Positions 1 through 64,000 of a DNA stretch of 64,000 nucleotides are shown here, piece after piece (positions within the stretch are counted from its first letter, which is position 1; the number at the start of each line of letters is the position of its first letter). The translations under genes were made by a program, and so were the position numbers. The notes below the pieces were generated by a model. That model was not told the DNA's origin and made no database searches. It saw only the letters and a program-made list of their open reading frames with translations. Source of the stretch: Acidobacteriota bacterium (GTDB lineage: Bacteria > Acidobacteriota > Terriglobia > Terriglobales > Acidobacteriaceae); NCBI GenBank assembly GCA_021818105.1, contig JAKAFB010000001.1:65902-129901 (forward strand). The letters run 5' to 3'.

Positions 1-234
1 GATTTGCGCGGTACGCCGCCGTCAGCGGTTGGCTTCTATAACAATCAGATCGCTCCTGCGGCCATTATCGGCGGCCACATAGACCTGAACCGTTCCGCAC
101 GCTGGGTCTTCCGCATTACGCCGGATGCCGTCATCACACGCTACAGCATCAACTACGGCAGCAAAATGACACAGACCGACGTGAACTTTGCCATTTCCGT
201 CGGCGTCGAATACAAGTTCAAGAAGAAGCGGTAA
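1..234 (+). CDS. 3' end of a probable outer-membrane beta-barrel-like hypothetical protein (truncated by window start)
   Basis: Open frame from window edge to TAA at 232-234; alternating beta-strand pattern ending FAISVGVEYKF. Confidence 0.45.
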   Translation, partial: DLRGTPPSAVGFYNNQIAPAAIIGGHIDLNRSARWVFRITPDAVITRYSINYGSKMTQTDVNFAISVGVEYKFKKKR

Positions 235-523
235 CTGCAGCAGCGCGTGCCGGTGCACTGACGTATTATCGGCATCGTCTTTCATCAGCCGGAGTTCCTT
301 CAGCCACACGCTGGCACAGGCTCCGGCTGTTGGCATTTCAAGCCGCCCAAGTCCATCGCAGCCCGCTCATCACAGGTGATATGTCCGTGTGGTATCCTCC
401 ACCGTTCGGTGTTGCCTGTGGGAAAGTGCCACCGGAAAAAATGCTGTACCGAATTGCGGCATCGTGGAGGCCCGATCCGCGGTTCATGATTTGCAAAGGC
501 TCAGGAGGCAAGGTCAAAAGGAC

Positions 524-1777
524 ATGAAAGACACACTCGGAGTGCTGCTCGCAGGTGGTGCCGGCGAACGTCTCTTCCCCCTTACTCGTGATCGCGCCAA
601 GCCCGCCGTTCCCTTCGGCGGGCATTACCGGATCATCGACATTACGCTCTCCAACTGCATTAACTCCGGGCTGCGCAGGGTCTACATTATGACGCAGTAC
701 AAGGCGCTTTCACTGAACCGCCACATCCGCGAAGGGTGGACCGGTGTCGTCGCCACTGAGCTGGGCGAGTTCTATGAGATGCTGCCGCCCATGCAGCGCA
801 CCGGCGCTAACTGGTACATGGGTACTGCCGATGCGGTCTACCAGAACATCTACTCCATCGGCAGCGAACAGCCGAAGCACATCATCATTCTTAGCGGCGA
901 CCACATCTACAAGATGGACTACAGCCGCATGCTCGCCTACCACAAGCAGAGCAAGGCCGAGGTTACGCTGGCCACCCTGCCTGTTCCGCCCGATGAGGTC
1001 TCGCGCTTTGGCGTGGTGGAGGTGAGCCAGTCCGGCGAGGTCATGGGCTTTCAGGAAAAGCCGGCCACCACGTCCTTCCGCTCGCCCTTCAACCCCAATT
1101 CTGTGGATGCCTCCATGGGCATATACATCTTCAATACCGATGCCCTGTTCAAGGCGCTCATCGCCGACGCTGAGGATCCCAACTCCAAACACGATTTCGG
1201 CCACAACATCCTGCCTAACCTATTGGGCAAGAGGAAAATGACGGCCTATAGCTTCGTCGATGAGAACAAGCAGCAAGCGCTTTACTGGCGCGATGTGGGC
1301 ACGCTCGACGCCTACTACGACGCCAATATGGACCTGTGCTCGGTATCGCCGACCTTCAACCTCTACGACAAAAGCTGGCCCATCCGCACCCGCGTCCGGC
1401 AGTATCCTCCGGCCAAGTTTGTCTTTGGCGAGCCCGGACGCACCGGCATGGCGATTAACTCTGTGATTGCCGCCGGCGCCATCATCTCCGGTGCTTCGGT
1501 TTCCAACTCCGTGCTGTCGCAGGACGTGCGCGTCAATTCTTATTCTGATGTGGACTCGAGCATCATCTTCTCCCATGTCAATATCGGGCGTCATTGCCGC
1601 ATCCGCCGCGCCATCATTGACCGTGACGTGCACATCCCCGAAGGCACGGTCATCGGCTATGACCCCGTGGAGGATAAGCGCCGCTATTTCGTAACGCCTT
1701 CTGGGCTGACCATAGTCACGCGCGACGCGTCGCTCTTTGAGAATCCGGTCGATCCGGACTTTCTCCCGCATTTCTAA
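524..1777 (+). CDS. glgC: Glucose-1-phosphate adenylyltransferase (ADP-glucose pyrophosphorylase)
   Basis: Motifs LAGGAGERLFPLTRDRAKPAVPFGG, GTADAV, GDHIYKMDY, DFGHNI, YWRDVGT and C-terminal left-handed beta-helix; ATG at 524 within ORF 389-1777. Confidence 0.96.
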   Translation: MKDTLGVLLAGGAGERLFPLTRDRAKPAVPFGGHYRIIDITLSNCINSGLRRVYIMTQYKALSLNRHIREGWTGVVATELGEFYEMLPPMQRTGANWYMGTADAVYQNIYSIGSEQPKHIIILSGDHIYKMDYSRMLAYHKQSKAEVTLATLPVPPDEVSRFGVVEVSQSGEVMGFQEKPATTSFRSPFNPNSVDASMGIYIFNTDALFKALIADAEDPNSKHDFGHNILPNLLGKRKMTAYSFVDENKQQALYWRDVGTLDAYYDANMDLCSVSPTFNLYDKSWPIRTRVRQYPPAKFVFGEPGRTGMAINSVIAAGAIISGASVSNSVLSQDVRVNSYSDVDSSIIFSHVNIGRHCRIRRAIIDRDVHIPEGTVIGYDPVEDKRRYFVTPSGLTIVTRDASLFENPVDPDFLPHF

Positions 1778-1911
1778 GTCACCTGCAACAACCAAAACCA
1801 CCCAGGCCGGCCGTTCTTTTCGCGAACCGCCGGCCCGGGGGGGGGGGAAGCATTCCGCCCCAAGGCAGGGTCGCGGGGCACAGAATTTCCTGCCCGTCCG
1901 CCCCTGAACCG

Positions 1912-1937
1912 GGAACAAAGCAAAGATTTTCTTCGTA
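1912..1937 (+). promoter_or_regulatory. Candidate ECF-sigma (autoregulatory) promoter GGAAC-N17-CGTA
   Basis: GGAAC at 1912-1916 and CGTA at 1934-1937, about 10 nt before the sigma ORF ATG; resembles ECF -35/-10 consensus. Confidence 0.45.
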
Positions 1938-1946
1938 TGTGCCCCT

Positions 1947-2717
1947 ATGCAATGCGTGGGTACATTAAGCTGGAGCGTGTTGGGACCGGCGGTGCCGGCC
2001 AAACCCTCGCGGCGCAGTCATCAGCTCAGCGGGGCGGGCGGTCCGCTTCCGCCGGTCAAGGGCAACTCTGCTGGCGTCCCCATTGTGGCGCCGGGGGCTC
2101 GCGCACAGCGCGAGGAGGTGAGACCGCTGGAGATCGACTGGTCCCAGGTTGTCCGTAGTTGTATGGACGGGGATTCTGCCGCGTGGGCCGAGCTGGTTCG
2201 CACGCACCATAGGCGTGTCTATGCGCTCTGCTACCGTTTCACCGGCAATGCGGCTGATGCCGAGGATCTGACCCAGGACGTTTTCCTGAAAATTTATTCA
2301 AACCTTGCCAGCTTTGATACCGCGCGCGGCAGTCTGCAGGTGTGGATTACCACCATGACCCGCAACCTGCTCGTGGATAACTTCCGCCGCACGCGCAACC
2401 AGCGCGCCACCGGCTCGCTCGACGACGGCTGGGACGAGTCTGACGAGTTGCGCCCCGTGGACCGCCTGATGGCTGGTGGGCCCTCTCCTCACGACTCCGC
2501 AGCGCAAAAGGAAATTGCCCACATGGTGCAGGGAGCGCTTGCCCGCGTCTCCGCCGAACTACGCGAGGCCGTCATTCTAAGAGATTTGCAGGATATGGAT
2601 TACAAGGAAATCGCCCAGGTGCTGGGCATCCCCGAAGGGACAGTAAAGTCCCGCATCAGCAGGGGCCGCGCGGAACTGGCGCGCCTGCTGGAACGTAATA
2701 AACGGGAGGTGATGTAA
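1947..2717 (+). CDS. ECF (sigma-70 family, RpoE-like) RNA polymerase sigma factor
   Basis: Region 2 (DAEDLTQDVFLKIY, WITTMTRNLLVD) and region 4.2 (YKEIAQVLGIPEGTVKSRISRGR); start may be a later GTG at 2118. Confidence 0.92.
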   Translation: MQCVGTLSWSVLGPAVPAKPSRRSHQLSGAGGPLPPVKGNSAGVPIVAPGARAQREEVRPLEIDWSQVVRSCMDGDSAAWAELVRTHHRRVYALCYRFTGNAADAEDLTQDVFLKIYSNLASFDTARGSLQVWITTMTRNLLVDNFRRTRNQRATGSLDDGWDESDELRPVDRLMAGGPSPHDSAAQKEIAHMVQGALARVSAELREAVILRDLQDMDYKEIAQVLGIPEGTVKSRISRGRAELARLLERNKREVM

Positions 2718-3551
2718 ATGGCAGACCGCACGCATATTCCGCATTCCCCCGCCTGCGGCCAGTGGGAAACGCTCCTGGCCGATGCGCTGGACGGGTTGCT
2801 GCGACCTGAGGACGAGGGCACTTTCTCTGCCCACATGGCGTCCTGCAAGGCGTGCACAGCCCTGTTTGAGGAAGCGCGGCGCGGGCGCGAGTGGCTGGAG
2901 TTTCTCGGCCCGGATCCTGAAGTCCCCGAGGGTCTGCTGGACAAGCTTCTTGCCAGCACCGGTCCCGGGCACGTGATGACCCCTGCACTGGCAACGGCAG
3001 GCAGCGACGTAGTGCCCATGATTCCCGCATGGCAACGCCCCGGCTTCATGGGTCGCATCCGCCGCTTTGCCGAGCCCCGGCTCATGATGACCGCGGCCAT
3101 GGCCTTCTTCTCCATCGCGCTCACCCTCAACCTGACCGGTGTCCGGCTTACTGATATGCGACTCTCCAATCTGCGGCCCAGTGTGCTGCGTTCCTACATG
3201 GAACGCCAGTTGACCGTGGCTTCCACACCCATCATCCGGTACTACGATCACCTGCGGCTCGTGTATGAAGTGGAGTCCCGCATGCGTGAACTCCGAGGCA
3301 CCTCGCAGGGTGAAGGCATGGAAGCCCAGCCGCAGAGTGACGCGCAGCCGACTCCCCCTGGGGAATCGAAAAAGAATTCAAACGGCAAGGACGGGGGCTC
3401 CAAGGTGGACCCTCCGCAGCAGTCGGGGACCCCATCCACAGATGAGTTTCCTGACTACTTTGAAGCATCCCTGAAGCTCAATGAACGGCCCGCGCATTCC
3501 GGCGGCTCCGCGATAGCAGCATGGGAAAGGAGCACAGTATGGACTGCGTAA
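2718..3551 (+). CDS. Anti-sigma factor with zf-HC2 zinc finger and a single TM helix
   Basis: HxxxCxxC (HMASCKAC), TM segment MMTAAMAFFSIALTL; abuts the sigma stop codon. Confidence 0.85.
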   Translation: MADRTHIPHSPACGQWETLLADALDGLLRPEDEGTFSAHMASCKACTALFEEARRGREWLEFLGPDPEVPEGLLDKLLASTGPGHVMTPALATAGSDVVPMIPAWQRPGFMGRIRRFAEPRLMMTAAMAFFSIALTLNLTGVRLTDMRLSNLRPSVLRSYMERQLTVASTPIIRYYDHLRLVYEVESRMRELRGTSQGEGMEAQPQSDAQPTPPGESKKNSNGKDGGSKVDPPQQSGTPSTDEFPDYFEASLKLNERPAHSGGSAIAAWERSTVWTA

Positions 3552-4345
3552 ATCACAGCGGTGTCATGGCAACGGCTTTTTGTCAGAATTGTGGCAAGGC
3601 CCTTTGCGCCAACTGCGTGCGCACCGCACCGGGCGGGCAGGTGATGTGTGAGCCCTGCCTGGTGGCCTGGCAAAACATGCAGCAGGTTTTTGTCCCGCCT
3701 GCGCCCAGCGGCCCCAATCCAGTGGCTGCCGCCATTCTGGGTCTCATTCCCGGTGTCGGTGCCATGTATAACGGCCAGTTCTTCAAGGGGCTCATTCATG
3801 TGGTGATCTTCGCCGTGCTCATCAACATGGCCTCCCACTTCGGGCTCTTTGGCATCTTCATTGCGGCGTGGGTGCTCTACCAGTCCTTTGAGGCCTACCA
3901 CACGGCGGTGGCGCGGCGTGACGGTCTCCCGCTGCCTGACCCCCTCGGCCTGAACGAGATTAGCAACTGGTTCAACCTGAGCGGTCGCACGCAGCATCCC
4001 TCCCAGCCGCCTGCTCCCGGCCAGGCTGCGGCAGGTTCTGTCCCCGGCGCGTATCCTCCGAACGCGGGACCCTATCAGGCGTCTTTCACGGAGGCTCAGC
4101 AACCATTTACGCCGCCAGACATGCCGCCCGTGCCTCCTGTGCCGCCTGTTCCGCCCGTTGCCTGGCGCCGCAAGGAGCCCATCGGAGCCATCATCCTCAT
4201 CGGCCTTGGCGTGCTCCTGTTGCTCAACCAGATGGGCTGGATGGCTGACCAGTTCTTCCGTTTCCTCTGGCCGCTGGTGTTCATCGCGCTTGGCGTCTGG
4301 TTGATCCTGCGCCGCATGCGTGACACGAAAGGAGGCGCGCAATGA
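3539..4345 (+). CDS. B-box zinc finger membrane protein with C-terminal DUF5668/LiaF-like TM domain
   Basis: CVNH...CQNCGKALCANC...CEPC; TM2-like LGLIPGVGAMYNGQFFKG; Pro-rich linker; PIGAIILIGLGVLLLL. Confidence 0.75.
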   Translation: MDCVNHSGVMATAFCQNCGKALCANCVRTAPGGQVMCEPCLVAWQNMQQVFVPPAPSGPNPVAAAILGLIPGVGAMYNGQFFKGLIHVVIFAVLINMASHFGLFGIFIAAWVLYQSFEAYHTAVARRDGLPLPDPLGLNEISNWFNLSGRTQHPSQPPAPGQAAAGSVPGAYPPNAGPYQASFTEAQQPFTPPDMPPVPPVPPVPPVAWRRKEPIGAIILIGLGVLLLLNQMGWMADQFFRFLWPLVFIALGVWLILRRMRDTKGGAQ

Positions 4346-4680
4346 ACCGCTATATCCTTATCCGCCGTCTGATGGGACCATCCATCCTGCTCCTGTTGGG
4401 CACTATCGCTCTCCTGCATGAGGCTCACCTGGTGAGTTGGAGCCTGTTTGTTCCCCTGCTTCTCATTCTTATCGGCTTGCTCAAGCTGGCTGAGCGTGCT
4501 GCCTTGGCGGCAGTGGACGACGCAGCCCAGATGGTTCCGCCTTACCAGGCATCCTATTCCGGTGCCTACTCTGGCGCGCCAAATCCTTATGCCGTGACAA
4601 CCACGCCGCAGCCCGGCTCGGCACTCTCCGCTACTCCTGCGCAGGAGCACGGTCCGGGCTCGGAGGGAGGCCAGTCATGA
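4342..4680 (+). CDS. Small DUF5668/LiaI-LiaF-like membrane protein
   Basis: Two TM helices (GPSILLLLGTIALL; LFVPLLLILIGLLKL); ATGA overlaps at both ends. Confidence 0.7.
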   Translation: MNRYILIRRLMGPSILLLLGTIALLHEAHLVSWSLFVPLLLILIGLLKLAERAALAAVDDAAQMVPPYQASYSGAYSGAPNPYAVTTTPQPGSALSATPAQEHGPGSEGGQS

Positions 4681-6281
4681 GCAGCGCACCTCCTCCGTAC
4701 ACGCCTGGCGGCACACCACCGCCCTACGATCCCCGCACCCAGTGGCGCATCTATCGCGAGCAGCAAAAGGCCGCCTGGCGTGCCCAGCGTGACGCATGGA
4801 AGGCGCAACAAAAGGCCATGAAGGCGGGCTATGCCGGCGCATACGCGCCGCGCGTTCCCTCCATTGTCGGCCCCATCATTCTGATTGTCGTCGGCATTGT
4901 CGGGCTCCTGCTCTACAGCGGCCGCCTCACTCCCGCAGCCTTCTGGTCCTGGTATGGCCGCTGGTGGCCGCTGCTGCTGATCGGCGCCGGCCTGGCCCTG
5001 CTGGCAGAGTGGGCTCTCGATCTGCGCCGTGCCACGCCGGTGCGCCGCAGTGCTGGTTTCGTCGGCATTCTGATCGTTCTTGCCATCCTCGGCTTCGCGG
5101 CTTCTGCCTGGCATCAATGGGGGCCCATGCGCGCCGAGTGGGGCGACAACAACGACAATTTCTTCAACATGCTTGGCCTTCCCCAGCGTGACTTTGACCA
5201 ACCGGTACAAAGCATTCCCGCACCACCCAAGGCCATCGTTAACATTGAGAATCCCCGCGGCGACATTAGTGTCTCCGGAGGCGACGGACCGAATATCGAT
5301 GTCCAGGCCCACGCCATTGCCTTTGCCACATCTGATGAGGCGGCAAAGAAAATCTTTGACTCTGAGGCTGCAAATGTCACCGTCAGCGGCAATACCATCC
5401 TGGTAAAGTCCGAGGGCAACAGCAGCGGTCGCGTTAATCTTACGATTACTGTGCCAAAGTCCGCGCAAGTCACCGTCGATTCTGGCCGTGGCGACGTGAT
5501 TCTGGCCAACCTGGGCGCGGGTGCCACCATCACTTCGCGCCATGGCGACGTGCGTCTCAGCGCGATTGATGGCTCCGTGCAGGCGCATTTCTCCAGTGAT
5601 CGTGGCGACTTCTCAGCCCACCAGCTCAACGGGGACCTGACAGCCGACGGCAAATTCAATGACATCACCTGCTCGGAAATCAAAGGCAAGGTCACGCTCA
5701 ACGGTGAGATGTTCGGGGACGTGCATCTTGAGAACATTGCCTCCCCCATCCATCTGCACACTTCAATCACTGAGCTGGATATTGAGGCATTGCCCGGCGA
5801 CATGACACTTGACTCCGACAACCTGCGCGTGACGCAGGTCAAGGGGCAGGTACGCGTGACCACCCGTGCCAAGGACGTGAGCCTCAATCAGATAGCGGGT
5901 GATACCTACGTGCGCAACAGCCGTGGACAAATCTCGATTGAGCCCGCAGGCGTCTTCAATATCGAGGCCAGAAACGGCAAAGGCGATGTGGAGATTACGC
6001 TTCCGCCCAACGCATCCGCCACCGTGGATGGCCGCACGCAGAATGGCGACATTGTCACCGACTTCCCGCTGACCATTACCGGCGATACCAGCAAGACAGT
6101 AAGCGGACGCATCGGTGCAGGCAAGGCAAAGATTACGCTCAGTGCCGACATAGGCGATCTCCGCATCAGCAAGGGTACAGAGAGCAACCTCGTGCCGCCC
6201 CTCCCGCCGCCTCCACCTCCGCCCAATGCGCCGCACCTCAAGGCGCCCAATGGTGCGCAACAACAACCCGTCACGCAATAG
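4677..6281 (+). CDS. DUF4097 (Toastrack) beta-strand repeat protein with N-terminal DUF5668 TM region
   Basis: Three N-terminal TM helices (SIVGPIILI, WWPLLLIGAG) followed by repeated GD(I/V/L)-type beta-solenoid units. Confidence 0.8.
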   Translation: MSSAPPPYTPGGTPPPYDPRTQWRIYREQQKAAWRAQRDAWKAQQKAMKAGYAGAYAPRVPSIVGPIILIVVGIVGLLLYSGRLTPAAFWSWYGRWWPLLLIGAGLALLAEWALDLRRATPVRRSAGFVGILIVLAILGFAASAWHQWGPMRAEWGDNNDNFFNMLGLPQRDFDQPVQSIPAPPKAIVNIENPRGDISVSGGDGPNIDVQAHAIAFATSDEAAKKIFDSEAANVTVSGNTILVKSEGNSSGRVNLTITVPKSAQVTVDSGRGDVILANLGAGATITSRHGDVRLSAIDGSVQAHFSSDRGDFSAHQLNGDLTADGKFNDITCSEIKGKVTLNGEMFGDVHLENIASPIHLHTSITELDIEALPGDMTLDSDNLRVTQVKGQVRVTTRAKDVSLNQIAGDTYVRNSRGQISIEPAGVFNIEARNGKGDVEITLPPNASATVDGRTQNGDIVTDFPLTITGDTSKTVSGRIGAGKAKITLSADIGDLRISKGTESNLVPPLPPPPPPPNAPHLKAPNGAQQQPVTQ

Positions 6282-6415
6282 TGAGCCAGCCTCGCATCAC
6301 AGCGGCCCGCAGGCGCAGAGACTTCAACCTCTGCGCCTGCTTTGCCTTGGGACACCGGCCTGAGATTCCTGCTGCTTCAACGCGCCCTTCCGTTGTATGC
6401 TCCACTCGCGGAGGC

Positions 6416-7105
6416 ATGAACGCAGGAATGCGCACGCCAATCAAGGTCATCACGGTGGAGCGGGAATATGGTTCGCGGGGCGGTGAGTTTGCTCACGACC
6501 TGGCCGCGCGGCTCGGATGGAAGCTCCTGGACTCTGAACTCGTCGCGGGCGCGGCGCGCCGGGCCGGGGTATCACCCGAACTGGCCGCAAAGTATGATGA
6601 GCGCCTCGACCCCTGGTACTACCGCTACGGCAAGGCCTTCTGGCATGACTCCGGTTACGCCCTCCCCGGCATCGGTGAAGACATGGTCTTTGATTCCGAG
6701 CGCATGTTGTCCCTCCTCCGCCAGGAGATGATGGACGCAGCCCGGGAAGGGAACTGCGTCCTCGTTGGCCGCGGCGCCGCCTGCGCTCTCGCCTGCCAGC
6801 CCGGATGCTTCCACGTCTTCGTGTATGCCACCGCCAAAGCCAAGCGCGAGTGGTTCGCCAAGGCGTTTCCTGACCAGGCGCAGCAGGCTGACCAGTTATT
6901 GGCCGCCTTTGACAAGCGTCGTGCCGCCGTCATCCGCACCTTCTATCAGCAGGACTGGTGCTCCCGCAGCCTCTACCACATGCTCCTGAATTCAGCCATG
7001 GGCATCTACGCCATGATTGCCGCCACTGCCGCCGCCGCGGGTCTTTCGCTCACCTCGCCAGACACGGTCGGGAGCCGTATCGATCCCGCCGCGGGCGCCT
7101 GCTAA
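6416..7105 (+). CDS. Cytidylate kinase-like family protein
   Basis: VITVEREYGSRGGE, CVLVGRG, FHVFVYA, YHMLLNS motifs; ATG at 6416 after GGAGG. Confidence 0.82.
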   Translation: MNAGMRTPIKVITVEREYGSRGGEFAHDLAARLGWKLLDSELVAGAARRAGVSPELAAKYDERLDPWYYRYGKAFWHDSGYALPGIGEDMVFDSERMLSLLRQEMMDAAREGNCVLVGRGAACALACQPGCFHVFVYATAKAKREWFAKAFPDQAQQADQLLAAFDKRRAAVIRTFYQQDWCSRSLYHMLLNSAMGIYAMIAATAAAAGLSLTSPDTVGSRIDPAAGAC

Positions 7106-8283
7106 ACAGCAACCCGCGGCACGCGCGCGGCAATGCGCGTGAACACTTCCCATGGAATCGTCCCCACAGCCTCCGCATGATCAAAGGCCGTGATGGCCTC
7201 ATCGCCCTGCCGACCCAGAATCACCACCTCGTCGCCCGCTTCAACGCCCGGAATGTCCGTTACGTCCACCACCGTCTGATCCATGCTCACGCGGCCGATC
7301 ATCGGCGCTCGCTCGCCCCGCACCAGCAGGCTGAACTGGTTTCCAAGCCTCCGGTCCAATCCATCGGCATAGCCCACCGGCAGCAGCGCCACGCGCATCG
7401 GTTCCGTTGCCACAAACGTCGCGTTGTAGCCCACCGCCGTGTCAGAGGGAATCGACCGCACGCTTACGACCCTGCATTTCCAGCTCAGCACCGGCCGCAG
7501 CCTCCGCCTCGCCTCCGCCAGTGTTGGTGGATCCTCGGGGTAAAAATCAGGATCAAACTTTGGCGCCAGCCCATACAGCGCAAGGCCCGGCCGCATCAGC
7601 GTCTTCATACCGTAGCGTGCCGCCAGCGCGGCTATGGCTTCTGCTTCGCCGGCCAGCAAGGCGGCTGAGTTGCCCACATTCAGCCACTCAACACGCTGCC
7701 CGGTAGCCTGAACGCGGCTCAGCGCCTCGTCTGCTCGGGCAAGCTGTTCCCGCGTCATGCGGCCGTCCGCCTCATCCGCTGCAAACAGGTGCGTCATCAC
7801 CGCCTCCAGCCTCAGCGGCGAGTTCTCCGTGAAGCGCGGCAGCAGGTTTGCCAATCCCTCTTGATCCACGCCCTGCCGGCTCATGCCCGTGTCCAATTCC
7901 AGATGCACCGGAATCGAACCGACCTCTGCGGCGCGCGCCGCGTGTTCCAGCTCGTCCATCTGCCACGGTTCCCACACAACTGCCGTGAGCCGGTGACGAA
8001 CAACGTCTTCCCCCTGCCCCGGGAAAACACCGCCGATGACCAGAATGTGCGCCTCCGGGCACAGTGCCCGCGCGGCCACGCCCTCCTCCACGCTGGTCAC
8101 GCCCAGCCAGCGCGCCCCCGCCCGCACGGCCGCCGGAGCGCACATCTCCAGCGCGTGCCCATAGGCATCCGCCTTCACAATCGCCAGCAACTCGGCCTGC
8201 TCGGCCGCAAGGCTCGATAGAAAACGAAAATTCTCTTCAAGGGTGCGGGTACTAATCTCTACCCAGCAGGGGCGCACGGTCAT
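7102..8283 (-). CDS. alr: Alanine racemase
   Basis: AIVKADAYGH (PLP Lys), HLELDTGMSRQG, GYADG, GRVSMDQ, GTIPWE. Confidence 0.96.
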   Translation of the reverse strand: MTVRPCWVEISTRTLEENFRFLSSLAAEQAELLAIVKADAYGHALEMCAPAAVRAGARWLGVTSVEEGVAARALCPEAHILVIGGVFPGQGEDVVRHRLTAVVWEPWQMDELEHAARAAEVGSIPVHLELDTGMSRQGVDQEGLANLLPRFTENSPLRLEAVMTHLFAADEADGRMTREQLARADEALSRVQATGQRVEWLNVGNSAALLAGEAEAIAALAARYGMKTLMRPGLALYGLAPKFDPDFYPEDPPTLAEARRRLRPVLSWKCRVVSVRSIPSDTAVGYNATFVATEPMRVALLPVGYADGLDRRLGNQFSLLVRGERAPMIGRVSMDQTVVDVTDIPGVEAGDEVVILGRQGDEAITAFDHAEAVGTIPWEVFTRIAARVPRVAV

Positions 8284-8337
8284 GGCGGGTTCCAAGCAAT
8301 AGTGTAGGGTATTTCGCTGCAGACCAAGCGATGGTCT

Positions 8338-9771
8338 TCAATCGCTCAGTTGCGCCAGTTGTTCCGGCGTGGGTTTCGGCGTACATGCGCTTACCAGCAC
8401 CAGCGCCGCAACCGCCGCAAACAGCGCTGGAAAAATCGCGTCACGCTGCGCAAGAATCGGCGGAAAGAGGCTCTTCACCCCAGGCACGTCCCAAGCCAGA
8501 GTCACCACCGTGCCCGCCGCTATCGCCGCTACCGCGCCCCACGCTGTCGCGCGCCTGGAGTAGAAGGCCGCCAGCACCACCGGCGTCAGCGCCGCGGAAT
8601 AAATCGTGTATGCCCACAGCATCTTCTCCAGAATGCTCTGCGCATACACGGCCTGATACAGCGCCCAGCAACCCAGCAGCACAACCACTAGCCGCGACAC
8701 AACCAGTACACGCTTGTGCGAGGCCTCCGGCGCTACGTATCGCACAAACACATCGTTGATCAGATTTGTGGCCGGCGAGAAAAGATAATTCGATGCTGTC
8801 GATATCACCTTCGCAAACACCGCTCCCAGCAGCAGAGCGCCCATCAGCGCCGGCAATCCATGGCGCGCCGTGTAGGGAATAATCTCATACGGTTGGCTCG
8901 CCACCTCTCCGTTCCGATAGAGCGCGGAACCAAACACCGCGATGGCCACAATCAACGTTTCCAGCAGCAATGTCCCCACAATCCAGCCCACCACGGAAAC
9001 GCGCGCGTCCCTCTCCGTCTTTGCGGAGAAGAACTTCTGATACATCACCTGGTTGCCTAGCATCAGCAGCATCGTTGGCACCAGGAACTCCATCGCTCGC
9101 GTGAAGGTAAGGTTGCCCAGCACCTCAAAGTGAGTGGGGGGCAGGGCAGCGTGCAATCCAGCCCATCCACCAGCCTTCAGGAACAGCATCGGCGCAGCCA
9201 GAATGCAGATGACCGTCACCAGCGAGCCGATGGCTACATCCATATAGGCCACTGAGGACATACCCGCCAGCGCCGTCGTCACAATCACAAAAACTGCGAT
9301 GATGTACGTGCCCAGTTCCGGCGTCACCGCATCCGGAAAGATAAGATGCAGCACGTTCCCGCCACCTTTGAACTGATAGCTCGTGATGCCCACGTAGGCA
9401 AAGAGAATGGCAAAGGTGCCCAGCACGCGCGCCGTCTGGTTGTAGCGCGCCTCCAGCAGGTCCGGCAAGGTGAACTGGGCAAACTTCCTCGCCCGTGGCG
9501 CAATAAAGTAGATCAGCAGCAATCCCAGCCATCCGCCCGCAGGCTGCCACAGCGCAGCAAACCCATTGCGATAGGCGTTCTCCGCTCCTGCAAAGAGCGA
9601 GCCCGCTCCAATCCACGAGGTCAGCAGCGTCAGCACCAGCACCAGCGCAGGCAGTGAGCGGCCAGCCACCAGGTAGTCTGCCTTGGTCTTTACGCGGCTA
9701 GCGCGATACAGCGACACCGCCAGCAAGACAATGACAATGATCCCCAGAACTACGGCATACAGTTGGGACAT
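8338..9771 (-). CDS. Sodium:solute symporter (SSS family)
   Basis: DYLVAGRSL, SWIGAGSL, FTLPDLLEARY; about 13 TM helices. Confidence 0.9.
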   Translation of the reverse strand: MSQLYAVVLGIIVIVLLAVSLYRASRVKTKADYLVAGRSLPALVLVLTLLTSWIGAGSLFAGAENAYRNGFAALWQPAGGWLGLLLIYFIAPRARKFAQFTLPDLLEARYNQTARVLGTFAILFAYVGITSYQFKGGGNVLHLIFPDAVTPELGTYIIAVFVIVTTALAGMSSVAYMDVAIGSLVTVICILAAPMLFLKAGGWAGLHAALPPTHFEVLGNLTFTRAMEFLVPTMLLMLGNQVMYQKFFSAKTERDARVSVVGWIVGTLLLETLIVAIAVFGSALYRNGEVASQPYEIIPYTARHGLPALMGALLLGAVFAKVISTASNYLFSPATNLINDVFVRYVAPEASHKRVLVVSRLVVVLLGCWALYQAVYAQSILEKMLWAYTIYSAALTPVVLAAFYSRRATAWGAVAAIAAGTVVTLAWDVPGVKSLFPPILAQRDAIFPALFAAVAALVLVSACTPKPTPEQLAQLSD

Positions 9772-9852
9772 CCGACGGGCTTCCTCGCAGGCGAAACAGC
9801 TCCACAGAAGTGTACCGGACATAACCCCAAACCATCGCGCCCCAGTGGATCA

Positions 9853-9881
9853 TTGACCCATTCCGGCACTGTTGTTAGACT
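9853..9881 (+). promoter_or_regulatory. Sigma-70 promoter of the tRNA (TTGACC-N17-TAGACT, extended -10 TG)
   Basis: TTGACC 9853-9858, TG at 9873-9874, TAGACT 9876-9881. Confidence 0.7.
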
Positions 9882-9886
9882 GTGAA

Positions 9887-11589
<1,703 letters not shown>

Positions 11590-11593
<4 letters not shown>

Positions 11594-11823
11594 GACCGAA
11601 TACCATCCTTGTCGGACGTTACCTCCGAAGGCCCTGTCGTCGCAAGTCGATTCTGCTTCTTGATTTCGGCCAGATATTCCCGCACCAGCGCAGGGATGAT
11701 TACGTTGTCCAGCCAGGATTTGAGGGCGGGGTCGAGCCGCTTTCCAACACTCGAAGACCGTGCGGGGCCAGGCCGCTTCTCCAGCGTAACCTCATTCGCG
11801 CTTTTAACATCCCTGGCTCCCAC
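11590..11823 (-). CDS. Small hypothetical protein coupled to the integrase (possible directionality factor)
   Basis: GTG at 11823 after GAGG; ATGA overlap with integrase start; helix LDPALKSWLDNVIIPALVREYL. Confidence 0.55.
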
Positions 11824-11892
11824 GCAAGACCTCAAGGCGCGGTTGCTGCCCGCCCGTGTGGGGACAATAAGAAGATTTCTCACGCGGAGGTT

Positions 11893-11933
11893 ATGCTTTT
11901 TCGGGGGAGGGGTATGCAGATCCTGTATAGCCC
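11893..11933 (-). promoter_or_regulatory. ICE box copy 1 (upstream of integrase operon)
   Basis: Minus strand ATCTGCATACCCCTCCCCCGAAAAAGCAT (11921-11893); 26/29 identical to 13241-13269. Confidence 0.65.
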
Positions 11934-12230
11934 CCGCTTTCCGGTATAAGCGGCTTCTTTCCAGAGGTTTACTTGTCGAAGTTCGCTCCTGTACACGCTG
12001 CGGCACCACACGCCACTCCGATTTCGAATGCGCTGGCGAACGTCATGCTGACCTGGACCTGCAGCAGAATGATCCCCCTTGTCCTGCGTGATTTCTCAGG
12101 CACCGCGAGAGAAAGGCAGGCTGCGCCCGGCGGCGGGAAGATTCTGCTTCGCATAGGCCAGCAGGACACAACAATTCAAGAAAGTGAGCCTGGCCATGCG
12201 CCCTGCGGATTTCGGCTCCCCCTGAAGGTC

Positions 12231-12245
12231 CCCCCGAAAAAGCAT
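12231..12245 (+). promoter_or_regulatory. ICE box partial copy 2 (upstream of the N6/N4 MTase)
   Basis: CCCCCGAAAAAGCAT, identical 15-mer to copy 1. Confidence 0.55.
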
Positions 12246-12332
12246 CTTCCCGCCTTGGGAGCAGCCATCTCTCGCGCCCTCCGGGAGTATGCCCCGAGAG
12301 ATCACTCCGGGAGCACAAAGGAGATCAGAGTC

Positions 12333-13067
12333 ATGCAGGTTACGAATCCAACTCAGCGTACATTCTTCAACCGCATCCTTCAGGGCGACTGTATCGAGAT
12401 CATGCGCCAGATGCCCGCAAACAGCGTGGATTTCATCCTCACCGATCCACCGTATCTCGTAAACTTCCGCGACCGCACAGGACGCACGCTGCAGAACGAC
12501 ACCAACGCAGACTGGCTCAGACCGGCGATGAAGGAGGCATGCCGGGTGCTCAATAACAATCGTTTGATGTTGTGCTTCTACGGCTGGCCGCGTGCGGAGA
12601 AGTTTCTGGAAGCATGGCGTGAAGCGGGTTTCCGGCCCGTTGGGCACCTGGTGTTCCGCAAATCCTACACGACGAAGGCGACCGAGTTTCTCAAGTATCA
12701 GCATGAGCAGGCGTACCTGCTGGCCAAGGGCCGTCCGGCGATGATTGGCGGGCCAGTCGCAGATGTGCAGCGGTTACTCTACACCGGCAATAAGCTCCAT
12801 CCCACGCAGAAAGCTGTCATGTCGCTGATACCGATCATCCGCGCATACTCGCTTCCCGGTGATGTGGTGCTGGATGCGTTCTGTGGCAGCGGCTCAACCT
12901 GTGCAGCTGCGCTGCTCACGGGCCGCAGGTACATCGGCATCGAATTGGACAACGATTACCAGAGCGCGGCAAGCGAGAGAATGACCAGGATCAGGGAGAG
13001 AATCGCAAGACGGTCCTCTCCTTCCTTCCCGACCGAGTGCATTGTATCCACACCGCGGCGCGCGTAA
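12333..13067 (+). CDS. Orphan DNA N6-adenine/N4-cytosine methyltransferase (beta class)
   Basis: ILQGDCIEIM, ILTDPPY (motif IV), HPTQK, VLDAFCGSGST (motif I), YIGIELD; ATG at 12333. Confidence 0.92.
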   Translation: MQVTNPTQRTFFNRILQGDCIEIMRQMPANSVDFILTDPPYLVNFRDRTGRTLQNDTNADWLRPAMKEACRVLNNNRLMLCFYGWPRAEKFLEAWREAGFRPVGHLVFRKSYTTKATEFLKYQHEQAYLLAKGRPAMIGGPVADVQRLLYTGNKLHPTQKAVMSLIPIIRAYSLPGDVVLDAFCGSGSTCAAALLTGRRYIGIELDNDYQSAASERMTRIRERIARRSSPSFPTECIVSTPRRA

Positions 13068-13227
13068 AGGCGAGCCATCTCCTGAGTTGTTGTCCTCGCC
13101 GCCTTGACTCGCGCCACGGCGTGGTTTTTCTTTGCTGGCCATGTCGGGAAGGAATGGTTTGGCAGCTCCTCGACTGCCATTCAGAGCGTTTCCACTCTGC
13201 CTTCGCAGCCCTGCCAGCGCGAAGTTC

Positions 13228-13269
13228 GAGGGTATGCGGAATCTGCATACCCCACCCCTCAAAAAGCAT
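13228..13269 (+). promoter_or_regulatory. ICE box copy 3 (upstream of T4SS operon) with palindrome GGGTATGC-N7-GCATACCC
   Basis: ATCTGCATACCCCACCCCTCAAAAAGCAT at 13241-13269; 8-bp inverted repeat at 13229-13251. Confidence 0.65.
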
Positions 13270-13352
13270 TGGACGGTGATTTCACCAGCTCCTACATTCG
13301 CTCCACATCCTTACTACCGGCGCTCACCGGAATACGCGAATGAGGAGTATCT

Positions 13353-13682
13353 ATGCAGAACACACTTCCAACCAAACCGGCCCTGTGGCGACGGCACATT
13401 CCCGCCGGCAGATTGACCATCCCCGCCCTGTTGCTTCTTGCCGCTGCACCTGTGTATGCGCAGGCTGCAGGCGGAAGCCCATGGGAGAACGCGGTCCAGG
13501 TGCTGGAACAGGCGTTCACGGGACCAATTGCCACCGGCCTCAGCCTGGTCGCCATTGTTGTGGGCGGCCTGATGTTTGCCTACGGCGAAGGCCAGTCCAA
13601 GCGCATGCTCGCCGGGATCATCTTCGGCATCGGCATGGCCGTGGGCGCGGTGAACTTTATGGCTTGGCTTTTTCCGGGGTAA
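13353..13682 (+). CDS. virB2: TrbC/VirB2 family pilin
   Basis: AYAQ-like signal then GGSPWENAVQVL...GPIATGLSLVAIVVGGLMFAYGE. Confidence 0.9.
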   Translation: MQNTLPTKPALWRRHIPAGRLTIPALLLLAAAPVYAQAAGGSPWENAVQVLEQAFTGPIATGLSLVAIVVGGLMFAYGEGQSKRMLAGIIFGIGMAVGAVNFMAWLFPG

Positions 13683-13738
13683 TCGACGGCAGGTCCCACC
13701 ACAACCCAATCACCCGATAGGCGGAAAGGAGGTTCGAG

Positions 13739-14062
13739 GTGTCAGAGGGCGGCTCACAACGTGGTGCACGCAGAAACAAGGTTTTCAAAGCGATGAACCG
13801 CCCGCTGACCGTTCTCGGTGCGGAGAGGCGATTGTTCTTTGTGGCGCTAATCGCGGGAGGCGCGGTCTTTTCGCTCATGCACTCGCTGGTCGGCGGCATC
13901 GTGCTGTTCATCGTGGGCGTCGCCATCGCCCGCATTGCGACGAAGCACGACGTGGAGATTCTGCGCGTGCTCTTCAACTCCGGCAAGTTCTGCCGCCGTT
14001 ATGACCCCATGAAGCCCGATGCGCTGGAGATCGCCGTCAGGAGGCGCGATGGTCAGAGTTGA
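13739..14062 (+). CDS. virB3: VirB3/TrbD family T4SS protein
   Basis: VFKAMNRPLTVLGAER, two TM helices, position between VirB2 and VirB4; AGGAGG RBS. Confidence 0.85.
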   Translation: MSEGGSQRGARRNKVFKAMNRPLTVLGAERRLFFVALIAGGAVFSLMHSLVGGIVLFIVGVAIARIATKHDVEILRVLFNSGKFCRRYDPMKPDALEIAVRRRDGQS

Positions 14063-16523
14063 TGCCATTAGAAAGGACTGGAAAGAAGCTGGCTCGTTTC
14101 CCGCACAGGTCAATCTATACGGGTTCTGGGACGAACACACTTTCCTGACCAAATCCGGCGACCTCGGCAGGGTGCTGAAGATCGGCGGCACCGACTACGA
14201 GAGCCTCGATCACGCCGGCAGGAATTATGCGGTCAAGCGCCTCGAAGCCGCCCTGCGCTCACTCGATGACAGGTGCCGCCTCTACCAAATCCTGTTCAAG
14301 CACAACCGGCCCGCAATACCCCATGCCGAGTATGACAGCCCGCTGGTCCGCGCTGCCGTGGAGCAGCGCGCGGCCTTTCTTCAGTCCAAAGCCGACCACC
14401 TATATTCCATCGAAATTGTTTGGGCAGTGATGGTCGATGGCAGCTATGCGAAGACCGGCCTGCTACACGCGCTCGGACAGTTGCCGAAACAGCCCGCCGC
14501 GTCGCTCGGCGACCTGCGCTCCCTGCTCTCCGGTAACAAGGAACGGACTCTGATCTATGAGCAGATCGAGCGCGACCGCCTGCGGTTGCAACAGAAAATC
14601 CAGAGTTTGAGTGGGCAGTTGAACGACCTGATGACGGTCGAACTGCCAGGGGCGGAAGAGACATTCCGCATACTGCGCCGTCTCGTGAACTTCCGCCCCT
14701 CGAAGATTCAGGATGCGAGGCTGTATAGCGCGCGGCGCATCGATTACCAGCTATGCGACTCGGAGCTTGAAGCGCATCGCGGCTACCTGCGCATGGACGA
14801 CGACTACCTGCGCGTGCTCACGCTGAAAGAGCTTCCGTCTGAGACGCGGCCTCTGCTGTTGCAGGGGCTGTTCGACATTCCCGCGAATTTTCACGTTGTG
14901 ACCGAGTGGCACCCGGTAGACAACGCCAGGGCGCGGAAAGAGATTGCCAGCCGTCGCCGGCATCACCACAACTCCAAGACCAGCTTTGTCTCGAACCTTC
15001 AGGACCGGCAGAATAGTGGGCCGAAAGACGAGCTGGTCGATGACTCGAAGGAGGCCGCGATCGCGGAACTGGGCGCGGCACTGACTGCGCTCGGTATGGA
15101 GAGCAAAAGCTTCGGCGAGTTCACTCTCTCGGTCGTGATCTACGACGAGGATCGCGGTAAGGTGGAACACGCCGTCGCTGAGTTCCAGAAACTGTTCACA
15201 CAGCATGACGGCTTGCTCTACGAAGAACGCTACAACCTGCTCAATGCCTTCTTTGCGACCATCCCAGGTAACCGACAGTTCAACCTGCGCAGGCAGTGGG
15301 CGCTCAATTCGAATTATGCCGACCTGTCGTTTCTCTTTACCATCGATAGCGGCAGCCAGTGGAACCCGCATCTGGAGCGGGAATACCTGCTGGCCCTCGA
15401 ATCGACGCACGGCACGCCGTATTTTTTGAACCTGCACTCCGGCGACGTGGCCCATGCGCTGCTGCTCGGCGCAACCGGGAGTGGCAAAAGCTTTTGCGTG
15501 GCCGCCACATTGCAGGCCGCGCAGAAATACGAGCCTCTGACCTTCATCTTCGATCTCGGCGGCAGCTACGAAACGCTGACACGCGTTTTTGGTGGAACCT
15601 ATCTCAACGTCGGCCTCAAAAATCCCGGCTTCACCATTAATCCGTTCTCGCTCGCAGCCACCAACGAGATCCGGAATTTTCTGTTTCTCTTCCTGCGCGT
15701 GCTGATCGAGTCCGGCGGACGCTATGAGCTGACGCCGGAAGACGAAAAGGCGCTGTTCGCCGCGATCGAGCGGGCTTACAAGCTGCCTGCAGCAATCCGG
15801 ACGCTGACCAATGTGGCGTCCATCCTCGGGCCCTTGGGGGAGCGGCTGCACCGCTGGACACAAGCGGGACAGTTCGGCCATCTCTTCGACAACGTGGAGG
15901 ACACGCTCTCATTCAGCCGGTTCCAAACCTTCAACTTCGATGGCTGGTCGGAGTACCCCGACGTGCTGGAGCCGTTGCTGTTCTATGTCCTTCAGCGCGC
16001 GTCGTCCGAGATTGAAAAACCCGCCAACACAGCCACCTTCAAGATGTTCGTGATCGACGAAGCGTGGATGTTTCTCAAGAACAAAACCATCCGCGACTGG
16101 ATTGTCCGGGCTGAGAAGACCTGGCGGAAAAAGAACGCCGCCATGATCCTGGCTACGCAGTCCGTGGTGGAACTGGCGGCCTCGGACTTGCTGCACATCG
16201 TCAACGAGTCCTGCCCGAACAAGATCTTCCTCGCCAATCCCAACATCGACCGCAGGCTGTACGCGGACATATTTCAGTTGAACGACACGCAGCTTGAGTT
16301 GCTGGAATCGCTCGTGCCCAAGCGCGAGCTGCTCGTGATCCAGCCACGCGGCACCAAGAAGCTGGTCTTGGACGTAGACGCCCTGACCTACTGGACCGCC
16401 ACCAACAACGCCCGCGACAACCTGCGCAGGCAGGACTATTTTTCTCGTTTTGGAGCAGAACAGGGGTTGCTCCAACTTGCCCACGGCTACCCCAATCCAA
16501 CCCACTCCGAGGTGATCCGATGA
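14049..16523 (+). CDS. virB4: VirB4/TrbE T4SS ATPase
   Basis: Walker A GATGSGKS, FIFDLGGSY, Walker B FVIDEAW, RKKNAAMILATQS. Confidence 0.95.
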   Translation: MVRVDAIRKDWKEAGSFPAQVNLYGFWDEHTFLTKSGDLGRVLKIGGTDYESLDHAGRNYAVKRLEAALRSLDDRCRLYQILFKHNRPAIPHAEYDSPLVRAAVEQRAAFLQSKADHLYSIEIVWAVMVDGSYAKTGLLHALGQLPKQPAASLGDLRSLLSGNKERTLIYEQIERDRLRLQQKIQSLSGQLNDLMTVELPGAEETFRILRRLVNFRPSKIQDARLYSARRIDYQLCDSELEAHRGYLRMDDDYLRVLTLKELPSETRPLLLQGLFDIPANFHVVTEWHPVDNARARKEIASRRRHHHNSKTSFVSNLQDRQNSGPKDELVDDSKEAAIAELGAALTALGMESKSFGEFTLSVVIYDEDRGKVEHAVAEFQKLFTQHDGLLYEERYNLLNAFFATIPGNRQFNLRRQWALNSNYADLSFLFTIDSGSQWNPHLEREYLLALESTHGTPYFLNLHSGDVAHALLLGATGSGKSFCVAATLQAAQKYEPLTFIFDLGGSYETLTRVFGGTYLNVGLKNPGFTINPFSLAATNEIRNFLFLFLRVLIESGGRYELTPEDEKALFAAIERAYKLPAAIRTLTNVASILGPLGERLHRWTQAGQFGHLFDNVEDTLSFSRFQTFNFDGWSEYPDVLEPLLFYVLQRASSEIEKPANTATFKMFVIDEAWMFLKNKTIRDWIVRAEKTWRKKNAAMILATQSVVELAASDLLHIVNESCPNKIFLANPNIDRRLYADIFQLNDTQLELLESLVPKRELLVIQPRGTKKLVLDVDALTYWTATNNARDNLRRQDYFSRFGAEQGLLQLAHGYPNPTHSEVIR

Positions 16524-17275
16524 ACCGCACGCCCATCTTGCCGCTCGTTCTTGGCCTGGTTGCGACCGTTGCCCACGGCCAGCAATCGGCCCGCATCGTC
16601 CATTACCACCAGAATGATATCGTGAGCATCCGCGCCCGGATGCACTACACCACGCTGATCGAATTGCCTGCGACCGAAAAGATCATGGAAGTCGCCACCG
16701 GCGATAAGGACTTCTGGATCATCGATGCGGTTGGTAATTATTGCTTTCTGCATCCCGCCCAGGCAGGCATTCACAGCGACTTGAATCTGATTACCGACAA
16801 GGGGAATGTCTATTCGTTCTTGCTGGATGACGACGAATCCGCCGAGCCAGATCTGAAGGTGGTCATCGAGCCGAGCGGCCCATCCTCTCTTGCCGCGGCC
16901 AATGGTGCGACAAAGTGGGTGCCTGCATCGGAAGTCACGTCCATTGAGGCACAGGCCAAGGCCATCGGCCAGCACGACGCCAATGCGGTCGAAACATTCC
17001 GCGCCAACTATCCGACTCAGAAATTGAAGTTCGATTACAGCTACAAGAACAAACCGCCGTTCAACGTTGCGGCCGTCTACCACGACGACAAATTCACTTA
17101 CATCAAGTCCTCCGCCTCTGAAAAGTTTGCCGTTTACGAAGTGAAAGACGGCAAACCCGACCTCATCAATTACCGGTTGCAGGACGACACCTACGTCATT
17201 CCCCAGGTGGTGGACAAAGGCTACCTCCAGATCGGCAAGCACAAGCTCACCTTCGAGCGGAAAGACGCCAGGTGA
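16520..17275 (+). CDS. virB9: VirB9/TrbG outer-membrane complex protein
   Basis: Signal peptide, YTTLIELPATEKI, NLITDKGNVYSF, VYHDDKFTYI; ATGA overlap. Confidence 0.88.
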   Translation: MNRTPILPLVLGLVATVAHGQQSARIVHYHQNDIVSIRARMHYTTLIELPATEKIMEVATGDKDFWIIDAVGNYCFLHPAQAGIHSDLNLITDKGNVYSFLLDDDESAEPDLKVVIEPSGPSSLAAANGATKWVPASEVTSIEAQAKAIGQHDANAVETFRANYPTQKLKFDYSYKNKPPFNVAAVYHDDKFTYIKSSASEKFAVYEVKDGKPDLINYRLQDDTYVIPQVVDKGYLQIGKHKLTFERKDAR

Positions 17276-18531
17276 GAACCATGCCGGAAGAGAGAACAAC
17301 TCCTGAAGTGAAAACAGAGGCGTCCTCGCCGGAGGTGCATCCGCCGAGCGCGACGCTCCGCGACAAGCGCGTGCTGCCCGAAGGCGTCGTGCCCAAACAG
17401 GCGCAGGCGTATGTGGTCGCCGGACTTGCGCTGTTGATTCTGATGGCTGTGCTGTTCTCGAAGAACCATGCGAGGACCGCGCCGAAGGAATTGGCGCCTC
17501 CTCCGGCCTCTGTGTCGAATGACATAAATCAGCAGCGGATTCACGAACTGGAGCAGGACTTGAGCGCCGACCAGCGCCAGATTCAGCAGCAGGCCCAGGC
17601 GCAGAAGTCCGGCGCGACGGCAGCGCCGGGAAGCGCAGCCTCTGCGGGTGGGACCGCTCAGACCAGCGATGTTAATCCTTCCGGACCGTCGCAGGCGCCT
17701 GCGCAGCCTCCCCGCGATCCGATTGCCGATGCGGAAAAGGCTCTGGCCTTCAAATCCCGGTTCGCTTCGAACCTCGTGAGTCCAGTTGAAGCGACACCTC
17801 CCGCCGCGACCGGCGCGAGCGCACAGCCGAATCCATCTCCCGCGAATCGCGCTCAGAGTTCACAGGGGCAGACTTCTGCTCCGCAGCCCGCCGATGCCGC
17901 CGGCAAACGCGCGCCCGAGGTCAACATCGACGCGGCACACGGCCGCCCCTATGTGATCTTCGAGGGCACGACCATCGATACTGTGCTGACCAACCGACTC
18001 GACGGCGAGTTCGCCGGGCCGGTCAAGGTGATGGTGACCAATCCCGTCTACAGCCGCGACGGCCAGCATGTGCTGATTCCAGCAGGAACCTTCCTTCTGG
18101 GCGACGTTCAGAAGATCTCGAACTTTGCTCAAAAGCGGCTGGCCGTGACCTTCCACCGCATGATCATGCCGGATGGATACTCGGTCGATCTCGACCAGTT
18201 CCACGGCCTCGACCAGATCGGCGACACCGGACTCAAAGATAAAGTCAACCACCATTATGTGCAGATTTTCGGAGCGTCGATTGCGCTGGGCGTGATCGCA
18301 GGCGCTGCCGAAGCCACCACCTACGGCAACGGTTATACCTTCAGCGGTCCCTCCATGTACGAGCAGGGAGTGGCGTCGAGCCTGTCGCAATCGAGTGCGG
18401 ACGTGCTTGACCGCTTCGTCAATATTCTGCCCACGATCACCATCCGCGAAGGCCACCGGATCAAGGTTTACATCACCCAGGACATGCTCCTGCCCGCCTA
18501 CGACGACCATGACATGCCGGGGGTGATGTGA
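17272..18531 (+). CDS. virB10: VirB10/TrbI
   Basis: N-terminal TM, Pro/Ala/Gln-rich linker, GTTIDTVLTNRLDG, RLAVTFHRMIMPDG, PTITIREG. Confidence 0.92.
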   Translation: MRTMPEERTTPEVKTEASSPEVHPPSATLRDKRVLPEGVVPKQAQAYVVAGLALLILMAVLFSKNHARTAPKELAPPPASVSNDINQQRIHELEQDLSADQRQIQQQAQAQKSGATAAPGSAASAGGTAQTSDVNPSGPSQAPAQPPRDPIADAEKALAFKSRFASNLVSPVEATPPAATGASAQPNPSPANRAQSSQGQTSAPQPADAAGKRAPEVNIDAAHGRPYVIFEGTTIDTVLTNRLDGEFAGPVKVMVTNPVYSRDGQHVLIPAGTFLLGDVQKISNFAQKRLAVTFHRMIMPDGYSVDLDQFHGLDQIGDTGLKDKVNHHYVQIFGASIALGVIAGAAEATTYGNGYTFSGPSMYEQGVASSLSQSSADVLDRFVNILPTITIREGHRIKVYITQDMLLPAYDDHDMPGVM

Positions 18532-18671
18532 TGCGCTTTGCTTTGCTCGCGCTTCTCGTGCTGGTGGCTGGCTGCGCCTCCCCAGCGCCACCGAAGAAGC
18601 CCTCACCCTATCGCTACACAACCAGCGCGCCGCTGCGTTTGCACGGCGCTCATCGAAAGGAAACCGAATGA
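18531..18671 (+). CDS. 46-aa lipoprotein (VirB7-like or entry-exclusion-like); below ORF-track cutoff
   Basis: MRFALLALLVLVAGC lipobox; TGATG overlap with virB10 and ATGA overlap with the next gene. Confidence 0.75.
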   Translation: MRFALLALLVLVAGCASPAPPKKPSPYRYTTSAPLRLHGAHRKETE

Positions 18672-19537
18672 AGCCCATGAAATTATTCGCTCCGATTTTC
18701 GCTCTCACTCTTGCGCTCGCACCTGCGGCGCACGCCCAGTTCGGCTCGGGCATCGTCTTCGACCCCACCCAGAGCGCTCACGCTATTGAACAGATCGAGC
18801 AGGGTTTTCAGCAACTCCAAACAGCGGAGCAGATCTACACCACTGCCTACCAGACGATGAATCAGGTCATCGCCGCCTACAACCTTGCTTACCAGATGTC
18901 GCGGATGCCGCAGAATCTCGCCAGCAGGTATCAGTCCGATTTTGCCATGTGGACGAATTTTTCGTCCGCCTCCGTCCCTGACACCTACGGCAACACCTCG
19001 GCGTGGCTCAACGCACTCGATCTCGGAAATTCCACGCGAGCCACGTCCGCCTATAACGCATCCGTCATTCCGCTCGAAAGTTATCCCGGCGGTGCTCTGT
19101 CGCAACAGGATGCCAACACCCAGGCGACCATCAAAAACCAATACGCCTCATCCGAACTCGGACAGGCCACGCTGACCAATTCGCTGTCGACGCTGGGAAC
19201 GATTCGTTCCGACTCCGAGACCTTTCAGCAGAAGCTCGCCAACCTCGAATCCGACACCTACTCGACCGACCCTACGCAGCAGACCTCGAACGCCCTGCTC
19301 GGCAAGATCAATTCCGCGACCATGCTTCAGATTCATTCGCAGCAGGATGCCAACCAGATCCTCGCTGCCGAGGCGGCGCAGCAGGCGCTCGATGAGAAAG
19401 ACCAACTGGACGAGCGCAATCGGCTCATCAACCAGTCGATCTACTTCCAGCAGAACTTTCCCACGCTGATCGAGAGCATGACCTCCGGCGTGAGCGATGC
19501 CATTCACTCCGTCTCCCTTTCAACGACAGGACACTGA
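18668..19537 (+). CDS. VirB5/TrbJ-like pilus-tip protein
   Basis: Signal AHAQ, GIVFDPT motif, Gln-rich helices; precedes VirB6. Confidence 0.75.
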   Translation: MKPMKLFAPIFALTLALAPAAHAQFGSGIVFDPTQSAHAIEQIEQGFQQLQTAEQIYTTAYQTMNQVIAAYNLAYQMSRMPQNLASRYQSDFAMWTNFSSASVPDTYGNTSAWLNALDLGNSTRATSAYNASVIPLESYPGGALSQQDANTQATIKNQYASSELGQATLTNSLSTLGTIRSDSETFQQKLANLESDTYSTDPTQQTSNALLGKINSATMLQIHSQQDANQILAAEAAQQALDEKDQLDERNRLINQSIYFQQNFPTLIESMTSGVSDAIHSVSLSTTGH

Positions 19538-19540
19538 ACC

Positions 19541-20365
19541 ATGCAGCCAAACCCCTTTGCCGCCTTAAACCAGGCGATCAGCCAACTGATTACCTCCAAC
19601 AGCGCCACATTGCAGGCCACGGGGCTCAACATCTTCCGTGGCCTGGCCGTGATCCTGATTACCTGGTTCGGCATCAAGTCCGCGCTCTCTGCCACGCAGG
19701 GGCACGGTGGCGGATTTCACTTCGCAAAGTTTGCCGACCTGATTCTGATGATCTCCTTTGGGTTGGGGATGCTGACGTATTACTCGTCGCCGATTCCAGG
19801 CGTGGGTTACAGCTTCTCGGACCTCGTGACGAAGGAAGCCCAGAACATCTCTAACCAGATCGAGTCCGACCAGACGCAGCAGATCGCCAACACCATCGTC
19901 AACGCGGAAGAGCAGCTCGGCGCGCCTCCAGGCAAGTACAGCATCCTCGAAGACCTGACCTACCTTCTGATCGCGGTGATTCTCGCCGCCATGGAAGCCG
20001 TGGCCTTCGCCGTCATTGCATACGGTCTGGTCGCCTCAGCGGTCTGCGTGCTGATCGGCCCGATGTTCATCCCATGGTTCATCGTGCCCAAGATGGACTG
20101 GCTCTTCTGGGGCTGGTTCAAGGCATTTATCGGCTTCAGCTTCTATCAGGTCATCGCTTCGGCCTTCATCTATGTCTTCGCCAAAGTGCTCACCGCGATG
20201 TTTCAGGTCATCGGCAAGATCAGCATCTCGAATGCGCTGACCGTCCTGCCCGTCCTCTTTATCACCCTTATGGTCTGCATCTACGGCCTGGTCAAGATAC
20301 CGGAACTGACGGGCGCGATTCTCAGTGGCCGCGCTGGAACCTGGGTCAACCCGATGGGGAGATAG
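19541..20365 (+). CDS. virB6: VirB6/TrbL inner-membrane protein
   Basis: Polytopic; IGPMFIPWFIVPKMDWLFWGW, KIPELTGAILSG. Confidence 0.88.
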   Translation: MQPNPFAALNQAISQLITSNSATLQATGLNIFRGLAVILITWFGIKSALSATQGHGGGFHFAKFADLILMISFGLGMLTYYSSPIPGVGYSFSDLVTKEAQNISNQIESDQTQQIANTIVNAEEQLGAPPGKYSILEDLTYLLIAVILAAMEAVAFAVIAYGLVASAVCVLIGPMFIPWFIVPKMDWLFWGWFKAFIGFSFYQVIASAFIYVFAKVLTAMFQVIGKISISNALTVLPVLFITLMVCIYGLVKIPELTGAILSGRAGTWVNPMGR

Positions 20366-20369
20366 CGTC

Positions 20370-21047
20370 ATGAAGAATACTTCGTTTCAAACGTCGGAAG
20401 CCGGACATAAATTCATCGAGCTATATGCGGAGCCTGTTGTCACCAATACATACCTGAAAATCGCGCTGCTGGTGCTCTCTGTCGTCGCAGTCGCCTTGTT
20501 TGCGTTCCTCTATCGAGCCGAGACCGCTGCCTCACGGCTGAAGCCGCTGGTCATCTCCATTTCGGACGTCGGGCGCGGCCAGGTGATGAACTATGACGAC
20601 TTCTCGAAGATCCCCGTAGACCGCGTGAGCAAGTATTATCTTGCCCGCTGGTGCCAGCTTTACTACGGACGCAATCACGCGACATTGCAGCGGGACTTCT
20701 CGCAGTCGCTCGATTTCTTTTCGAACCAGTTGCAGTCCGCCACTCTCCAGCGGGTGAACCAGCAGAAGACCTTGCAGACATTCCTGCTCGATCCGAGTGC
20801 GCTGGACGTGGACATCGAGATCGACGCCGTCAATCTCATCGATCTGCGCCAGCAGCCCTATAGCGCACAGATTCAGTTCGAGAAAATCTTCCGCTCGCCC
20901 GGCGACGGCCAGGAGCAGCGCCGCGAACGCTGGACCGCGAATGTTCTGTATAGCTTCCGCGATTCAGTACCGAACGCCATGCTGCTGACCAACCCGCTTG
21001 GTCTGGTCATCAGCTACGTCCACGAAGACCAGGCATTCGGGAGCTGA
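20370..21047 (+). CDS. virB8: VirB8/TrbF family protein
   Basis: Single TM followed by NTF2-like domain ending NPLGLVI. Confidence 0.88.
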   Translation: MKNTSFQTSEAGHKFIELYAEPVVTNTYLKIALLVLSVVAVALFAFLYRAETAASRLKPLVISISDVGRGQVMNYDDFSKIPVDRVSKYYLARWCQLYYGRNHATLQRDFSQSLDFFSNQLQSATLQRVNQQKTLQTFLLDPSALDVDIEIDAVNLIDLRQQPYSAQIQFEKIFRSPGDGQEQRRERWTANVLYSFRDSVPNAMLLTNPLGLVISYVHEDQAFGS

Positions 21048-21052
21048 GAACC

Positions 21053-21439
21053 ATGCGACCCAAGAAGCCCATCCTGCTCTACTGTGCCGACCGCGAATTA
21101 CTCTCCGCGACTGCGCTCGCACTGCGTCTCCATCCCTACGAAGTCACGGCTATCGAAGATAGCCGGAACGCTGCGGCGCTCATGATGGCAGGCAATACGG
21201 AGCTTGTCTGCGGCATTCTGATCCACGCACAGCAGGGCGATCCCGCAGGCAGGCTAATTCACCGCCTGCTCGAATCGGATTTGCACGTTCCACTTCTGCT
21301 GGTAGACCGCGCCGGCGATCTCGCGCCAGTCCGCTACGCGGACATGGTGCTCTATGGGCGCAACATCTCGATGACCCATATTCTTGGCGCCCTCAATGTG
21401 CTGTGCACACGAAAGCGCGGACCACGGAGTGCGGCATGA
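21053..21439 (+). CDS. Degenerate single-domain receiver (pseudo-response regulator) with basic RKRGPR tail
   Basis: CheY-like alpha/beta pattern MRPKKPILLYC...VPLLLVD...RKRGPR, lacking the acidic pocket, phospho-Asp and Lys. Confidence 0.6.
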   Translation: MRPKKPILLYCADRELLSATALALRLHPYEVTAIEDSRNAAALMMAGNTELVCGILIHAQQGDPAGRLIHRLLESDLHVPLLLVDRAGDLAPVRYADMVLYGRNISMTHILGALNVLCTRKRGPRSAA

Positions 21440-21453
21440 ACGATCCGATTCTT

Positions 21454-21762
21454 TCAGGCAGCCAGTTTGAGCTTAGGCCGAAGGCCAAGCCGCGAAGCGA
21501 TGGTCAGCAGCATATCCAGGGAGAAGTCTTTCCATTCGCCGCGCTTGATCTTCGAAACGCGCGGCTGCGAGATACCAAGCTCTCTGGCGGCTACTGCCTG
21601 TGTCCAGCCTTTGGCCGCGATGCGTTTCTCGATACGGATCATTACCTCCGCGCGCATCTTGAGAATGGCCGCTTCATCTTCATCAAAGCCGAGGTCAAGA
21701 AAGATATTGCTGCTGCCTTTGGTGATTCTGTTGTCGTCCCAACGGGAATCGGTCTTCTTCAT
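21454..21762 (-). CDS. HigA-like XRE-HTH antitoxin
   Basis: SSNIFLDLGF, WTQAVAARELGISQPRVSKIKRG, FSLDML. Confidence 0.88.
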   Translation of the reverse strand: MKKTDSRWDDNRITKGSSNIFLDLGFDEDEAAILKMRAEVMIRIEKRIAAKGWTQAVAARELGISQPRVSKIKRGEWKDFSLDMLLTIASRLGLRPKLKLAA

Positions 21763-21765
21763 CTT

Positions 21766-22086
21766 TCATTCTCCAATCAGCTTGTATCGCCGTCTCGCAA
21801 GCTCAAGATCGTTCTGACTCGTCTTCCGGGTTTTCTTCTCGAAGGCGTGAAGCACATAAATAACGTTCGCAAACTTCGCAACGTAAATTACGCGCCAGGC
21901 TCCATTGAGGTGAACCCGAATCTCATAGGCGCCTTTGCCCACGTCCTTCAATGGTTTGAAGTCAACCGGCATCAGCCCGTTCTGCACCCGGAGAAGCTCA
22001 TCGCCAAGCGCCTTGCGAACCTCCGCTGGAAACTCCCGCAGATCGTCCCGGCTGCTGCCAATGAACAAAATGGGCTTCGTTTCCAT
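21766..22086 (-). CDS. RelE/HigB (Gp49-like) toxin
   Basis: FIGSSRDDLREFP, DFKPLKDVGKGAYEIRV, YVLHAFEKKTRKT. Confidence 0.9.
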   Translation of the reverse strand: METKPILFIGSSRDDLREFPAEVRKALGDELLRVQNGLMPVDFKPLKDVGKGAYEIRVHLNGAWRVIYVAKFANVIYVLHAFEKKTRKTSQNDLELARRRYKLIGE

Positions 22087-22093
22087 TCAGGCA

Positions 22094-22102
22094 ATTATAC
22101 CA
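22094..22102 (-). promoter_or_regulatory. Extended -10 promoter (TGGTATAAT) of the TA operon
   Basis: Minus-strand TATAAT at 22099-22094, 7 nt before the toxin ATG. Confidence 0.6.
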
Positions 22103-22166
22103 ATACTTATCTAAATCCAACAGCCGTCTGCAAGTCGAAATTTATGGAAATGCCTGAGGGGCAGCC

Positions 22167-23771
22167 ATGAGATACCTCTCTGTATGCTCGGGCATCGAAG
22201 CCGTATCGGTAGCGTGGCAACCGCTCGGCTGGCAGGCCGCCATGTTCGCAGAGATCGACCCCTTCTGTTGTTGGCTGCTGCGCTCGCGCTATCGCGCATC
22301 GCGGCCCATCTTTATGCCGAGTCCGCATGACGCGCCTGACAGGACGGAAGCCAAGCACCGCGCGGCAGCCATTCGCAACGTTGTTGCTCTGCCTGCTGAT
22401 GGCGACGTTATCAACGCGGGCGATTTCACAAAAATAGGTAAAAAGGATGTGGGAACAATCGACCTTCTGGCCGGAGGAACACCTTGCCAGTCTTTCTCCA
22501 TTGCCGGTAAGCGAGCGGGGCTGGATGACCCGCGTGGCAACCTCACCATCGAGTTTGCTCGACTTGCTGATCGCCTCCGGCCCACTTGGCTGGTGTGGGA
22601 GAACGTCCCCGGCGTCCTGTCGATCGACGGCGGACGGACGTTTGGAGCCTTCCTCCGAATGCTGGTCGAGTGCGGGTATGGGATCGCCTACCGAGTTTTG
22701 GACGCTCAATTTGCCGGAGTACCCCAGCGCCGGCGCCGCGTCTTCGTTGTCGGACATCTTGGAGACTGGAGAGGTCCCGCAGCAGTATTTCTTGAGTTCG
22801 CGGGCCTGTCAGGGTATCCTCCGCCGCGCCGACAAGCGCGGAAAGGAACTGCCGGGGGCGTTGAAGTCGGCCCTGCTGGCGGTCGTCTCACAGATACTGC
22901 ACCCACCATCGATAGAGGGTGCAGGGATGGCCTCACCCGCAATCAATTAGGCATCGGTGTCCTTTCATCGACGGATGAGATATCCCATTGCCTGAATGCC
23001 GGTGGCATGGGCAGACAGGACTTCGAGACAGAGACGCTGATTGCGCATTCACTCTCTGCGGATGGCTTCGACACCAGGGTCCCCGCAGACAGGTCTTCGT
23101 CTGTGGGGTGGGAGGCGAGCGAAGACGGAACCGGGCGCGGCGTGCCGATGGTTCCAGTCGCCATCGGCACCGCGCATACGAAATCGAACGGCAGCGGCTT
23201 TTCGGATCACATCGCACACACTCTGGAGAGCGGCGGTGACCAGGCCGTCGCCTTCAATCTGCGCGGCAGAGAGGGCGGCGCGCTGCCAGAGTTGACTGGC
23301 GCTGTCAGCCTCCGCGCATCCACTGGAGGCAGCAGCAACAGTTACATTGCGTTTTCCGCCAAAGACTGTGGCGCCGATGCGGGTGGTATCGCTCCCACGC
23401 TGCGCGGCATGGGATACGATGGCAGCCATGCCAACGGCGGCGGACAGGTAGCCGTCGCGTGGACACAGGAACTTACCGCATCGACTGATATAGTCGGGAC
23501 TCTTCAGCGCGGCGGCAAAGGCGGACGTGCCGATGGCGGCTTGACATCGCAGATGGCCGTGCGGCGATTGACGCCACGCGAGTGCGAGCGCTTGCAGGGA
23601 TTTCCCGACGATTACACCCTAGTCGAGTATCGCGGCAGGCTTGCAGCCGACGGTCCCCGCTACAAGGCACTCGGCAACTCTATGGCTGTCCCGGTCATGC
23701 GCTGGATCGGACAACGCATCACAGCCGTCGATGCCATCCTCCGTGAGCACGGCGCGAGGAGGGAGCCATGA
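22167..23771 (+). CDS. Orphan DNA cytosine-C5 methyltransferase with an unusually long variable region
   Basis: YLSVCSGIE (I), GGTPCQSFS (IV), WENVPG (VI), PQRRRRVF (VIII), RRLTPRECERLQGFP (IX), ALGNSM (X). Confidence 0.95.
   Translation: MRYLSVCSGIEAVSVAWQPLGWQAAMFAEIDPFCCWLLRSRYRASRPIFMPSPHDAPDRTEAKHRAAAIRNVVALPADGDVINAGDFTKIGKKDVGTIDLLAGGTPCQSFSIAGKRAGLDDPRGNLTIEFARLADRLRPTWLVWENVPGVLSIDGGRTFGAFLRMLVECGYGIAYRVLDAQFAGVPQRRRRVFVVGHLGDWRGPAAVFLEFAGLSGYPPPRRQARKGTAGGVEVGPAGGRLTDTAPTIDRGCRDGLTRNQLGIGVLSSTDEISHCLNAGGMGRQDFETETLIAHSLSADGFDTRVPADRSSSVGWEASEDGTGRGVPMVPVAIGTAHTKSNGSGFSDHIAHTLESGGDQAVAFNLRGREGGALPELTGAVSLRASTGGSSNSYIAFSAKDCGADAGGIAPTLRGMGYDGSHANGGGQVAVAWTQELTASTDIVGTLQRGGKGGRADGGLTSQMAVRRLTPRECERLQGFPDDYTLVEYRGRLAADGPRYKALGNSMAVPVMRWIGQRITAVDAILREHGARREP
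22447..22950 (+). CDS. 167-aa ORF nested in the +1 frame of the C5-MTase (M.EcoHK31I beta-like arrangement)
   Basis: ATG after AGGT; C-terminal block SSLSDILETGEVPQQYFLSSRACQGILRRADKRGKELPGAL looks like real protein, of a type I recall from phage/ICE MTase loci. Confidence 0.65.
   Translation: MWEQSTFWPEEHLASLSPLPVSERGWMTRVATSPSSLLDLLIASGPLGWCGRTSPASCRSTADGRLEPSSECWSSAGMGSPTEFWTLNLPEYPSAGAASSLSDILETGEVPQQYFLSSRACQGILRRADKRGKELPGALKSALLAVVSQILHPPSIEGAGMASPAIN
23070..23117 (+). repeat. Palindromic coding-sequence insertion, copy 1 (in C5-MTase)
   Basis: GACACC-[36-bp core 23076-23111; stem CCCCGCAGAC/GTCTGTGGGG, loop AGGTCTTC]-GAGGCG. Confidence 0.85.
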
Positions 23772-24199
23772 GCCTCCGCTCCTTAACGGTGTTGGCGCTT
23801 TCCTCGCGGAAGAGAGCAGACCTCGACCTTCGCCCTGTCCTTATCCCCTCGACATCCAGATCGCGCAGCTTCGCCTTCCGCGTAGTCGCCCAGGAGCGGA
23901 CCCTCGCACAGTACCGGCAAGAAGGCAACGATGCGGAAGATTGCCGAACGTGGTTCACCCACTCACCGCTGGTCTACGCCGACCGGAAAACGCGACAGAA
24001 CGGACGACTCCGGTACGCAGCTTGCGAATCAAGCGCATCGTTGCCCAGACCCCTTCAGACGGATGTTTCCGTAGAGCGCCCTCTCTCCCGGACTTTCCCA
24101 TGTCTCACTCGGTCACTCGCTCGGTGCTTATCCCGCGCCCTGCGGCAGCTGCGCGGCTCTGCTTCGCACTACGTGCGCCCTTACGGGTTTCGGCTTTCA

Positions 24200-24249
24200 G
24201 AAAATCTTTTCGGCAAAACTCCGCAAAGAACGCGGACGAAAAGATTTTC
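24200..24249. repeat. Compound hairpin upstream of ssb
   Basis: Perfect 13-bp IR GAAAATCTTTTCG/CGAAAAGATTTTC enclosing a 5-bp IR TCCGC/GCGGA. Confidence 0.8.
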
Positions 24250-24406
24250 CGAACCTTCCGAAAATGCGCCGCTTGGCCTTGGGAGCGGGGCACATTCACC
24301 ACCCCAGCGCGCAGATTGCGCGCGCTCGGGGACCCCGGTACTCGCGTCGCTTCGCGCAGGAGTGTCCCGAGTAAGAACAGGGCAAATCCAAACAGGAGTT
24401 AAAGCA

Positions 24407-24856
24407 ATGGCACTCTATACCAACACCGTCACCGTGAAGGGTTACCTAGGCAAGGACGCTGAGACCTTCGCCACCAAGAACCAGAAGACAGCCGTCGTCC
24501 TGTCGCTCGCCACCAAGTCCGGCTATAAGGACCAGCGGACGAACGAGTGGGTGAACCGCACCGAATGGCACCGCATCGTGGCTTTCGGCAAGCCCGCCGA
24601 TTACGCGAAGGGCCTGAAGAAGGGCGACTACGTCGAAGTCGAAGGCGAACTGCGCTCGACCGAGTACGAGAAGGAAGTCGGGCGGGGCAAGAGCAAGGTC
24701 AAGGTCACCTTCCGCGACAAGGAAGTGCGCGCCAACACCGTGAAGAAGCTCGCAGGACCGGCGAAAGGGGAGAATCTCGACGCCGGGGTCCCCACGGACA
24801 GGTCTTCGTCCGTGGGGTGGGACGCCGATCCCATCACGGAGGAGGACGCCGCGTAA
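24407..24856 (+). CDS. ssb: Single-stranded DNA-binding protein
   Basis: NTVTVKGYLGKD, SLAT, TEWHRIVAFGK, KGDYVEVEGELRS; AGGAG RBS. Confidence 0.93.
   Translation: MALYTNTVTVKGYLGKDAETFATKNQKTAVVLSLATKSGYKDQRTNEWVNRTEWHRIVAFGKPADYAKGLKKGDYVEVEGELRSTEYEKEVGRGKSKVKVTFRDKEVRANTVKKLAGPAKGENLDAGVPTDRSSSVGWDADPITEEDAA
24779..24826 (+). repeat. Palindromic coding-sequence insertion, copy 2 (in SSB tail) with perfect 6-bp flanking direct repeat
   Basis: GACGCC-[36-bp core 24785-24820; perfect 10-bp stem CCCCACGGAC/GTCCGTGGGG, loop AGGTCTTC]-GACGCC. Confidence 0.88.
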
Positions 24857-24887
24857 GCGGCGTTCTCCTCCCATTGGGAGGTGTGAC

Positions 24888-25286
24888 ATGAATGCACTCT
24901 TTACCAATAGCGTCCTTTTACGGGGCTTCCTCGCCAACGATGCCGAGGCTCCATCGTCCGACCATATCCAGAATGATTCGTTCGCGGTCCTGCTGCTGGC
25001 GACCGTCTCCGGTGTCTGGGATCTCGGTTCCAACGAGTGGCATCCACGCACCGACTGGCACCGCATCATCTGCCCCGGCCCCTTCTTCTGCGGCATGGTG
25101 CGTGGGATGAGGCGTGGTGACTATCTCGAAATCGAAGGCGAGCTGCGCGCGCTCGAACAGGAACGTGGCGTGGTCGTTGCCGGTGAACGCTTCCCAGTGA
25201 AGCACTCGACCTATGCCGTCCATGCAATCCGCATTCAGCGGCTGGACCGTCCCGATGCGCTGGTCGATTTCGGCGAGGACGGCTAA
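24888..25286 (+). CDS. Second, divergent SSB-like OB-fold protein
   Basis: NSVLLRGFLAND, LLLAT, RTDWHRII, RGDYLEIEGELR. Confidence 0.8.
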   Translation: MNALFTNSVLLRGFLANDAEAPSSDHIQNDSFAVLLLATVSGVWDLGSNEWHPRTDWHRIICPGPFFCGMVRGMRRGDYLEIEGELRALEQERGVVVAGERFPVKHSTYAVHAIRIQRLDRPDALVDFGEDG

Positions 25287-25304
25287 TCCGTTCCGCCTCT
25301 TTTC

Positions 25305-25334
25305 GCGGGGAGGCTTTCGCCTCTCCGCTTTTCT
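25305..25334 (+). terminator. Intrinsic terminator after the ssb pair
   Basis: 10-bp stem GCGGGGAGGC/GCCTCTCCGC (one G-U) followed by TTTTCT. Confidence 0.75.
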
Positions 25335-25376
25335 GTCGAGATGCTGCCCGTTGCACGGCGGTGGAAAGGACCACTT

Positions 25377-25682
25377 ATGATCGCCAACGCCGTCTTCGTT
25401 GCCACCTTGATTTTTCTCGCGCTCGGCTTCTGGCTCACGCGCGAGCTTCAGTTTCTGACGCCTTGGCGCAGCCTCATCCTGCACCAATACCTCAAGAGCA
25501 TCGGGCTTTACTGCGCTCTGCTCTTCGCCAACATCCTCGGCCTCACCATCTGGATCGAGCGCAAGTTCTTCCTGCGGGACACGGGCCGCAAGCTCCGCCA
25601 TCTCGACCAGGAGATCCATACCGGACAAAGCGAACTGTCGGGGGAAATTCTCGCGCAGTTCGGGGATGAGGAGGGGCGATAG
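25377..25682 (+). CDS. Small two-TM membrane protein of unknown function
   Basis: Two hydrophobic helices plus charged tail; first gene of a tightly packed four-gene unit. Confidence 0.65.
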   Translation: MIANAVFVATLIFLALGFWLTRELQFLTPWRSLILHQYLKSIGLYCALLFANILGLTIWIERKFFLRDTGRKLRHLDQEIHTGQSELSGEILAQFGDEEGR

Positions 25683-25684
25683 CC

Positions 25685-25921
25685 ATGTTGAACGAAGACC
25701 AGTGTATGGAGCGCACCCCCGACCTCATCGCCAAAGTTCGCCAGATGCGTGAGGCCGCGGAGAAAGAAATGAACCGCTTTACGCGGCTGGCCGACTACGA
25801 CGTGCGTCGTGTTGTCGGCCAGAAGCCTGCGGCTGTTGTAGAGCCAGGCGCCGCGCAAGCAGTCATCGAGTTTTCGCCGGACGTTACGGAGCCCGGCGAT
25901 GACGGTGAGGCACAGTCATGA
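25685..25921 (+). CDS. Hypothetical protein
   Basis: GAGG RBS; 2-nt gap upstream and ATGA overlap downstream. Confidence 0.6.
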   Translation: MLNEDQCMERTPDLIAKVRQMREAAEKEMNRFTRLADYDVRRVVGQKPAAVVEPGAAQAVIEFSPDVTEPGDDGEAQS

Positions 25922-26964
25922 GAATCGATATTCCCCAGGAACTGCCTCGTAGTCGTGAGGAAGCCAATGGCCCCCACAGTCATGTGGACGAGCGGACGCC
26001 TACACGGAACGTGCCTGAGAATCCTTTACAGCACAGGCTGCAACAAGCGCCCGATCCAAGGCCGGACGCTCGCCACAGCCATCCGCGTGCTCCCCGCAGA
26101 AAGAAAGAGCCGACTCAGGACGTGCCGTGCGAGCGCCGCCGTCCTGTCGCGTCGGACGGCCCACGCCGACCGGCGCGGGCAACCACAAACATCGTCGGTC
26201 TGGAGCTGCGGCCTGAAGAAAAGCAGCTTCTCCGCGAAGCCGGGCGCTTCCGCGTCGTCCGCACAGCGGACCTCCGCGAGTTGCTCTATCACGGCAAGTC
26301 CGGCACACTCGAAAACGATCTCCGTTATCTCCGTGACAAGGGCCTCGTCGAAACCACGCGAGTCAACCTCCGCCGCGATGGGCGGCGGCGCAGCATCGAG
26401 CGCGTCGAAGTGGTCACGCTCACCAAAGAAGGCCGCCGACTCCTTATTGAGGATGGCGATCTTCCCAAAGACCACAAAGTTTATGCCGGTCTGGTCAAGC
26501 CGCGGGAGGTGGAGCACGACTCGCAGATTTACCGCGCTTACCGGAAAGAGGCTGAGCGCATCGAGGGCAATGGCGGGACAAACCTACGCGTGCGCCTCGA
26601 CTACGAGATCAAAGCCGACGTGCAGAAGGCGATCTACCGGGAGCGCAAAGCCGACCCTGCGCGCGGCATGGCGGAGATCAAGGAGCAGGTCGCCAGGCAA
26701 TTCGATCTTCCGTTTGTGGGCGGCGCCATTCAGATTCCCGATGCCCGCATTGAATACGACCTGCCGCGTGCGGACGATCAGGACCAGGGATCGTGCACCG
26801 GACATGAAGACATCGAGGTTCTCACTGCCGCCTACCATCGCGGTCATCTGCGCTCGAAGGCGCAGGCTGGGTTCCGCAATTACGCTTCTGCCGCTGACCG
26901 TTCCTCTCTGACCGCAAAGATCGAGGACGACAGCCACCTCTTGGAAAACATTCTGGAGCTGTGA
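25918..26964 (+). CDS. wHTH + PD-(D/E)xK-like protein; candidate non-HUH relaxase (Replic_Relax/MOB_C-like)
   Basis: wHTH (LRYLRDKGLVE...TLTKEGRRLL), EHD, IPDARIEY...EDIEV; lies upstream of oriT-like region, RHH and VirD4. Confidence 0.55.
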   Translation: MRIDIPQELPRSREEANGPHSHVDERTPTRNVPENPLQHRLQQAPDPRPDARHSHPRAPRRKKEPTQDVPCERRRPVASDGPRRPARATTNIVGLELRPEEKQLLREAGRFRVVRTADLRELLYHGKSGTLENDLRYLRDKGLVETTRVNLRRDGRRRSIERVEVVTLTKEGRRLLIEDGDLPKDHKVYAGLVKPREVEHDSQIYRAYRKEAERIEGNGGTNLRVRLDYEIKADVQKAIYRERKADPARGMAEIKEQVARQFDLPFVGGAIQIPDARIEYDLPRADDQDQGSCTGHEDIEVLTAAYHRGHLRSKAQAGFRNYASAADRSSLTAKIEDDSHLLENILEL

Positions 26965-26967
26965 ACG

Positions 26968-28008
26968 ATGGAATATGACCCCATCCAATCTTTCGAAGCC
27001 ATCGGCTATGTCCAGCGCGAGGCTTCGTTCCTGTACCTGGTCGCTGTCCATTCGGGCTACTTCCTGCGCCGGCAGTATCACAGCTTCACTGGACGGGAAG
27101 GCGGCAGAATGACGACCCGCTTTCTCACAAAAGCTCACCGCCACCGGCACATTCAGGTCATCGAGTGTGGGCAGCGGCGGCACATCTATCACCTGACAGC
27201 GAAGCCCATCTATGCCGCTCTCGGTCTTGCCGGATCGCAGCACCGCCGCATCAAGAGCGATGCCTATATCAAGTCCCGCCTCATGGTGCTCGACTTCATG
27301 CTTGACCATCTCGACGCCGACGTGCTCATCACCGAAGCGGCCAAGGTGGATTTCTTCACGACTCAGTGCGGCGTGAAGCTGGAACTGTTGCCGCAGAGCT
27401 ACAAGGGCAGGCCACTGTACTTCTCCGATAATTTTCCCATCCTGGTCACCCGCATCGGCGTCCCTCGCTTTACCTTTTTCGACGAAGGCCAGGTCAGCAG
27501 CTCCCGGTTCGAGAATTTCCTGGAGCAGTATCAGCCACTGTTCCGCGCCCTCCGCGCCTCTGAGCTGATCTATCTTGCCGACACGGAAGCCAACGTGCGG
27601 CGGGCAAAGGTCGTATTTGAACGCGGCTTTCCCGCCGACCGCCTGCGTGGGATCACGCCGCTCACGCCCTTGGGCGTAGACCATTTTCTGAAATTTCTCC
27701 GCGCCCGGCAGTTCTTCGAGGCCGAGGGCGGCGGGGTCCTGTCCTCCGAATTGCAGCTTCTGCACGAAGGCGAATCACTCTACACCACGCTCGAACACCA
27801 GGCGCTGTATGCCGCGTGGAAGGCCGGGGCCACGAACGAAGAGAAAATCCGCGAGCGGTTTCAGCAGGCTCCGCTACGCATGACCTTCACGACGCAGGTT
27901 CTGCCGTACAGCTATCCGATCTATACGCTGCGGCAGGATGGCCAACCGGAAGAAAGTGACGCAACCCACCACGAGACCCCGCACCAGACCCCTGCGATGG
28001 AGACTTAA
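26968..28008 (+). CDS. wHTH-type hypothetical protein, possibly a relaxase/replication partner
   Basis: SGYFLRRQY, IYHLTAKPIY, RLMVLDF; 3-nt gap from the upstream gene. Confidence 0.5.
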   Translation: MEYDPIQSFEAIGYVQREASFLYLVAVHSGYFLRRQYHSFTGREGGRMTTRFLTKAHRHRHIQVIECGQRRHIYHLTAKPIYAALGLAGSQHRRIKSDAYIKSRLMVLDFMLDHLDADVLITEAAKVDFFTTQCGVKLELLPQSYKGRPLYFSDNFPILVTRIGVPRFTFFDEGQVSSSRFENFLEQYQPLFRALRASELIYLADTEANVRRAKVVFERGFPADRLRGITPLTPLGVDHFLKFLRARQFFEAEGGGVLSSELQLLHEGESLYTTLEHQALYAAWKAGATNEEKIRERFQQAPLRMTFTTQVLPYSYPIYTLRQDGQPEESDATHHETPHQTPAMET

Positions 28009-28059
28009 TCATGCGGATAGAGCGAGTTAGAAAGATATCTGGGGTCACGGTGAGATGTA

Positions 28060-28137
28060 TGCCGGGGGCGGGAGCGACGTCATCGCGCTGCGATTGCCGC
28101 GCGCCTGAAGCCGCGCTCGTCGCTCCCGCCCCCGGCA
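28060..28137. repeat. Perfect 20-bp inverted repeat (38-nt spacer) in the candidate oriT region
   Basis: TGCCGGGGGCGGGAGCGACG (28060-28079) / CGTCGCTCCCGCCCCCGGCA (28118-28137). Confidence 0.85.
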
Positions 28138-28283
28138 CTTCAGGTATCGAAAGCATATCTGTCACAGATACCGGATTCATCTGCGCCGGATACGAAGCGG
28201 ACCAGTTCAGCATCCGTTGTTGATCCATAACTGATCCGTGATGAATACATGACAGAGTGCAATGTCATCCACAGGAGATATCC

Positions 28284-28577
28284 ATGAGCCGACTGAAACT
28301 GATGCACGGAGTGAGCCGGATACGCCGCGCCAAGCTCCAATCCTCTATCGACCAGACCGTCGCTGACGACATCGAGTTGTTGGCGCAGTGGTCGAACAAC
28401 GAAACGAACTATGTCATCAACGAGCTGCTGAGGTTCGCGCTAGCCCAGGAAGAAGACTTCCAGAAATACAAAGTAACTGTGGCGTCGGACGCCGCGCATC
28501 CAGCCAGCAATCAAAAAACGGCGCAGGCAGTGGCAAAATCTGATCCAGCGGTAACATCCACTGCTGCGAAAGGGTGA
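28284..28577 (+). CDS. Ribbon-helix-helix DNA-binding protein (relaxosome accessory-like)
   Basis: LQSSIDQTVADDIELLAQWS...NYVINELLRFAL strand-helix-helix pattern; AGGAG RBS. Confidence 0.6.
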   Translation: MSRLKLMHGVSRIRRAKLQSSIDQTVADDIELLAQWSNNETNYVINELLRFALAQEEDFQKYKVTVASDAAHPASNQKTAQAVAKSDPAVTSTAAKG

Positions 28578-30623
28578 GTGAGCCTTATGAATTTTCGCGC
28601 GCATCTACAACGCCTCACACATCCACTGATCGAGTATCGAATCCTGCTCTCGTTCGGACTGAGCGCGGCCTGCGGCATAATCCTGAGTAGCCTCTACCCC
28701 ATCAACATCATGAATCCGATGCTGCACCTGATCGCGTTAAAGCAGCCTCTAGTCTTTCATGCGCTGGTCTGGAGCTACGATCTGTTTCTCTACAGCACGC
28801 CGTTCCTGATTCTGTCCACGATATTCTCGCTCGCCTACATCCACATATATAGGAGAGAGTCGGACGAAGCAGCCGGATCACTCCCACCGTACCCCGATCC
28901 GCGATCGAGACAGGACCTGTCTCTGGTCGTCGGCGAGTTGCACCGGCAGCTTGTCCTCAGGCCCAGCCCGGCCCCGCAGTGGCTCACCATACCGGAATGC
29001 GGTCTCTATACCGGGACCTGCATTGTGGGCGCTACCGGATCGGGTAAGACTCTGGCCCTGGTCCTTCCGGCCATGCGCCAGTTGTTCGCCTACTGCGCCA
29101 ACGATTCCGAACGGAAGCTCTCCGGCGTCGTGCTCGAAGTCAAGGGCGATCTCTGCCGCCAGCTCCGGCGCATCCTCAAGTGGTGCGGACGGGAGCAGGA
29201 TTATGTCGAGGTCTCACTGGACGGCAACATCCGCTACAACCCGCTGAACAATTCGCTCGATCCCTACGCCCAGGCGTTCAACATCGCCTCTATCATTACC
29301 AGCATCTGGGGCAAGGGCAAGGAACCCTTCTGGCAGCAGTCCTACACCGATCTCGTCCGGTATGTGATTCTGCTCCACCGCGTCCGCGATGGATACCTGA
29401 CGCTGGTCGACCTCTTCCGCACCGTCATCAGCGCGGGGCGTCTGGAAGAGATGCTGATTGAGGTGGGATCGCGTTTCAGCCGGACGCAGTACATCGGTAT
29501 TGGCAAAAACGCCTACCAGAAATATGAATCCGCGCTGTCGCCGCTCGGATTCGAGTGGAACAAGGATGCGAAGCAGTACCTTGCCGTATGGACCGAGGAG
29601 TTGGAACGGCTGCTCGTTCATGAGACAGATGCTGAGTTCTTCATCTACACCCGGAAGCCATACATGCTGGAGCAATATGACCGCTTCGACAGTGTGCGGT
29701 ACTGGTATTGGGAGCACTGGAAGTTCTTCCGCTCCGAAGTCAAGACCTCGATCATCCAGGGCATTGTGGTCTTCCTGTCGCTATTCGAGACCGATCCTCA
29801 GGTGCGCCGCGTCTTCTGCCCGCCGAAAGAACTCTATGAAGGCAAGCCATGCGCCGGCGATCCCAAAGGCCGCGTCCTGCCGCCGTTCGAGGAACTGATT
29901 GAGATGGGTATGGTCGTCGGCCTGAACTTTCCCGTAGCCCTGAACCCGGCGCTGGCCAAAACCATCGGCACGCTGATGAAGATCGACTACCAGCGTGCGG
30001 TCCTGCTGCGCATCCTAAAGATGGACGCGGAACCGGAGAAGCACTTCCGCCCCACCGTGTTTCTCTGCGACGAATACCAGAACTTCGCCACGGTTGGGGG
30101 CGATAACCCGACTGGCGATGAGAGATTCCTGTCCATCTCACGCCAGCCTAAGTGCGTTCCCATTGTTGCCACGCAAAGCATCTCCAGCCTGAAGGACGCT
30201 CTGCCTAATGAAGGAGTGAAAACACTGCTGCAGGCATTCCGCACCAAGGTATTCCTCACGACCTCCGATCCCGAAACTGCGCGCTACGCATCGGAGCTTT
30301 GCGGCAAGGCGGACCGGACACGGATCAGTTACACCGTCTCCGAGTCCTCGACCAACGCCAACGTTGGCTGGCTTTCCGGCCGCACCGCATCGAGCAAAGG
30401 CTCCGTCTCGGCTTCCAAGCAGTACCAGAAACACAAAGAGCCGCTCTTCGAGGAAAAGGTCTTCTTCGATCTCAAAAATGCTCAGGCGGTCGTGGTTGCC
30501 TTCGATGGCGTCGCCCCGTTGCTTCCGACCTACTGCTATCTCAAGCCCTATTTCCTGCCCGTCACCATGACCTGGTTCGAGCAGGAGCGGATCGGCTTCG
30601 ATCCCCGGAGGATACCTGCGTGA
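28578..30623 (+). CDS. virD4: Type IV coupling protein (VirD4/TraD/TrwB family)
   Basis: Two N-terminal TMs, Walker A GATGSGKT, VLEVKGD, Walker B LCDEYQNF, SRQ...IVATQS. Confidence 0.9.
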   Translation: MSLMNFRAHLQRLTHPLIEYRILLSFGLSAACGIILSSLYPINIMNPMLHLIALKQPLVFHALVWSYDLFLYSTPFLILSTIFSLAYIHIYRRESDEAAGSLPPYPDPRSRQDLSLVVGELHRQLVLRPSPAPQWLTIPECGLYTGTCIVGATGSGKTLALVLPAMRQLFAYCANDSERKLSGVVLEVKGDLCRQLRRILKWCGREQDYVEVSLDGNIRYNPLNNSLDPYAQAFNIASIITSIWGKGKEPFWQQSYTDLVRYVILLHRVRDGYLTLVDLFRTVISAGRLEEMLIEVGSRFSRTQYIGIGKNAYQKYESALSPLGFEWNKDAKQYLAVWTEELERLLVHETDAEFFIYTRKPYMLEQYDRFDSVRYWYWEHWKFFRSEVKTSIIQGIVVFLSLFETDPQVRRVFCPPKELYEGKPCAGDPKGRVLPPFEELIEMGMVVGLNFPVALNPALAKTIGTLMKIDYQRAVLLRILKMDAEPEKHFRPTVFLCDEYQNFATVGGDNPTGDERFLSISRQPKCVPIVATQSISSLKDALPNEGVKTLLQAFRTKVFLTTSDPETARYASELCGKADRTRISYTVSESSTNANVGWLSGRTASSKGSVSASKQYQKHKEPLFEEKVFFDLKNAQAVVVAFDGVAPLLPTYCYLKPYFLPVTMTWFEQERIGFDPRRIPA

Positions 30624-31525
30624 GTTTTGAAATCATCATCCCGTTTCTGAAACCCATCGAGTCTTTGCTGTTGGATCAGACCATCTCCGAAATCATGGTC
30701 AATCCCGATAATTCCGTCTGGATCGAAGAGGCGGGCCGTATCAAGGCTATGCCGGATATTCGCTTCGAGGAAGACGCGCTCGCCACTGGCCTGGAAGTAA
30801 TTGCCAACAAGTTCGGCAAGAAGCTCGATGCCGATTCGCCCATTCTGAACCTGCGTCTGCCCGATGGCAGCCGCATGGCCGCGCTCATACCACCTGTCGT
30901 CAATCCCTATCCTCTGCTGACCATTCGTAAGTTCACTTCACGGAACTTCAACATCGAGGATCTGATCGAGCGTAGAACATTGACAGAATCACAGGCGGAG
31001 ACTTTAGCTGCTGCCGTGCAACGTGGCGACAACCTTTTGATCTCCGGTGCCACGAGCTCAGGCAAGACAACACTCGCGAACGTGCTGGCCGGTTGCATCC
31101 CCGACAGCGAGCGTATCCTGATTCTCGAAGATGTAGCGGAGCTCCATATCAGGAAACCACACGTCATCTCCGCCGAGGCGCAGCTCGACACTCACAAGAA
31201 CCAGATTGGATTCGCCGACCTGCTCAAGGCTGCTTTGCGCCATAGGCCTGACAGGATCATCGTGGGCGAGATTCGCGGACCGGAAGCGAGGGTCTTTCTT
31301 GACGCCCTCAATACTGGACACCGTGGTTCGTTGACGACCATCCATGCCAACAGCGCTGAGGATGCATTACGCCGCCTAGCGCAGCTTGCCATACGCGGTT
31401 CAGGCGGGGTCTCCCTGCTCGACGCTGAAGACGAATGCAGAAGATCCATCGATATGGTCGCGCACGTCACGAACCAGGATGGGTGGCGTCACATCACAGA
31501 AATCAGGATGGTAGCTATCGGGTAG
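30620..31525 (+). CDS. virB11: VirB11/TrbB/CpaF secretion ATPase
   Basis: EIMVNPD, GATSSGKTT, LEDVAEL, LRHRPDRIIVGEIRG, GHRGSLTTIHA; GTGA overlap. Confidence 0.92.
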   Translation: MSFEIIIPFLKPIESLLLDQTISEIMVNPDNSVWIEEAGRIKAMPDIRFEEDALATGLEVIANKFGKKLDADSPILNLRLPDGSRMAALIPPVVNPYPLLTIRKFTSRNFNIEDLIERRTLTESQAETLAAAVQRGDNLLISGATSSGKTTLANVLAGCIPDSERILILEDVAELHIRKPHVISAEAQLDTHKNQIGFADLLKAALRHRPDRIIVGEIRGPEARVFLDALNTGHRGSLTTIHANSAEDALRRLAQLAIRGSGGVSLLDAEDECRRSIDMVAHVTNQDGWRHITEIRMVAIG

Positions 31526-31527
31526 AC

Positions 31528-32157
31528 CTATTGCCCGGCAACATCCCAGCCCGCATTGGTCAACTGCAAATCCGCGGTCTCCTCGGTTTTTGAGATGCCG
31601 CCGACAGTCGTCCGGATATCACCAAATGCCCGTTGCACGTCGGCGTGTGTGGCCCAGGGTGCCAGATCCGCAATCTTATAGGTATAGGTGACCTCGCTTT
31701 GCGTATACGGTCCTGTCGCTGCTGGTCCCGACCACCTGACGATGGAATCAACACTCTCATCTCCATAGCAGAAAGCGCTGCTCTGACCCCAAACACCGGG
31801 TTTCATCTGGAAGTATTGTCTTCCCTCATCCGTCAGCTCATAACGTCTCACCGATCGTGGCGCCGATGCTCCCAGAGCGCCCATCATCCCCTGGATCACC
31901 GCTTTCGTGTTGTTCCCACGCACCAGGCCGGCTTGTTCCAGCGCCGCCATCTGCGGTGCAGCGCCGTATTGGTCCTTCAACCCGGACGTGGGAATATCCA
32001 TCGGAAACGTCTGCGCGAAGTACGTGCATGCCTGGCCGTGTTTGGCAAGATACCGATTGATCGCGGTCGTGAAATTGGCGGCGTTCGGCTTCCTTGTGTC
32101 ATTGCAACCGCCGAGTATCAAGAAAACCGCTACCAGAAACACGATGGACGTGCGCAT
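31528..32157 (-). CDS. Hypothetical lipoprotein
   Basis: MRTSIVFLVAVFLILGGC lipobox; GGAGG RBS. Confidence 0.75.
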   Translation of the reverse strand: MRTSIVFLVAVFLILGGCNDTRKPNAANFTTAINRYLAKHGQACTYFAQTFPMDIPTSGLKDQYGAAPQMAALEQAGLVRGNNTKAVIQGMMGALGASAPRSVRRYELTDEGRQYFQMKPGVWGQSSAFCYGDESVDSIVRWSGPAATGPYTQSEVTYTYKIADLAPWATHADVQRAFGDIRTTVGGISKTEETADLQLTNAGWDVAGQ

Positions 32158-32197
32158 ATCTGCCTCCAATCGATCACGACCACTCGACTGCCCGCAT

Positions 32198-33145
32198 TCA
32201 GACGAACCCGCGGCTGGGACTAAGCGTCGTTTTCTGCCGCTCACTTCTGAGCCTTTCCGTCTTTACCCAAAGCAGATTCTGAAAATCATTGACCGCCTGA
32301 GTACGATTGTCTCGTCGCACGAAGATCCCACTCTTCATCGTCAGCAGCTTGTCCGCCAGCGACCGGAACGCAATCCCATCCCGTGTCAGATGCGACCAGC
32401 CACTGCTCACTATTGCAATGCCCTTGCCAGCCACCGCCATGTGGATGGCTTCGTGGAAGCTGAAGGGCTGCGCAATCACGTTCAGTTCGATACCGAGAAC
32501 TTCGAAGTAGGCATTGATTTCTTTGCGGACTTCGGGCAGTGCGTGTTCCGAGACACCGATCAGCGGCTCCCGATCGAGATCCTGTGGAGAGATACTGTCA
32601 CGGCGAAAGAGACGGTGCCGCGCCGGAATGCACAGCATCACGTCTTCATCCAACAGTTCTCGGGTTTCAAGGTCCGAGTAGTTGATGGGAAGATAGCCTA
32701 CTCCTGCCTGATACTGACCTTCCAACACACCCCGGACAATGCCTATCGTGTGCAGGCTGGTCAGCCTCAGGACTGGGTCACCGGGCCGCTCGAAATGAAG
32801 GTCAGAGACAATCCTGAGCAACTCGGGGCAGAGAAACGACGAATAGGCGACATCAAGAAAGCCTATCTGGCGCCGGGCTACGTTGCGTGCCCGCTGTACC
32901 GCCCGATCGAAGCGATCGACGGAGTGAAGGATCTCCTCAACGAATCCTTTTCCGGCTTCTGTCAAGCGCGAACCTCCGTGCCAGATATAGAAGAGCCTCA
33001 CACCCAATGTACTTTCAACATGATGTATCCTGCGGCTCACCGCCGGCTGGGTCATGTGCAGGCGCGACGCTGCGCGGCTCTCGCTTCCTTCCTGTGCCAC
33101 CGCAATGACGCATTTCAGATCGTAGATGGTCACGTCGTCCGACAT
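32198..33145 (-). CDS. LysR family transcriptional regulator
   Basis: AASRLHMTQPAVSRRI, LTEAG, substrate-binding domain. Confidence 0.92.
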   Translation of the reverse strand: MSDDVTIYDLKCVIAVAQEGSESRAASRLHMTQPAVSRRIHHVESTLGVRLFYIWHGGSRLTEAGKGFVEEILHSVDRFDRAVQRARNVARRQIGFLDVAYSSFLCPELLRIVSDLHFERPGDPVLRLTSLHTIGIVRGVLEGQYQAGVGYLPINYSDLETRELLDEDVMLCIPARHRLFRRDSISPQDLDREPLIGVSEHALPEVRKEINAYFEVLGIELNVIAQPFSFHEAIHMAVAGKGIAIVSSGWSHLTRDGIAFRSLADKLLTMKSGIFVRRDNRTQAVNDFQNLLWVKTERLRSERQKTTLSPSRGFV

Positions 33146-33442
33146 TTCTGCCCCAATGAACAAAAAAGCAAAGCCAAGAAGACATACTCGCATTTCCGAT
33201 CCCCTATGCCTGAATCCTATGGCCTTGTCGTTGACCGACGTGAGCTGAGGATTGGGTACACGGCTGCGCGTTCTTCACGCTACATAAAACTGCAGGATAA
33301 ACTCCAGTAAGATACCGCATGGAATCTTCACCAATATGGGGACGATTCCCTTTTAAGACGCCCTTGACAAGCCTCCAAGGCGCGCAACACTTCGCAGTGA
33401 GGTGGAATGAAGAGCAGGCCAGCCGCGGTACCGAAATATGCT

Positions 33443-34663
33443 TTACTGGAAGAGCTTCAAATCGACAGCGTCGCTCATGGCTTTGTAGCCTGCCGCATTG
33501 GGATGCAGATGATCGCCGTGGTCGTACTGATGAAGATATTGTGTGGGCTTTTGGGGATCCTGCATTTTTCTATCCAAGTCAATCACCGCATCGAAGACGC
33601 CGGAGGTACGAATCCACTGGTTGACGGCTTCGCGAATCTTCTCACCCTTCGGGGAGTAATATCCTGCACCGGCGAAAGGCATGATGGTGGCGCCGTAGAT
33701 GACGATCCCTGCGGCATGCGCCCGGTCTACTATCTGGGTAAAGGCTGTTTCCAATTCGTGAGCAGTTATCTCGGCTACGGGCGGTTTGACGAGATGACCT
33801 ATATCGTTAGTTCCCTCAAGTATCACCAGGAACTTTACGCCAGATTGCGAGAGCACGTCACGGTCAAATCGCGAGAGCGCGTTGGGGCCATATCGATCGT
33901 TCAGGATGCGATTGCCTCCGATACCTTCGTTCAGCACGCTAAGGTCCGAGGTTGCCTTGTTTTTTTGCAGCCTTTCAGCGAGGAAGTCCGTCCAGCGGCG
34001 GTTGGTATTGATGCCGGAGTAAGCGCCGTCTGTAATTGAGTCCCCAAGGACGATGATTGCACCTGCCTTCAGATCGCTACGTTGAACATCGAAGCCATCT
34101 AAGAAGTACCACGAATCGACCTCGGTTGCGCCACTAAGATTTAGTGATGCTGTTCCATTGCCAGCTGCCATGAAATTCGTTTGATTGGCCTCGTCGTGGA
34201 AGGTTGCATTGCGAATGTACTGGCAAGGAAGGTAGATACTGACTGCGACATTGGAGAGAGGCGGCAAGTTGAGCTGTACGGGATCGCTAAGCATGATGGC
34301 GCCCGCCGGAATGCGGATACTCATATTGCCCTGAAAAGTGAGTGGGTGATCAGTTCCGGCCTGTATAGCGTTTCCTCCGGCGCTGAGGGCAACATGAGCC
34401 TCGGCAATCGCGAGTGGAGCTGTGCCGAACTCGTTCGTGAAGCGGACTCGAATGCGATCTCCACCGAGAGAAACGTGCACGATCTCTCGCAACGTGACAT
34501 TACAAAATACCTGCTGATCGTCGTCCAGTGGAGTCATCGGCGCGGCAGCCCAGGTGCCGACCCAATCTGACAGGTTGGATTTCTGAGCGAAGGCAGGGTG
34601 GTGCATGGCGAAGAGACAGCAACCACCGAGCACCGCCCATGTTATCCAGGCGTTCTTTTTCAT
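33443..34663 (-). CDS. Secreted SGNH/GDSL hydrolase (esterase)
   Basis: Signal peptide, GDSITDG, NEGIGGN, EGTND, DHLHP. Confidence 0.9.
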   Translation of the reverse strand: MKKNAWITWAVLGGCCLFAMHHPAFAQKSNLSDWVGTWAAAPMTPLDDDQQVFCNVTLREIVHVSLGGDRIRVRFTNEFGTAPLAIAEAHVALSAGGNAIQAGTDHPLTFQGNMSIRIPAGAIMLSDPVQLNLPPLSNVAVSIYLPCQYIRNATFHDEANQTNFMAAGNGTASLNLSGATEVDSWYFLDGFDVQRSDLKAGAIIVLGDSITDGAYSGINTNRRWTDFLAERLQKNKATSDLSVLNEGIGGNRILNDRYGPNALSRFDRDVLSQSGVKFLVILEGTNDIGHLVKPPVAEITAHELETAFTQIVDRAHAAGIVIYGATIMPFAGAGYYSPKGEKIREAVNQWIRTSGVFDAVIDLDRKMQDPQKPTQYLHQYDHGDHLHPNAAGYKAMSDAVDLKLFQ

Positions 34664-34701
34664 AGCATGTCGCTCCTCCGGTCCCAGGAAAATGCAACAG
34701 G

Positions 34702-35859
34702 TTAGCGAGAGCTTCCGAGGATGCCAGGGTACCAGTGAACTGCGTTGTCATGATAAAGCTTGCGCAGGATCTCGGGGGGAAGATCCAACCCTTGCACTTT
34801 GCCGTGGCTATGTTCTTCGATGAGGTAATCGTCGGTTGCTAGGAATCGCCAGTCGTTTGCGTATGCCAGCTCCCAGTCCGAGAGCGCGTCCCTTGCGTCA
34901 TCATCCTGGAAGAGGCTATTATCTGTCCCGTAGATGAGCCGGTCCTGATACTTGACGATGAACGCAATGGCCTGGGCGCGAGGCAGCTGCATTAAATAGG
35001 GCATACGAGCAGCAAGATCCACGGCGAAATTAGGGAATTGGTCAAAATGACGGGCTAACTGCTGGAAATTGCCTTCCATGCTGCCAAGGTGCGCTCCGAC
35101 AACACGAAGGTTCGGATTGTGCTCCAGGATGCGATCGCGCGCAGGAAGAATGTCTGGCTTTGAGGGAGCGTGCGGATTCCTGTACATGTACCACTCTGGA
35201 TGGTGCATGTAATAGGGGTAGTCCGGGGCGGAAGGGTTTGGCGGCTGCCACATCGTATCAGGATCCGCAACGTGCGCAAGCAGTGTCTTATGATGCGCCG
35301 CGATATCTTTGTAGATCGGATCGAAGACAGGATCGTCGGGAAGGATATAGTGTCCTTTCACATCCTTGATTTCTTCGCCAACATTTTTCCATATCTTGAC
35401 GGCGACCGCGCCACGATAGAAGTCGCGATTGAGCTGGCGAATTGCCGCGGGAATGAAGTCCTTTCGGCCAAACCGATAGGGATCGAAGGTGGTGCATAGT
35501 GCTACGCGCCCATCGCTTTTGGCGATGACGGATTCGGTGTCCTTGAACTCTTGGGCAAGGTTGTTCTGATCGGCATCCTTGCTGTGATCGTCGACAATCA
35601 GCACGTCCAGGATGTGTAGATTGAGTTTGCGCAGCAGGGCGAAGAATGCAGGGTCTCTGGGAGCATACGCATGAGTGTGCGCATCAATTGGATCAAGCGC
35701 TACGAATTGCCTTAGTTCGCTGCTGGAAAATGGGCCGCCGATGGGAACAGCATGGCTGGACAGCGCCGGAGGCAAAGTTGAATTCACCGGATGATTTCCG
35801 CATGCGGATGTTGACGCGATCAGTGCAGAAGCTAAGATACGTGAGAGGATTCTGGACAT
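34702..35859 (-). CDS. Amidohydrolase family protein (possible lipoprotein)
   Basis: IDAHTH, AVKIWK, HVADP, VVGAHLG, LIYGTD; signal ending SAC. Confidence 0.85.
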   Translation of the reverse strand: MSRILSRILASALIASTSACGNHPVNSTLPPALSSHAVPIGGPFSSSELRQFVALDPIDAHTHAYAPRDPAFFALLRKLNLHILDVLIVDDHSKDADQNNLAQEFKDTESVIAKSDGRVALCTTFDPYRFGRKDFIPAAIRQLNRDFYRGAVAVKIWKNVGEEIKDVKGHYILPDDPVFDPIYKDIAAHHKTLLAHVADPDTMWQPPNPSAPDYPYYMHHPEWYMYRNPHAPSKPDILPARDRILEHNPNLRVVGAHLGSMEGNFQQLARHFDQFPNFAVDLAARMPYLMQLPRAQAIAFIVKYQDRLIYGTDNSLFQDDDARDALSDWELAYANDWRFLATDDYLIEEHSHGKVQGLDLPPEILRKLYHDNAVHWYPGILGSSR

Positions 35860-36079
35860 AACTCACCTCGCGGCATGGAGCCGCATGAAGACATTTCTCC
35901 TGTGGGAACAGCCGTTTGCAACTGCTGAGTGAAGTGACGATTCCAAGAGAAAATCACTACCTCGCGCCACGGATTGCGGGGCGCGGCAGTGCTTGGGCAG
36001 CGCGGATTTTTAAGCGATGAGTGCATCAGTGATCGCAAGTCGTGCAATCTCGCCGGGAACGGCATTGAAAGCGATGAAG

Positions 36080-37513
36080 CTAAACGGGCTGGTCCACAAT
36101 GGTTTCGTTATGCGGATTCCAATAGAGCCTCTTTCCGGTTCTGTAGGACTCGGCCGCCATAATGCACACAATTGAATGTGAGAATCCATGATCGACTGTT
36201 GCGCCCGGCTCCTTGCGGTCGCGCATGGCATACAACCAGTTCAGCAAGTGCCCGGCGTCATCGTCGCCCGGTCCAAGTGAATCGGGAAGAGGCGCACCGG
36301 GTACTTCTACCGTTGTTTCACTTTCTCGTGCAGGAGGGACGATTGGGACTTTGGTGTAGACCGGTCCGGAATCGTTGGGATCGTATTCTTTTCTTCCGCC
36401 TTCATCAGAGACAGTGAAGAGAGATGCACCTTCTCCTCCATAGTTCATGATCGTTCCATTGCGACCCTGAATTCGCGAGAAGCTGCGGTAGCTATTCCCG
36501 AAGGTGGTCTTGTAGGTGTAGAGGAAGCCCTTGGGATAGGTGATGGCCGCAACGCAGGTGTCGGGATTTTCACGCCCGTCGTCCCATATATAGATGCCCC
36601 CGTTCGCTGTGACGCTTTCCGGATAGGACTCCTCCGTCCACAGATGCACCATGTCGCAACCGTGGCTAAGCCATTGATCGAAGATACCAGACGAAAAGTC
36701 CTTATAAAGGCGGAATTCGAGGTAGACATGTGGATCGAAGGGGCGAAAGGGCTTGCCCAGCAGCCACCGCTTCCAATCCGTATCTTCCTCCTTGAGCAGC
36801 GACTTGCGCCCATAGAGCCAGCTCTTCCATTCCATTGATTCATCCATGAGCATCTGCGGGGAGATGCCGGTATCGGATTCGACAAAGCGCCAACGCTCCT
36901 CGTTCACATTCCATTCCTGCTCGATGTGGACAACTTTGCCTATCCTCCCTGAGCGAATGATCTCGCCGACTTTGAGAATGTACGGTTCGGTGCGGTGCTG
37001 GGTTCCCATCTGCACAACCTGCTTGGATGCCTTGACCACATCGCGCGCTTGTTTGGCCTCACCAAGGACATTGGCAAAGGGCTTTTCCACGTAGCAGTCT
37101 TTGCCGGCTTGCACCACGTCGATACACAATTTGGCGTGCTGGAAATCGCCGGTTGCGATCATGACGCCGTCAATGTCCTTGCGCGCCAGCATATCTTCCA
37201 AGTACTGATAACTCTGCGGTTCGAGGTTAAATGCTTTCTTCACCTGAGCTGCGCGCCGTTCCCGTGCAAGGCTCCAGATATCACAGACCGCAACTGTTTC
37301 CACGGGACATGTTCGGGAGGCCAATTGCACCATGTGTACATGGCCTTCGCTGCGCTGTCCACAGCCTAGCTGTCCAATCCGGATCCGATCATTGGCACCC
37401 AATACGCGCGCGTAAGACCGTGCATCCATGCTTGCCGCCAAAAGTGCGCCGCCGGCCTGTTTTACGAAGGTGCGGCGGTCGAATCCATCTTTTACGCATG
37501 GTTGACTGTTCAT
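36080..37513 (-). CDS. Gfo/Idh/MocA oxidoreductase with Tat-like signal
   Basis: DRRTFVK, IRIGQLGCG, CYVEKP, QMGTQHR. Confidence 0.9.
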   Translation of the reverse strand: MNSQPCVKDGFDRRTFVKQAGGALLAASMDARSYARVLGANDRIRIGQLGCGQRSEGHVHMVQLASRTCPVETVAVCDIWSLARERRAAQVKKAFNLEPQSYQYLEDMLARKDIDGVMIATGDFQHAKLCIDVVQAGKDCYVEKPFANVLGEAKQARDVVKASKQVVQMGTQHRTEPYILKVGEIIRSGRIGKVVHIEQEWNVNEERWRFVESDTGISPQMLMDESMEWKSWLYGRKSLLKEEDTDWKRWLLGKPFRPFDPHVYLEFRLYKDFSSGIFDQWLSHGCDMVHLWTEESYPESVTANGGIYIWDDGRENPDTCVAAITYPKGFLYTYKTTFGNSYRSFSRIQGRNGTIMNYGGEGASLFTVSDEGGRKEYDPNDSGPVYTKVPIVPPARESETTVEVPGAPLPDSLGPGDDDAGHLLNWLYAMRDRKEPGATVDHGFSHSIVCIMAAESYRTGKRLYWNPHNETIVDQPV

Positions 37514-37557
37514 CGATTTCTCCTTGATGCAGGCGCAGAGCGCCAGCCCGCGAGCCT

Positions 37558-38346
37558 TTACCAATCGGCCAACTCCGAGGACGATTCCGTGTCGAGGTAG
37601 ACGGTGGCGTCAGGATGGTTTCTGAGAATTGTTGCTGGGCACGACGACGAGACTGGAGCCTCCAGCATTTGCCGGACGATTGCGGCCTTGCGACGCCCAG
37701 GGACAGAGACGACGAGTTTTGGGACGCGGAGGATGGTGGGAATGGTCAGGGTCAGCGCTTTCCGGGGAACCTCGTCCAGGGTGCTGAACCAACCTTCCTG
37801 GAGTTGCTGTTCACGGCAAACGGCATCAAGCTGGACAACCTTAATATCCTTAGGATCGGCGAAATCTGCTTCCCCCGGATCATTAAAAGCCAGGTGGCCG
37901 TTCTCGCCAACTCCAAGAAGGCAAATGTGAGGATCACTTGCGCGGAGCTGCTCGGAGTAATCGCGGCACGCTTTGTCCAAGTCGGCAGCGGTGCCGTTGA
38001 TCTCATGAAATTCCTTGAGGTGGACGCGGCCAAGAAGATGTTTACGGAGGTAGCTACGGAACGAGGCTCTATGGTCAATGGGAAGAGCTACATATTCGTC
38101 TAGATGAAATCCCACCACGCGGTCCCAAGGCATATTCGGCTGCGAGGTCAACTTCTCAAGCATGAGGAGCTGGGAGACGCCGGTCGCGAAGATGACGCCG
38201 ATGTCATTGGGTTGATGGCTCAGCGCGCGCAGAGACTCGGCCGTCGCGTTTGCCGCGGCGAGTCCAGCGGCCTGAGCGCTTAGATAGATTTCCAGTTTCA
38301 GCCTTCCTACCTGAAGGCACCGAACATTCGTGCTTTGCGATGTCAT
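37558..38346 (-). CDS. nagB: Glucosamine-6-phosphate deaminase family
   Basis: FATGVSQ, FHLDEY, LGVGENGHLAFNDP. Confidence 0.85.
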   Translation of the reverse strand: MTSQSTNVRCLQVGRLKLEIYLSAQAAGLAAANATAESLRALSHQPNDIGVIFATGVSQLLMLEKLTSQPNMPWDRVVGFHLDEYVALPIDHRASFRSYLRKHLLGRVHLKEFHEINGTAADLDKACRDYSEQLRASDPHICLLGVGENGHLAFNDPGEADFADPKDIKVVQLDAVCREQQLQEGWFSTLDEVPRKALTLTIPTILRVPKLVVSVPGRRKAAIVRQMLEAPVSSSCPATILRNHPDATVYLDTESSSELADW

Positions 38347-38556
38347 GATCCCCTTCTTCACACAAGATCAAGAGCGTTTTTGAGCGCAAGCCAATCCTGC
38401 CGCTCTTGAGGGCAGCAATCCGCTTGGGATGCAGCGATAGCACATCACGGACAGAAATTGAACTTGTAAAAGAACCGACTACCGGCCCTTATCCGGTGAA
38501 CTGTCGGGTTGAGCTAAGTGGTCGCGCATGCAGGCAACACACGCTTTGCCATGCGG

Positions 38557-39645
38557 TTAATGATTCATGACATGTATGGGAGCGCGATCTGAGGCCGCTT
38601 CTCGAGAAGCAGGGAGCATGCGGCAAGATTCCCGCTTGATCAATTCGGTTGGGATGGTGACGCTTTGTGGAGCCAGTGTAGGATCTGCAATACGATTTAG
38701 AATCGACTCAGCCATCTGCTTACCGATCTGTTCGGCGAATTCCCGGACCGTAGTCAGCCGGGGATAGAGCCAAGCTCCGATGGTATCGTCACAACCGGAG
38801 ACGCTAATGTCGTCGGGAATTTTCAACCCGCTGTCGCGCGCGCCTTTGTAAACGCCGTGAGCCGCCTCATCGTTTCCCGCAATAATTGCGGTGACGGGCT
38901 CTTTGCGGGCGAGGAGCGATTTGATCCCGAGATATCCGCTTTCCGTGTCGTCTTCAGAGTTGATACTGCTTTGAAGAGGCTCCAATCCAGCTCCGGCCAT
39001 TGCTTGTCGATAACCTTCAAAGCAACGCGCGAACCAAGGCAAGCGAGTGTTTCCGACAAACCAGATGTGACGATGCCCGAGTCCGATCAGATGCTCGGTC
39101 ATATCGCGTATTCCATGAATGTCGTCGGAGAAGACGATGTCGCTCTTCAGGCCGCGAGGCTCACCTACGATGTTGTTCCCGAGCACGACATGGGCGATTC
39201 CCTTGTGATGCAGCAGCTCCAGCAGATTTCCATAGTTGGTGCCAGCCAGGATCACGGCACGGACGACATCCCGATATTGCACGACATTGGGAAGGTGCAA
39301 TTCCTTCCAGGGAATCTGCGGCGAGTAATTGAAGGACAGGAAGACCATATTCCAACCGCGCGCGGCGCAGTAGGCTTCCGCACCGAGCAGAATCTTGGAG
39401 TGGAAAGAGTGCATCATGGTGCGGTTGCTGAGAAGGAAAGCCAGAGCCTTGTTTTTGTTTCTCTGAGAGAGATCAAATCCGAGCTTTGCCGCAGCATCAA
39501 GGACGGTCTTCTGCATGTCGGGATCAACATGACTGTTTCCGTTCAGAACTCGTGATACTGTTGCGACGCTTACCTGAGCAGCGGATGCGATTTCACGAAG
39601 CCCCAGCTTACTCTTTCTGTCTTTTTTGGATTGAACGCGTTCCAT
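38557..39645 (-). CDS. LacI family transcriptional regulator
   Basis: LREIASAAQVSVATVSRVLN, GLKIPDDISVSGCDD, LIKRES. Confidence 0.92.
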   Translation of the reverse strand: MERVQSKKDRKSKLGLREIASAAQVSVATVSRVLNGNSHVDPDMQKTVLDAAAKLGFDLSQRNKNKALAFLLSNRTMMHSFHSKILLGAEAYCAARGWNMVFLSFNYSPQIPWKELHLPNVVQYRDVVRAVILAGTNYGNLLELLHHKGIAHVVLGNNIVGEPRGLKSDIVFSDDIHGIRDMTEHLIGLGHRHIWFVGNTRLPWFARCFEGYRQAMAGAGLEPLQSSINSEDDTESGYLGIKSLLARKEPVTAIIAGNDEAAHGVYKGARDSGLKIPDDISVSGCDDTIGAWLYPRLTTVREFAEQIGKQMAESILNRIADPTLAPQSVTIPTELIKRESCRMLPASREAASDRAPIHVMNH

Positions 39646-39864
39646 ATCGCTAAGCCCCGTTTCTGCCAAGCCGAGAGACGAAAATTCCAAACCAGTATCC
39701 GCCACGGCCGTGCGGCTGCTTTGAGGCAATATCCGAGCCCGCAGTGCATTGCCTTAATCACTATATTAGCAAATTTGCAGAAGAATCAGGAAAAAATATT
39801 AAACATCGTGAAATTTCGCTCTGGCAGGTCGCTTATGACCGAAGATTCGTTCCTCCCGTGCAAG

Positions 39865-40941
39865 CTACAGACCCAAGAGTTTGCATGCGTTCTCGTAGTA
39901 AACCTTGCGAAGAACCTCGTCGGGAAGGAAGAGGCCGTAAATATGCCAGCGTCCCTGGCGCGAGGCGTGCGAGGGATAGTCGAAGTATTCATCGGCGGTC
40001 TCGAGCAGCCGGAAATAAAGTCGATACATCGCGATTTCCGGGAGTAGGTCAGTGCCAAAGAGAATGCGGTCTGGGTACCGAAGAAAGAATCTGCGAGCGG
40101 TATAAGGTTGTCGACCCAGCTCATTTGCACGGGCGCTGATGTCGACAGAAAGATTGGGATAACGATCGAGGATATCTGCGACAGCCGCCAGATCCTCACC
40201 GTTTTCAGCTAGGTGAGCGCAGACAAACTTGGTGCGAGGATGGCGAGCGATGACGGCATTGCGTTGAGCGAGCAGATTGTATTTGGAAACCTCGGAGCCG
40301 TAAAAGCTCCATTCGGGGTGAGCCGCGAGCTCCTCATAGCGCTCGTTGAATTGGTCGATGGGGGCGAAGAAGGCGTCGGGGTCGGCGGTGTGGAACATGA
40401 CGGGGACACCGAGCTCCGCGGCTTTATCGAAAAGCGGAGCCAGACGTTCGTCGTTGATGCGAAGAAGTCGGCCGGAGGCGTCGCGCACCGAGAGGCCAAG
40501 ATCCTTCCAGAACTTGATGCCACGTACGCCATGATCGACGAGACGTTCAAGGCGGTCGAGCGAGAGGCGAAGGAAGTCATGGCGCTCAATGCCTGTCCAA
40601 TCCATCCATCCGATACTGGCGAAGCGATCAGGGGCAGCGCGTTGAAAGCGATCGAGCGTGTCGAGAGCATCCTGACCAGTGCGCATGGTAATGTTAACGA
40701 TTTTCTCGATGCCGCAGGCATCGAGAACTCGCAGCACGTCGAGAGGGTCAAGCGAATCGAGGTGATTGTGATAGTCGATGACAGGAAAGCGTGCCTGTTC
40801 AATGAAATGTTGCGGCAACTTGAGTTGTGAACGGGGGGAGAAGTCGCCCAAGCGCAGGTCGATGTCAGCTTTGGCTTCCATCATGGCAACGAATTTATCG
40901 TCGGGAGGCATGTTGGTTCTATTTTCTCCAGAGAAAGGCAT
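39865..40941 (-). CDS. Amidohydrolase family protein (Amidohydro_2-like)
   Basis: IDYHNH, GIKFWK, FHTADP, FVCAHL, ILFGTD; start may be 40911. Confidence 0.85.
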   Translation of the reverse strand: MPFSGENRTNMPPDDKFVAMMEAKADIDLRLGDFSPRSQLKLPQHFIEQARFPVIDYHNHLDSLDPLDVLRVLDACGIEKIVNITMRTGQDALDTLDRFQRAAPDRFASIGWMDWTGIERHDFLRLSLDRLERLVDHGVRGIKFWKDLGLSVRDASGRLLRINDERLAPLFDKAAELGVPVMFHTADPDAFFAPIDQFNERYEELAAHPEWSFYGSEVSKYNLLAQRNAVIARHPRTKFVCAHLAENGEDLAAVADILDRYPNLSVDISARANELGRQPYTARRFFLRYPDRILFGTDLLPEIAMYRLYFRLLETADEYFDYPSHASRQGRWHIYGLFLPDEVLRKVYYENACKLLGL

Positions 40942-41146
40942 GGAGCAAAGAATAATAACGAAATTAAAAGTAAATAAAAGTCACAAATAATTCAACCGTT
41001 TAATTGTGAATGTCATCTTTTTATGTAAGAATCGACATGATTGGAAGGCTAGAGCCTGCAATCGATAAAGGATCCAAGCCGAGCGGAATGAAGACCTGCG
41101 CAGTTTCATTGCTACGGGTCTGGCCGAGGGAAGGAGAAGCGAGGTA

Positions 41147-42415
41147 ATGCCGAGTTGTCTAGAAGAACTGGTTGCAGCCTGGCATTCAGGATGCTCGCGG
41201 GGTATTTACTCGGTCTGCTCGGCCCATCCCTGGGCGCTGGAAGCGGCTATTGAGCAGGCGCTGGAGGACGGAACCCAACTCCTTGTTGAGGCAACATCCA
41301 ACCAAGTGAACCACCGAGGGGGCTATACGGGAATGCAGCCGGCAGATTTTCGCCGGCTGGTGGAAGGAGTTGCGTCGGCGAAGGGTCTAGGTCTGGAGCG
41401 CCTGATCTTGGGCGGTGATCACCTGGGACCAAATCCGTGGCAAACGCTGCCGGCAGCCGAGGCGATGGGCGAGGCCGAACGTATGGTGGATGCCTATGCG
41501 CGCGCGGGATTTACGAAGATCCACCTGGATGCGAGCATGGCATGTGGCGGAGAGCCAGGTCCGTTGAGCGACGAGACAATTGCGGAACGGGCAGCTCGGC
41601 TGTGTGCGGTGGCCGAACAGGCAAGCGGCGAAAGAAAGCCGGTGTATGTGATCGGAACCGAAGTTCCAGTGCCGGGCGGCGCGACGGAGAGCCTGAGCCA
41701 TCTGGAGCCGACGCGACGTGAGGCGGCAGCAAAGACGCTTGAGGTGCACCATCGCATATTTGCCGGGGCTGGTCTTGCAGCGGCGTGGCCCAGAGCAATC
41801 GCACTAGTGGTGCAGCCGGGCGTGGAGTTCAATCACCAAGATGTTGTGGATTACAATGCGGCTCGGGCCCGTCACTTGCCGGAGTTGCTTCGTCGGGAGC
41901 CGGGACGCGTCTACGAGGCGCATTCGACCGATTATCAGAGGCCGTCGGCGCTGAAGGAGTTGGTGCGCGACGGATTCGCGATCCTGAAGGTGGGACCAGC
42001 CCTGACCTTTGCGTTGCGTGAGGCGTTGCGGGCTCTGGAGCAGATCGAGGTGGAACTTGTTGAGCCGAGGCGTCGCTCATGCTTGATGGGCGTGCTGGAA
42101 CAGGCGATGCTCGACAATCCGCAACACTGGAAACATCACTACTCCGGCGACGCGCGTACGATGCGATTGCTGCGCCGCTACAGCTACAGCGATCGAGTCC
42201 GCTACTACTGGGCGGTGCCCGAGGTAAGGGACGCGGTGGCACAGCTTGATGGGAACCTGAAAGAGACGGGTATTCCAGAGACAATGCTGAGCGCATATCT
42301 GCCGCGGCAATACAAGGCCGTGCGCTCGGGAAGACTGCGCCCGGAGGCGCGCGCAATCGCAATCGACCGAATTCGAGACGCAATCCGGCCCTACGCAGAA
42401 GCCTGTTGGGGGTAG
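41147..42415 (+). CDS. kbaZ: GatZ/KbaZ family protein (tagatose-6-phosphate 4-epimerase-like)
   Basis: SVCSAHP, EATSNQVN, GGDHLGP, KIHLDAS, GTEVPVPGG, EAHSTDYQ, YSYSDRVRYYW. Confidence 0.95.
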   Translation: MPSCLEELVAAWHSGCSRGIYSVCSAHPWALEAAIEQALEDGTQLLVEATSNQVNHRGGYTGMQPADFRRLVEGVASAKGLGLERLILGGDHLGPNPWQTLPAAEAMGEAERMVDAYARAGFTKIHLDASMACGGEPGPLSDETIAERAARLCAVAEQASGERKPVYVIGTEVPVPGGATESLSHLEPTRREAAAKTLEVHHRIFAGAGLAAAWPRAIALVVQPGVEFNHQDVVDYNAARARHLPELLRREPGRVYEAHSTDYQRPSALKELVRDGFAILKVGPALTFALREALRALEQIEVELVEPRRRSCLMGVLEQAMLDNPQHWKHHYSGDARTMRLLRRYSYSDRVRYYWAVPEVRDAVAQLDGNLKETGIPETMLSAYLPRQYKAVRSGRLRPEARAIAIDRIRDAIRPYAEACWG

Positions 42416-42576
42416 GAACTGCCGCCCTCCCCACGGGGTTTGCACCACGGTGACGGCTCTTGGTTATGCGAATCCTTTTATAATTGGGCGGCTGTGCGAC
42501 TGAAGGCGCTGCTACAGTGCAAGTTTCAGCAAGGTGACCGAAGTGCAATCATGCCTCCGGTCCACTCCGCTGCCGA

Positions 42577-43842
42577 TCAAGCAGCGGGCGGTTTCCACTG
42601 CGGGACGTTCTTCATACTCCCCTCGAACACGGCGTTTTTGCCGGTTGTGCATGCCATAGCCGAGCCAAATCCAACGCGCACGTCCGCCACAGGCTGGGTT
42701 TTGGTGCGTACGCAGTGAACAAATGAGCGGCAGGCGGTGAGGGTTGGGTCTTCCGCCTTGCGGGCATCAATTCGCTTTCCAGGGCCGCGATAGGGCATCT
42801 CATCGTCAGCTGCATAGTTGTAGCTTGCACCGGTTTTAACGCCCCGTCGCACGGCGTCGGTGTGGTCGGAGCCGGTGATGGTGTGGTGGATCGAGCCATA
42901 AAAGGTGGCGTCTTCCACCGTCAACTGTACGCTGCCGTTGGTGCCGTAAACCCAGAGCTGATCGCCCATGAACGCGTTGTCGGTCAGCGATGAAAAAATC
43001 ATGCGGCGCCCTTTGGAATACCCGAGGATGGCTTGAACGTTGTCACCGACGGTTCTGCCATCGTTATAGAGCACGATGCTGGTGGAGCCGAGGACGGTCT
43101 GCGGTTGTTCTCCGAATATCCAGTTGGCAACATCGATCTGATGCGAGCCGAGTTCCTCAAGCAGGCCGCCCGAGCTCTCGCGGTAGAGTCTCCAGTTGAT
43201 CAGATGTTCTAGGTTTGGGTCGGGCACATTGCGTCTCCAGTTGTCTCTGCGGAACCAGTATGCATAGACATGGGTTGGTTCGCCGATCTCCCCTTCGTGA
43301 ATCCGCCGGATGGCTTCCTGAAACCATGGGGCGTAGCGATTTTGATGCCCTACTTGATAGATCTGGCCGCTTTGGGTAACAGCATTGACGATGTTGTAGT
43401 TGTCTTCCTCGGTGAATCCCATGGTTTTTTCGCCATAGACGGGCCGCCCGCTTTGGATAGAGTCGATTACATGCTGCGCGTGGAAGAGTGGCGGCGAGGC
43501 AACCACCACGGCATCAATATCTCGGCGCTCCAGCATCTGGCGATAATCCTTGTACGCAGGGACGGCCTTGCCGACGAGCTCGTTGACCTGCAAAAAGCGA
43601 AGCTCATAGACGTCGGCAACTGCAACTACTTCTACGCCCGGGACGCGCAGGAACTGGCGGATCAACTCTTTGCCGCGGCTGCCAGGTCCGATGACGGCAA
43701 TACGAAGGCGGTCGGCCGAGGTGACTGGCTGATCTCCCACTTCCGGAGCATCTTCCGCTTCTCCGTGGCGCGGGCTGACTCCCATCGTGGCGGAAAGAAT
43801 ACTCAGGGATAGCCCTTGCAGCAAGCTTCTTCGGTTCATCAT
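42577..43842 (-). CDS. Tat-exported Gfo/Idh/MocA oxidoreductase
   Basis: MNRRSLLQ twin-arginine signal, IAVIGPGSRG, VYGEK, ELGSHQID. Confidence 0.9.
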   Translation of the reverse strand: MMNRRSLLQGLSLSILSATMGVSPRHGEAEDAPEVGDQPVTSADRLRIAVIGPGSRGKELIRQFLRVPGVEVVAVADVYELRFLQVNELVGKAVPAYKDYRQMLERRDIDAVVVASPPLFHAQHVIDSIQSGRPVYGEKTMGFTEEDNYNIVNAVTQSGQIYQVGHQNRYAPWFQEAIRRIHEGEIGEPTHVYAYWFRRDNWRRNVPDPNLEHLINWRLYRESSGGLLEELGSHQIDVANWIFGEQPQTVLGSTSIVLYNDGRTVGDNVQAILGYSKGRRMIFSSLTDNAFMGDQLWVYGTNGSVQLTVEDATFYGSIHHTITGSDHTDAVRRGVKTGASYNYAADDEMPYRGPGKRIDARKAEDPTLTACRSFVHCVRTKTQPVADVRVGFGSAMACTTGKNAVFEGSMKNVPQWKPPAA

Positions 43843-43843
43843 T

Positions 43844-44908
43844 TCAGTCTTCCTCCATCATGGTTGAGCATTCACAATCTTCTTTGGCGATTGGCGCAGG
43901 CCAGCGGACAGCTTCTGGTTGTGCGGTCTCTTGTTCTGGGGTGAGCACCAGGGCAGATACCGCCGGCAGGCTATCGAGCAGTGAAGCTCTGGCGTGGGTT
44001 GGCAACGCGAACAGCACGTTGGACAGCGCATCGCTGTCAGTTGCAGAAGGGGCAACGGCGGTAACCTGCAAGACGCTTTCGATAGGCAGTAACGTCTCGG
44101 TACTCATGATGGAGCCATAGAGGTGTCCCCGATCGAGAAATCGCTTCTCGGTGTAGTTGGCCGTGGAAAGAGATGTGTCGCGCAAGAGAACTGTGGAGAG
44201 AATGTGCCCGGGTTTGCCTGGCACCGGGACACGCACCTTCCAGCCTACTTCTCCGGGCGGGGAGCCGATGGCGTAGAGCGTGCTGCTGCCGGCGGAGATT
44301 AGAGAAGCTGGCACCGGCTCGTCCTGCAACACGCGAACGACCCGATCCACCGCATAACCTTTCCCAATTCCGCCAGGGTCAAGCTCGATTCCAGGGACGA
44401 GAAAGCGCACAGTCCTCCTATCCGGATCGAGGCAAACGTTGCGCCAGCCCACCTGGCTTCGGATACTGGATAACTCCTGCGGCGTGGGCACGCGCCCCGT
44501 ATCACCGAAGAATCCCCAGGCTTTCATGAGCTTGCCTACCGTGATGTCGAAGGCGCCCTCAGAGCGGGCACTCCAAGCAAAGGCATAATCCAGGAATTGG
44601 AAGGTCTCCGGATCGGTCGTGACCGGGTGGTCGAAGGCCTCGCGGTTGATGCGCGATAATTCGCTGCCCGGCCGATAATGGCTCAGGAGATTCTCAATGC
44701 GATGGACCTCCTCAAACGCTGCTCCGGCGATCGAGCGGGCTTTGTCCTGAGAGGAGGAATACAAATGAAGTGTGAACTCGGTGCCCATTGCGGGCGTACT
44801 AAACGAGTAGAGCGGAAGCGCGCCGGGCAGCTCTTCCTGGCGGTCCGGGGCAAATGCCGGAACAGGCGGCGTTGGAGGGCGCTCGTGAAACGAAGAAGCG
44901 TAACTCAT
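43844..44908 (-). CDS. apbE: FAD:protein FMN transferase (ApbE family), no signal peptide evident
   Basis: AMGT, SELSRIN, GAFDITVG, DPGGIGKGYAVD, LSTA, ATDSDALS. Confidence 0.9.
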   Translation of the reverse strand: MSYASSFHERPPTPPVPAFAPDRQEELPGALPLYSFSTPAMGTEFTLHLYSSSQDKARSIAGAAFEEVHRIENLLSHYRPGSELSRINREAFDHPVTTDPETFQFLDYAFAWSARSEGAFDITVGKLMKAWGFFGDTGRVPTPQELSSIRSQVGWRNVCLDPDRRTVRFLVPGIELDPGGIGKGYAVDRVVRVLQDEPVPASLISAGSSTLYAIGSPPGEVGWKVRVPVPGKPGHILSTVLLRDTSLSTANYTEKRFLDRGHLYGSIMSTETLLPIESVLQVTAVAPSATDSDALSNVLFALPTHARASLLDSLPAVSALVLTPEQETAQPEAVRWPAPIAKEDCECSTMMEED

Positions 44909-45239
44909 CGAGATATTGTTATTTCCTTTTACTCTCTTCCTTGTATATTTAATTTCGAATATCTTCTTTTGTCAATCTGACCGCTGATTGCCCTATGCAC
45001 ATCCGGACCGGACAGACGAAGTGAGACAGCAACGAGGCGCAACCGCACGATCTTGGGGAAGCTTGCCACGAGGAAATCGGTTCAACCTCCGAGGATTTCA
45101 TGGAACGGCGAACTGATCCTCTCCTAGCAGGACCGTCAGAAGGGGCTTCAGGTCTAAGCAAAGAAAATGCACTTGCATATCACTGATTTTTGTTTTCGGT
45201 ATCATTGACGCTGCATGATCATATCCTTACACTTGTACT

Positions 45240-46034
45240 ATGCGGGTTGAAAGCGACAGTACACCGATGCTCGCCGAGCAGAGGCGGCGTAAGATCTTGG
45301 ATCTGCTGGAGCAGAAAGGGCAGATCACGGTCAGGGAGTTGGCGGACCAATTTTCGATATCGGCAGTTACCTTGCGTGCCGACTTGAAAGCCCTGAGCGC
45401 CGCCGGGGCAATTCTTCGTTCCCATGGCGGAGCGGTGCTTCCCGAGGAGGCGGCGCGCGATTATCCCTTACGCATGAAGGCAACGCTGCACCGGGCGGAG
45501 AAAGTTCAAATCGGGCGGGCGGCGGTCAACCTGATTCAACCGGGCGAAGTGATCCTGCTCGATTCCGGCACCACGACGGAGGAGATTGCGCGCCAGATCA
45601 AAGCTCGGGCAATTCATTCAATTACGTTAATCACCGATGCAATTAACGTTGTTTCGGAAGTGGTTGACGCTCCGGGAATCTCGGTGATTTGCATTGGTGG
45701 AATCCTGCGACCCGTGTCGCAATCCTTTGTCGGTCCACAGGCCGAGATGATGCTGAAGGATCTTCACGCCGACCGTCTCTTTCTTGCCGTAGACGGATTC
45801 GATCTGGAAGTAGGATTGACGACCCCGGATGTGCTTGAAGCTCAGTTAAACAGTTTAATGATGAAGGCATCCAAGGAAGTCACGGTGGTGGCCGATCACA
45901 GTAAACTGGGCCGACGCAGCGTTTCGCGAATCGGAACCATCGAACAAATCCATCGTCTCATCACCGACGCAAAGGCGCCGGAGGACTTCGTCGAAGCCCT
46001 GCGCCACCGCGGCATTGAAGTGATCCTCGCCTGA
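45240..46034 (+). CDS. DeoR/AgaR family transcriptional regulator
   Basis: RRRKILDLL, SAVTLRADL, RSHGGA, LDSGTTT, ADHSKLG. Confidence 0.92.
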   Translation: MRVESDSTPMLAEQRRRKILDLLEQKGQITVRELADQFSISAVTLRADLKALSAAGAILRSHGGAVLPEEAARDYPLRMKATLHRAEKVQIGRAAVNLIQPGEVILLDSGTTTEEIARQIKARAIHSITLITDAINVVSEVVDAPGISVICIGGILRPVSQSFVGPQAEMMLKDLHADRLFLAVDGFDLEVGLTTPDVLEAQLNSLMMKASKEVTVVADHSKLGRRSVSRIGTIEQIHRLITDAKAPEDFVEALRHRGIEVILA

Positions 46035-46190
46035 CCGGTCTGCGCTCTTTCCGGTAGACATGCGGTCCCCGAGCAAGCTTGGACCGAACGTACCGCCGGG
46101 TGTCGCAGCCTCCGAAATCGACCCACAGCGCAGCGCCTCGCACAGGAATCCAAGCCGGATGCGAGGTCTGCGCACTACAGGAGTCCGCAT

Positions 46191-47594
46191 TTGCTAGAGA
46201 CCCAGAATGCCGCTGCATCCTGTTCCCAGTCCGGAGCCGCTCACCTGCACCGCACATTGGGATTGTGGAATCTGATCATCATCGGGCTGGTTATCATCCA
46301 GCCGACGGCGCCGATGGGAATCTACGGCGTCATCAGCAACAAGGCACACGGTCACGTTGTGACCACCATTCTGATTGCGATGGTGGCGATGCTGTTTACC
46401 GCCATTGGCTATGGGCGGATGGCGCGGGTTTATCCGAGCGCTGGCTCCTCCTATACCTACGTGGGGCGCGAAATTTACTCTGCCCTGGGGTACGTGGTGG
46501 GCTGGGGCATGGTCATGGACTACCTTCTGAACCCACTCATCTGCACGGCGTTCTGCTCGAAGGCGGCGATGAACATTCTGCCGGGCCTGTCCTATTACAT
46601 CTGGATTGTGATCTTCGCGGCGTTCTTTACCTGGGCCAATCTGCGCGGTATTCGTACCTCGGCGAAGCTGAATGAAGTTTTGTGCGCGGGCATGGTACTG
46701 GTGGTCCTGATTTTTCTTGGAGGCGTGGTGCGCTGGCTTTGGCAGGCACACCACGATCCGGGGTTCTTCGCCCGCCCATTTTACGACCCCTCCACGTTTC
46801 AGCTTTCAAGCGTCTTTGCGGGAACCTCGGTGGCCGTGCTGACCTATATCGGGTTCGATGCGGTGTCGACGCTCTCCGAGGAAGCGAAGAATCCACGTCG
46901 GAACATCTTGTGGGCCACCGTGCTGGTATGTCTGATCACCGGCGTCTTATCTGGGCTGGAGGTTTATGCGGCACAACTGGTATGGGGAGCCAAACCGTTT
47001 GCGGAAGGCAGTGTGGAATCCGCTTTCGCGCTGATCTCCCGGAAGGTAGGCGGCGTCATTCTTTTCCAGGTGGTGAACTTTACGCTGCTGCTGGCAAATG
47101 TTGGCTCCGGCATGGGCTCGCAACTGGCGGCGGGACGGCTTTTGTACGGAATGGGTCGCGGGAACGCCTTGCCCCGGTCCTTTTTCGGCTCCATCGACAG
47201 CAAGCGGCGGATTCCGCGCAACAACATTTTGGCAGTGGGAGGATTTGCGCTGGCCGGAGCCGGCATCCTGGAGTTCTTTGCGAATCGACTGGGCGGAGGC
47301 GCTTACGAAGTGGGCGCGCAGGCGCTGAACTTTGGAGCCTTTATCGCGTTCATGGGCGTGAACGCGGCGTCGTTTGTGCATTCGGTGGTGCGCGGCGGAA
47401 GCCGCAAACCGACGGACATTCTGGTTCCAGTTCTCGGGTTCGGCATCTGCGCGTTTATCTGGGTGCATCTGAGCCGGCCCGCGTTGGTTCTGGGCTCGGC
47501 GTGGATGAGCATTGGTATTATTTACGGGGCAATCCGCACCCGCGGGTTCCGCTCCGAGCTAGTCACCTTTGAGGTGCCAGCGGAAGAAATCTGA
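46191..47594 (+). CDS. APC family amino-acid/amine permease
   Basis: YPSAGSSYTY, YIGFDAVSTLSEE, GRLLYGMGR; TTG start after AGGAG. Confidence 0.9.
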   Translation: MLETQNAAASCSQSGAAHLHRTLGLWNLIIIGLVIIQPTAPMGIYGVISNKAHGHVVTTILIAMVAMLFTAIGYGRMARVYPSAGSSYTYVGREIYSALGYVVGWGMVMDYLLNPLICTAFCSKAAMNILPGLSYYIWIVIFAAFFTWANLRGIRTSAKLNEVLCAGMVLVVLIFLGGVVRWLWQAHHDPGFFARPFYDPSTFQLSSVFAGTSVAVLTYIGFDAVSTLSEEAKNPRRNILWATVLVCLITGVLSGLEVYAAQLVWGAKPFAEGSVESAFALISRKVGGVILFQVVNFTLLLANVGSGMGSQLAAGRLLYGMGRGNALPRSFFGSIDSKRRIPRNNILAVGGFALAGAGILEFFANRLGGGAYEVGAQALNFGAFIAFMGVNAASFVHSVVRGGSRKPTDILVPVLGFGICAFIWVHLSRPALVLGSAWMSIGIIYGAIRTRGFRSELVTFEVPAEEI

Positions 47595-47651
47595 GCCGAA
47601 GGCGATGAAAGGCAGTCTCGATCGTATCGGCGCACGCGCTGTGCGAATGCG

Positions 47652-48971
47652 TCATTTCTCGTGGGGAGCAGCACAGACGGCCGGCTTCGAGGGGCGGATT
47701 AGGAGAAAGACGGCTGCCGTGGCGAAGAGCGGGAGCAGGCCAGCCGCAAGAAACGCGGGAACGTAAGAAAAGCGGTCAACAATAGCCCCGACGGCAAGAG
47801 TGAAGATGGTGCTGACGATGCCTGCTGCCAGTCCACTCAGCCCGGTCACAGTGCCCACGACATCCTGCGGAAAAAGGTCAGACGGAAATGTCAGCCCCAT
47901 CGTCGACCAGCTTGCAAAGCCCCAAAGCGCAACGCAGATCAGGGCCAGCGCCAGGTACACACTGTGCACCCGCGAAGCAGGAATGCCTGCGAGAATGGGC
48001 ACACAACTAACCGCACAAACCCACAGGCGCGCACGCACGACGGAAACGCCGCGCCGAATGCAGAACCCGGAGATCCAGCCTCCCGTAAAATTGCCGAGAT
48101 CCGCGGCGACGAATGGTATCCAGGCAAATGCGGCGATCGCCTTCAGGCTGAAACCGCGGGCATCACTCAAGTATTGCGGAAGCCAGAAGACGTAGAACCA
48201 CCAGATTGGATCCGTGAGCGCGCGACCGAAGATGACGCCCCATACATTGCGATTGCGCACCAGATCGATCCACTTCCTGAGCCCACCTTTTTCTGAATGA
48301 ACCGCCGCATCCATGCCGGCACGAATAAGCGCCACTTCCGGCGCTCTGACGCGGGGATGGCGATCGAGTGGATGGTAGACGCGCAGCCAGAGCGCAAGCC
48401 AGATGAGGCCAAGCGACCCGGAAAAGGCAAAGGACCAGCGCCATCCAACAGTCAGAGCAATCCAGGGAATGGCAAGCGCGGCCAGAGCCCCGCCGACGCT
48501 CGAACCGCTGTCAAAGATTGCCACGGCCAGGCTGCGCTCCTGGCGTGGAAACCATTCAGCCACAGCCTTGCTGGCGCCCGGCCAATTAAAGCCTTCTCCA
48601 ATGCCGAGCAGGAACCGAAAGACGGCGAAGCCCATGGCGGAGTTCGCCAGGCTGGTGAGGATACTCATGACCGACCACCAGGCGGCGGCCAGCGCCAGGC
48701 CTATGCGTGTGCCAACCAGATCGAGAACGATTCCGCCGAACAGCCAGGTCAGTGCATAGGCAAGCTGAAAGGCGCCGAGAATCCCGCCCAGGCTCGTGTG
48801 GCTCAGGTGGAATTGCCGCGTAAGCATGGGCGCAAGCACGGAAAACGTCTGCCGGTTGATGTAATTGATCACCGTGGAGCAGAAGAGCGTCCACACAATC
48901 CACCACCGCGTTCGTCCCGGGCGTAACTTGGCGCCGGGTGCTGTGGTCTCCAGTTGGGCATTACTGAACAT
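47652..48971 (-). CDS. MFS transporter (ExuT/ACS-like)
   Basis: INYINRQ, GEGFNWPGASKAVAEWFP, DPIWWFYVFWLP. Confidence 0.9.
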   Translation of the reverse strand: MFSNAQLETTAPGAKLRPGRTRWWIVWTLFCSTVINYINRQTFSVLAPMLTRQFHLSHTSLGGILGAFQLAYALTWLFGGIVLDLVGTRIGLALAAAWWSVMSILTSLANSAMGFAVFRFLLGIGEGFNWPGASKAVAEWFPRQERSLAVAIFDSGSSVGGALAALAIPWIALTVGWRWSFAFSGSLGLIWLALWLRVYHPLDRHPRVRAPEVALIRAGMDAAVHSEKGGLRKWIDLVRNRNVWGVIFGRALTDPIWWFYVFWLPQYLSDARGFSLKAIAAFAWIPFVAADLGNFTGGWISGFCIRRGVSVVRARLWVCAVSCVPILAGIPASRVHSVYLALALICVALWGFASWSTMGLTFPSDLFPQDVVGTVTGLSGLAAGIVSTIFTLAVGAIVDRFSYVPAFLAAGLLPLFATAAVFLLIRPSKPAVCAAPHEK

Positions 48972-49359
48972 GAGCGGTGGTACTCCGTGCCGGCGTCCGG
49001 CATTATAGATGGCGAGCGGTGCAAATACCGCTCGGCAAACAAAAGAGACTCAACATGATGCGTAGATAATCGAAAGCAAACACTTCGACAGTATTGCACA
49101 GAATCGCACAAGACGACCCTGCCGGTAAGGTCTGATCGCTTGCAATCACCCGGAATGGCTTATTTCAGGTCTACAAAAAACTGTCGCTGAACCTAAAATT
49201 TTGCAATGTTCTCCGCGAAGAATAATATGATTTCGTATGATTGCTTTTGTTTTCCAATACTGTTGCCAACCCAATTGGAAGTTCCAGGCGGTGTGCCCTT
49301 TCTTTTGGCACACAAGGCGGCCGGAACTTGGAAACGGGAAGGCTAGTGCTCCATCGGGT

Positions 49360-50133
49360 ATGCAAAGGGCACGGGTTCTATTCCTTGCAGTCCTGTTTCT
49401 CGCGGGTGCGGTCTCAGGAGCCGAAGGTGTAAACAGGGGTGGAAAAGGGATGCTGACCTCCGAGTATCTGAGCTCCGACTTCCGTCCGGATGGAGATCTG
49501 ACGAAGCCGATATGGGCTAAGGCAACGCGCGTCCGCTTCGACCGGGATGCGTTTGACGAACCTCTTGTGTACCCCGACCTGGAAACCATGGTGGCCAGCC
49601 GGTGGACGCAGAGGTATCTTTACCTCGCATTCTGGTGCCGTTATGTTCGCCTGGATTTCTTCAAGGGTGAAGAGCCAGCTGTGGAGCGCTGGCAGTTGTG
49701 GGATCGCGATGTGGTTGAGGTATTTCTGAGTCCACATCATGAGCAGAGGAGCCGCTACTACGAGTTTGAGGTTGCTCCGAACAACCAATGGATCGACCTT
49801 GCGGTGGACCTGGGTGCGAAGCCGAAGCCGGTGCATGACATGCAGTGGAACTCCGGCTTCGAGCATGTCGCGAAGATCGACGCGGCACGGCGGGAGTGGA
49901 CGGTGGAGATGCGGATTCCCATGGCGTCGATGGGTACGGCGCATGTGGAGGAAGGCACGGAGTGGCGGGTGAATTTCTATCGCGCGGATGGAGAAAACAA
50001 CCAAAGACGGGACGAGCAGAAGCTTCTGAGCTGGAGGCCGATGCCGCTTGCCAACGGCTCGTTTCATCAGCCGGCCTCGTTCGGCGTGCTTCGGTTTGTG
50101 CAGACGGAAGGGCAGGAACAAAAGGAGAGATGA
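49360..50133 (+). CDS. Secreted CBM9-like sugar-binding protein
   Basis: Signal peptide, DVVEVF, YYEFEVAP, WTVEMRIP, WRVNFYR; start codon uncertain. Confidence 0.75.
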   Translation: MQRARVLFLAVLFLAGAVSGAEGVNRGGKGMLTSEYLSSDFRPDGDLTKPIWAKATRVRFDRDAFDEPLVYPDLETMVASRWTQRYLYLAFWCRYVRLDFFKGEEPAVERWQLWDRDVVEVFLSPHHEQRSRYYEFEVAPNNQWIDLAVDLGAKPKPVHDMQWNSGFEHVAKIDAARREWTVEMRIPMASMGTAHVEEGTEWRVNFYRADGENNQRRDEQKLLSWRPMPLANGSFHQPASFGVLRFVQTEGQEQKER

Positions 50134-53100
50134 GCATGACCGCAGAATTCAGGAAGCTTTGTCTGTTGTTTTGTTTGGCTGTTGTCGTGGCGCTTGCCGC
50201 GCCTGCTATTGCAGCGCCGGTACGCGTCCAGGAATCGGAGATTGTGATTCCTACGTATCTCATGGGGCCGCAGGATCCGAATCCTCCGTTTGCCCTGATG
50301 AATCCGCGGCATGTCTATCCCTATACGATGCTGGACGACCTGACGAATAAGCGTGAGCCGAAGACGTACCGCGCGATTGTATTGGAGAACGAATTTCTGC
50401 GCGCCACGATTCTGCCCGGTCTCGGATCCCGGCTGTATTCGCTGTACGACAAGGTTGATCGCCGTGAGGTTTTCTACTGCAACCACGTCGTCAAATACGC
50501 TCTGATCGGGTTGCGCGGCGCATGGATCTCTGGCGGCATCGAATTCAACTTTCCCAACGGCCATACGACAGATACGGTATCGCCGGTTTCTTCCTGGTAC
50601 GGTAGAAATGCCGACGGCAGCGCGACGGTGTTTCTAGGCGATGTGGACCAGGTCTCCGGAATGTACTGGCAGGTGGCGCTGACGCTGCGACCCGGCGCGG
50701 CCGCGCTCGAGGAGCGCGTTACTCTTTTGAATCCCACGCCGCTCAGCAAGCTTTACTGGTTCTGGGACAACGCGGCGGTATCCGCCCCGGACGACCTGCA
50801 TTACGTCTATCCAATGCGCGAAGTGAATCCGGACGAGCCGGGAGTTGACTGGAGCTATCCATTCTGGCAGGGTACGGACTACAGCCAGTACAAGAACATC
50901 CACCCGCCAACGGAGATCTTCGCAGCCGGCGTGCATCGGAATTTCTACGGTGCGTACTTTACGCAGTCTGACTACGGCATTGTGCATTTTGCGGACTATC
51001 GCGAGATGACTGGAAAGAAGATCTGGACCTGGGGTATATCAGGCAGAGGACTGATTTGGACCGATCTGTTGACCGATCGCGATGGACCCTACAGCGAGAT
51101 CCAGGCAGGACGGTTTGCCACGCAGTTGAACCGGGAGTTTATGATGCCGCAGGATGTCGAGTCGTGGACGGAGTACTGGTATCCGGTGCGGAAGCTGGGC
51201 GAAGGTTTTGTCGAAGCGACGCGGCAGGTTGCTCTCAATCTTCGAGTAGAAGCCGGTCCGCGGCGAGCTGGGACGATGGAGATCTCTGTCAGTCCCGTCG
51301 AAGGGGTTCAGGATGCCCGGATCGTGGTCAGCCTGAAGGGAGAGACGCCTCGTACGATCGGGCCGGTAACTTTGGCGCCGCTGGCGGCGCAGAGCTTTTC
51401 GATTCCCGTTGCGGATGCGCAGGAAGCGAAACAGTCTGCCGAGGTGAAGGTGCTGGACGGAGCAGGGAAAACAATTCTACAGTGGAGCGCAGCCGAGCCC
51501 ATAGATGGAAATCCGGATTTTGTCTCGCAAGTGGGAGCACCTGCGCCACGACAGGTTCCTGCGGATCGATTAACTTCGTCTGGATTGCTTCTGCGTGCTT
51601 TTGAGAAAGAGAAAGAAGGCGATGCACAGGGGGCAAAGCAGCTATTTTCCGAGGTTCTCAAACGCGATCCTGAGTCCATCCCTGCATTGCGCCAGATGGC
51701 GATGGAGCATTATCGCGCGGGGGATTTCGCAGCAGCAGGCGCGGAGATCGGGCGGGCTGTTGCACTGGACGATAGCGACGCAGAGAGCCAGTATCTTGCA
51801 GGGCTTGTGGATCGCGCCCAGGGAAGGCTTTTTGCCGCAAAGGACTCTTTCTGGATTGCGGTGAGGCACGGCAGAATGCAGCCCCAGTCCCTGATGCAGC
51901 TAGGAGAGATTGAGATAGCACAGGGGGATGCAGGCAGCGCGGAGAAATTGCTGCGCGCGGCGATTGAGGAAGACCGCGGCGATGCACGGACGCAAAGCGA
52001 TCTGGCTGTGGCGTTGCGACACGAAGGCAAACTGGAGGAGGCGAGCCGCACAATTGCCAGCGCGTGCGCGGGAATGCCGCTCTATCCACTGGCCCTGGCG
52101 GAGCAGTGGAGGGTCGCATCTGCGAACGCACAAGAAGAACCCGCAGCGGCGCAGCAAGTCGAGCAGCAATGGAGCCGCGCCGCCGGAGACCGGGAGCAGA
52201 GTTATCTTGAAGCGGCAACCTGGTATGAAGAGCTGCACGACTGGCCGGCGGCAGATTTCATTTTGCATGCTGCACTGAGGAAGATGTCTCCGCAAATGGT
52301 TTCGGCGATGCTGTATTACCACCTGGCTTTCAACGCGCAGCAGGAAGAACAGGAACAAGCCGCGCGTGCCTATGCGGTAAAGGCGCGTGCCGCGCGCTAC
52401 GAAGAGATTTTCATCAACCGGCTCGATGATGTCGCGGTGCTGGAAGACGCCCTTCGGGTGGATCCATCGGATGCCCATGCACAATATCTGCTGGGTAACT
52501 TCTACTTTCAATACGGACGCTATGCCGACGCGAACCGCCTGTGGCAGCAGGCCAGGGACTCCGGCTTCGATTATTCGGTTCTCTACCGCAATCTGGCGCT
52601 ATTCACGTGGAAGATCGAGATGAACAATGCGCAGGCAGCCGATCTGTACCGGCAGGCAATCCGTCTCGCGCCGCACGATTTTCATCTGTATCGCGACCTG
52701 GACGAGATTCAAACCGCGATGGGCGCCACCGAGGCGCGCAGCGCAATGTTTGCTTCAGCTCCGAACGACGTGCTGGAGCACGATCCGGTGCGAGTGCGTT
52801 ATATTTTGTTGCTGCTACAGAAGGGCGATCCCGATCAGGCGCTGGGCTTGATGCAGGGACACGACTTCAGGCCGTGGGAAGGCGGACAGAACATGCACGA
52901 CTTATTCGCGTATGCCTGTATCGAGGCAGGCCGCAAGCGGTTGGCAGAGGGCAAACACGCAGCGGCAGAGTCAAGCATTAAGCGTTCGTTTACGTATCCA
53001 GAGAACCTGGGAGTTGGCAAGCCGGACGATGCGGACGATGCGGCAGGGCTTTATTGGCTGGGCACTGCGCGAAAGCAGATTGGAGACGGCGCAGGGGCGG

Positions 53101-53405
53101 ACAGCACGTGGAAGAAGGCATTGGAGCAGCGCGGCGGAGGGAAGATCGCAGCATACTACCAGTCGCTGGCTCTGGAGCAACTTGGGGAGAAGGCGCAGGC
53201 CGGTGCCCGGCTGACACAATTGGCGGAAGCGCCACACCAGCCCGGTTCCAAGGATGAAGACTCGGCGGAGAGCTACTATGCGGCGGGAATGGCCGAGCAG
53301 CACAGGGGACAGTCGCAGCAGGCTGCGGCGGATCTCCAGAAGGCGCTGTCGCTGGATCCCTCCTTCTGGCAGGCCCAACTGGAATTGGCGAAGTTGCGGC
53401 CCTGA
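50130..53405 (+). CDS. DUF5107 domain + TPR repeat secreted protein
   Basis: Signal peptide, LENEFLRATILPGLGSRLYS, RGAWISGGIEFN, KKIWTWG, EIQAG; long C-terminal TPR array. Confidence 0.85.
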   Translation: MSMTAEFRKLCLLFCLAVVVALAAPAIAAPVRVQESEIVIPTYLMGPQDPNPPFALMNPRHVYPYTMLDDLTNKREPKTYRAIVLENEFLRATILPGLGSRLYSLYDKVDRREVFYCNHVVKYALIGLRGAWISGGIEFNFPNGHTTDTVSPVSSWYGRNADGSATVFLGDVDQVSGMYWQVALTLRPGAAALEERVTLLNPTPLSKLYWFWDNAAVSAPDDLHYVYPMREVNPDEPGVDWSYPFWQGTDYSQYKNIHPPTEIFAAGVHRNFYGAYFTQSDYGIVHFADYREMTGKKIWTWGISGRGLIWTDLLTDRDGPYSEIQAGRFATQLNREFMMPQDVESWTEYWYPVRKLGEGFVEATRQVALNLRVEAGPRRAGTMEISVSPVEGVQDARIVVSLKGETPRTIGPVTLAPLAAQSFSIPVADAQEAKQSAEVKVLDGAGKTILQWSAAEPIDGNPDFVSQVGAPAPRQVPADRLTSSGLLLRAFEKEKEGDAQGAKQLFSEVLKRDPESIPALRQMAMEHYRAGDFAAAGAEIGRAVALDDSDAESQYLAGLVDRAQGRLFAAKDSFWIAVRHGRMQPQSLMQLGEIEIAQGDAGSAEKLLRAAIEEDRGDARTQSDLAVALRHEGKLEEASRTIASACAGMPLYPLALAEQWRVASANAQEEPAAAQQVEQQWSRAAGDREQSYLEAATWYEELHDWPAADFILHAALRKMSPQMVSAMLYYHLAFNAQQEEQEQAARAYAVKARAARYEEIFINRLDDVAVLEDALRVDPSDAHAQYLLGNFYFQYGRYADANRLWQQARDSGFDYSVLYRNLALFTWKIEMNNAQAADLYRQAIRLAPHDFHLYRDLDEIQTAMGATEARSAMFASAPNDVLEHDPVRVRYILLLLQKGDPDQALGLMQGHDFRPWEGGQNMHDLFAYACIEAGRKRLAEGKHAAAESSIKRSFTYPENLGVGKPDDADDAAGLYWLGTARKQIGDGAGADSTWKKALEQRGGGKIAAYYQSLALEQLGEKAQAGARLTQLAEAPHQPGSKDEDSAESYYAAGMAEQHRGQSQQAAADLQKALSLDPSFWQAQLELAKLRP

Positions 53406-53450
53406 CCGGAGCAGGGGAGGCCGCGGCCGGCAACGCGTAGAGGCGCTGGC

Positions 53451-55046
53451 TCAACTCCAGCCGGGCGCTTCGATTGCCTGCGCCTGCAGCGGGAACGATC
53501 CGTCGTCATTCAGCGGCTGTTGGCAGGCCCAGCGCACGGGCCGCTCAACTCCGGCTTTCGTGACCAGATGCGCCGACAACCTGAGCTCAACGGCGCCGGT
53601 TCCGGCAGGGAGCACGAAGGCGGCCTGGCGGACTTTGCCGGCATAGGGTTGTCCTGCGTCGAGCACGCCACTTCGCCGAATCGATCCATCCTTGCTTTCG
53701 AGCGTGAGCCGGAGGAAGCCTGGGATGCCGGCGACCCCGGCGTTGGCCACGCCGACGATAACTTCCGTTGTGTCCCAGCGCTTTCGTTGCCAGATCCAGG
53801 CAGGACGAAGGCGGTATCCGATGCGCTGCTGGAGGGCGCGGAATCCATCGGGGTAACGCTGGTTGTATTGCTCGAGATTTCCAGCTTCGGTCCAGAGCGA
53901 CCAATAATTGGCGCCGAGATCGAGGGTGTGCAGCATGGCGTTTTCGCGGAGATTGATGCCTGCGCTGTCGACCGGGATGGTGGAACACTTGTAGTCGCGA
54001 TAAGAGCCATCCTCCATGACGACAGCGAGCCAAGGAGGGCAATTACCGAGTTCTTCGATTTGAATGGGTTCCTCGTCGATGATGCTGTCGGAGCGCAGCC
54101 AGCAGCCGGCGCGCATGGCCATTGCCACCACAGCGTCGTTGCCGGCACGGCTGATGTCGGGCTGCGTGTTGACCGCAAGCTGGGTCCGCTTCCAGGTCTC
54201 CAACTGCACGCGCGTGAGATGGAGAAAGGTTTGCTGAGCGGCAGGAAAATCCTGGAATGGCGCATGCATGTGGTGGGTGTGCCCTTCACCCCAGAAGCCG
54301 TACATCATCAGATCCATGAACTCGATCAACGGATCGCCGTCAAAACGGCCGGCCAGCAGCTCATTTAGCTCGCGAAAGGCGTTCTGGAAGGCCGGGCTGT
54401 CGTAGCGCGGTTCCACAAAGTCAATCTCCCGTCCACGGAACATGCGGCGTCCGATGTGCGCCAGCGGCACGGTGCGTTGCAGAAAATCGGGCAGCGCCAG
54501 CCGTTTGGGCTCGAACTCGGGATTGGACATCTGGACACGAAAGGCCACCCGCAGACCATGACGGCGGGCAGCATCGAGCGTCAGCTCCCACATCGGATGC
54601 AGATCTAGTTTGCCTGCCTGCGATTGCACGTCGCGCCAGTCGCAGCGGATATAAAGCAGGTCGACAAAGGGAAGGCTGGCCATCTGCTCCACGGCCTGCT
54701 CCAGCGTCTGTTTGCCATTGCGCACCTTGAGTGCAGGTCCATTCTCTTCCCATGTATAGCCGACGAGGCCAAGGCCGAAGTTCCGGATGTGCGCATACGA
54801 GGGGGTTGTAACCGCGAGAGTCCGTTCGCCCGTATCTTGCGTAGCGTAGAACGGTCCCTGATCGAGACGGTCGACCGCGATGGGCAGAGCGCAGACCGGG
54901 TCAGGGAGGCGCTCGGCAACTGTCGCGGCTTGCGCAGGAAAACCTGCGGCGGCTCCAGCGGCCATGCCGGCGCGGAGAAAGTTGCGCCGCGAAAGTTGCC
55001 AGCCTAGCAGCTCGTCTGGATTCACTGATGTTTGAGTCGGCTTCAT
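53451..55046 (-). CDS. Tat-exported TIM-barrel glycoside-hydrolase-like protein
   Basis: SRRNFLR signal, YIRCDWRDVQ, GFWGEGH, RIGYRL; resembles GH42/DUF4832-like proteins. Confidence 0.6.
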   Translation of the reverse strand: MKPTQTSVNPDELLGWQLSRRNFLRAGMAAGAAAGFPAQAATVAERLPDPVCALPIAVDRLDQGPFYATQDTGERTLAVTTPSYAHIRNFGLGLVGYTWEENGPALKVRNGKQTLEQAVEQMASLPFVDLLYIRCDWRDVQSQAGKLDLHPMWELTLDAARRHGLRVAFRVQMSNPEFEPKRLALPDFLQRTVPLAHIGRRMFRGREIDFVEPRYDSPAFQNAFRELNELLAGRFDGDPLIEFMDLMMYGFWGEGHTHHMHAPFQDFPAAQQTFLHLTRVQLETWKRTQLAVNTQPDISRAGNDAVVAMAMRAGCWLRSDSIIDEEPIQIEELGNCPPWLAVVMEDGSYRDYKCSTIPVDSAGINLRENAMLHTLDLGANYWSLWTEAGNLEQYNQRYPDGFRALQQRIGYRLRPAWIWQRKRWDTTEVIVGVANAGVAGIPGFLRLTLESKDGSIRRSGVLDAGQPYAGKVRQAAFVLPAGTGAVELRLSAHLVTKAGVERPVRWACQQPLNDDGSFPLQAQAIEAPGWS

Positions 55047-55121
55047 TCCAAAACCTGTCCTTCGGCGCCGCGGTCTCAAAACAGGATTACTGCACGGCTA
55101 ACGCCGATACGCCAATACAGC

Positions 55122-56084
55122 CTACCCATAGATCTTATCGAGCAATCCCTCGATGAAACGTCTGGAGTCTCTGAGAATCCGAAGGTTTTCGGACCCGGAG
55201 GTTTCTGTCTCGAACGTGAGAGGACCGCGATAGCCCACTTGCTTGAGCTGTTCCAAAACCCGTGGAAAATCGACGTTTCCGCTGCCGATCGGCACACCCT
55301 CGCCGAATTCTCTGGGATTGGTGGGGAATCTGCCGTCCTTGATGTGGGTTCCGCGAACCAGAGGTCCGAGGATCGTCATGGCGTCGACCGGGCTGCCCTT
55401 GCCGCATTCGATGAGGTTGGCCACATCCAGATTGACGAAGACATTCGGGAGTCCGGTGTCCTGGATCAGACGCAAAAGCGTGATGGGAGTCTCCTGGCCG
55501 GTTTCGCAAAGAAAATCGAGGCCGCGCTCACTGCAGTAGCTGCCAATCTCGCGTACTGCGGAGACGGCCTGGGGATAAAGCGGATCGTTCGGATCTTCGG
55601 GGATAAAGCCGCAATGCGTATGGATGGCGGGAATTCCGATCTGCGCGGCGATGTCGGCTGCCATCTTGAGATTGCGGATGCGGGCCGCCCGCATGGAGGG
55701 TGGAATTATTCCGATGGTTAAAGGCCCTTCGTAGAAGTTGAAGACACGCTCGAAAACCTCCGGACCATGCTCGGAAAATGCGGTCGCCGTGATTCCAAAC
55801 TTGTGTAAGACGTTCATGACCGGCACTGCGACATCAGGCGTGAGGTTTTTGAAACCGATCTGACAGGTCGGCAGGTCGAGGTCGTGAATCTGTCGGATGG
55901 ATGCCTCGATGGACTCACTGTCGTGCACCCAGATGACGGCGCCAAGCGGCGGACGTGGACTGGGACGGGGCGTAGTCGATGTGGCCGCGAAGACTGGGGC
56001 CTGTCCCGGTGAGGGCGCGGCCAGACCGGAGAGAGACGCGGCACCAGCCAACTGTATGAAGTGACGACGACTTACGAGGTCCAT
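55122..56084 (-). CDS. Tat-exported sugar phosphate isomerase/epimerase (xylose-isomerase-like TIM barrel)
   Basis: SRRHFIQ signal, CETGQE, NLDVAN, THIKDG, TFETE. Confidence 0.85.
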   Translation of the reverse strand: MDLVSRRHFIQLAGAASLSGLAAPSPGQAPVFAATSTTPRPSPRPPLGAVIWVHDSESIEASIRQIHDLDLPTCQIGFKNLTPDVAVPVMNVLHKFGITATAFSEHGPEVFERVFNFYEGPLTIGIIPPSMRAARIRNLKMAADIAAQIGIPAIHTHCGFIPEDPNDPLYPQAVSAVREIGSYCSERGLDFLCETGQETPITLLRLIQDTGLPNVFVNLDVANLIECGKGSPVDAMTILGPLVRGTHIKDGRFPTNPREFGEGVPIGSGNVDFPRVLEQLKQVGYRGPLTFETETSGSENLRILRDSRRFIEGLLDKIYG

Positions 56085-56328
56085 GGACAATCTCCCGGTG
56101 ATTCGAAGGAGGTGTGCGCCGTTCAGGTAAAGATCAGCGAACTGGTGGGGAAACTCTATCGCACACTCTTCGTGATCAGTATACAGAAAGAGAAAATATT
56201 CATAACTATAAATAAATATATGTAACGAACTGTTGTAATATTTCCGAAATGACGAGAAATTGACCGAGGAATTGATGACTGCTGTCGGAGAGGAGCCTTC
56301 GAGGGCCCCACAAAGGACTGAGAGACCG

Positions 56329-57606
56329 ATGAGGCAGGCCCGCATCTTTTACGGCTGGTGGGTGGTGCTCGCGGCATTTCTGAATCTGTTTTTTTCCGTA
56401 GGTGTGATTTACTACGGCTTTCCGGTTTTCTATCCGGCCTTTGTTTCGTCTCTGGGATTTGCGCGAGCCGATATGTCGCAGGGATTCCTGATAGGAGCAT
56501 TTGTCATCGGAATTCCGTTTGGAATGATCACGGGCGCGGTGATCGACAGGATCGGCGCGCGCCGAGTGATTCTATCCGGAGTTGTGATGGTGGGTCTTCC
56601 CCTGGTGCTGATGGGGCTCATGACGCGTCTGTGGCAATACGATCTGCTTTGTATTGCTGAGACTCTCGGATATACGTTAACGGGTCCCATTTCAAATCAG
56701 GTTCTCGTCGCGCGGTGGTTCAAGGGGCGGCGGGGCCAGGCGATGGGCTATGCCTATCTGGGGCTGGGCCTTGGCGGGGTAGTGGCTCCGCCTGCTGCGG
56801 ATTTTCTGATTCGGATGTTTGGTTGGCGGTCGGCGTTGGAAGCATCCGGCGTGGTCATCATGGCTGTGCTGTTTCCGGTTGGGTTCTGGGTGACAAGGTC
56901 GTCTCCGGAGGAGATGGGGCTGTTACCGGACGGGCTCAACGAAACGCCGCAGCTTGAGGCGGAGCCTGAAACGGCCGCGTGCTCGACAAGCACCAAGGAG
57001 GCGCTCGGCAGCGTCAACTTCTGGCTGATTTTGGCGGGGACTGTTTTTGTTCTAGGCGCAATCAACGTTGTCACCCAGCATTTTGTTCTGTACTTGGAGG
57101 ACAAGCATTATTCGTCGACCGCCGCGGCACGGTTTCTTTCTGTGCTGCTCGTTTCCAGTCTCGGAGGGCGCGTGCTGGCGGGCCATATTGCGGACAGGCT
57201 TCGCAAGAAAAATACCATGGCGCTTTTCTATATGCTGATCGGCGCGGGGATGCCGTTGCTGATTTTCGCGGGACATCCGGTCGCCCTGGGAACCTTTGCC
57301 GTGGCCTTCGGATTCGCGATGGGGGCAGACTACATGTTGATTCCGCTGGTGCTGGCGGAGTGTTTTGGAGTATCGAGCCTGGGCATGCTGCTCTCTCTGG
57401 TTGTCGCAGGCTTCTCGATCAGTCAATGGGTTGGTTCGTGGCTGGCGGGAAGGGCTTTTGAGGCTTCGCACGGCTACGAGATTGTGTGGAAAGTGGCCGC
57501 CGCGGCGTGCATCGCCGGAGCTGCCTGCATCTTTGCCGTGCGTCCTAAGTCGAGGCCATGCCCGCAGATGGGATCAACTGATTCCAACGCGTTTGACGCA
57601 CAGTGA
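56329..57606 (+). CDS. MFS transporter (OFA-like)
   Basis: IFYGWWVV, DRIGARRV, RWFKGRRGQAMG; 12 TM. Confidence 0.9.
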   Translation: MRQARIFYGWWVVLAAFLNLFFSVGVIYYGFPVFYPAFVSSLGFARADMSQGFLIGAFVIGIPFGMITGAVIDRIGARRVILSGVVMVGLPLVLMGLMTRLWQYDLLCIAETLGYTLTGPISNQVLVARWFKGRRGQAMGYAYLGLGLGGVVAPPAADFLIRMFGWRSALEASGVVIMAVLFPVGFWVTRSSPEEMGLLPDGLNETPQLEAEPETAACSTSTKEALGSVNFWLILAGTVFVLGAINVVTQHFVLYLEDKHYSSTAAARFLSVLLVSSLGGRVLAGHIADRLRKKNTMALFYMLIGAGMPLLIFAGHPVALGTFAVAFGFAMGADYMLIPLVLAECFGVSSLGMLLSLVVAGFSISQWVGSWLAGRAFEASHGYEIVWKVAAAACIAGAACIFAVRPKSRPCPQMGSTDSNAFDAQ

Positions 57607-57694
57607 AGGAATAGCACCGCGGAATCTAACTCAGAAGTATCTGACGACAACGCCGGCAGGGACCGTTCGTAATTGAGGACAAGTTGAAAGGAAC

Positions 57695-58744
57695 ATGATG
57701 ATGGCAACTTTGCAAAAAAGTTATTCGATCCGGGACGTGGAAGAGCTGGAAGAGATCCTGAGCGAGCCGTCGGAAGCGACGGTGCGCGATCTTGCGTCGG
57801 TGAAAGGAGATATCGTCATCCTTGGCGTGGGCGGCAAGATGGGACCAACACTGGCGCGTATGGCGAAGAAAGCTTCCGAGCGGGCAGGGATCAAACGCCG
57901 CGTGATCGGAGTAGCGCGCTTCGGCGAGCCGGGCCTGCAGGCGCGGCTCAAGTCCTGGGGCGTAGAAACGCACGTTGCCGATCTGCTGGATCCGGAGGTT
58001 TACGACACCCTACCGGATGCGCAGAACGTTGTGTTCATGGCGGGCAGAAAATTCGGCTCAACCGGGCAAGAGTCATTGACATGGGCAATGAACACCTACC
58101 TGCCCACGCCCGTTTGCGAGCGCTACCGCGGCAGCCGCATGGTGGTGTTCTCAACGGGCAATATCTACGGATACTGTCCCGTGGCGTCGATCGGATCGCT
58201 TGAAGACGATGAGCCGCATCCGGTGGGCGAGTACGCCATGAGCTGCCTGGGCCGCGAGCGCATCTTTGAGTACTTCAGCCGCAAGTACGGCACTCCGATG
58301 ACATTCGCCCGAGTGTATTACGCCGTTGAAATGCGTTACGGCGTTCTGGTGGATTTGGCACGGATGGTGTGGGCGGAGCAGCCAGTTCCGTTGGCGATGG
58401 GCTATTTTAACGCGACCTGGCAGGCGGACGCGTCGGCGATGAGCCTGCGCTCCCTGCTCCATGCATCGACACCTCCGCTGGCTCTGAATATCGCTGGCCC
58501 GGAGCTGCTGAGGGTTCGGAGAATCGCCGAAGGGTTTGGCGCATTGCTGGGCAAGCCGGTTCGCTTTGAGGGCGTGGAAGCTGCAGACAGCGTTTTGTGC
58601 GTCGCCGACAAGGCGGCACAATTGTTCGGCTATCCAGAGGTTGGTGTGCGCGACATGATGACCTGGATCGCCGATTGGGTGAAACACGGTAAAGAAAGCC
58701 TTGGAAAACCGACGCACTTCGAAGATCGGAGAGGGAATTATTAG
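57695..58744 (+). CDS. NAD-dependent epimerase/dehydratase
   Basis: LGVGGKMG, MAGRKFG, FSTGNIY, YAMSCLGRER. Confidence 0.85.
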   Translation: MMMATLQKSYSIRDVEELEEILSEPSEATVRDLASVKGDIVILGVGGKMGPTLARMAKKASERAGIKRRVIGVARFGEPGLQARLKSWGVETHVADLLDPEVYDTLPDAQNVVFMAGRKFGSTGQESLTWAMNTYLPTPVCERYRGSRMVVFSTGNIYGYCPVASIGSLEDDEPHPVGEYAMSCLGRERIFEYFSRKYGTPMTFARVYYAVEMRYGVLVDLARMVWAEQPVPLAMGYFNATWQADASAMSLRSLLHASTPPLALNIAGPELLRVRRIAEGFGALLGKPVRFEGVEAADSVLCVADKAAQLFGYPEVGVRDMMTWIADWVKHGKESLGKPTHFEDRRGNY

Positions 58745-58770
58745 GGCTGTTATGCCCCCGGGGGGGAGAA

Positions 58771-59838
58771 ATGACTAAGAAACTGGAACTCGACAAGCTC
58801 CGCGCGCTTCTGAACCGCGGCGCGGTGATTCCTGCGCATCCACTTGCTTTGACGGCGCAGCGCCGGCTCGACGAGCGGCGGCAAAGGGCATTAACGCGTT
58901 ACTACGCCGAGGCCGGTGCCGGCGGCATGGCGATTGGCGTGCACACCACGCAGTTTGCCATACGCGATCCTAAAATCGGACTCTTTGAACCCGTGCTGCA
59001 ACTGGGCGCAGAAGAGATGGATCGCGCGGACCGCAACAGAGAAGATCCGCTGATCCGAATTGGCGGTATCTGCGGCGAAACGGAACAGGCCGTACGGGAG
59101 GCCGAGTTGCTGACCCGGCTTGGTTATCATGCCGGACTGCTGAATCTTGGCGCGCTGCAGAAAACCGACAACGCGGCGCTGATCCGGCACTGCCGTGCGG
59201 TCGCCGAGATCATTCCGGTGATGGGGTTCTATCTGCAGCCCGCGGGCGGGGGGCGTTTGCTGTCCTATCTCTTCTGGCGCGAATTTGTCACCATCGAAAA
59301 TGTAGTAGCCATCAAAATCGCTCCGTTCAATCGTTATCAAACACTCGATGTGGTGCGGGCCGTCGCCGAGTCGGGGCGGGAGATCGCGCTCTATACCGGC
59401 AATGACGATAACATCGTCATGGATCTTGTCACCCCGTTTGTCTTCGAAGCCGGAGGTGAGCAGAGAGAGGTGCGCATCGTTGGTGGACTGCTGGGACATT
59501 GGGCCGTGTGGACCAGGAGCGCTGTGCATTTGCTGCAAGAGTGCCACGCGGCTTCCCACGCAACCGAAATCCCGAAGGATCTGCTACGCAAGACCGTGGA
59601 AGTTACCGATAGCAACGCGGCATTTTTCGACGTGGCGAACCAGTTTGCCGGTTGCATCGCTGGCCTACACGAGGTGCTGCAACGTCAGGGAATCCTCGAA
59701 GGCATCTGGTGCCTGGATCCAAACGAGACTCTCAGCCGGGGGCAGAAAGCAGAGATCGATCGTGTGTATGCAGCCTATCCGCATTGGAACGACGACGGAT
59801 TTGTCCGGCAGGGTCTGGACCGATGGCTTTCGTCGTAG
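58771..59838 (+). CDS. DHDPS/NAL (class I aldolase) family protein
   Basis: IPAHPLAL, GVHTTQF, FYLQPAGGG, AIKIAPF, LYTGNDD. Confidence 0.85.
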   Translation: MTKKLELDKLRALLNRGAVIPAHPLALTAQRRLDERRQRALTRYYAEAGAGGMAIGVHTTQFAIRDPKIGLFEPVLQLGAEEMDRADRNREDPLIRIGGICGETEQAVREAELLTRLGYHAGLLNLGALQKTDNAALIRHCRAVAEIIPVMGFYLQPAGGGRLLSYLFWREFVTIENVVAIKIAPFNRYQTLDVVRAVAESGREIALYTGNDDNIVMDLVTPFVFEAGGEQREVRIVGGLLGHWAVWTRSAVHLLQECHAASHATEIPKDLLRKTVEVTDSNAAFFDVANQFAGCIAGLHEVLQRQGILEGIWCLDPNETLSRGQKAEIDRVYAAYPHWNDDGFVRQGLDRWLSS

Positions 59839-60080
59839 CTGGAGAAACCCGACGGGAGAGCAAAGATGTGGAACCCTGGAGCCGACGCAGCGCACCTCGC
59901 TCCGGCTCAAGGTCGTCGACAATCCCAATAAACGAAAGCAGATTGATCGATATTTAATTTCGTATGATATAATATAATTTCGTTTTGTAACGGTTTTGGA
60001 CATTCGAAATCAAAATGTACGATTCCCCTGCATTTTACGGATGATCCTCCCCGAAAGGCCAACGATCCGAAGGAGCAAGG

Positions 60081-61133
60081 ATGAGATACGGAGCGATCAC
60101 TTTACGCGAGATTTCCAATCAACCCGATGTGTGGCTGCGCTGTTTGCAGACCCTGGACGCTCTGGATATCGGCCGATTGACGGCGGGCAGGCGGCCGTTC
60201 TCTTATAGGTGGGTTTTTATTGGCTGTGGCACAAGTTACTATCTGGCTCAGGCAGCGGCTGCCTCATTCATCTCCCTAACCGGCGCATTTGCTTGCGCAG
60301 TTCCGGCCTCCGAGATGCTGCTTTATCCAGGGTTATCGGTTGCGGGCGATGACGGCGCGATCTTCCCGGTGCTGATCTCGCGCTCAGGCCAAACATCGGA
60401 GGTGCTGCAGGTAGCGGAGGTTCTAAGACGACGTGACGTCGAATTTCTGGGGATTACGTGCGATGGCAACGAGTTTTCGCAGCTCAGCCCCTACATGCTG
60501 CAGTTGCCAGTGAGCGAGGAGAGCACGGTAATGACCTCGTCATTTACTTCGATGCTGATGGCCCTCCAGTATATTGCTGCGAAGGTCTCCAGACAGGATG
60601 AGTTCGTTGCCGGTTTGCGGGCACTGCCGAAGGCGCTGGCAGGGCTATTGCCGGTCTATCTCCCTGAGGTCGAGCAGCTTTCTCAGCGGTCGTTTGAGGA
60701 TGCGGCTTTTCTAGCGCAGGGAGTGCTTTATCCCATCGCTTCAGAAACGGCGCTCAAGGTGATGGAGTCGTCTTCCAGCTACGCGCAGTTTTTCCATACC
60801 CTCGAGTTTCGTCACGGCCCCAAATCGATTGTGTCGGAGAAGGTTCTTGTCGGCGGGCTGATCTCGGAGGCGGGGTACGCGGAAGAGAGCGCAGTGTTGA
60901 TGGAGATGAAGGAACTGGGAGCATGCACCCTGGCGATCGCCAATTGTATCTCGCCCGAACTGCGCGCATCGGCAGATCTGGCGATCGAGCTTGCTCAACC
61001 AATGCCTGAGCTCGCTCTTTTGTCCATTTACGTGGTCTGGGGACAGTTGCTGGGCAGTTACATCGGACTGCGCAAGGGGCTTAATCCAGACTCGCCGCGC
61101 CATCTTAGCCGCGTGGTAACGCTGGAAGGTTAG
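60081..61133 (+). CDS. Double SIS-domain sugar-phosphate deaminase/deglycase (AgaS/FrlB/GlmS-like)
   Basis: EISNQP, GCGTSY, ISRSGQTSE, ALKVME, EFRHGPKS. Confidence 0.88.
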   Translation: MRYGAITLREISNQPDVWLRCLQTLDALDIGRLTAGRRPFSYRWVFIGCGTSYYLAQAAAASFISLTGAFACAVPASEMLLYPGLSVAGDDGAIFPVLISRSGQTSEVLQVAEVLRRRDVEFLGITCDGNEFSQLSPYMLQLPVSEESTVMTSSFTSMLMALQYIAAKVSRQDEFVAGLRALPKALAGLLPVYLPEVEQLSQRSFEDAAFLAQGVLYPIASETALKVMESSSSYAQFFHTLEFRHGPKSIVSEKVLVGGLISEAGYAEESAVLMEMKELGACTLAIANCISPELRASADLAIELAQPMPELALLSIYVVWGQLLGSYIGLRKGLNPDSPRHLSRVVTLEG

Positions 61134-61139
61134 AACCCA

Positions 61140-62075
61140 ATGCGCAAGCGACTGGACGTTGCCATCGCCGGGGAGATCAACCTCGATCTTATTCTTTACG
61201 GGCTTCCCGAGAAGATGCCTGTGGAACATGAGATCCTGGCAAGCGACTTTCGTCTCACTCTCGGGAGTTCTTCGGCAATTCTAGCGCATAACCTAGCCGC
61301 ACTGGGTGTCTCTGTCGGCTTTATCACGCTGCTCGGGAAGGACGCGCTCGGCGCCATGGCGCTGGATCGACTAGCGGAGAAAGGTGTTGACTTGAGCAAA
61401 GTCAAGCACGCATCCGGCGGTGTTTCTACCGGAGTAAGCGTGCTGCTGAATCACGCGAGCAAACGCCATATTCTTACCTATCCGGGCACCATGTTTGAGA
61501 TGGTGGTCGGAGATCTCGACCTGGACTACCTCGCAACGTCCCGTCACTTTCATCTTTCCTCGCTCTTTCTTCATCGGGCACTCAAAGCGCATCTTCCCGG
61601 TGTATTCAGGCAGCTCAAGGCCAGAGGGCTTACTCTGTCGCTCGACACCAACGACGATCCGGAGGGCCATTGGGGATCGCCGCTCGATGAGCTGCTGGAA
61701 ATGGTCGACATCTTCCTTCCCAATGAAGATGAAGCCCGCCAGATCACAGGCGAGTCCGACCCTGAGGCGGCACTTACTGCCCTGGCTGCACGTGTGCCGC
61801 TGGTGGCCATGAAATGCGGGAGCCGGGGTGCACTCGTGCAGAAGGGCACGCAGCGGTGGGCAGTTCCCGCTACGCCGGTCGCGCCGGTGGACACAATTGG
61901 GGCCGGCGACAGCTTCAATGCCGGATTTCTGGCCACCTGGCTCCGAGGCGAAGCGCCCGATGTCTGCGCCGCTTTCGGCAATCGCGTTGCCGCGCTCTCC
62001 ACGCTATGCCCGGGAGGGACGGAGTCATTTCGCGATCCAGGCTTTATGAACAGTTTTTTGTTGAGATCTCAATAA
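61140..62075 (+). CDS. PfkB family carbohydrate kinase
   Basis: GSSSAILA, FLPNEDE, DTIGAGDSFNAGF. Confidence 0.92.
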   Translation: MRKRLDVAIAGEINLDLILYGLPEKMPVEHEILASDFRLTLGSSSAILAHNLAALGVSVGFITLLGKDALGAMALDRLAEKGVDLSKVKHASGGVSTGVSVLLNHASKRHILTYPGTMFEMVVGDLDLDYLATSRHFHLSSLFLHRALKAHLPGVFRQLKARGLTLSLDTNDDPEGHWGSPLDELLEMVDIFLPNEDEARQITGESDPEAALTALAARVPLVAMKCGSRGALVQKGTQRWAVPATPVAPVDTIGAGDSFNAGFLATWLRGEAPDVCAAFGNRVAALSTLCPGGTESFRDPGFMNSFLLRSQ

Positions 62076-62321
62076 ATCGGGCCGTTGGCTGCGGAGAATG
62101 GCGAGCCGGTTTTGAAGGTGTAATGGCGCCTGATTTGAGGCAGATATCAGATCACTCTTTGCACTGGCCGCCATTGCCGGGCCAGCGCAGGGAAGCCATG
62201 TGCAAGGCAGTTATCTGATTGATTATGAAAAGACTATCTTGAGGCGCTCAACGATTTCCTGAGTACAAGAAACGCGATAAGCATATTATAGAAAAATATT
62301 CACGATATTCAGCAAATTTTC

Positions 62322-62350
62322 TTGACAAGTGCGCTTTAATATATTATGGT
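62322..62350 (+). promoter_or_regulatory. Sigma-70 promoter TTGACA-N17-TATGGT upstream of the TonB receptor
   Basis: Consensus -35 at 62322-62327 and TAnnnT at 62345-62350 in an AT-rich intergenic region. Confidence 0.6.
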
Positions 62351-62625
62351 TCTTATTCTTATGGGAGAGGTTGGCTTGGCGCGCTGGCGTTAGTTCAGAA
62401 CTTCGAGATCGCTAGATATGTAGCAGCCTTTTCTCGCAGGCCAGCCAATCGAGGAATTGAATTCTTGCCAATTTGCCTCGCCCATTTGCCTGAAGAGTGT
62501 GTGGCGGCTGGGGCCTGGCGGCATACGGCGCTGGCCCAAACCGGGAATCGATCAAAACCCGGGACACGTAGTTGAGAAAACAGAGAGTCAAGAAAACAAA
62601 CCAGGGATATTCCGCAAGGAGGCAC

Positions 62626-64000
62626 ATGAAAGGACATCGGACATTCATAGGGTTTTGCTTTACACTTTTCCTCTTGCTCTCCACGTCGGCGGGCATTGCT
62701 CAGACCATTACCGGCGCTGTGCGTGGGACGGTGACCGATTCGAGTGGCGCCGTCGTCGTGAACGCAAAGGTTACGGCGACGAATGTGGGTACTGGGGTGG
62801 CCACGAGTGTTACGACCAATAAAGATGGCTCGTACAACATAGAGTTTCTGCCGATTGGGGAATACAAAGTCACGGCCACGTCCGCGGGGTTCGCGGAGTC
62901 GTCGATAAGGCCGTTCAAATTGCAGATCGATCAAGTTGCCAAGATCGACATACAGCTCCAGGTAGGCAATCGTACGGAATCGATCAGCATATCGGCAGCG
63001 ACGGCGCCGATTCTGAATGCGGAGAATGCGACGCTGGGCATCAGTCTTAGTTCCAACACGCTCCAAAACATGCCCATGAATGGACAGAACGTTAACTTTG
63101 CGTCGATGTTCGTGCCTGGAACCGTGAACCCGACTGTGGGATCGATGGGCGATCTGCAGGGTTCTGAGCGCGATACGCGTATTGGTTCGAGCGGCCAGGG
63201 CGCACAGGCGGTGCCGTCGTTTAACGGCAATCGCCAGCAATCGAACAACTACGTGCTGGATGGAATCGAAATCAACGAGACGCTGAATAACTTGATTGGC
63301 TACTATCCATCTCCCTATTCGATCCAGGAGATGCGCGTGATTACCGGCAACGCAGACGCGGAGTACGGCAACGTGGATGGTGGAGAAGTGGTTCTGGTGA
63401 CCAAGAGCGGAACAAACCAATTCCACGGGAACGCCTGGGAATACTTTGAGAACCAGAATCTGACCGCTAACACATGGTTCAACAACCTGAAGGGTGTGGC
63501 AAAGACGCGATTCACCCAAAACCAGTATGGCGCAGCGGTGGGCGGGCCGATCCTGAAGAACAAGCTCTTCTTTTTCGGAGACTATTCCGGAATGTACTAC
63601 ACAGTGCCCACGAGCCAGGGTGTCGCCAGCGTGCCGGACGCGAGAATGCGGACAGGAGATTTTTCCGAGGTTCTGGCAACCGAGGGAATTCAGTTCTACA
63701 ACAACTCAAATGGAACCGGCAGCGCCACGCCGTATGTGAACAACCAGATCCCGATCGTGAATCCGGTGGCGAAGTACCTGTTCTCAAACACCAAGGCGTT
63801 GCCAATGCCCAATAACACTGCACATGTTCTACCTGGAACAGTTACATCCGGGAACTATATCGGCTATACCAGTTCCCACAATGCCAACAATCAGGGGGAT
63901 GCACGGATCGATTACACGATTGACAACAAGAATTCGCTGGTTGGCAAATATACGTATGGCGATGCATACGACGCCACGACACAAAACGTTCTACCGACCA
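62626..64000 (+). CDS. Oar-type TonB-dependent receptor with carboxypeptidase-regulatory-like N-domain (runs off the window)
   Basis: AGGAGG RBS; my translation gives signal peptide, GTVTDSSGAVV and NNYVLDG; absent from the ORF track because no stop lies in the window. Confidence 0.92.
   Translation, partial: MKGHRTFIGFCFTLFLLLSTSAGIAQTITGAVRGTVTDSSGAVVVNAKVTATNVGTGVATSVTTNKDGSYNIEFLPIGEYKVTATSAGFAESSIRPFKLQIDQVAKIDIQLQVGNRTESISISAATAPILNAENATLGISLSSNTLQNMPMNGQNVNFASMFVPGTVNPTVGSMGDLQGSERDTRIGSSGQGAQAVPSFNGNRQQSNNYVLDGIEINETLNNLIGYYPSPYSIQEMRVITGNADAEYGNVDGGEVVLVTKSGTNQFHGNAWEYFENQNLTANTWFNNLKGVAKTRFTQNQYGAAVGGPILKNKLFFFGDYSGMYYTVPTSQGVASVPDARMRTGDFSEVLATEGIQFYNNSNGTGSATPYVNNQIPIVNPVAKYLFSNTKALPMPNNTAHVLPGTVTSGNYIGYTSSHNANNQGDARIDYTIDNKNSLVGKYTYGDAYDATTQNVLPT

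Follow-up and report, generated by a model that had tools for sequence, protein, structure and literature searches.

A shared box upstream of the excision and mating-channel operons of an ICE from Acidobacteriaceae, most likely activated by an ICE-encoded LysR-type regulator

The stretch of DNA analysed here (the window, 64,000 nt) includes the left end of an ICE at a tRNA-Met gene, where two inverted repeats, boxes A and B, precede the excision operon and the virB operon, respectively. We propose, with a probability of about 0.8, that A and B are the bipartite sites of the LysR-type regulator carried by the same ICE, which would switch both operons together. As judged from the sequence, they constitute a shared regulator box coupling excision with transfer, most likely LysR-activated. 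The features concerned are collected in Table 1.

Table 1. Features of the ICE relevant to boxes A and B, with positions in the window.
Feature	Position	Strand	Basis or remark
tRNA-Met, integration site (attL side)	9887..9963	+	ARAGORN, Rfam; 3' half overlaps integrase C-terminus
Large serine recombinase (integrase)	9920..11593	-	Pfam PF00239, PF07508, PF13408
77-aa ORF, candidate directionality factor, first gene after box A	11590..11823	-	Position only
Putative -10 (TATTGT), excision operon	11864..11869	-	23 nt after box A
Box A, proximal part (putative activation site, ABS)	11893..11909	-	Right half-site GCAT 21 nt past that of the palindrome
Box A, distal palindrome (putative recognition site, RBS)	11910..11932	-	T-N11-A kept, arms 6/8
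Long hairpin before MTase, copy C (12231-12245) in 3' arm	12104..12276	+	DNA fold, covariation
Orphan N6/N4 DNA methyltransferase (MTase)	12333..13067	+	Pfam PF01555
Box B, distal palindrome (putative RBS)	13230..13252	+	T-N11-A, arms 8/8, centre 52 nt before -10
Box B, proximal part (putative ABS)	13253..13269	+	Abuts -35 position
Putative weak sigma70-like promoter TGGACG-N17-TACATT, virB operon	13270..13298	+	-10 kept in sister loci
T4SS operon virB2-B3-B4-B9-B10-(B5-like)-B6-B8	13353..21047	+	Pfam; B5-like without family match, named by position
Second hairpin leader copy, before ssb (24410)	24103..24293	+	nhmmer E 2e-33, model from MTase leaders
Coupling protein and VirB11	28587..31525	+	Pfam
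Lipoprotein-like gene directly after lysR	31528..32157	-	Travels with lysR
LysR-type regulator, candidate binder of A and B	32198..33145	-	Pfam PF00126 and PF03466; covaries with box class

Leftward from box A, the 77-aa ORF is followed by the serine integrase; rightward, the order is MTase, box B, virB operon, C5 MTase, ssb, two possible relaxase-like genes, coupling protein and VirB11, after which the lipoprotein-like gene and lysR occupy the minus strand. The 77-aa ORF gave no Pfam or NCBIfam match and only unnamed Atlas clusters; its homologues precede related serine integrases, and its slot suggests a directionality factor. Apart from the tRNA, an Rfam scan of 9000-36000 at E ≤ 1 gave just two matches, both below threshold. 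The 3' half of tRNA-Met is repeated twice in degenerate form beyond the window (G000, C27:133868 and C27:139612), which suggests that tandem accretion or decay of right ends may have taken place; since these copies are perhaps decayed right ends, the ICE copy in the window may no longer excise. A Gp49-like toxin and HTH_37 antitoxin pair (21454-22086, minus) is located between the pseudo-receiver gene and the C5 MTase, and the ORF at 21403-22170 (plus) is probably its shadow. Two adjacent genes without family match (25918-28008, plus) precede the RHH-like gene and the coupling protein and might be an unusual relaxase pair, the nearest named Atlas cluster of the first being Replic_Relax (0.88, a lead only). 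The ssb gene is followed by a divergent ssb-like paralogue (24410-25286, plus; ~40% identity), as also in sister ICEs, and a 49-nt repeat (88%) is present at 23068-23116 and 24777-24825 and recurs on contigs C65 and C67.

A sequence-only reading of the window had reported that 11921-11893 (minus) and 13241-13269 (plus) are identical at 26/29 nt, and this match is real: it is contained in an inverted pair of 40 nt (11893-11932 and 13230-13269, 83%), and controls stayed below it. Inverted 29-nt matches never exceeded 21 nt when the region was resampled 60 times under a first-order Markov model, and never exceeded 22 nt in 60 random 1760-nt windows of the genome. The imperfect or perfect palindrome seen to extend the two copies was recovered as GGGTATGC-N7-GCATACCC, with arms identical at 6/8 in A and 8/8 in B; because the spacer is 7 nt, the palindrome is ATGC-N7-GCAT, that is, T-N11-A. 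A matrix trained on ten sister sites, the window's own sites excluded, ranked B first (34.2 bits) and A second (25.9) among all sites of the 3.6 Mb genome, ahead of a third-ranking site at 20.0. The spacings of 70-88 nt to the next start also hold (A 70 nt, C 88 nt, B 84 nt), except that the start behind A is the GTG of the 77-aa ORF (11823-11590) and not that of the integrase, which is 300 nt away.

Both boxes are bipartite: in each, the centre of a T-N11-A palindrome precedes a -10 hexamer of the form TAnnnT by 52 nt, and a further half-site follows 21 nt on. In typical LTTR promoters the RBS is located near -65 and the ABS near -40; both window boxes carry T-N11-A, with the distal site, under the start position assumed below, near -65 and a weaker proximal one at the -35 element, a geometry that is LysR-type as far as sequence pattern can tell. 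The virB promoter matches the consensus at 8/12 positions against a scanner threshold of 9/12, and the sigma70 scanner listed neither this promoter nor that of A. The 74 distinct virB2 upstream regions share a conserved -10 and a weak -35, which reaches at most 4/6, a value found in 20/74 virB2 and 2/44 xis promoters. The palindrome is centred 51-52 nt before the -10 in most box classes, with a second centre at 30-31 in three of them; these distances become about -64 and about -43 if the start is assumed to lie 7 nt past the -10. The segment that separates the -10 from the start of virB2 contains a conserved sequence with short inverted arms (13320-13345, also in most sister virB2 leaders), which may form a leader structure.

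According to the available text of PMC11739112, LysR tetramers bind two sites, a distal one of high symmetry and a degenerate proximal one two turns away, and the same combination is seen in the ICE boxes. Classical LTTRs divergently adjoin their targets, whereas lysR is 19 kb from its target in the window's ICE; they also follow the T-N11-A rule, from which the commonest ICE box class departs. T-N11-A is present in 6/6 boxes of the window's class, 13/13 of class 4 and 8/11 of class 11, and in only 1/25 of class 2, the commonest.

VirB4 relatives were found in 29/151 family genomes searched, and the 79 named loci come mostly from Acidobacteria. By sequence alone, the 43 nt upstream of the virB2 promoters of 74 sister loci fell into 13 classes, seven of which have at least three members; the 74 regions are 75 less an unpublished one (L048, genome G168), which was excluded from the box-class and covariation counts and from all later ones, and on which no conclusion depends. 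At a threshold of at least 28 of 43 nt, the box of a locus's own class recurs upstream on the opposite strand in 46/71 loci (42/61 of those with at least 5 kb upstream), where it outscores every other-class box in 46/46 cases and is followed in register by TAnnnT, which was not used for finding the sites, in 44/46. A second box was not found at this threshold in 25/71 loci, which include short contigs and clusters that split related boxes. In support of the sequence-only reading on this point, the box is conserved in sister ICEs and stands at a fixed distance from their -10 hexamers.

The recurrence of the class before xis-int holds whatever the integrase family, the second box preceding either of two serine integrase clades or tyrosine integrases. 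All of the long ORFs tested behind it (17/17) matched PF00589, and 20 of 25 hand-picked small ORFs were HTH_17 excisionase-like, one further locus having a fusion. At L074:5833-7347 (minus) and in L047, the tyrosine integrase directly behind the box carries a fused HTH_17 domain of the excisionase-like type; at L038, L044, L080 and L085 (upstream, minus) the excisionase slot is occupied by a small ORF without Pfam match. In a more distant clade (VirB4 ~52%; L015-L020, L187, L189, L191), a palindrome is visible by eye before a similar -35/-10, the virB2 promoter again being weak, and LysR was present in five of the loci fetched, some of the genes lying upstream of virB2. The idea that same-class ICEs avoid one host was not supported, as 5/21 co-resident pairs in a hand count were of the same class against an expected fraction of about 0.19. 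No published account of this ICE family or its box classes was found in listings of the open-licence literature.

These sister loci also bear on an alternative offered by the sequence-only reading, namely that A and B are recombination sites which invert the MTase segment. The boxes are indeed inverted and flank the MTase, and the element encodes a recombinase; against inversion, the MTase has the same orientation in 40/40 loci with both boxes and in 53/53 overall, the A-B spacing varies sevenfold (1235 to 8697 nt), six loci have no MTase between the boxes, and the boxes follow LysR and precede unrelated integrases. No strand-changing joint was present in the contigs of four runs, which belong to one study and, being contigs, drop rare variants. 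We therefore consider inversion extremely improbable.

The regulator proposed here is the LysR, in a backbone where the sequence-only reading had recognized no activator. The LysR profile matches 52/60 downstream loci; of the eight without a match, seven have at least 13.7 kb of downstream read. Identity to the window's LysR is 68-82% in ICEs of the window's box class and 24-37% elsewhere. Covariation was measured in 41 ICEs whose full LysR lies in or close to its usual position: box similarity correlates with LysR identity at rho 0.58 (DNA-binding domain 0.65, AUC 0.91), and the highest value among 19 other ICE genes is 0.36 (adjacent VirB2 0.26); these covariation values and the discordant pairs below are not independent and hence carry no p-value. 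The binders suggested earlier, the RHH, pseudo-receiver and wHTH proteins, gave only 0.13, -0.01 and 0.13/0.07, and relA/relB were ruled out by covariation. Autoregulation of lysR was also rejected, no own box being present within 400 nt of lysR in 40 ICEs (best 18-23 of 43).

When ICE pairs were compared in which another gene was close and LysR far, the box class was shared in 2/30 pairs for VirB11, 0/24 for T4CP, 1/54 for relA, 0/42 for RHH and 0/37 for the pseudo-receiver; with the gene far and LysR close, it was shared in 9/12, 6/7, 3/3, 17/21 and 32/37, respectively. The lipoprotein gene was inseparable from lysR in one direction of this comparison; it diverges along with lysR and, speculatively, could encode an exclusion protein tied to the regulatory class. 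Parsimony required 12 class changes on the LysR tree (a quick tree), 11 for VirB11, 13 for T4CP and relA and 18-19 for VirB2/VirB4, and nearest neighbours agreed in class in 29/37 cases for LysR and 32/37 for VirB11, so that these two measures fail to separate LysR from VirB11 or T4CP and the discordant pairs do separate them. The closest VirB4 relative of the window's ICE (92%) has a different box class and a LysR of 29% identity. In a survey of 401 family genomes, the window's LysR clade was found in four, all with the box, and a box match in 2/397 others; the survey adds mainly to the negative side, as G209 duplicates a locus already in the set. One genome carries the window's box without its LysR, on a contig that ends in virB4, and no ICE gene lies within 10 kb of the single 3-mismatch match, in G261.

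The best alignment of the LysR DNA-binding domain is to 5xxp/1ixc, and the Q-P and R residues of its recognition helix are retained; we take these positions to have a role in recognition. Recognition-helix identity tracks box similarity between classes (rho 0.45), and more closely without class 4 (0.64). In class 4, a second LysR clade is present in 11/11 ICEs for which downstream sequence was available (for two of them the link is by genome alone), the LysR at the usual place being found in 9/11 and not found in 2/11. Since the helix of the second clade is closer to the window's (0.40 vs 0.22), and class 4 boxes are the closest to the window's class, the second LysR may be the true binder of class 4 boxes; its substitution, made post hoc, alters rho little (0.62 against 0.58). 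The second clade is located near the right end, often followed by a lipoprotein gene, in L174, L175, L176, L177, L115, L131 and other class 4 loci. L063, with a class-2 box and class-4 LysRs, looks chimeric.

The boxes could also be operators at which LysR represses, or needs a second ICE-encoded partner such as the additional LysR of class 4, or they could follow LysR merely as a marker of a linked binder in the right-hand module. The two LysR clades of class 4, the VirB11, T4CP and relA trees, which fit the classes equally by parsimony, and the seven ICEs with long downstream reads and no LysR would fit such a reading, as would the repression of basal transcription by effector-free LTTRs described in the available part of PMC11739112. 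Against these variants, the box lies upstream of the weak -35 and not over the -10, the discordant pairs go with LysR and not with its neighbours, and the recognition helix tracks the boxes even between classes. We regard these variants as unlikely and retain LysR as the probable activator acting through A and B.

The third half copy reported at 12231-12245 was confirmed: copy C is identical at 15/15 to the proximal half of A, and this 15-mer, allowing up to one mismatch, has no other occurrence in the 3.6 Mb genome. In the sequence-only reading, one regulator had been assigned three operons, the MTase included, with C as the third (half) site of a switch for excision, methylation and transfer. 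The part concerning excision and transfer stands with A and B, whereas the MTase is not supported as a third target. C has no palindrome and no TAnnnT in register, is kept at 15/15 in 11/16 class-2 ICEs, whose boxes and LysR differ, against 3/6 of the window's class, and pairs inside a covarying hairpin that also precedes ssb; moreover, in 6/46 loci with both boxes the MTase is absent from the interval. The identity of C with half of A is unlikely by chance, and half-sites have also been proposed for TraR (PMC11448139, in the text available); even so, we consider the three-operon model very unlikely.

In our reading, copy C lies outside the LysR circuit and forms one arm of the MTase/ssb hairpin leader. 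The hairpin spans about 170 nt (DNA fold -52.8 kcal/mol, z -4.3), and 11/20 consensus pairs show two-sided changes among 32 sequences. The leader model has one other copy in the genome, before ssb; across loci, the leader precedes the MTase in 52/53 (a partly circular count) and ssb in 42/43. Single-strand promoters (Frpo/ssi) are known to take the form of hairpins in front of orphan MTases and ssb, and the available parts of PMC7736820 and PMC11541004 describe a comparable long DNA hairpin, repeated before these genes and always on the same strand. The ICE hairpin is placed beside them by fold and gene position, not by sequence, and no clear TTGACA/TATAAT was seen by eye in its stem. By this analogy, the leader is probably a single-strand promoter used after transfer.

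Compared by arrangement and logic, the proposed system would work like TraR of Tn4371. TraR, the LysR of Tn4371-family ICEs (ICE-KKS102Tn4677), is a precedent for coupled excision and transfer; according to the available text of PMC11448139, it resembles the window's ICE in this (here proposed) coupling, in the reverse-oriented gene downstream of the mating genes and in an inverted repeat of the T-N11-A type that lies immediately before the -35 of the excisionase promoter, and it bound its own site only very weakly in vitro. As described there, TraR has a full site at xis and a half site at traG, and its transfer target is the coupling-protein gene (PMC11448139), whereas the window's ICE has the full two-part box at both promoters, with virB2 as the transfer target. 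In the present family, 40/41 full LysRs follow the mating genes in reverse orientation, the remaining one being in an inverted block. Cargo is read towards lysR by six ORFs in the window (33443-40941, Pfam-supported) and towards the regulator in 27/40 ICEs by a crude ORF call, which mis-scored the window itself. Tn4371-family ICEs have a tyrosine integrase, a TraI relaxase and the trb gene order, whereas the window has a serine integrase, no relaxase family match and VirB11 after the coupling protein. Unlike TraR, the window's family is hosted mostly by Acidobacteria, with serine or tyrosine integrases and many box/LysR classes.

The sequence-only reading had instead likened the boxes to those of SetCD (SXT/R391) and AcaCD (IncC). 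According to the text available of PMC4542580, these activators use a shared box over a poor -35 before the excision and transfer operons, a class II-like activation logic also proposed for the window's ICE. They are FlhCD-like heteromers with many targets, whereas the window's ICE has two palindromic sites in the genome and a LysR candidate (PMC4542580). No FlhC/FlhD-like pair was matched by Pfam or NCBIfam in the window, although Pfam profiles miss such proteins (PMC4542580). The geometry and the candidate regulator are LysR-type, so that the earlier assignment was not upheld.

Taken as a mechanism, the LysR tetramer would place one dimer on the distal T-N11-A palindrome, near -64, and its second dimer on the weaker site two helical turns on, against the poor -35. 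When LysR is made or induced, the two divergent weak promoters would be turned on together, that at A giving the directionality factor and the integrase for excision, and that at B the virB operon for the mating channel. Across the Acidobacteriaceae ICE family, joint diversification of box and regulator would have produced several specificity classes, between which integrase modules and T4SS genes were swapped.

We lean, by a narrow balance, towards viewing this family as a library, made by nature, of LysR-operator pairs that are mutually orthogonal and number at least seven, some of them off the T-N11-A rule. Regulator and box would have stayed matched over a distance of 19 kb despite recombination among the T4SS genes and the arrival of unrelated xis-int modules behind one and the same box, with one class perhaps relying on two LysRs. 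If true, the library would make LysR recognition readable as a code and supply transfer switches that are insulated. The matched classes are paired protein and DNA variants for studying the reading of DNA by the LysR helix, for which TraR offers one allele and weak binding in vitro. Donor-side control by the LysR boxes would be set apart from a probable recipient-side control by the MTase/ssb hairpins. The analysis names a testable on-switch for ICEs that form a common family in a soil phylum for which genetic tools are scarce: the expression of one gene should trigger both excision and mating.

Follow-up and report, generated by a model that had tools for sequence, protein, structure and literature searches.

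Two genes of a conjugative element, one encoding a C5 DNA cytosine methyltransferase (MTase) and the other ssb, each contain a 36-bp hairpin of nearly the same sequence in frame. This raises the question of what the hairpin is and how it came to lie within both genes. The two copies were found in a stretch of 64,000 nucleotides from a genome of the Acidobacteriaceae, which we refer to as the window. To our knowledge in-frame palindromic repeats in essential genes are best known from Rickettsia, where they are treated as a curiosity of reduced genomes; Ogata et al. reportedly described the Rickettsia palindromic elements (RPEs) as in-frame gene insertions in 2000. A preliminary description of the window proposed that its hairpins belong to a small, target-duplicating element, possibly of a new family. 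Here we compare the two copies with orthologous alleles and related genomes, and weigh the ways in which such a hairpin might spread.

The two hairpins of the window

The two copies differ from one another at four positions (Table 1). In both, a 10-bp stem carries the loop AGGTCTTC, and between copy 1 and copy 2 one stem pair changes from A-T to G-C and another from G.T to A-T. In the host frame both are translated as VP[AT]DRSSSVGW. The preliminary description had given the same core positions and sequences, shared loop, covarying pair, flanking hexamers and reading frame, all of which we recovered; the ssb gene starts at 24407 and not 24408. A degenerate 35-mer pattern with at most three mismatches matched these two sites only in the window, and had no match in 100 dinucleotide shuffles. 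The predicted DNA hairpins are as expected, with modest z-scores relative to shuffles of -2.3 and -1.9 (+ strand).

Table 1. Positions in the window of the two host genes, the hairpin cores and their flanking repeats.
Feature	Positions	Strand	Basis
C5 DNA cytosine methyltransferase of conjugative element, 534 aa (insert-free orthologues 520 aa)	22167..23771	+	ORF, PF00145 DNA methylase, alignment
Left target copy, decayed, GACACC (empty site GACGCC)	23070..23075	+	L155 empty site, GGCTTCGACGCC joined to AGCGAAGAC
36-bp core, copy 1 (probably older), AGGGTCCCCGCAGACAGGTCTTCGTCTGTGGGGTGG: head AGGGT, stem CCCCGCAGAC/GTCTGTGGGG with one G.T pair, loop as copy 2, tail TGG	23076..23111	+	
Right target copy, decayed, GAGGCG; same GAGGCG in L156 filled allele	23112..23117	+	Allele comparison
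ssb of conjugative element, 149 aa (closest orthologues 135 aa)	24407..24856	+	PF00436 SSB, alignment
Left target duplication copy, GACGCC	24779..24784	+	L155 comparison
36-bp core, copy 2 (probably young), GGGGTCCCCACGGACAGGTCTTCGTCCGTGGGGTGG: perfect 10-bp stem CCCCACGGAC/GTCCGTGGGG	24785..24820	+	
Right target duplication copy, GACGCC, perfect	24821..24826	+	L155 empty site, CTCGACGCC joined to GAGCCC

Empty and filled alleles

The closest orthologues of both window genes are exactly 14 codons shorter at the hairpin site. The ssb orthologues (84-96% identity) lack DAGVPTDRSSSVGW, and TRVPADRSSSVGWE is missing from most MTase orthologues, including one that is 95% identical (P0122). In their place the orthologues read ..NLDADPITE.. 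in ssb and ..GFDASEDG.. in the MTase, exactly the peptides that had been predicted for the empty form. At the DNA level neither site is filled in a syntenic element (L155), whose ssb has one GACGCC where the window reads GACGCC-core-GACGCC, while in L156 the MTase is filled and ssb is empty. The empty alleles anticipated in the preliminary description are thus found for both genes.

The history of the MTase site is more involved. The decayed GAGGCG repeat is common to filled MTase alleles of diverged elements and the 95%-identical allele is empty, so that recombination or precise loss is required here and not only fresh insertion. The ssb core is identical to a non-coding copy at G000:C65:25020. 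The window's genome also carries the insert-free form of 24 genes that are filled elsewhere, mostly seen as a 14-aa gap, and these empty orthologues are too diverged at the DNA level for target duplications to be recovered.

Distribution and genomic placement

Of 24 genomes sampled from the same genus (public label Terracidiphilus), 22 contain the hairpin, on both strands and at 1-64 copies per genome; a reversed-pattern control over the 24 genomes gave no matches. The expectation that more copies exist was borne out, with four in the window's genome and hundreds across the genus. Outside this sample, 15 of 200 other genomes of the family carry copies, in low number except for two further genomes of the same genus, and a search of 16 genomes from a sister family yielded no copy. 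A scan of the wider collection returned at least 120 stretches and, among the matches listed, nearly all are Terracidiphilus or Acidobacteriaceae records. Some variants are private to a genome and present there in multiple copies, such as the loop CTTGG, found 13 times in G015, and these probably reflect recent activity. Judged from these genome comparisons, the repeat family has multiplied within the Terracidiphilus lineage. The conjugative element (ICE) was considered as the vehicle to other genera and rejected: 12 sporadic copies occur there, none of them in ssb or MTase homologues.

About a quarter of the copies lie in frame within genes, for example uvrA, RNase R, ribD, lhr and coaE, and about three quarters are non-coding. 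Pfam-verified hosts of the coding insertions comprise S9 peptidase, RNase R, alpha-amylase, RibD, UvrA, GH3 and Lhr. These insertions into unrelated housekeeping genes occur in both orientations and in several frames, with a bias of sense over antisense (30 vs 10). Intergenic copies lie between convergent gene pairs more often than divergent ones (31 vs 13), and 65 of 101 are 3' of a co-oriented gene. Neighbouring copies along chromosomes have the same orientation in 46 pairs and different orientations in 21 (permutation p ~0.001). Relative to dnaA, the placement of 21 of 31 copies agrees with a replication-linked orientation by our own count; the GC skew on 20 samples of G005:C2 was too noisy to fix the replichores.

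Consensus and folded strand

The family consensus is GGGGT-CCCC-NNN-GAC-AGGTCTTC-GTC-NNN-GGGG-TGG, that is, a GGGGT head, a 10-bp stem starting CCCC, an 8-nt loop and a TGG tail on the strand of the head. The head is conserved in 80-99% of 163 copies, and at the two outer ends GGGGT and TGG do not form an inverted repeat. The middle stem pairs (NNN) covary, with 13 Watson-Crick triplet types and a paired fraction of 0.90 as opposed to 0.56 in shuffles. Mismatched stem cells are G.T in 61 cases and A.C in 9 (19 vs 9 types), the G.T wobbles lying on one strand, and this excess suggests that one strand folds better than the other. Many non-coding copies form the apex of longer palindromes that recur along with the hairpin, suggesting that part of the spread may be via larger composite units.

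Target duplication and tandem arrays

Across the 163 copies, on average 2.69 of the 6 nt to the left of the core match those to its right at offset 0, while other offsets give 1.2-1.9, and 17 shared 5-mers fall on the matching diagonal where 0.8 are expected. The flanking 6-bp repeat is perfect in 12 copies, matches at 5/6 positions in 19, and is recognisable in only about a third of all copies. The duplicated hexamers are diverse and include GACGCC, AAAGCC, TCATGC, AGATGC and TCAACC. Read from these flanks, insertion brings with it a direct duplication of usually 6 bp of the target, and the duplication first proposed for the window copies proves to be a statistical property of the family. Since the 36-bp core and the 6-bp duplication add up to 42 bp, or 14 codons, the frame is kept in any gene insertion. 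The CC directly 5' of the core is conserved in 72% and 88% of copies at its two positions, above the matching positions on the right, which a pure duplication model does not explain.

Tandem arrays are head-to-tail with an exact 42-bp period, for example six in-frame units in a CoaE-like gene, and variant periods of 41, 43 and 45 bp also occur. By eye, the variable stem triplet and the duplicated hexamer showed no consistent correlation among the family copies. A preference for the loops of pre-existing hairpins is suggestive but not established, as the predicted folding of reconstructed empty sites is little better than that of controls (p = 0.07 and 0.015).

Search for a mobilising gene

The preliminary description had also proposed looking for a linked REP-associated (RAYT) or other transposase gene; none could be tied to the hairpin family, and a mobilising transposase linked to it is not supported by our searches. 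PF01797 (Y1_Tnp) genes occur in 23 of the 24 genus genomes, including both that are free of the hairpin, so there is no clean correlation with its presence. No REPtron-like layout, with a RAYT gene flanked by copies, was seen among the sample of genomes inspected. The only Y1 gene adjoining a copy (L149) was set aside, being interrupted by that copy and having flanking hairpins of its own of another type. The genes enclosed by paired or clustered copies (cupin, PIN-TRAM, response regulator, MCP, RapZ) are all ordinary, and the HNH endonuclease gene that an inverted pair flanks in G007 is universal and single-copy.

A parent IS with the hairpin arms at its ends was found neither in the window's genome nor in ~1.3 Mb of loci. 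In three copy-rich genomes the counts of left halves and right halves equal those of full copies, and apparently solo right halves are composite hairpin dimers. Searches of Rfam (E<=1, two hairpin-carrying loci) gave nothing relevant, and the plasmid and phage collections gave no match. Together with the GTAG and CGTC REP definitions in the literature searched, which the hairpin does not match either, these results are in keeping with the earlier suggestion of a new family.

How the hairpin may spread

In our reading, drawn from sequence comparison, both window hairpins are probably copies of a mobile mini-element that is non-autonomous, resembles REPs and RPEs and belongs to a new family, the whole unit being the 36-bp stem-loop. 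The window copies would be passengers at GACGCC targets, an old one in the variable region of the methyltransferase and a young one in the C-terminal tail of ssb, and both may be tolerated because the added loop (GVPxDRSSSxGW) is hydrophilic and rich in Gly, Pro and Ser. An enzyme acting in trans would recognise the folded single strand of the hairpin, reading the sequence of the loop, the top of the stem (GAC/GTC) and its base (CCCC/GGGG), and the three middle pairs by shape only. Copying could be tied to the strand asymmetry of replication or transcription, and the 42-bp arrays may be secondary, arising by slippage between the flanking 6-bp repeats.

The leading candidate for the enzyme, held tentatively, is a Y1/HUH-type (RAYT/TIRYT-like) transposase. 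The candidate is weakened because known Y1 transposition makes no target duplication. A bolder possibility, which we consider unlikely, is that the 36-nt hairpin is a complete transposable unit moved by a structure-specific enzyme or pathway that has so far been linked to no IS or REP family, possibly attacking ssDNA exposed by replication or transcription, with the 42-bp footprint selected for frame-safe colonisation of coding sequence. If true, no smaller element would be known to duplicate its target.

The hairpin could instead be a classical MITE reduced to two terminal inverted repeats and moved by cut-and-paste, with 6-bp staggered cuts, by the DDE transposase of a full-length IS that shares its ends. 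Such an origin would suit the enriched flanking repeats, the perfect 10-bp inverted repeat of the arms and, if the cuts were sloppy, the variant periods of the arrays. We nevertheless regard it as improbable: no longer element with one arm per end was found in the loci and genomes searched, the termini are not inverted repeats, and the free but compensated variation of the arm middles, together with the wobble bias, suggests that the element folds as a single strand.

It is very improbable that the hairpin is immobile, a host-selected structural module (one that stabilises RNA, provides a processing site or links protein segments, for instance) spreading only via recombination, gene conversion and slippage. 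The intergenic bias to convergent pairs and 3' ends does resemble that of mRNA-stabilising REPs, the MTase insertion common to diverged elements suggests conversion, and slippage alone suffices for the tandem arrays. However, recombination gives no account of dozens of unrelated sites with site-specific 6-bp duplications, the insertions in unrelated housekeeping genes and the bursts of genome-private variants are left unexplained, and no Rfam family matched the two loci searched. Spread through an RNA copy, transcribed, reverse-transcribed and inserted at a staggered nick by target-primed reverse transcription like a miniature SINE, is scarcely credible, for while the G.U-compatible wobbles on one strand, the sense bias of coding copies and the variable length of the duplication would fit, a 3' tail or poly-A-like feature is absent, the chromosome-scale orientation pattern looks replication-linked rather than transcription-linked, and ssDNA explains the wobble bias equally well.

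Significance and comparison with known systems

The same in-frame colonisation that is known from Rickettsia is now seen in free-living soil Acidobacteria, in an element that is four times smaller and has sharp boundaries. Dozens of genes, including uvrA, RNase R, ribD, lhr, coaE and the ssb and dcm of the ICE, offer both empty and filled alleles. With the small size and sharp boundaries, these alleles make movement, protein tolerance and the creation of new loops directly testable. In practical terms, the family's 14-aa indels and 42-bp arrays will cause confusion when orthologues are aligned, genes called and strains typed in Terracidiphilus MAGs.

REPs are presumed to be recognised as folded single strands, and we know of no report of 6-bp direct repeats flanking them. 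REPs and REPINs with their RAYTs are like the hairpin in being imperfect palindromes of 20-40 bp, with tens of copies, mostly extragenic, a preference for 3' gene ends and compensated stems. The REP head, however, is GT[AG]G, while the head here is GGGGT and neither GTAG nor GTGG is found beside the stem. REPs also form inverted doublets (REPIN/BIME), whereas clustered copies here are head-to-tail with a 42-bp period, 6-bp direct repeats flank the hairpins, and a RAYT gene flanked by copies was not found. REPs occasionally lie inside ORFs (PMC3733652). The CGTC REPs carry a terminal CGTC; their stems measure 8-9 bp and begin with A/T pairs, their loops span 4-5 nt and their tail is CCA (Di Nocera et al. 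2013, PMC3733652). They too are small stem-loops that bear a tag and a short unpaired tail and lack a dedicated transposase, with RPE-4 and RPE-6 members in ORFs, but differ from the 10-bp stem starting CCCC, 8-nt loop, GGGGT head and TGG tail described here.

The subterminal hairpins of IS200/IS605 are recognised by structure on one strand, and their orientation is coupled to that of replication, a pattern which the wobble bias and the regional coherence of orientation seen here would fit. Terracidiphilus is rich in Y1 genes, and TIRYT-type Y1 genes have been reported in Acidobacteria (PMC3733652, PMC6006769). These elements insert beside a fixed tetra- or pentanucleotide without duplication, in contrast to the diverse duplicated hexamers of the hairpins. 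Bacterial MITEs (Correia/NEMIS, Nezha, RUP) are likewise non-autonomous, with inverted-repeat arms, target-site duplication and occasional in-frame ORF fusion, but they typically measure 50-500 bp and have a recognisable parent IS and matching terminal repeats, where the 36-bp hairpin has asymmetric ends and no parent IS that we could find.

In behaviour the hairpin also resembles the RPEs, short palindromic repeats that lie in frame in unrelated functional housekeeping genes and add a peptide to them, that also occur in non-coding DNA, and that have no transposase of their own (PMC10969869). As in those genes, a palindromic repeat is here in frame in functional genes of unrelated function. 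The RPEs are ~100-150 bp long and their hosts are obligate intracellular alphaproteobacteria. The hairpin, of probably unrelated sequence, occurs in free-living Acidobacteriaceae; it measures 36 bp, to which the 6-bp duplication adds to give a unit of exactly 42 bp, its target duplication has statistical support, and its length sets it apart from RPE-1 to RPE-10.

Two hairpins in a conjugative element

The preliminary description had claimed two 36-bp cores, differing at 4 positions, each with a 10-bp stem and the common loop AGGTCTTC; both are present and fold in this way in a folding prediction. A degenerate pattern allowing up to 3 mismatches matches the 64 kb only at these two hairpins, and never in 100 shuffles. 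Both cores translate in the common frame claimed, as VP[AT]DRSSSVGW, and the flanks are as described, with the ssb core between perfect GACGCC direct repeats and the methyltransferase (MTase) core between GACACC and GAGGCG. The ORF-finder listing includes a 362-aa ORF that crosses the MTase-ssb spacer and enters ssb in the ssb frame; in a syntenic element, L155, this spacer holds a separate 186-aa gene.

Coordinates of the hairpins, their hosts and associated features (window positions unless a locus or contig is named; G000 is the window's genome)
Feature	Position	Remark
Serine recombinase, conjugative element	9920-11593	
VirB4, conjugative element	14019-16523	
TrbI, conjugative element	17272-18531	
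TrbL, conjugative element	19541-20365	
VirB8, conjugative element	20325-21047	
C5 DNA methyltransferase, 534 aa, host of copy 1	22167-23771	PF00145
Hairpin core, copy 1	23076-23111	
MTase-ssb spacer	23768-24406	
362-aa ORF	23768-24856	
SSB, 149 aa, host of copy 2	24407-24856	PF00436
Hairpin core, copy 2	24785-24820	C-terminal tail of SSB
Coupling protein, conjugative element	28578-30623	
Palindromic unit with hairpin	L002:9078-9215 (G000:C67); L001:9885-10000 (G000:C65)	hairpin at ^
Palindromic unit without hairpin	G000:C62:1-190(-); G000:C82:1-210(-)	
Second IS110-family transposase ORF	L002:7785-9080	345 aa
Y1 gene adjacent to a hairpin	L149:2020-2690 (G009:C16)	
Five same-orientation hairpins	L165:2150-6370 (G226:C12)	4.2 kb
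Second subtype and dimer loci	L200:2020-2090, L201, L202, L203, L204:1580-1650 (G009); L037:3391, L079:7627, L094	

Empty alleles and target duplication

Comparison with orthologues, proposed as a check on the insertions, bore them out in both genes. The nearest SSB orthologues (84-96% identity) are 135 aa long and lack exactly DAGVPTDRSSSVGW; for the MTase, TRVPADRSSSVGWE is missing from the orthologue P0122 (95% identity) and from most others, leaving these proteins 14 aa shorter. At the DNA level the flanks of L155, which has the order TrbL-VirB8-MTase-ssb, match the window identically over tens of bases. Its MTase site (GGCTTCGACGCC|AGCGAAGAC) and ssb site (CTCGACGCC|GAGCCC) are both empty, and from these sequences L155 has a single GACGCC in place of the window's two repeats flanking the core. 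In L156, a more distant element, the MTase is filled (GACGCC-core-GAGGCG) and ssb is empty, and the site comparison therefore gives TCGACGCC as the insertion target in both genes.

Judged from sequence, the insertion in ssb looks young, its duplication and stem both being perfect, and that in the MTase looks older, with both repeat copies mutated, the head AGGGT and a G.T pair in the stem. The decayed GAGGCG is common to the window and L156, yet the window flanks match the empty L155, and the MTase insert has therefore either recombined between elements or been precisely lost in some. The ssb position is also filled in a diverged ssb clade (65-75% identity), by a partly decayed insert.

The target duplication that had been claimed is also seen across the family. 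The left and right 6 nt agree on average at 2.69 positions at offset 0, compared with 1.2-1.9 for seven other offsets, and among 163 copies the flanking hexamers match perfectly in 12 and at 5/6 positions in 19. Common 5-mers on the offset-0 diagonal number 17 (0.8 expected), with a weaker second class of 45-bp footprint (10 observed, 0.7 expected). Various hexamers are duplicated (GACGCC, AAAGCC, TCATGC, AGATGC, TCAACC, GAAGCC and others), ..A.CC being the preferred form. Clustered hairpins lie head-to-tail with an exact 42-bp, occasionally 41-bp, period and the flanking hexamer as spacer, as in six units inside a CoaE-like gene coding for AGVPSDRSSSLGWK; such arrays probably arose by slippage between duplicated hexamers.

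Distribution and sequence of the family

A search of the window's own genome (3.6 Mb, 136 contigs), likewise proposed, found four hairpins, two in the conjugative element and two non-coding. Within the same genus, Terracidiphilus in public records, 22 of 24 genomes have the hairpin on both strands, with 1-64 copies each (reversed-pattern control, 0), and a search of 16 genomes from a sister family in this order yielded none. Fifteen of 200 further Acidobacteriaceae genomes (142 genera) contain it, mostly in 1-7 copies; these 200 include two additional genomes of the window's genus with 16 and 33 copies. Scanning one genome per prokaryotic species gave at least 120 stretches with the hairpin, and nearly all labels among the matches listed were Terracidiphilus or uncultured Acidobacteriaceae. 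One locus, L038, has two hairpins in a record labelled uncultured Gammaproteobacteria MAG, all others being Acidobacteriaceae; this contig is probably mis-binned or mislabelled.

The consensus of 163 copies is (CC)GGGGT-CCCC-NNN-GAC-AGGTCTTC-GTC-NNN-GGGG-TGG, with conservation of about 99% in the loop and both stem ends. The middle three stem pairs vary with compensation, giving 13 fully Watson-Crick triplet types, and their pairing is 0.90; shuffling the arms among distinct sequences lowers it to 0.56 (0.64 at most). G.T pairs exceed A.C pairs (61 to 9 cells; 19 to 9 distinct types), so the strand as written folds better than its complement. In several genomes a private variant is present in many copies, such as loop CTTGG 13 times in genome G015 and CCTC or CTAC variants in G012, which indicates recent multiplication within lineages. 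A second subtype, GGGGTCCCC-NNN-RAGC-GRTCTTT-GCTY-NNN-GGGGTG with loop GRTCTTT, also occurs; joined to the 3' two thirds of a main-type hairpin (..AAGGGACAGGTCTTCGTCCGTGGGGTGG), it forms composite dimers that recur.

Copies inside and between genes

About a quarter of copies lie within genes, whose Pfam matches include S9 peptidase, RNase R, an FG-GAP/ASPIC protein, alpha-amylase, RibD, UvrA (two independent insertion sites), GH3 glycosidase and Lhr helicase. For 24 hairpin-carrying genes the window's own genome has an insert-free orthologue, the gap being mostly 14 residues. The sense frame G[VA]PxDRSSSxGW is used by 22/40 coding copies, the antisense frame HPxDEDLSxGTP by 8/40 and other frames by 10/40; some copies are orthologous (e.g. 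L084 and L107), so independent events are slightly fewer. A model with only the CC target preference expects 20% in the G[VA]PxDRSSSxGW frame; the simplest explanation of the observed excess is selection for a hydrophilic loop that the proteins tolerate.

Intergenic hairpins lie between convergent genes in 31 cases and divergent genes in 13. Many non-coding copies form the tip of longer palindromes, usually without the 6-bp repeat, and because these palindromes recur with the core the family has probably spread partly as composites. At L165, four of five hairpins have a genome-private stem variant and the same longer palindrome around it, GCCCCATTCATGCGCGCACC-core-TTGGGCGCATGAGTGGG; the hairpins are scattered among genes of no common kind (cupin, PIN-TRAM, response regulator).

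Neighbouring hairpins along chromosomes have the same orientation in 46 pairs and different orientations in 21 (permutation p about 0.001). Relative to dnaA, the written strand is on the leading-strand template in 21/31 copies by manual count, and on contig G005:C2 the gene-strand majorities point the same way; GC skew, sampled in 20-kb pieces, was too noisy to place the switch points. We tentatively link orientation to replication.

A non-coding palindromic unit of ~130 nt (GGCCCGGGTGCCGG...GGTTGCCCCGGGTGCC^TCGCATTT CGGCACCCGGGATCGC, hairpin site at ^) occurs at least four times in the window's genome. Two paralogues lack the hairpin exactly where two others carry one, a difference of 43 bp. 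The unit is itself an insertion target of an IS110/IS1111-type IS, whose left end (TGGGATAAGGAAGAAGG...) follows GCATTTGA in C62 and C82 and whose right end (...TTGACACAGCCTTCTTCCTTATCGAT) adjoins GGGCACCCGGGATCGCA in C31; this junction is also where contig C65 breaks. The second IS110-family element (transposase C-terminus KVAIARKLAVRMYWML) adjoins the unit's 5' arm by its right end, TTGACAACGCCGACACGGTTATAGAT. A 240-nt non-coding stretch lies downstream of its ORF; IS1111-type elements encode a guide (bridge/seek) RNA in such a stretch.

Search for a mobilising enzyme

The hairpin probably is or was mobile in the manner first described, as a tiny, frame-preserving, target-duplicating selfish element. 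The search for a linked RAYT or other transposase, suggested in the preliminary description, came up empty: neither neighbouring genes nor a half-site search tied any gene to it. Genes between paired or clustered hairpins were rejected as unrelated housekeeping genes, and no longer element with one hairpin arm at each end was found.

We favour a trans-acting enzyme that recognises one strand in its folded form, since the loop and stem ends are sequence-specific, the mid-stem is conserved in shape only, wobble is biased to one strand and the termini are asymmetric. An enzyme of Y1/HUH type is a possible, if doubtful, mobiliser. The genus is rich in Y1 (IS200-like) genes, and both hairpin-free genomes have them too. 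To our knowledge, known Y1 enzymes produce no target duplication of the hairpin's kind. Something not yet described is rather unlikely to be responsible, and a DDE transposase of an unseen IS is quite improbable.

The sole Y1 gene adjacent to a hairpin was rejected as mobiliser, being itself interrupted by one. This 36-bp copy is antisense and lies within the YIHRNPVKRGLV motif, and the gene appears to be frameshifted. The gene is flanked by long hairpins of another family (CCCCGTTCATCGCG-gttttat-CGCGATGAACGGGG and a matching one downstream) and is TIRYT-like; flanking hairpins have been described for acidobacterial TIRYTs (PMC3733652).

Comparison with known repeats

The suggestion that the family may be undescribed in this lineage agrees with our searches: hairpin loci had no match in Rfam, plasmid and phage collections gave none, and no paper in the literature searched connected a repeat of this sort with Terracidiphilus or Acidobacteria. 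Unlike GTAG-REPs, the hairpin has no GT[AG]G head, no inverted doublets and, in the sample of genomes inspected, no REPtron. Its stem, loop and tags differ from the description of CGTC-REPs, and it differs from typical MITEs in its asymmetric ends and lack of a parent IS. Since the hairpin does not show what defines any one known class, Rickettsia palindromic elements (RPEs) included, and our searches found no prior description, we class the hairpin as new, yet akin to known palindromic repeats. In size and genomic distribution it resembles REPs, which have been reported within ORFs of several phyla (PMC3733652, PMC10969869); in colonising functional genes in frame it resembles RPEs, from which its size sets it apart.

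What the first reader, a model, noticed from the sequence alone, without database searches (positions are those of the whole stretch)
22447..22950. Gene within a gene: 167-aa ORF in the +1 frame of the C5-methyltransferase
Seen: an ATG with an AGGT SD-like sequence opens 167 codons wholly inside the MTase, overlapping motifs IV-VIII. Its C-terminal block (SSLSDILETGEVPQQYFLSSRACQGILRRADKRGKELP) looks like folded protein, not shadow sequence. Known: M.EcoHK31I needs a beta polypeptide encoded in an alternative frame inside its alpha gene. Inference: this is a two-polypeptide MTase. Here the main ORF already has motifs IX and X, so the nested product may have a different role (specificity, regulation or assembly).
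Basis: partly seen in the sequence, partly recalled or inferred. Interest (0 to 1): 0.75.

Follow-up and report, generated by a model that had tools for sequence, protein, structure and literature searches.

The report
Hidden second gene inside methyltransferase gene
A DNA cytosine-methyltransferase gene on a conjugative element also encodes, one base out of step, a second small protein that selection has kept intact in thousands of related phage, plasmid and conjugative-element genes; it carries a standard piece of such enzymes that the main protein lacks, so these enzymes may work as two chains.

Summary
A 167-codon ORF (22447-22950) lies in the +1 frame of the C5-methyltransferase gene (22167-23771), across motifs IV-VIII.

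It is a real, selected gene, not shadow sequence:
- In 82 of 84 loci (the window and relatives), 80 of them fetched by frame-0 similarity alone, the +1 frame is open for at least 151 codons, even at 39-44% GC.
- Synonymous shuffles predict 1.6-9 stops there.
- Among 37 Acidobacteriaceae relatives, frame-0 third-position diversity falls from 0.40-0.53 to 0.13 inside the overlap.
- After motif VIII the codon periodicity switches to the +1 frame.
- The ATG and its Shine-Dalgarno are held by synonymous codon choice.

The family has 5,928 cluster representatives and includes P1-like dmt.

Function is inferred, not shown. The conserved C-terminal helices (LSDILE..YFLS..GILRRA) match an in-frame segment that directly follows motif VIII in canonical C5 methyltransferases (hhalign E 4e-5). 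That segment maps to the start of the M.HhaI small domain, and the main chain lacks it. I therefore favour a detached enzyme piece acting in trans (about 0.6).

It resembles M.EcoHK31I in layout only, because the main chain keeps motif IX.

This scan has noted the same hidden gene on other DNA at least 12 times. I found no paper describing it. A few phage records annotate it.

The parts
22167..23771 (+). Main gene: orphan phage/MGE-type C5 cytosine DNA methyltransferase, 534 aa, reading frame 0
   Evidence: PF00145 1.3e-52 and phrog_116 3.6e-82. In the AF2 model residues 1-212 and 466-529 are confident, and the 250-aa variable region 213-465 has pLDDT below 50.
22436..22449 (+). Translation start of the nested gene: AGGT (22436-22439), a 7-nt spacer, then ATG (22447-22449)
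   Evidence: The ATG is made of frame-0 GAT-G. In about 44 Acidobacteriaceae-type relatives the Asp codon is GAT in all but two odd rows, so the ATG is kept. Most carry GGAG 8-9 nt upstream, and the window has the weaker AGGT variant. In the viral set 74 of 79 loci have a start codon at -41 to -23 from the PCQ codon. At the Shine-Dalgarno place 27 of 30 Lys-Glu codon pairs are AAG GAG, including 14 of 14 in low-GC loci.
22447..22950 (+). Nested gene, +1 frame, 167 aa
   Evidence: It matches phrog_16143 at 2.2e-7. A profile of the family finds 5,928 cluster representatives.
22447..22731 (+). Nested N-terminal part (aa 1-95), overprinted on MTase motifs IV-VIII. It is acidic and rich in Ser, Pro and Thr, and its AF2 confidence is low.
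   Evidence: Frame-0 third-position diversity is 0.13 here, against 0.40-0.53 outside the overlap. Synonymous codons are fixed, for example GGG, TAT, GCT, GGA and GTT in 68-74 of about 75 sequences, which keeps nested W73, G77, M78, L87 and E91. Median pI is 4.6. pLDDT is 40-67.
22732..22896 (+). Nested C-terminal domain (aa 96-150): SLSDILE..P..YFLS..AC.GILRRA.KRGK.LP..L..AL. It is basic and forms three helices.
   Evidence: Conservation is 0.9-1.0 in the +1 frame and 0.2-0.6 in frame 0. The codon periodicity switches: frame-0 position 1, which is +1 position 3, is the most variable. pLDDT is 82-98. It is homologous to the in-frame post-motif-VIII segment of canonical MTases.
22897..22950 (+). 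Variable tail of the nested protein and its stop codon
   Evidence: Neither frame is conserved here.
22482..22739 (+). MTase motifs IV (PCQ), VI (ENV) and VIII (QRRRR) in frame 0, all read a second time in the +1 frame

Best explanation
SHOWN: the 167-codon +1 ORF is a genuine protein-coding gene nested in an orphan C5 DNA methyltransferase gene of a conjugative element. It starts at its own conserved Shine-Dalgarno and ATG and is under purifying selection. It belongs to a very large family of nested genes found only inside one clade of phage, plasmid and ICE C5 methyltransferase genes. INFERRED: its product is a detached piece of the enzyme. The conserved C-terminal helices correspond to the segment that, in canonical single-chain C5 methyltransferases, follows motif VIII in frame and opens the small, DNA-recognition domain (about M.HhaI 190-218). 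In this clade that DNA sits at the same place but is read only in the +1 frame, and the main chain reads it as a poorly conserved, low-confidence linker. The small protein would be made from the same mRNA and so co-expressed with the main chain. It would dock on the main chain and complete or scaffold the small domain. Its acidic N-terminal part, which AF2 does not fold but which has highly conserved positions, would serve as an interaction arm. The enzyme would then be a two-chain methyltransferase that protects the incoming element from host restriction.
For: A. The gene is real.
- Among the window and relatives, 80 of them fetched by frame-0 similarity only, the +1 frame is open for at least 151 codons in 82 of 84 loci, at GC 0.39-0.68. 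The +2 frame is typically 14-80 codons.
- Synonymous shuffles expect 1.6-9 stops. None of 2000 shuffles was stop-free for most low-GC loci.
- 26 other C5 MTase genes of the same phylum have +1 ORFs of 6-78 codons in 24 cases, and none hits the nested profile.
- In conserved frame-0 columns, synonymous-codon pair identity is 0.36 outside the overlap, 0.54 in its first part and 0.75 in its last part (Mann-Whitney p = 8.5e-7).
- Among 37 close relatives, d3 drops from 0.40-0.53 to 0.13. After motif VIII, d1 (0.29) exceeds d3 (0.17).
- The start codon and Shine-Dalgarno are conserved through synonymous choice.

B. The product is an enzyme piece.
- hhalign of the nested alignment against a canonical compact MTase gives probability 70% and E 4.1e-5. 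Nested 96-130 aligns with residues 187-220, right after motif VIII.
- Against an alignment of that enzyme's 320-360 aa relatives, probability is 55% and E 1.2e-4.
- BLASTP gives E 1e-7. PADLOC MTase profiles hit nested proteins at 3e-4 to 5e-5.
- The same position is the top hit, though not significant, for Dcm-like and SPbeta-type MTases.
- The canonical segment aligns to M.HhaI at about residues 190-218.
- The motif is never in frame 0 of nested-bearing genes (0 of 82 and 0 of 74). It is in the +1 frame in 53 of 82 and 70 of 74. Canonical genes with the motif in frame 0 have no long +1 ORF.
- Natural proteins exist in which the nested part is fused in frame to the TRD and motifs IX-X. One exact sequence is seen on 33 contigs and another on 19.
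- C5 MTases tolerate splitting in the proximal variable region, and natural two-chain enzymes exist (PMC3404938; PMC2836561).
Against: - There is no evidence of translation, of binding to the main chain or of a need for activity.
- The homology rests on about 35 residues. It is significant for one canonical family only, and the tblastn hit that led to that family had a database-level E of 0.08.
- Foldseek found no PDB match for the nested model, and a profile search of PDB sequences found none.
- Most canonical C5 MTases of the phylum lack this segment altogether, so it is not a universal requirement of the fold.
- The strict linkage of the two genes follows from the overlap itself and does not prove a shared function.
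- The DNA of the fused variants could not be inspected. Some fusions in genomes are clearly decayed copies.
Confidence: 0.6

Rival explanations
1. The nested gene is real, but its product works independently of the methyltransferase. It could be a small DNA-binding regulator, an anti-restriction factor or another early-entry factor. It would be housed in the MTase gene only for compactness and co-expression.
For: - The protein has a basic three-helix C-terminal domain (pI 10.7) and an acidic, disordered N-terminus (pI 4.6), a composition seen in DNA binders and DNA mimics.
- The C-terminal domain stays nearly constant while the TRDs of the host genes vary greatly in length (main ORFs of 322-717 aa). 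It is therefore not a specificity determinant.
- No structural or profile match ties the whole protein to a known MTase fold.
- The gene sits among early or leading-region-type genes: SSB, a second MTase and T4SS genes.
Against: - In 160 or more loci it was never seen outside a C5 MTase gene.
- Its conserved core matches an in-frame MTase segment at the equivalent position.
- In-frame fusions to the TRD and motifs IX-X recur in nature.
Confidence: 0.27
2. The +1 frame is used by programmed ribosomal frameshifting from frame 0 just after motif VIII. This would give a truncated isoform, motifs I-VIII plus the canonical segment, rather than a separately initiated protein.
For: - The canonical segment lies immediately 3' of motif VIII in the +1 frame.
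- A 239-aa protein of exactly this make-up is annotated in Bacteroides phage BK687P3.
- Chimeric frame-0/+1 proteins occur in databases.
Against: - The +1 frame is kept open for about 95 codons upstream of motif VIII even at 39-44% GC.
- Residues there are held by fixed synonymous codons.
- A start codon with a Shine-Dalgarno is conserved.
- The database chimeras join at different, destructive points and look like indel products.
- I did not look for a slippery site.
Confidence: 0.05
3. The ORF is a non-functional by-product. It would be an open shadow frame in GC-rich DNA whose apparent conservation only mirrors frame-0 conservation.
For: - The window is 58-61% GC, where long alternative ORFs are common.
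- Two high-GC control MTases have +1 ORFs of 152 and 353 codons.
- A naive resampling test also raised identity in the +2 control frame.
Against: - The frame is open in low-GC relatives, where 6-9 stops are expected.
- After motif VIII the +1 frame is far better conserved than frame 0.
- The codon-position periodicity switches to the +1 frame.
- Synonymous sites are constrained only inside the overlap.
- The start signals are conserved.
Confidence: 0.02

Closest known systems
M.EcoHK31I (alpha + beta C5 methyltransferase of E. coli HK31; Lee, Kam and Shaw 1995, as described in PMC2836561 and PMC3404938)
   Same: A second polypeptide is encoded entirely inside the methyltransferase gene in another reading frame on the same strand. 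In that enzyme both chains are needed for activity. Internal start codons are used.
   Different: There, the large chain lacks motif IX and beta supplies it. Here, the main chain has motifs IX and X, and the nested protein carries a different piece, the segment after motif VIII. It overlaps motifs IV-VIII. The family is very large and MGE-borne rather than a single R-M system. A requirement for activity is untested. Homology to beta was not tested.
M.AquI and artificially split C5 methyltransferases (M.HhaI, M.BspRI, M.BsuRI, M.SssI fragment complementation; PMC3404938)
   Same: C5 MTases can function as two chains separated in the variable region between motifs VIII and IX. Splits in the proximal variable region complement best. 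That is where the nested protein's conserved segment maps.
   Different: In those cases the two chains together make up one collinear enzyme. Here the main chain is full length (I-VIII, TRD, IX-X), and the small chain would add only a segment of about 50 aa plus a new N-terminal arm. Rare natural variants in which the nested part is fused to the TRD and IX-X (P0198, P0179) look more like M.AquI.
Classical overprinted phage genes (for example phiX174 E within D; reviewed in PMC8227390)
   Same: It is a same-strand, out-of-frame gene embedded in an older gene. The part laid over the conserved host motifs is compositionally biased and predicted to be disordered.
   Different: The conserved C-terminal domain is not de novo. 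It is homologous to sequence that canonical relatives read in frame, which implies a frame switch of pre-existing coding sequence. The gene spans many bacterial phyla, and one archaeal MAG contig also carries it.
dcm-vsr of E. coli
   Same: A small gene functionally tied to a C5 methyltransferase overlaps it in another frame.
   Different: vsr overlaps only the 3' end of dcm by a few codons (1900-1919 in L084) and encodes a repair nuclease. E. coli dcm has no long +1 ORF. The nested protein gave no Pfam family hit at all.

Membership tests
C5 cytosine DNA methyltransferase (PF00145), main ORF | Conserved motifs I, IV (PCQ), VI (ENV), VIII (QxRxR), IX and X (GNS) in one chain | tested here: met
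   PF00145 1.3e-52 in two stretches and TIGR00675 2.8e-50. The motifs can be read. The AF2 catalytic core is confident.
Conserved +1 nested gene family of phage/MGE C5 methyltransferase genes (captured in part by phrog_16143) | An ORF of about 150-170 codons in the +1 frame, running from just upstream of motif IV to about 70 codons past motif VIII | tested here: met
   Window 22447-22950. The same layout is found in 82 of 84 loci (the window and relatives) and in Caulobacter, Mycobacterium, Lactococcus, Burkholderia, Sinorhizobium, P1-like and S. thermophilus phage records.
Conserved +1 nested gene family of phage/MGE C5 methyltransferase genes (captured in part by phrog_16143) | Sequence match to the family profile, including the C-terminal motif LSDILE..YFLS..GILRRA | tested here: met
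   phrog_16143 at 2.2e-7. 874 relatives were found by word search. The family profile scores the window at 1.4e-68. The motif is visible.
Conserved +1 nested gene family of phage/MGE C5 methyltransferase genes (captured in part by phrog_16143) | Own start codon with a Shine-Dalgarno about 32-35 nt upstream of the PCQ codon | tested here: met
   The ATG is at -35, with AGGT 7 nt upstream, weaker than the GGAG of most relatives.
M.EcoHK31I-type two-polypeptide methyltransferase | The second chain is encoded wholly within the first gene in another frame | tested here: met
   The definition is taken from PMC2836561.
M.EcoHK31I-type two-polypeptide methyltransferase | The large chain lacks motif IX and the small chain carries it | tested here: not met
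   The main chain has RRLTPRECERLQGF (motif IX) and GNSMAVPV (motif X). The nested protein has neither.
M.EcoHK31I-type two-polypeptide methyltransferase | Both chains are required for methylation | not testable with these tools
   This needs genetics or biochemistry.
M.EcoHK31I-type two-polypeptide methyltransferase | Sequence homology of the small chain to M.EcoHK31I beta | not tested
M.AquI-type split methyltransferase | Alpha carries motifs I-VIII and beta carries the distal variable region plus motifs IX-X, on separate chains | tested here: not met
   The window's main chain carries all motifs. Only rare relatives have the nested part fused to the TRD and IX-X.
De novo overprinted gene | No homologue read in frame anywhere, that is, origin from previously non-coding frame information | tested here: not met
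   The C-terminal domain matches an in-frame segment of canonical MTases (E 4.1e-5, 1.2e-4 and 1e-7). For the N-terminal 95 aa no in-frame homologue was found, so that part remains inconclusive.

The most novel reading that the evidence does not exclude
A whole, very large clade of phage, plasmid and conjugative-element C5 methyltransferases, including P1 Dmt, would be obligate two-chain enzymes. An ancestral in-frame segment that opens the DNA-recognition domain was moved into the +1 frame by compensating frameshifts. It is now delivered in trans by a nested gene whose N-terminal half was newly written over catalytic motifs IV-VIII. This would be a natural protein split by frameshift that annotation has missed almost everywhere.
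Probability: 0.45. Interest if true: 0.88.

Novelty: new variant of a known kind. Interest (0 to 1): 0.8.

Why it matters
Long same-strand overlapping genes in bacterial and phage DNA are usually dismissed by annotation, and few are backed by strong evolutionary evidence. This one is ancient and spans many bacterial phyla (one archaeal MAG contig also carries it). It is present in thousands of orphan methyltransferase genes that help mobile elements escape restriction, including the laboratory phage P1. If the small protein is part of the enzyme, several things follow. Published and future work that expresses or annotates these methyltransferases as single chains is incomplete. Predictions of specificity and activity need revisiting. 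The locus would also show how a protein can be split by a change of reading frame instead of by gene fission. If the protein has an independent function, it is an unrecognised, very widespread early-entry factor of mobile DNA.

Tried and rejected
- Pfam, NCBIfam and a PDB sequence profile gave nothing for the nested protein. Foldseek against PDB gave no match better than E 5.7.
- hhalign against E. coli Dcm alone gave probability 0.3%. Against a Dcm-like alignment and the SPbeta-type MTase it gave E 0.11. The top hit fell at the expected place each time but was not significant. A plain HMM search of canonical frame-0 proteins gave at most 8 bits.
- My first conservation test, which resampled synonymous codons, also raised the +2 control frame. 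I discarded it as confounded by shared ancestry and replaced it with region-by-region comparisons.
- I considered that the MTase is a frameshifted pseudogene. I rejected this because frame 0 downstream (TRD and motifs IX-X) shows normal coding periodicity.
- I examined database chimeras (P0073, P0111, P0068, L164, L165, L182/183) as possible frameshift products. Their junctions differ and destroy core motifs, so they look like indel derivatives or decayed copies.
- I tried to fetch the DNA of the recurrent fused form P0198. It was not found in viral contigs, and only a 49% identical, ordinary-layout locus turned up in metagenome contigs.
- The match of 8 of 80 nested proteins to positions 293-387 of the PADLOC profile PDLC03324 remains unexplained.
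- A proteomics paper that mentions phage P0091 gave no peptide usable as evidence.
- Four literature searches found no description of this nested gene. The held library is incomplete.
Full report
THE OBSERVATION

The window holds a 534-aa ORF at 22167-23771 (+). It is a C5 cytosine DNA methyltransferase (PF00145 1.3e-52; phrog_116 3.6e-82). Inside it, one base out of step, lies an ATG-initiated ORF of 167 codons at 22447-22950. AGGT sits 7 nt upstream of that ATG. The nested ORF covers motifs IV (PCQ), VI (ENV) and VIII (QRRRR) of the enzyme and runs about 70 codons further.

With the MTase protein and its codon usage held fixed, synonymous shuffles give a mean of 4.35 stops in the +1 span, and 0.45% of shuffles are stop-free. 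Between about 22707 and 22890 the GC3 signal belongs to the +1 frame (0.76-0.84 against 0.40-0.52).

IS IT A GENE? TESTS ON RELATIVES CHOSEN WITHOUT REGARD TO THE +1 FRAME

I fetched 80 viral loci with an alignment of the frame-0 protein only.
- Across these, three annotated phage loci and the window (84 loci), the +1 frame is open for at least 151 codons across motif VI in 82. The loci range from 39% to 68% GC. The +2 frame is usually 14-80 codons.
- Synonymous shuffles predict 1.6-9 stops. For most low-GC loci none of 2000 shuffles was stop-free.
- As a control I took 26 other C5 MTase genes from 121 genomes of the same phylum. Their +1 ORFs are 6-78 codons in 24 cases. The two long ones are at 66-68% GC. 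None matches the nested profile.
- E. coli dcm has none either.

SELECTION

Column by column, nested residues 101-147 are 90-100% conserved in the +1 frame. The conserved residues include L101, L105, E106, L116, S117, A120, C121, G123, I124, L125, R127, A128, R131, L135 and P136. Frame 0 there is only 20-60% conserved.

In frame-0 columns where the amino acid is conserved, identity of the codon used is 0.36 upstream and 0.36 downstream of the overlap. It is 0.54 in the first part of the overlap and 0.75 in the last part (Mann-Whitney p = 8.5e-7). Single codons are fixed in 65-74 of about 75 sequences.

Among 37 Acidobacteriaceae-type relatives of the window gene (71-86% nested identity), nucleotide diversity at frame-0 third positions behaves as follows:
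- It is 0.40, 0.53 and 0.40 in the three non-overlapped regions.
- It is 0.13 in the overlap with motifs IV-VIII.
- After motif VIII the order inverts. Frame-0 position 1, which is +1 position 3, is the most variable (0.29 against 0.17).

A first test based on resampling synonymous codons also raised the +2 control frame, so I discarded it.

START SIGNALS

In the close relatives the nested ATG is made by an Asp codon that is GAT in all but two odd rows, followed by G. Most have GGAG 8-9 nt upstream through a fixed GGA glycine codon. The window carries the weaker AGGT variant.

In the viral set 74 of 79 loci have a start codon at -41 to -23 from the PCQ codon. The frame-0 Lys-Glu pair that forms the Shine-Dalgarno is AAG GAG in 27 of 30 cases, and in 14 of 14 low-GC cases. 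This favours separate initiation over ribosomal frameshifting.

DISTRIBUTION

- A profile of 77 nested proteins finds 5,928 cluster representatives (50% identity clusters) at E <= 1e-3, and 838 at E <= 1e-30.
- tblastn finds the protein under annotated MTase genes in 147 phage records and 527 plasmids. Most of the plasmids are E. coli P1-like IncY elements, where the host gene is dmt.
- In every record I opened, the match is in the +1 frame of the annotated gene. These were Caulobacter phage DMCA, Mycobacterium phage Dove, Lactococcus phage CHPC1175, Burkholderia phage Bcep22, Sinorhizobium phage NV1.1.1, an Acutalibacteraceae phage and a P1-like plasmid.
- In cellular genomes it occurs in Acidobacteriaceae (closest: Acidobacterium sp. 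S8, 85%), Proteobacteria, Mycobacterium, Dehalococcoidia, Verrucomicrobia, Planctomycetes, Nitrospirota and Saccharibacteria, and in a Haloarculaceae MAG. All but two (L182/183, decayed copies) of the 80 genomic loci lie in a frame with PCQ and ENV motifs one base upstream.
- Within the window's phylum it was found in 2 of 121 genomes searched.
- Streptococcus phage P0091 annotates both ORFs as 'DNA methyltransferase'. The ORF is therefore annotated in a few records, and this is what phrog_16143 collects.
- Four literature searches found no description of it.
- The scan's own notes list the same hidden gene on other DNA at least 12 times. I treated those as leads and re-tested them.

CONTEXT

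The gene is not in a prophage. It sits in a conjugative element:
- VirB4, VirB9/CagX, VirB10/TrbI, VirB6/TrbL and VirB8 genes lie at 14019-21047.
- A coupling protein and a VirB11-like ATPase lie at 28578-31525.
- An SSB gene lies at 24443-24856.
- A second (N6/N4) MTase lies at 11973-13067.

The own genome has only this one C5 MTase. An orphan MTase next to ssb fits protection of incoming DNA from restriction. That reading is an inference.

WHAT THE PROTEIN IS

AF2 with 77 sequences gives three confident helices at 101-107, 118-131 and 137-151 (pLDDT 82-98). Residues 1-100 have low confidence, including the strongly conserved stretch 66-100. The N-terminal part is acidic (median pI 4.6) and the C-terminal domain is basic (pI 10.7). 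No PDB fold or sequence match was found for the whole protein.

The key result is that the C-terminal segment is homologous to a segment that canonical C5 MTases read in frame directly after motif VIII.
- hhalign of the nested alignment against the MTase of Bacteroides phage BK687P3 gives probability 70% and E 4.1e-5. Nested 96-130 aligns with residues 187-220.
- Against 18 of that enzyme's 286-397 aa relatives plus the SPbeta-type enzyme, probability is 55% and E 1.2e-4.
- BLASTP of the Lactococcus nested protein against the BK687P3 enzyme gives E 1e-7.
- PADLOC type II and orphan MTase profiles hit nested proteins at 3e-4, 1e-3 and 4.7e-5.
- For Dcm-like enzymes and the SPbeta-type multispecific enzyme, the single top hit falls at the same place but is not significant (E 0.11).
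- The canonical alignment maps onto M.HhaI 13-256. The segment corresponds to about residues 190-218 (FVKDLL..EHLVIDRKDL). From established knowledge of the M.HhaI structure, that is the beginning of the small, DNA-recognition domain.

The motif is mutually exclusive between frames. It is never in frame 0 of nested-bearing genes (0 of 82 and 0 of 74). It is in the +1 frame in 53 of 82 and 70 of 74. The four canonical genes that have it in frame 0 (E. coli dcm, a Dcm-like gene, SPbeta MTase, BK687P3) have no long +1 ORF.

In the main chain, the DNA that encodes the nested helices 118-151 is read as part of a stretch with pLDDT below 50 (residues 213-465).

HOW IT MOST LIKELY WORKS

It is shown that two proteins are encoded and that both are under selection.

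It is inferred that the small protein is a detached piece of the enzyme. It would be made from the same mRNA, bind the main chain and complete or scaffold the small domain. Support comes from four points:
- the homology and positional equivalence described above;
- the absence of the segment from the main chain;
- the existence of natural proteins in which the nested part is fused in frame to the TRD and motifs IX-X, with exact sequences seen on 33 and 19 contigs;
- the known tolerance of C5 MTases to splitting in the proximal variable region, together with the natural two-chain enzymes M.AquI and M.EcoHK31I (PMC3404938; PMC2836561).

Four points weigh against it:
- there are no data on expression, binding or activity;
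- the homology covers only about 35 residues;
- most canonical MTases lack this segment;
- linkage is forced by the overlap itself.

I put this reading at about 0.6, an independent function at about 0.27, a frameshift isoform at 0.05 and a non-functional ORF at 0.02.

COMPARISON WITH WHAT IS KNOWN

The layout is that of M.EcoHK31I: a second chain nested in another frame. The defining content is not, because here the main chain keeps motif IX. I therefore do not file this under that type.

It differs from classical overprinted genes because the conserved domain is recycled coding sequence read in a new frame, not new sequence.

I class it as a new variant of a known kind. It is of high interest because of its age, its breadth and its presence in P1 dmt, which makes it directly testable.

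LIMITS

- No multimer prediction was possible.
- The loci of the fused forms could not be fetched.
- The match of 8 nested proteins to the C-terminal part of PADLOC profile PDLC03324 is unexplained.

Noticed in passing
window 23772-24442: A 671-nt stretch without convincing coding sequence lies between the MTase stop and the SSB gene. It folds as single-stranded DNA far better than shuffles (-139.6 kcal/mol, z = -5.8, 0 of 20 shuffles as good). There is no Rfam match. It could be a single-strand initiation or promoter element of a conjugative leading region.
   Followed up: partly
window 14019-21047 and 28578-31525: Type IV secretion and conjugation genes are present: VirB4-like, CagX/VirB9, TrbI/VirB10, TrbL/VirB6, VirB8, a coupling protein and a VirB11-like ATPase. 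The MTase therefore sits in a conjugative element, not a prophage.
   Followed up: partly
window 21454-22086 (- strand): A Gp49/HigB-like toxin (PF05973, 9e-25) and an HTH_37 antitoxin-like gene (3e-17) form a divergent pair immediately upstream of the MTase.
   Followed up: no
window 11973-13067: A second DNA methyltransferase of the N6/N4 type (PF01555, 3e-32) lies on the same element.
   Followed up: no
window 22803-23561 (main-chain residues 213-465): The whole 250-aa variable region of the MTase is Gly-rich with repeated (A/S)PTL-type units. AF2 gives it pLDDT below 50. Another first-stage note on this window (e1-5277656) reads it as tandem TRD modules.
   Followed up: no
L204 (Bacteroides phage BK687P3) 1428-2400: The annotated 239-aa 'dmt' stops early, and motifs IX-X continue in the +1 frame (ORF 2041-2400). 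Relatives 87-96% identical are single chains of 320-360 aa. This record therefore has a frameshift, or a natural split, just after the KKGFGG segment.
   Followed up: partly
L002 (Mycobacterium phage Dove) 1302-2420: The MTase is annotated as two genes in the same frame, separated by a stop and 21 nt: gp107 carries motifs I-VIII and gp108 carries motifs IX-X. The nested +1 ORF (1474-1953) is intact. Several cluster relatives gave the same nested-frame match.
   Followed up: no
L164 (Edaphobacter aggregans DSM 19364), L165, L182/L183 (Granulicella MAG, two copies): These are decayed copies of the same MTase and nested gene pair. Deletions fuse the two frames or truncate both. In L182/183 the same fusion allele is present twice in one genome.
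   Followed up: partly
L117 (genome G070, same phylum) 1323-2291: A compact 322-aa MTase carries a 207-codon +1 ORF with the motif CSLSDIVEE..KYFLSP but without the GILRRA helix, as in the Lactococcus phage version. It may represent a shorter form of the nested gene.
   Followed up: no

Follow-up and report, generated by a model that had tools for sequence, protein, structure and literature searches.

The window analysed here is a stretch of DNA of 64,000 nucleotides, and its host is a soil acidobacterium. On its minus strand lies the gene for an ApbE-family protein, followed by a gene for a Gfo/Idh/MocA oxidoreductase (Table 1). The sequence-only reading had placed the apbE stop one nucleotide ahead of the oxidoreductase start, and the sequence bears this out: TGA (43846-43844), a single A, and then the ATG at 43842, with the GGAGGA (43856-43851) inside the 3′ end of apbE. 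This layout suggests translational coupling, and in relatives a 4-base ATGA overlap is the commonest form of the junction. The intergenic region that probably holds the promoter of the apbE-gfo operon separates it from a divergent gene (45240-46034, plus strand) for an AgaR-like DeoR repressor, which scored 258 bits against the NCBIfam AgaR cut-off of 260 and matched Pfam DeoRC. No electron acceptor gene is encoded within the apbE-gfo operon.

Table 1. Features of the apbE-gfo locus, in coordinates of the window
Feature	Coordinates	Strand	Evidence
apbE: ApbE-family protein of 354 aa, lacking a signal peptide and a lipobox	43844..44908	-	Pfam PF02424, 2.2e-62
Gfo/Idh/MocA NAD-type oxidoreductase, 421 aa; candidate flavinylation client, predicted Tat-exported	42577..43842	-	Pfam PF01408, PF22725, PF02894
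Gene junction: GGAGGA ribosome-binding site, apbE stop TGA, 1 spacer base, then ATG at 43842	43843..43856	-	sequence reading
AT-rich divergent intergenic region between apbE and the AgaR-like DeoR repressor gene	44909..45239	.	sequence
Twin-arginine leader (MMNRRSLLQGLSLSILSATMGV...)	43759..43842	-	translation; N-R-R-S-L-L = residues 3-8
T337-G338-A339-S340, ApbE-type [ST]GA[ST] motif, with Ser340 as putative FMN acceptor	42823..42834	-	197 orthologues
P-Y-R-G-P-G, residues 350-355, second conserved island, 10 residues past the acceptor	42778..42795	-	197 orthologues
Altered ApbE catalytic motif YGSIMST, residues 264-270	44099..44119	-	HMMER alignment to 1vrm, 7esa
Ala250 in S-L-S-T-A-N, at the place of FmnB triad Ser257 (T-S-G)	44159..44161	-	alignment to 7esa

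The dehydrogenase and its ApbE-type motif

The oxidoreductase contains solely Gfo/Idh/MocA domains (PF01408, 60 bits; PF22725, 74 bits; PF02894, 58 bits) and does not belong to the FMN_bind, DUF2271, DUF3570 or NqrB/RnfD folds. The GxGxxG residues G52, G54 and G57, together with E138-K139 and H234, are invariant in its orthologues. An AlphaFold2 model (mean pLDDT 78.5) matched inositol and 1,5-anhydrofructose dehydrogenases, DgpA and GFOR with a Foldseek probability of 1.0 (entries 3ezy, 7x1x, 2glx and 1rye). In equivalog tests, it scored far below the cut-offs of both NF058561 (BT_2158_fam; 62 vs 750) and TIGR04380 (inositol 2-dehydrogenase; 107 vs 355).

The twin-arginine leader described earlier is present, the translation beginning MMNRRSLLQG, and 195 of 197 orthologues carry an N-terminal RR motif. 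With this motif, a hydrophobic stretch behind it and Tat machinery in the genome (TatC, 8.6e-71), the dehydrogenase is a predicted Tat substrate.

The VKTGASY loop (residues 334-340) also stands as first read, with TGAS at 42834-42823. It falls within segment 319-350, which has a pLDDT below 50 and is predicted to be flexible; ApbE has been reported to modify motifs set in loops or at termini (PMC12052999). Conservation of the motif in apbE-linked homologues had been named as a check on the sequence-only reading, and it was found across the 197 orthologues: T in 95%, G in 98%, A in 96% and a Ser or Thr acceptor in every one (189 S, 8 T), followed in 100% by Tyr or Phe, while the flanks of the motif are variable. 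The Gly338 position is Thr or Ser in some ApbE-linked orthologues (TTAS, TSAS). Within the window genome, [ST]GA[ST] occurs in one of 12 Gfo paralogues, namely the ApbE-linked one, and is absent from the 11 unlinked. As its chance expectation in a protein of this size is approximately 0.04, estimated from typical residue frequencies, we judge the occurrence of TGAS to be more than chance. The Asp that usually precedes the motif at a distance of three residues (D-x-x-[ST]GA[ST]) is missing, with Gly there in 96% of orthologues. This is a weak objection, because D-to-A changes had only minor effects in a Klebsiella fumarate reductase mutational study, as cited in PMC12052999. In the second conserved island, P, Y and both G are present in 100% and R in 98% of the 197 orthologues, and it might help to hold the flavin.

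Conservation of the gene pair

An orthologue of the dehydrogenase (45-77% identity) was found in 12 of 151 Acidobacteriaceae genomes, and in all 12 an ApbE gene lies immediately upstream on the same strand. The flanking genes differ among these loci, so that only apbE and the dehydrogenase gene recur in all of them, and no conserved electron-acceptor neighbor was found beyond the pair among the 12. Of 80 further loci, 73 have ApbE next to the dehydrogenase gene, and five genomes in which it is not adjacent nevertheless encode an ApbE. Across the phylum, the 1.5-kb flanks contain an ApbE in 25 of 27 loci of the best matches in Acidobacteriota, many with a DoxX/DoxD gene between apbE and gfo. 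The two genes are a conserved module in the Acidobacteriaceae, including the cultured strains Granulicella mallensis, Tunturiibacter spp. and Bryocella elongata. Recurrent neighbors in the family loci encode TonB-type receptors, xylose-isomerase-like TIM barrels, other Gfo enzymes and LacI; TIM barrels, TonB-type receptors and LacI regulators of these kinds also accompany 3-keto-glycoside pathways.

The apbE-doxX-gfo trios of other Acidobacteriota (L126 and L131) likewise place ApbE upstream of a twin-arginine Gfo/Idh/MocA protein that, at 31-41% identity, falls into the same broad clade. They differ in the DoxX/DoxD membrane protein between the genes and in the loop sequence, the Acidobacteriaceae module having no DoxX. 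The window genome encodes a single DoxX, unlinked to apbE-gfo and adjoining DUF1810 and glutathione peroxidase genes.

A search of the whole genome found the window apbE to be its sole ApbE gene. The sequence-only reading had seen no FMN-binding-domain protein at the locus, and this holds for the whole genome, which is 98% complete and in which none of the known ApbE clients FMN_bind, DUF2271 and NqrB/RnfD was found. No DUF3570 client was found in it either, a weak negative since the control matched in 0 of 14 control genomes.

Loss of the catalytic histidine and the signal peptide in ApbE

The window ApbE matched Pfam ApbE with 211.4 bits (cut-off 25.6) over residues 41-320 and scored below the cut-off of the E. 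coli-type equivalog NCBIfam NF007774 (77.8 vs 498 bits); its nearest solved structures are TM1553, FmnB and Ftp. In the 39 residues ahead of the ApbE core, the maximal 12-residue hydropathy is 0.73, compared with 1.9-3.2 in clearly signal-bearing relatives. A signal peptide hidden upstream of the annotated start was considered and rejected, as merely 21 further codons are open and the whole stretch is hydrophilic. The earlier statement that this ApbE has no signal peptide therefore holds.

What had been overlooked is that the conserved catalytic His is missing from the window ApbE as well. In place of the canonical Y-x-H-I-[ILM]-D-P it has YGSIMST, with Ser266 at the position of the general-base His, corresponding to FmnB His273 and Vibrio cholerae His257; this was read from HMMER alignments to 1vrm and 7esa and from alignments with 18 family ApbEs and with 120 database homologues. 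The Asp-Ser-His triad (FmnB D301-S257-H273; V. cholerae D285-S241-H257) is accordingly incomplete: the Asp is retained (A-T-D-S-D-A-L-S), the Ser is replaced by Ala250 and the His by Ser266. Ala250 was placed with a chain offset of 20 in the 7esa alignment, which fits the Asp, Ser and His consistently. The FAD and Mg2+ ligands D177, K183, D293 and S296 (FmnB Asp184, Lys190, Asp301 and Ser304) show 98-100% conservation, whether the clade bears the His or lacks it. In Listeria monocytogenes FmnB and V. cholerae ApbE, His273 and His257 serve as the general base (PMC12052999, PMC8906456). The FmnB residue touches the sugar and phosphates of FAD, and its H273A change abrogated activity, while S257A merely reduced it (PMC8906456); H257G lowered the activity of the V. 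cholerae enzyme (PMC12052999). By sequence, the window ApbE is a family member whose catalytic competence cannot be assumed.

It belongs to a derived monophyletic clade of 91 of the 150 sampled sequences, which has lost both the Sec signal peptide and the catalytic His, the latter being replaced by Ser or Ala. The group-specific changes are R135G, C265G and H266S/A and no others; the remaining FAD-pocket positions are equally conserved in the His-less and His-bearing clades. A clade-wise residue comparison found no His, Lys, Asp or Glu newly conserved in the His-less clade that could serve as a compensating base. A sister lineage has lost the His and kept the signal peptide. The basal and most other lineages bear a Sec-type signal peptide on ApbE, and because basal relatives keep both it and the His, periplasmic tagging is the predicted ancestral state; tagging in the cytoplasm ahead of Tat export would have arisen later, in a single clade.

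The His-less ApbE is under continued, strong purifying selection. Its divergence relative to that of the dehydrogenase is 1.18, compared with 1.08 in the His-bearing clade. The idea that it is a pseudogene was rejected because this divergence is only slightly raised and the gene is intact in approximately 90 lineages, and it is the sole ApbE in the genomes G000, G122 and G024. The acceptor of its partner dehydrogenases is also strictly Ser or Thr, with TGAT variants occurring. The residue before the motif is K, E or Q in partners of His-less ApbEs and T or V in partners of His-bearing ones, a difference too inconsistent between the partner groups to be called compensation for the His loss. The existence of this derived clade, lacking Sec signal and catalytic His yet strongly conserved, is new in this analysis.

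A candidate client of ApbE and the alternatives

The pairing of ApbE with a motif-bearing dehydrogenase points to an undescribed class of flavin-tagged enzymes, and on balance we lean toward the dehydrogenase being a new ApbE client that, in the window lineage, would be tagged in the cytoplasm before Tat export. The functional coupling proposed by the sequence-only reading, with the motif as the likely attachment site, is supported by the strict synteny, the restriction of the motif to enzymes linked with ApbE and the absence of other clients from the genome. A signal-less ApbE is, however, no general feature of the module, since signal peptides prevail outside the derived clade.

The covalent FMN, its site, the compartment and the electron path that we infer would fit together as follows. 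The two genes would form a dedicated module of maturation factor and enzyme. The dehydrogenase would fold around NAD(P) and present the acceptor site G-x-x-T-G-A-[S/T]-[Y/F] on a flexible insert of approximately 35 residues, where ApbE would move FMN from FAD to Ser340 in a phosphoester link. Outside the cytoplasm, where there is no free NAD pool, the tethered flavin would then serve as the electron outlet for the bound nicotinamide. In most Acidobacteriaceae, a Sec-exported ApbE would act in the periplasm; in the window lineage, the signal peptide being lost, tagging would occur in the cytoplasm, which is feasible only because the client would exit folded through Tat. Lacking the general-base His, catalysis would use the retained Mg/FAD site or run slowly on a single co-translated client. 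The periplasmic NAD recycling suggested at the outset is a reasonable proposal, to which the apbE-doxX-gfo trios lend indirect support.

The main rival, which we hold to be unlikely, is that the His-less, signal-less ApbE is a non-catalytic partner of the dehydrogenase and transfers no FMN. It could be a FAD-holding redox subunit or a maturation chaperone docking on the TGAS loop. It might also leave together with the dehydrogenase, hitch-hiking through Tat on the leader of the latter. The 91-sequence clade speaks for such a partner, having lost the general-base His, the neighboring Cys, Arg135 and the Sec signal while retaining all other FAD and Mg ligands under selection that is still strong, as do the inactivity of H273A FmnB (PMC8906456) and the tight coupling of the genes, by a 1-nt gap in the window and 4-base overlaps in relatives. 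However, the strictly Ser/Thr acceptor, with S-to-T swaps inside the clade, is more easily explained by a reactive hydroxyl than by a surface for docking, and the sister lineage that kept its signal peptide indicates that the His loss is independent of any shift in compartment or role. We give little credence to the further-reaching form in which the clade would have ceased to act as a transferase and become a cytoplasmic partner that still holds FAD, binds the loop once used as acceptor and may exit with the dehydrogenase as a flavoprotein subunit; if true, a two-cofactor NAD/FAD periplasmic enzyme would have evolved from an enzyme-client pair.

It is also rather improbable that the dehydrogenase is unmodified, with TGAS kept because it serves folding or the binding of a substrate or cofactor, and ApbE adjacent for another reason, such as flavin trafficking, FAD pyrophosphatase activity or an unrecognized client elsewhere. 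Some ApbE/Ftp proteins, e.g., Treponema pallidum Ftp, do hydrolyze FAD, and the missing upstream Asp, the varying Gly position and the missing His of the window ApbE would all agree with this. Against it stand the linkage across approximately 100 genomes with nothing else conserved nearby, the lack of a known client family in the window genome, and a motif that is found in the ApbE-linked paralogue only, inside a loop otherwise free to vary. That the His-less ApbE transfers a different nucleotide-derived group to Ser340, e.g., from a non-FAD dinucleotide donor, we regard as very unlikely: the three group-specific changes around the nucleotide-sugar contact are the sole support, while the remaining FAD-pocket positions are equally conserved in both clades and the dehydrogenase retains a normal Rossmann GxGxxG for non-covalent NAD.

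Known systems offer parallels to the proposed client. The DUF2271 and DUF3570 clients were discovered from the neighborhoods of "orphan apbE" genes (Meheust et al. 2021, PMC8238504); we used the same inference logic, and the genome is likewise without FMN_bind clients. These clients and the classical NqrC/RnfG (FMN_bind), NqrB/RnfD, NosR and PplA share with the window protein the apbE linkage, an extracytoplasmic role and a conserved [ST]GA[ST]. However, they are small electron-transfer domains or membrane subunits, whereas the window client is a complete NAD-dependent Rossmann dehydrogenase with its site on a flexible insert and no upstream Asp. That survey (PMC8238504) left out signal-less ApbEs, which puts the window clade outside its scope, and a Gfo/Idh/MocA gene appears once in the supplements examined, as a neighbor in a Caldicoprobacter locus. 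Searching the literature for joint mentions of ApbE and Gfo/Idh/MocA or sugar dehydrogenases turned up no paper describing such a module.

Precedent for a cytoplasmic ApbE comes from Klebsiella pneumoniae and from the ApbE domain of trypanosomatid fumarate reductase, both signal-less and with one neighboring or fused client (PMC12052999). Those clients stay intracellular and have an FMN_bind-type site, whereas the window client is predicted to exit via Tat afterwards. The window ApbE lacks the catalytic His. Zymomonas mobilis GFOR and the BT2158-type glycoside 3-dehydrogenases are likewise Tat-exported Gfo/Idh/MocA enzymes with a carried nicotinamide cofactor, but they regenerate NAD(P) through a second half-reaction with a sugar, and the weak BT_2158_fam match means that the window dehydrogenase is not an equivalog of the latter. 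To our knowledge, neither a covalent flavin nor an ApbE partner has been reported for these enzymes.

Soil and gut bacteria very commonly have exported Gfo/Idh/MocA dehydrogenases, at a location with no free NAD pool, and, as far as we know, their electron disposal is largely unexplained save for self-balancing reactions such as that of GFOR. If our preferred reading is true, FMN tethered covalently beside a bound nicotinamide would represent a novel arrangement of cofactors, and the dehydrogenases a new class of ApbE client that would explain part of the "orphan apbE" genomes left open by the 2021 survey. As the module is present in cultured strains, experiments are practical. In some genera the module has an ApbE that bears the His and is predicted to be periplasmic, in others one that lacks the His and is predicted to be cytoplasmic. 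The same module thus amounts to an evolutionary experiment, and this contrast bears on whether FMN transfer needs the His and on the flavinylation of Tat clients before export.

The gene pair and its surroundings

The two genes lie in tight succession, with a single base between the apbE stop codon (TGA) and the start of the Gfo/Idh/MocA dehydrogenase gene, whose ribosome-binding site (GGAGGA) falls within the apbE 3′ end. Close database homologues bear names that assign the organism to Acidobacteriaceae. The sequence-only reading had reported this spacing, a twin-arginine leader on the dehydrogenase, and an ApbE without a signal peptide, and these observations were confirmed. The dehydrogenase begins with MMNRRSLLQG, and the genome encodes TatC. 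The N-terminus of ApbE is hydrophilic and rich in proline, with a 12-residue hydropathy maximum of 0.73 versus 1.9 to 3.2 in clearly signal-bearing relatives, and the open frame upstream of its start continues for only 21 codons, also hydrophilic.

Sugar-use genes surround the pair, encoding a GatZ/KbaZ-like protein, an AgaR-like repressor (transcribed divergently from apbE), LacI, an amidohydrolase, and an MFS transporter. The neighborhood also encodes another Gfo paralogue with a twin-arginine leader (HMM E = 2e-41) and no [ST]GA[ST]. The gene for this paralogue overlaps the start of a glucosamine-6-phosphate isomerase/6-phosphogluconolactonase-like gene, and the region holding these two with the GatZ/KbaZ, AgaR-like, and LacI genes looks like an amino-sugar or tagatose utilization island. 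A large ORF was also noted downstream of this region; proteins of ~1,200 aa with CarboxypepD_reg and an outer-membrane beta-barrel were frequent in the neighborhoods of relatives.

Coordinates of features in the window and in related loci
Feature	Location	Strand	Remarks
apbE	window 43844-44908	-	354 aa; Pfam ApbE 2.2e-62
apbE stop codon	window 43846-43844	-	TGA
Gfo/Idh/MocA gene	window 42577-43842	-	421 aa; start at 43842; Pfam N- and C-terminal Gfo/Idh/MocA domains
TGAS	window 42834-42823	-	in VKTGASY, about residues 334-340
Second Gfo/Idh/MocA paralogue	window 36080-37564	-	494-aa ORF
Isomerase/lactonase-like gene	window 37558-38361	-	
LacI	window 38557-39729		
GatZ/KbaZ	window 41147-42415		
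AgaR-like repressor	window 45240-46034		
Large ORF	window 49845-53405	+	1186 aa
Decaying module	L007 (G072) 6329-7316		
apbE fragments	L014 (G106) 4930-5959		
Distant reversed pair	L017 4849-7316		
Distant reversed pair	L018 4811-7306		
DoxX/DoxD gene	L126 785-1285		
DoxX/DoxD gene	L131 2479-2988		

Conservation of the pair

In a sample of 151 Acidobacteriaceae genomes, some ApbE was found in 36 and a dehydrogenase orthologue (E ≤ 1e-60; 45 to 77% identity) in 12, and the best ApbE match lay directly upstream on the same strand in 12 of these 12. Only the two genes were common to all 12 loci in an all-against-all comparison of the flanks. The recurring, non-universal neighbors (TonB-type outer-membrane receptors, xylose-isomerase-like TIM barrels, further Gfo enzymes, and LacI regulators) fit periplasmic sugar or glycoside oxidation. 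Both genes were missing from G062, a genome of the same genus. The module is decaying in two genomes. In G072, a frameshift-split apbE stands beside a dehydrogenase gene with an altered C-terminus; G106 has an apbE broken into three parts, with a stop codon, and a search found no dehydrogenase orthologue there.

A second sample, with one genome per species, added 80 loci, all from Acidobacteriaceae and including cultured Granulicella, Tunturiibacter, and Bryocella strains. ApbE was encoded directly upstream in 71 of them and directly downstream in 2; the other 7, including one at a contig end, had no ApbE within 4 kb. All five of these seven genomes that were checked encoded ApbE elsewhere, four of them 6 to 75 kb away on the same contig. 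In a sample of 301 Acidobacteriota genomes, ApbE lay within the retrieved 1.5-kb flanks at 25 of the 27 best-match loci beyond G000, G024, and G121. Loci from families other than Acidobacteriaceae (L126, L131, and a third example, L121 of the unpublished genome G202, on which no conclusion rests) have a gene for a DoxX/DoxD-family membrane protein (~165 aa; Pfam) between the pair, and the dehydrogenase loop of the DoxX-type loci has a different conserved stretch, ending A-S then E-S-R. A distant second pair, in which the order is reversed and gfo precedes apbE (L017 and L018), encodes an ApbE (39% identity) that is signal-less but keeps the His, and a Gfo enzyme (30 to 36% identity) with a twin-arginine leader and A-G-A-T-V in the homologous loop.

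The TGAS site and other potential clients

The TGAS motif previously pointed out in the dehydrogenase is present, and its conservation was followed across 197 non-identical orthologues. Thr337, Gly338, and Ala339 were conserved at 95%, 98%, and 96%, and position 340 was Ser in 189 and Thr in 8, with no other residue. Tyr or Phe always followed, and a P-Y-R-G-x-G stretch 10 residues past the acceptor was invariant or nearly so, whereas the flanks (316-332 and 341-347) varied freely. Such a Ser/Thr-only site amid a variable loop would be expected of a hydroxyl acceptor. The Asp usual upstream of ApbE sites is absent, as had been noted, position -3 being Gly in 96% of the orthologues; a D-to-A change of such an Asp reportedly had only minor effects (review PMC12052999). 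Remoter linked orthologues carry TSAS or TTAS. The motif was also specific: of the 12 Gfo paralogues of this genome, 6 of which have an RR leader, none but the one linked to ApbE has any [ST]GA[ST]. The AlphaFold2 model of the dehydrogenase has a standard Gfo fold (mean pLDDT, 78.5; Foldseek matches 3ezy, 7x1x, 2glx, 9m3d, and 1rye), and pLDDT falls below 50 over residues 319 to 350, suggesting that this insert is flexible.

The assembly (98% complete) encodes a single ApbE, and neither FMN_bind, DUF2271, nor NqrB/RnfD was found in it, which extends genome-wide the earlier remark that the locus shows no FMN-binding protein. DUF3570 was not found in the assembly either, a weak negative as the control matched nothing in any control genome. 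"Orphan apbE" genomes had been used to discover DUF2271 and DUF3570, and 4% of genomes remained orphan in that survey; it dropped ApbEs without signal peptides (Meheust et al., PMC8238504), so the window's clade lies outside it. Our literature search found no paper linking ApbE with Gfo/Idh/MocA enzymes, and such a client is not mentioned in this 2021 survey or its 2024 follow-up.

The catalytic His and the role of the module

Aligned with solved ApbEs and relatives, the window ApbE reads Y-G-S-I-M-S-T instead of the canonical Y-x-H-I-[ILM]-D-P. Mapping of the triad of FmnB, the Listeria monocytogenes enzyme, with a chain offset of 20 consistent for Asp301, Ser257, and His273, showed that Asp301 is retained, while Ser257 corresponds to Ala250 and His273 to Ser266. 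In 120 homologues from databases and in 80 loci, these residues correlated near-perfectly with the signal peptide: Cys-His ApbEs have a hydrophobic one and Gly-Ser or Gly-Ala ApbEs have none, although a small Cys-Ser group (Y-C-S-I-M; L027, L028, L030, P0127, P0129, P0141, and P0153) keeps it. In a FastTree phylogeny with distant ApbEs as the outgroup, all linked ApbEs formed one clade (support, 0.99) with Cys-His, signal-bearing basal branches, and the window ApbE fell in a derived clade of 91 sequences (0.97) with neither His nor signal peptide. The sister of this clade includes the Cys-Ser group; therefore, the His appears to have been lost at least twice on this tree (separating nodes moderately supported, 0.77 to 0.82), one of the losses apparently without relocation of ApbE.

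The main alternative is that the His-less ApbE became a chaperone or an FAD-binding partner without catalytic activity, which may hitch-hike through Tat. The proposed general base is FmnB His273, equivalent to His257 of the Vibrio cholerae enzyme (PMC12052999, PMC8906456), and published mutants of this His speak against FMN transfer by the window ApbE; H273A abrogated FmnB activity, S257A merely reducing it (PMC8906456), and H257G lowered that of the V. cholerae enzyme (PMC12052999). In favor of continued transfer, position 340 stays strictly Ser/Thr within the His-less clade too, the genome has no second ApbE, selection is strong, and the His is also missing from a lineage that keeps its signal peptide. 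G000, G122, and G024 have no ApbE other than the His-less protein. The two ApbE groups conserve their FAD and Mg ligands to the same degree and differ systematically only at R135G, C265G, and H266S/A. Divergence relative to the partner dehydrogenase was 1.18 in the His-less and 1.08 in the His-bearing clade, which is not a signature of decay.

The earlier interpretation is partly supported. The best reading of the module is an ApbE and its dedicated client, but a cytoplasmic ApbE is not ancestral, the basal ApbEs being signal-bearing; cytoplasmic flavinylation agrees with the signal-less ApbE and Tat client of the window clade, but the replacement of the His speaks against it. Judging from the tree, the ancestral tagging compartment is the periplasm. 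In the window clade, ApbE would have moved to the cytoplasm, where FAD is abundant, and tagging there would be feasible because a Tat client exits folded. The client, an NAD dehydrogenase predicted to be exported by Tat, would receive a tethered FMN as its presumed electron outlet, and a connection to quinones is suggested by the DoxX/DoxD genes within the operons of other families.
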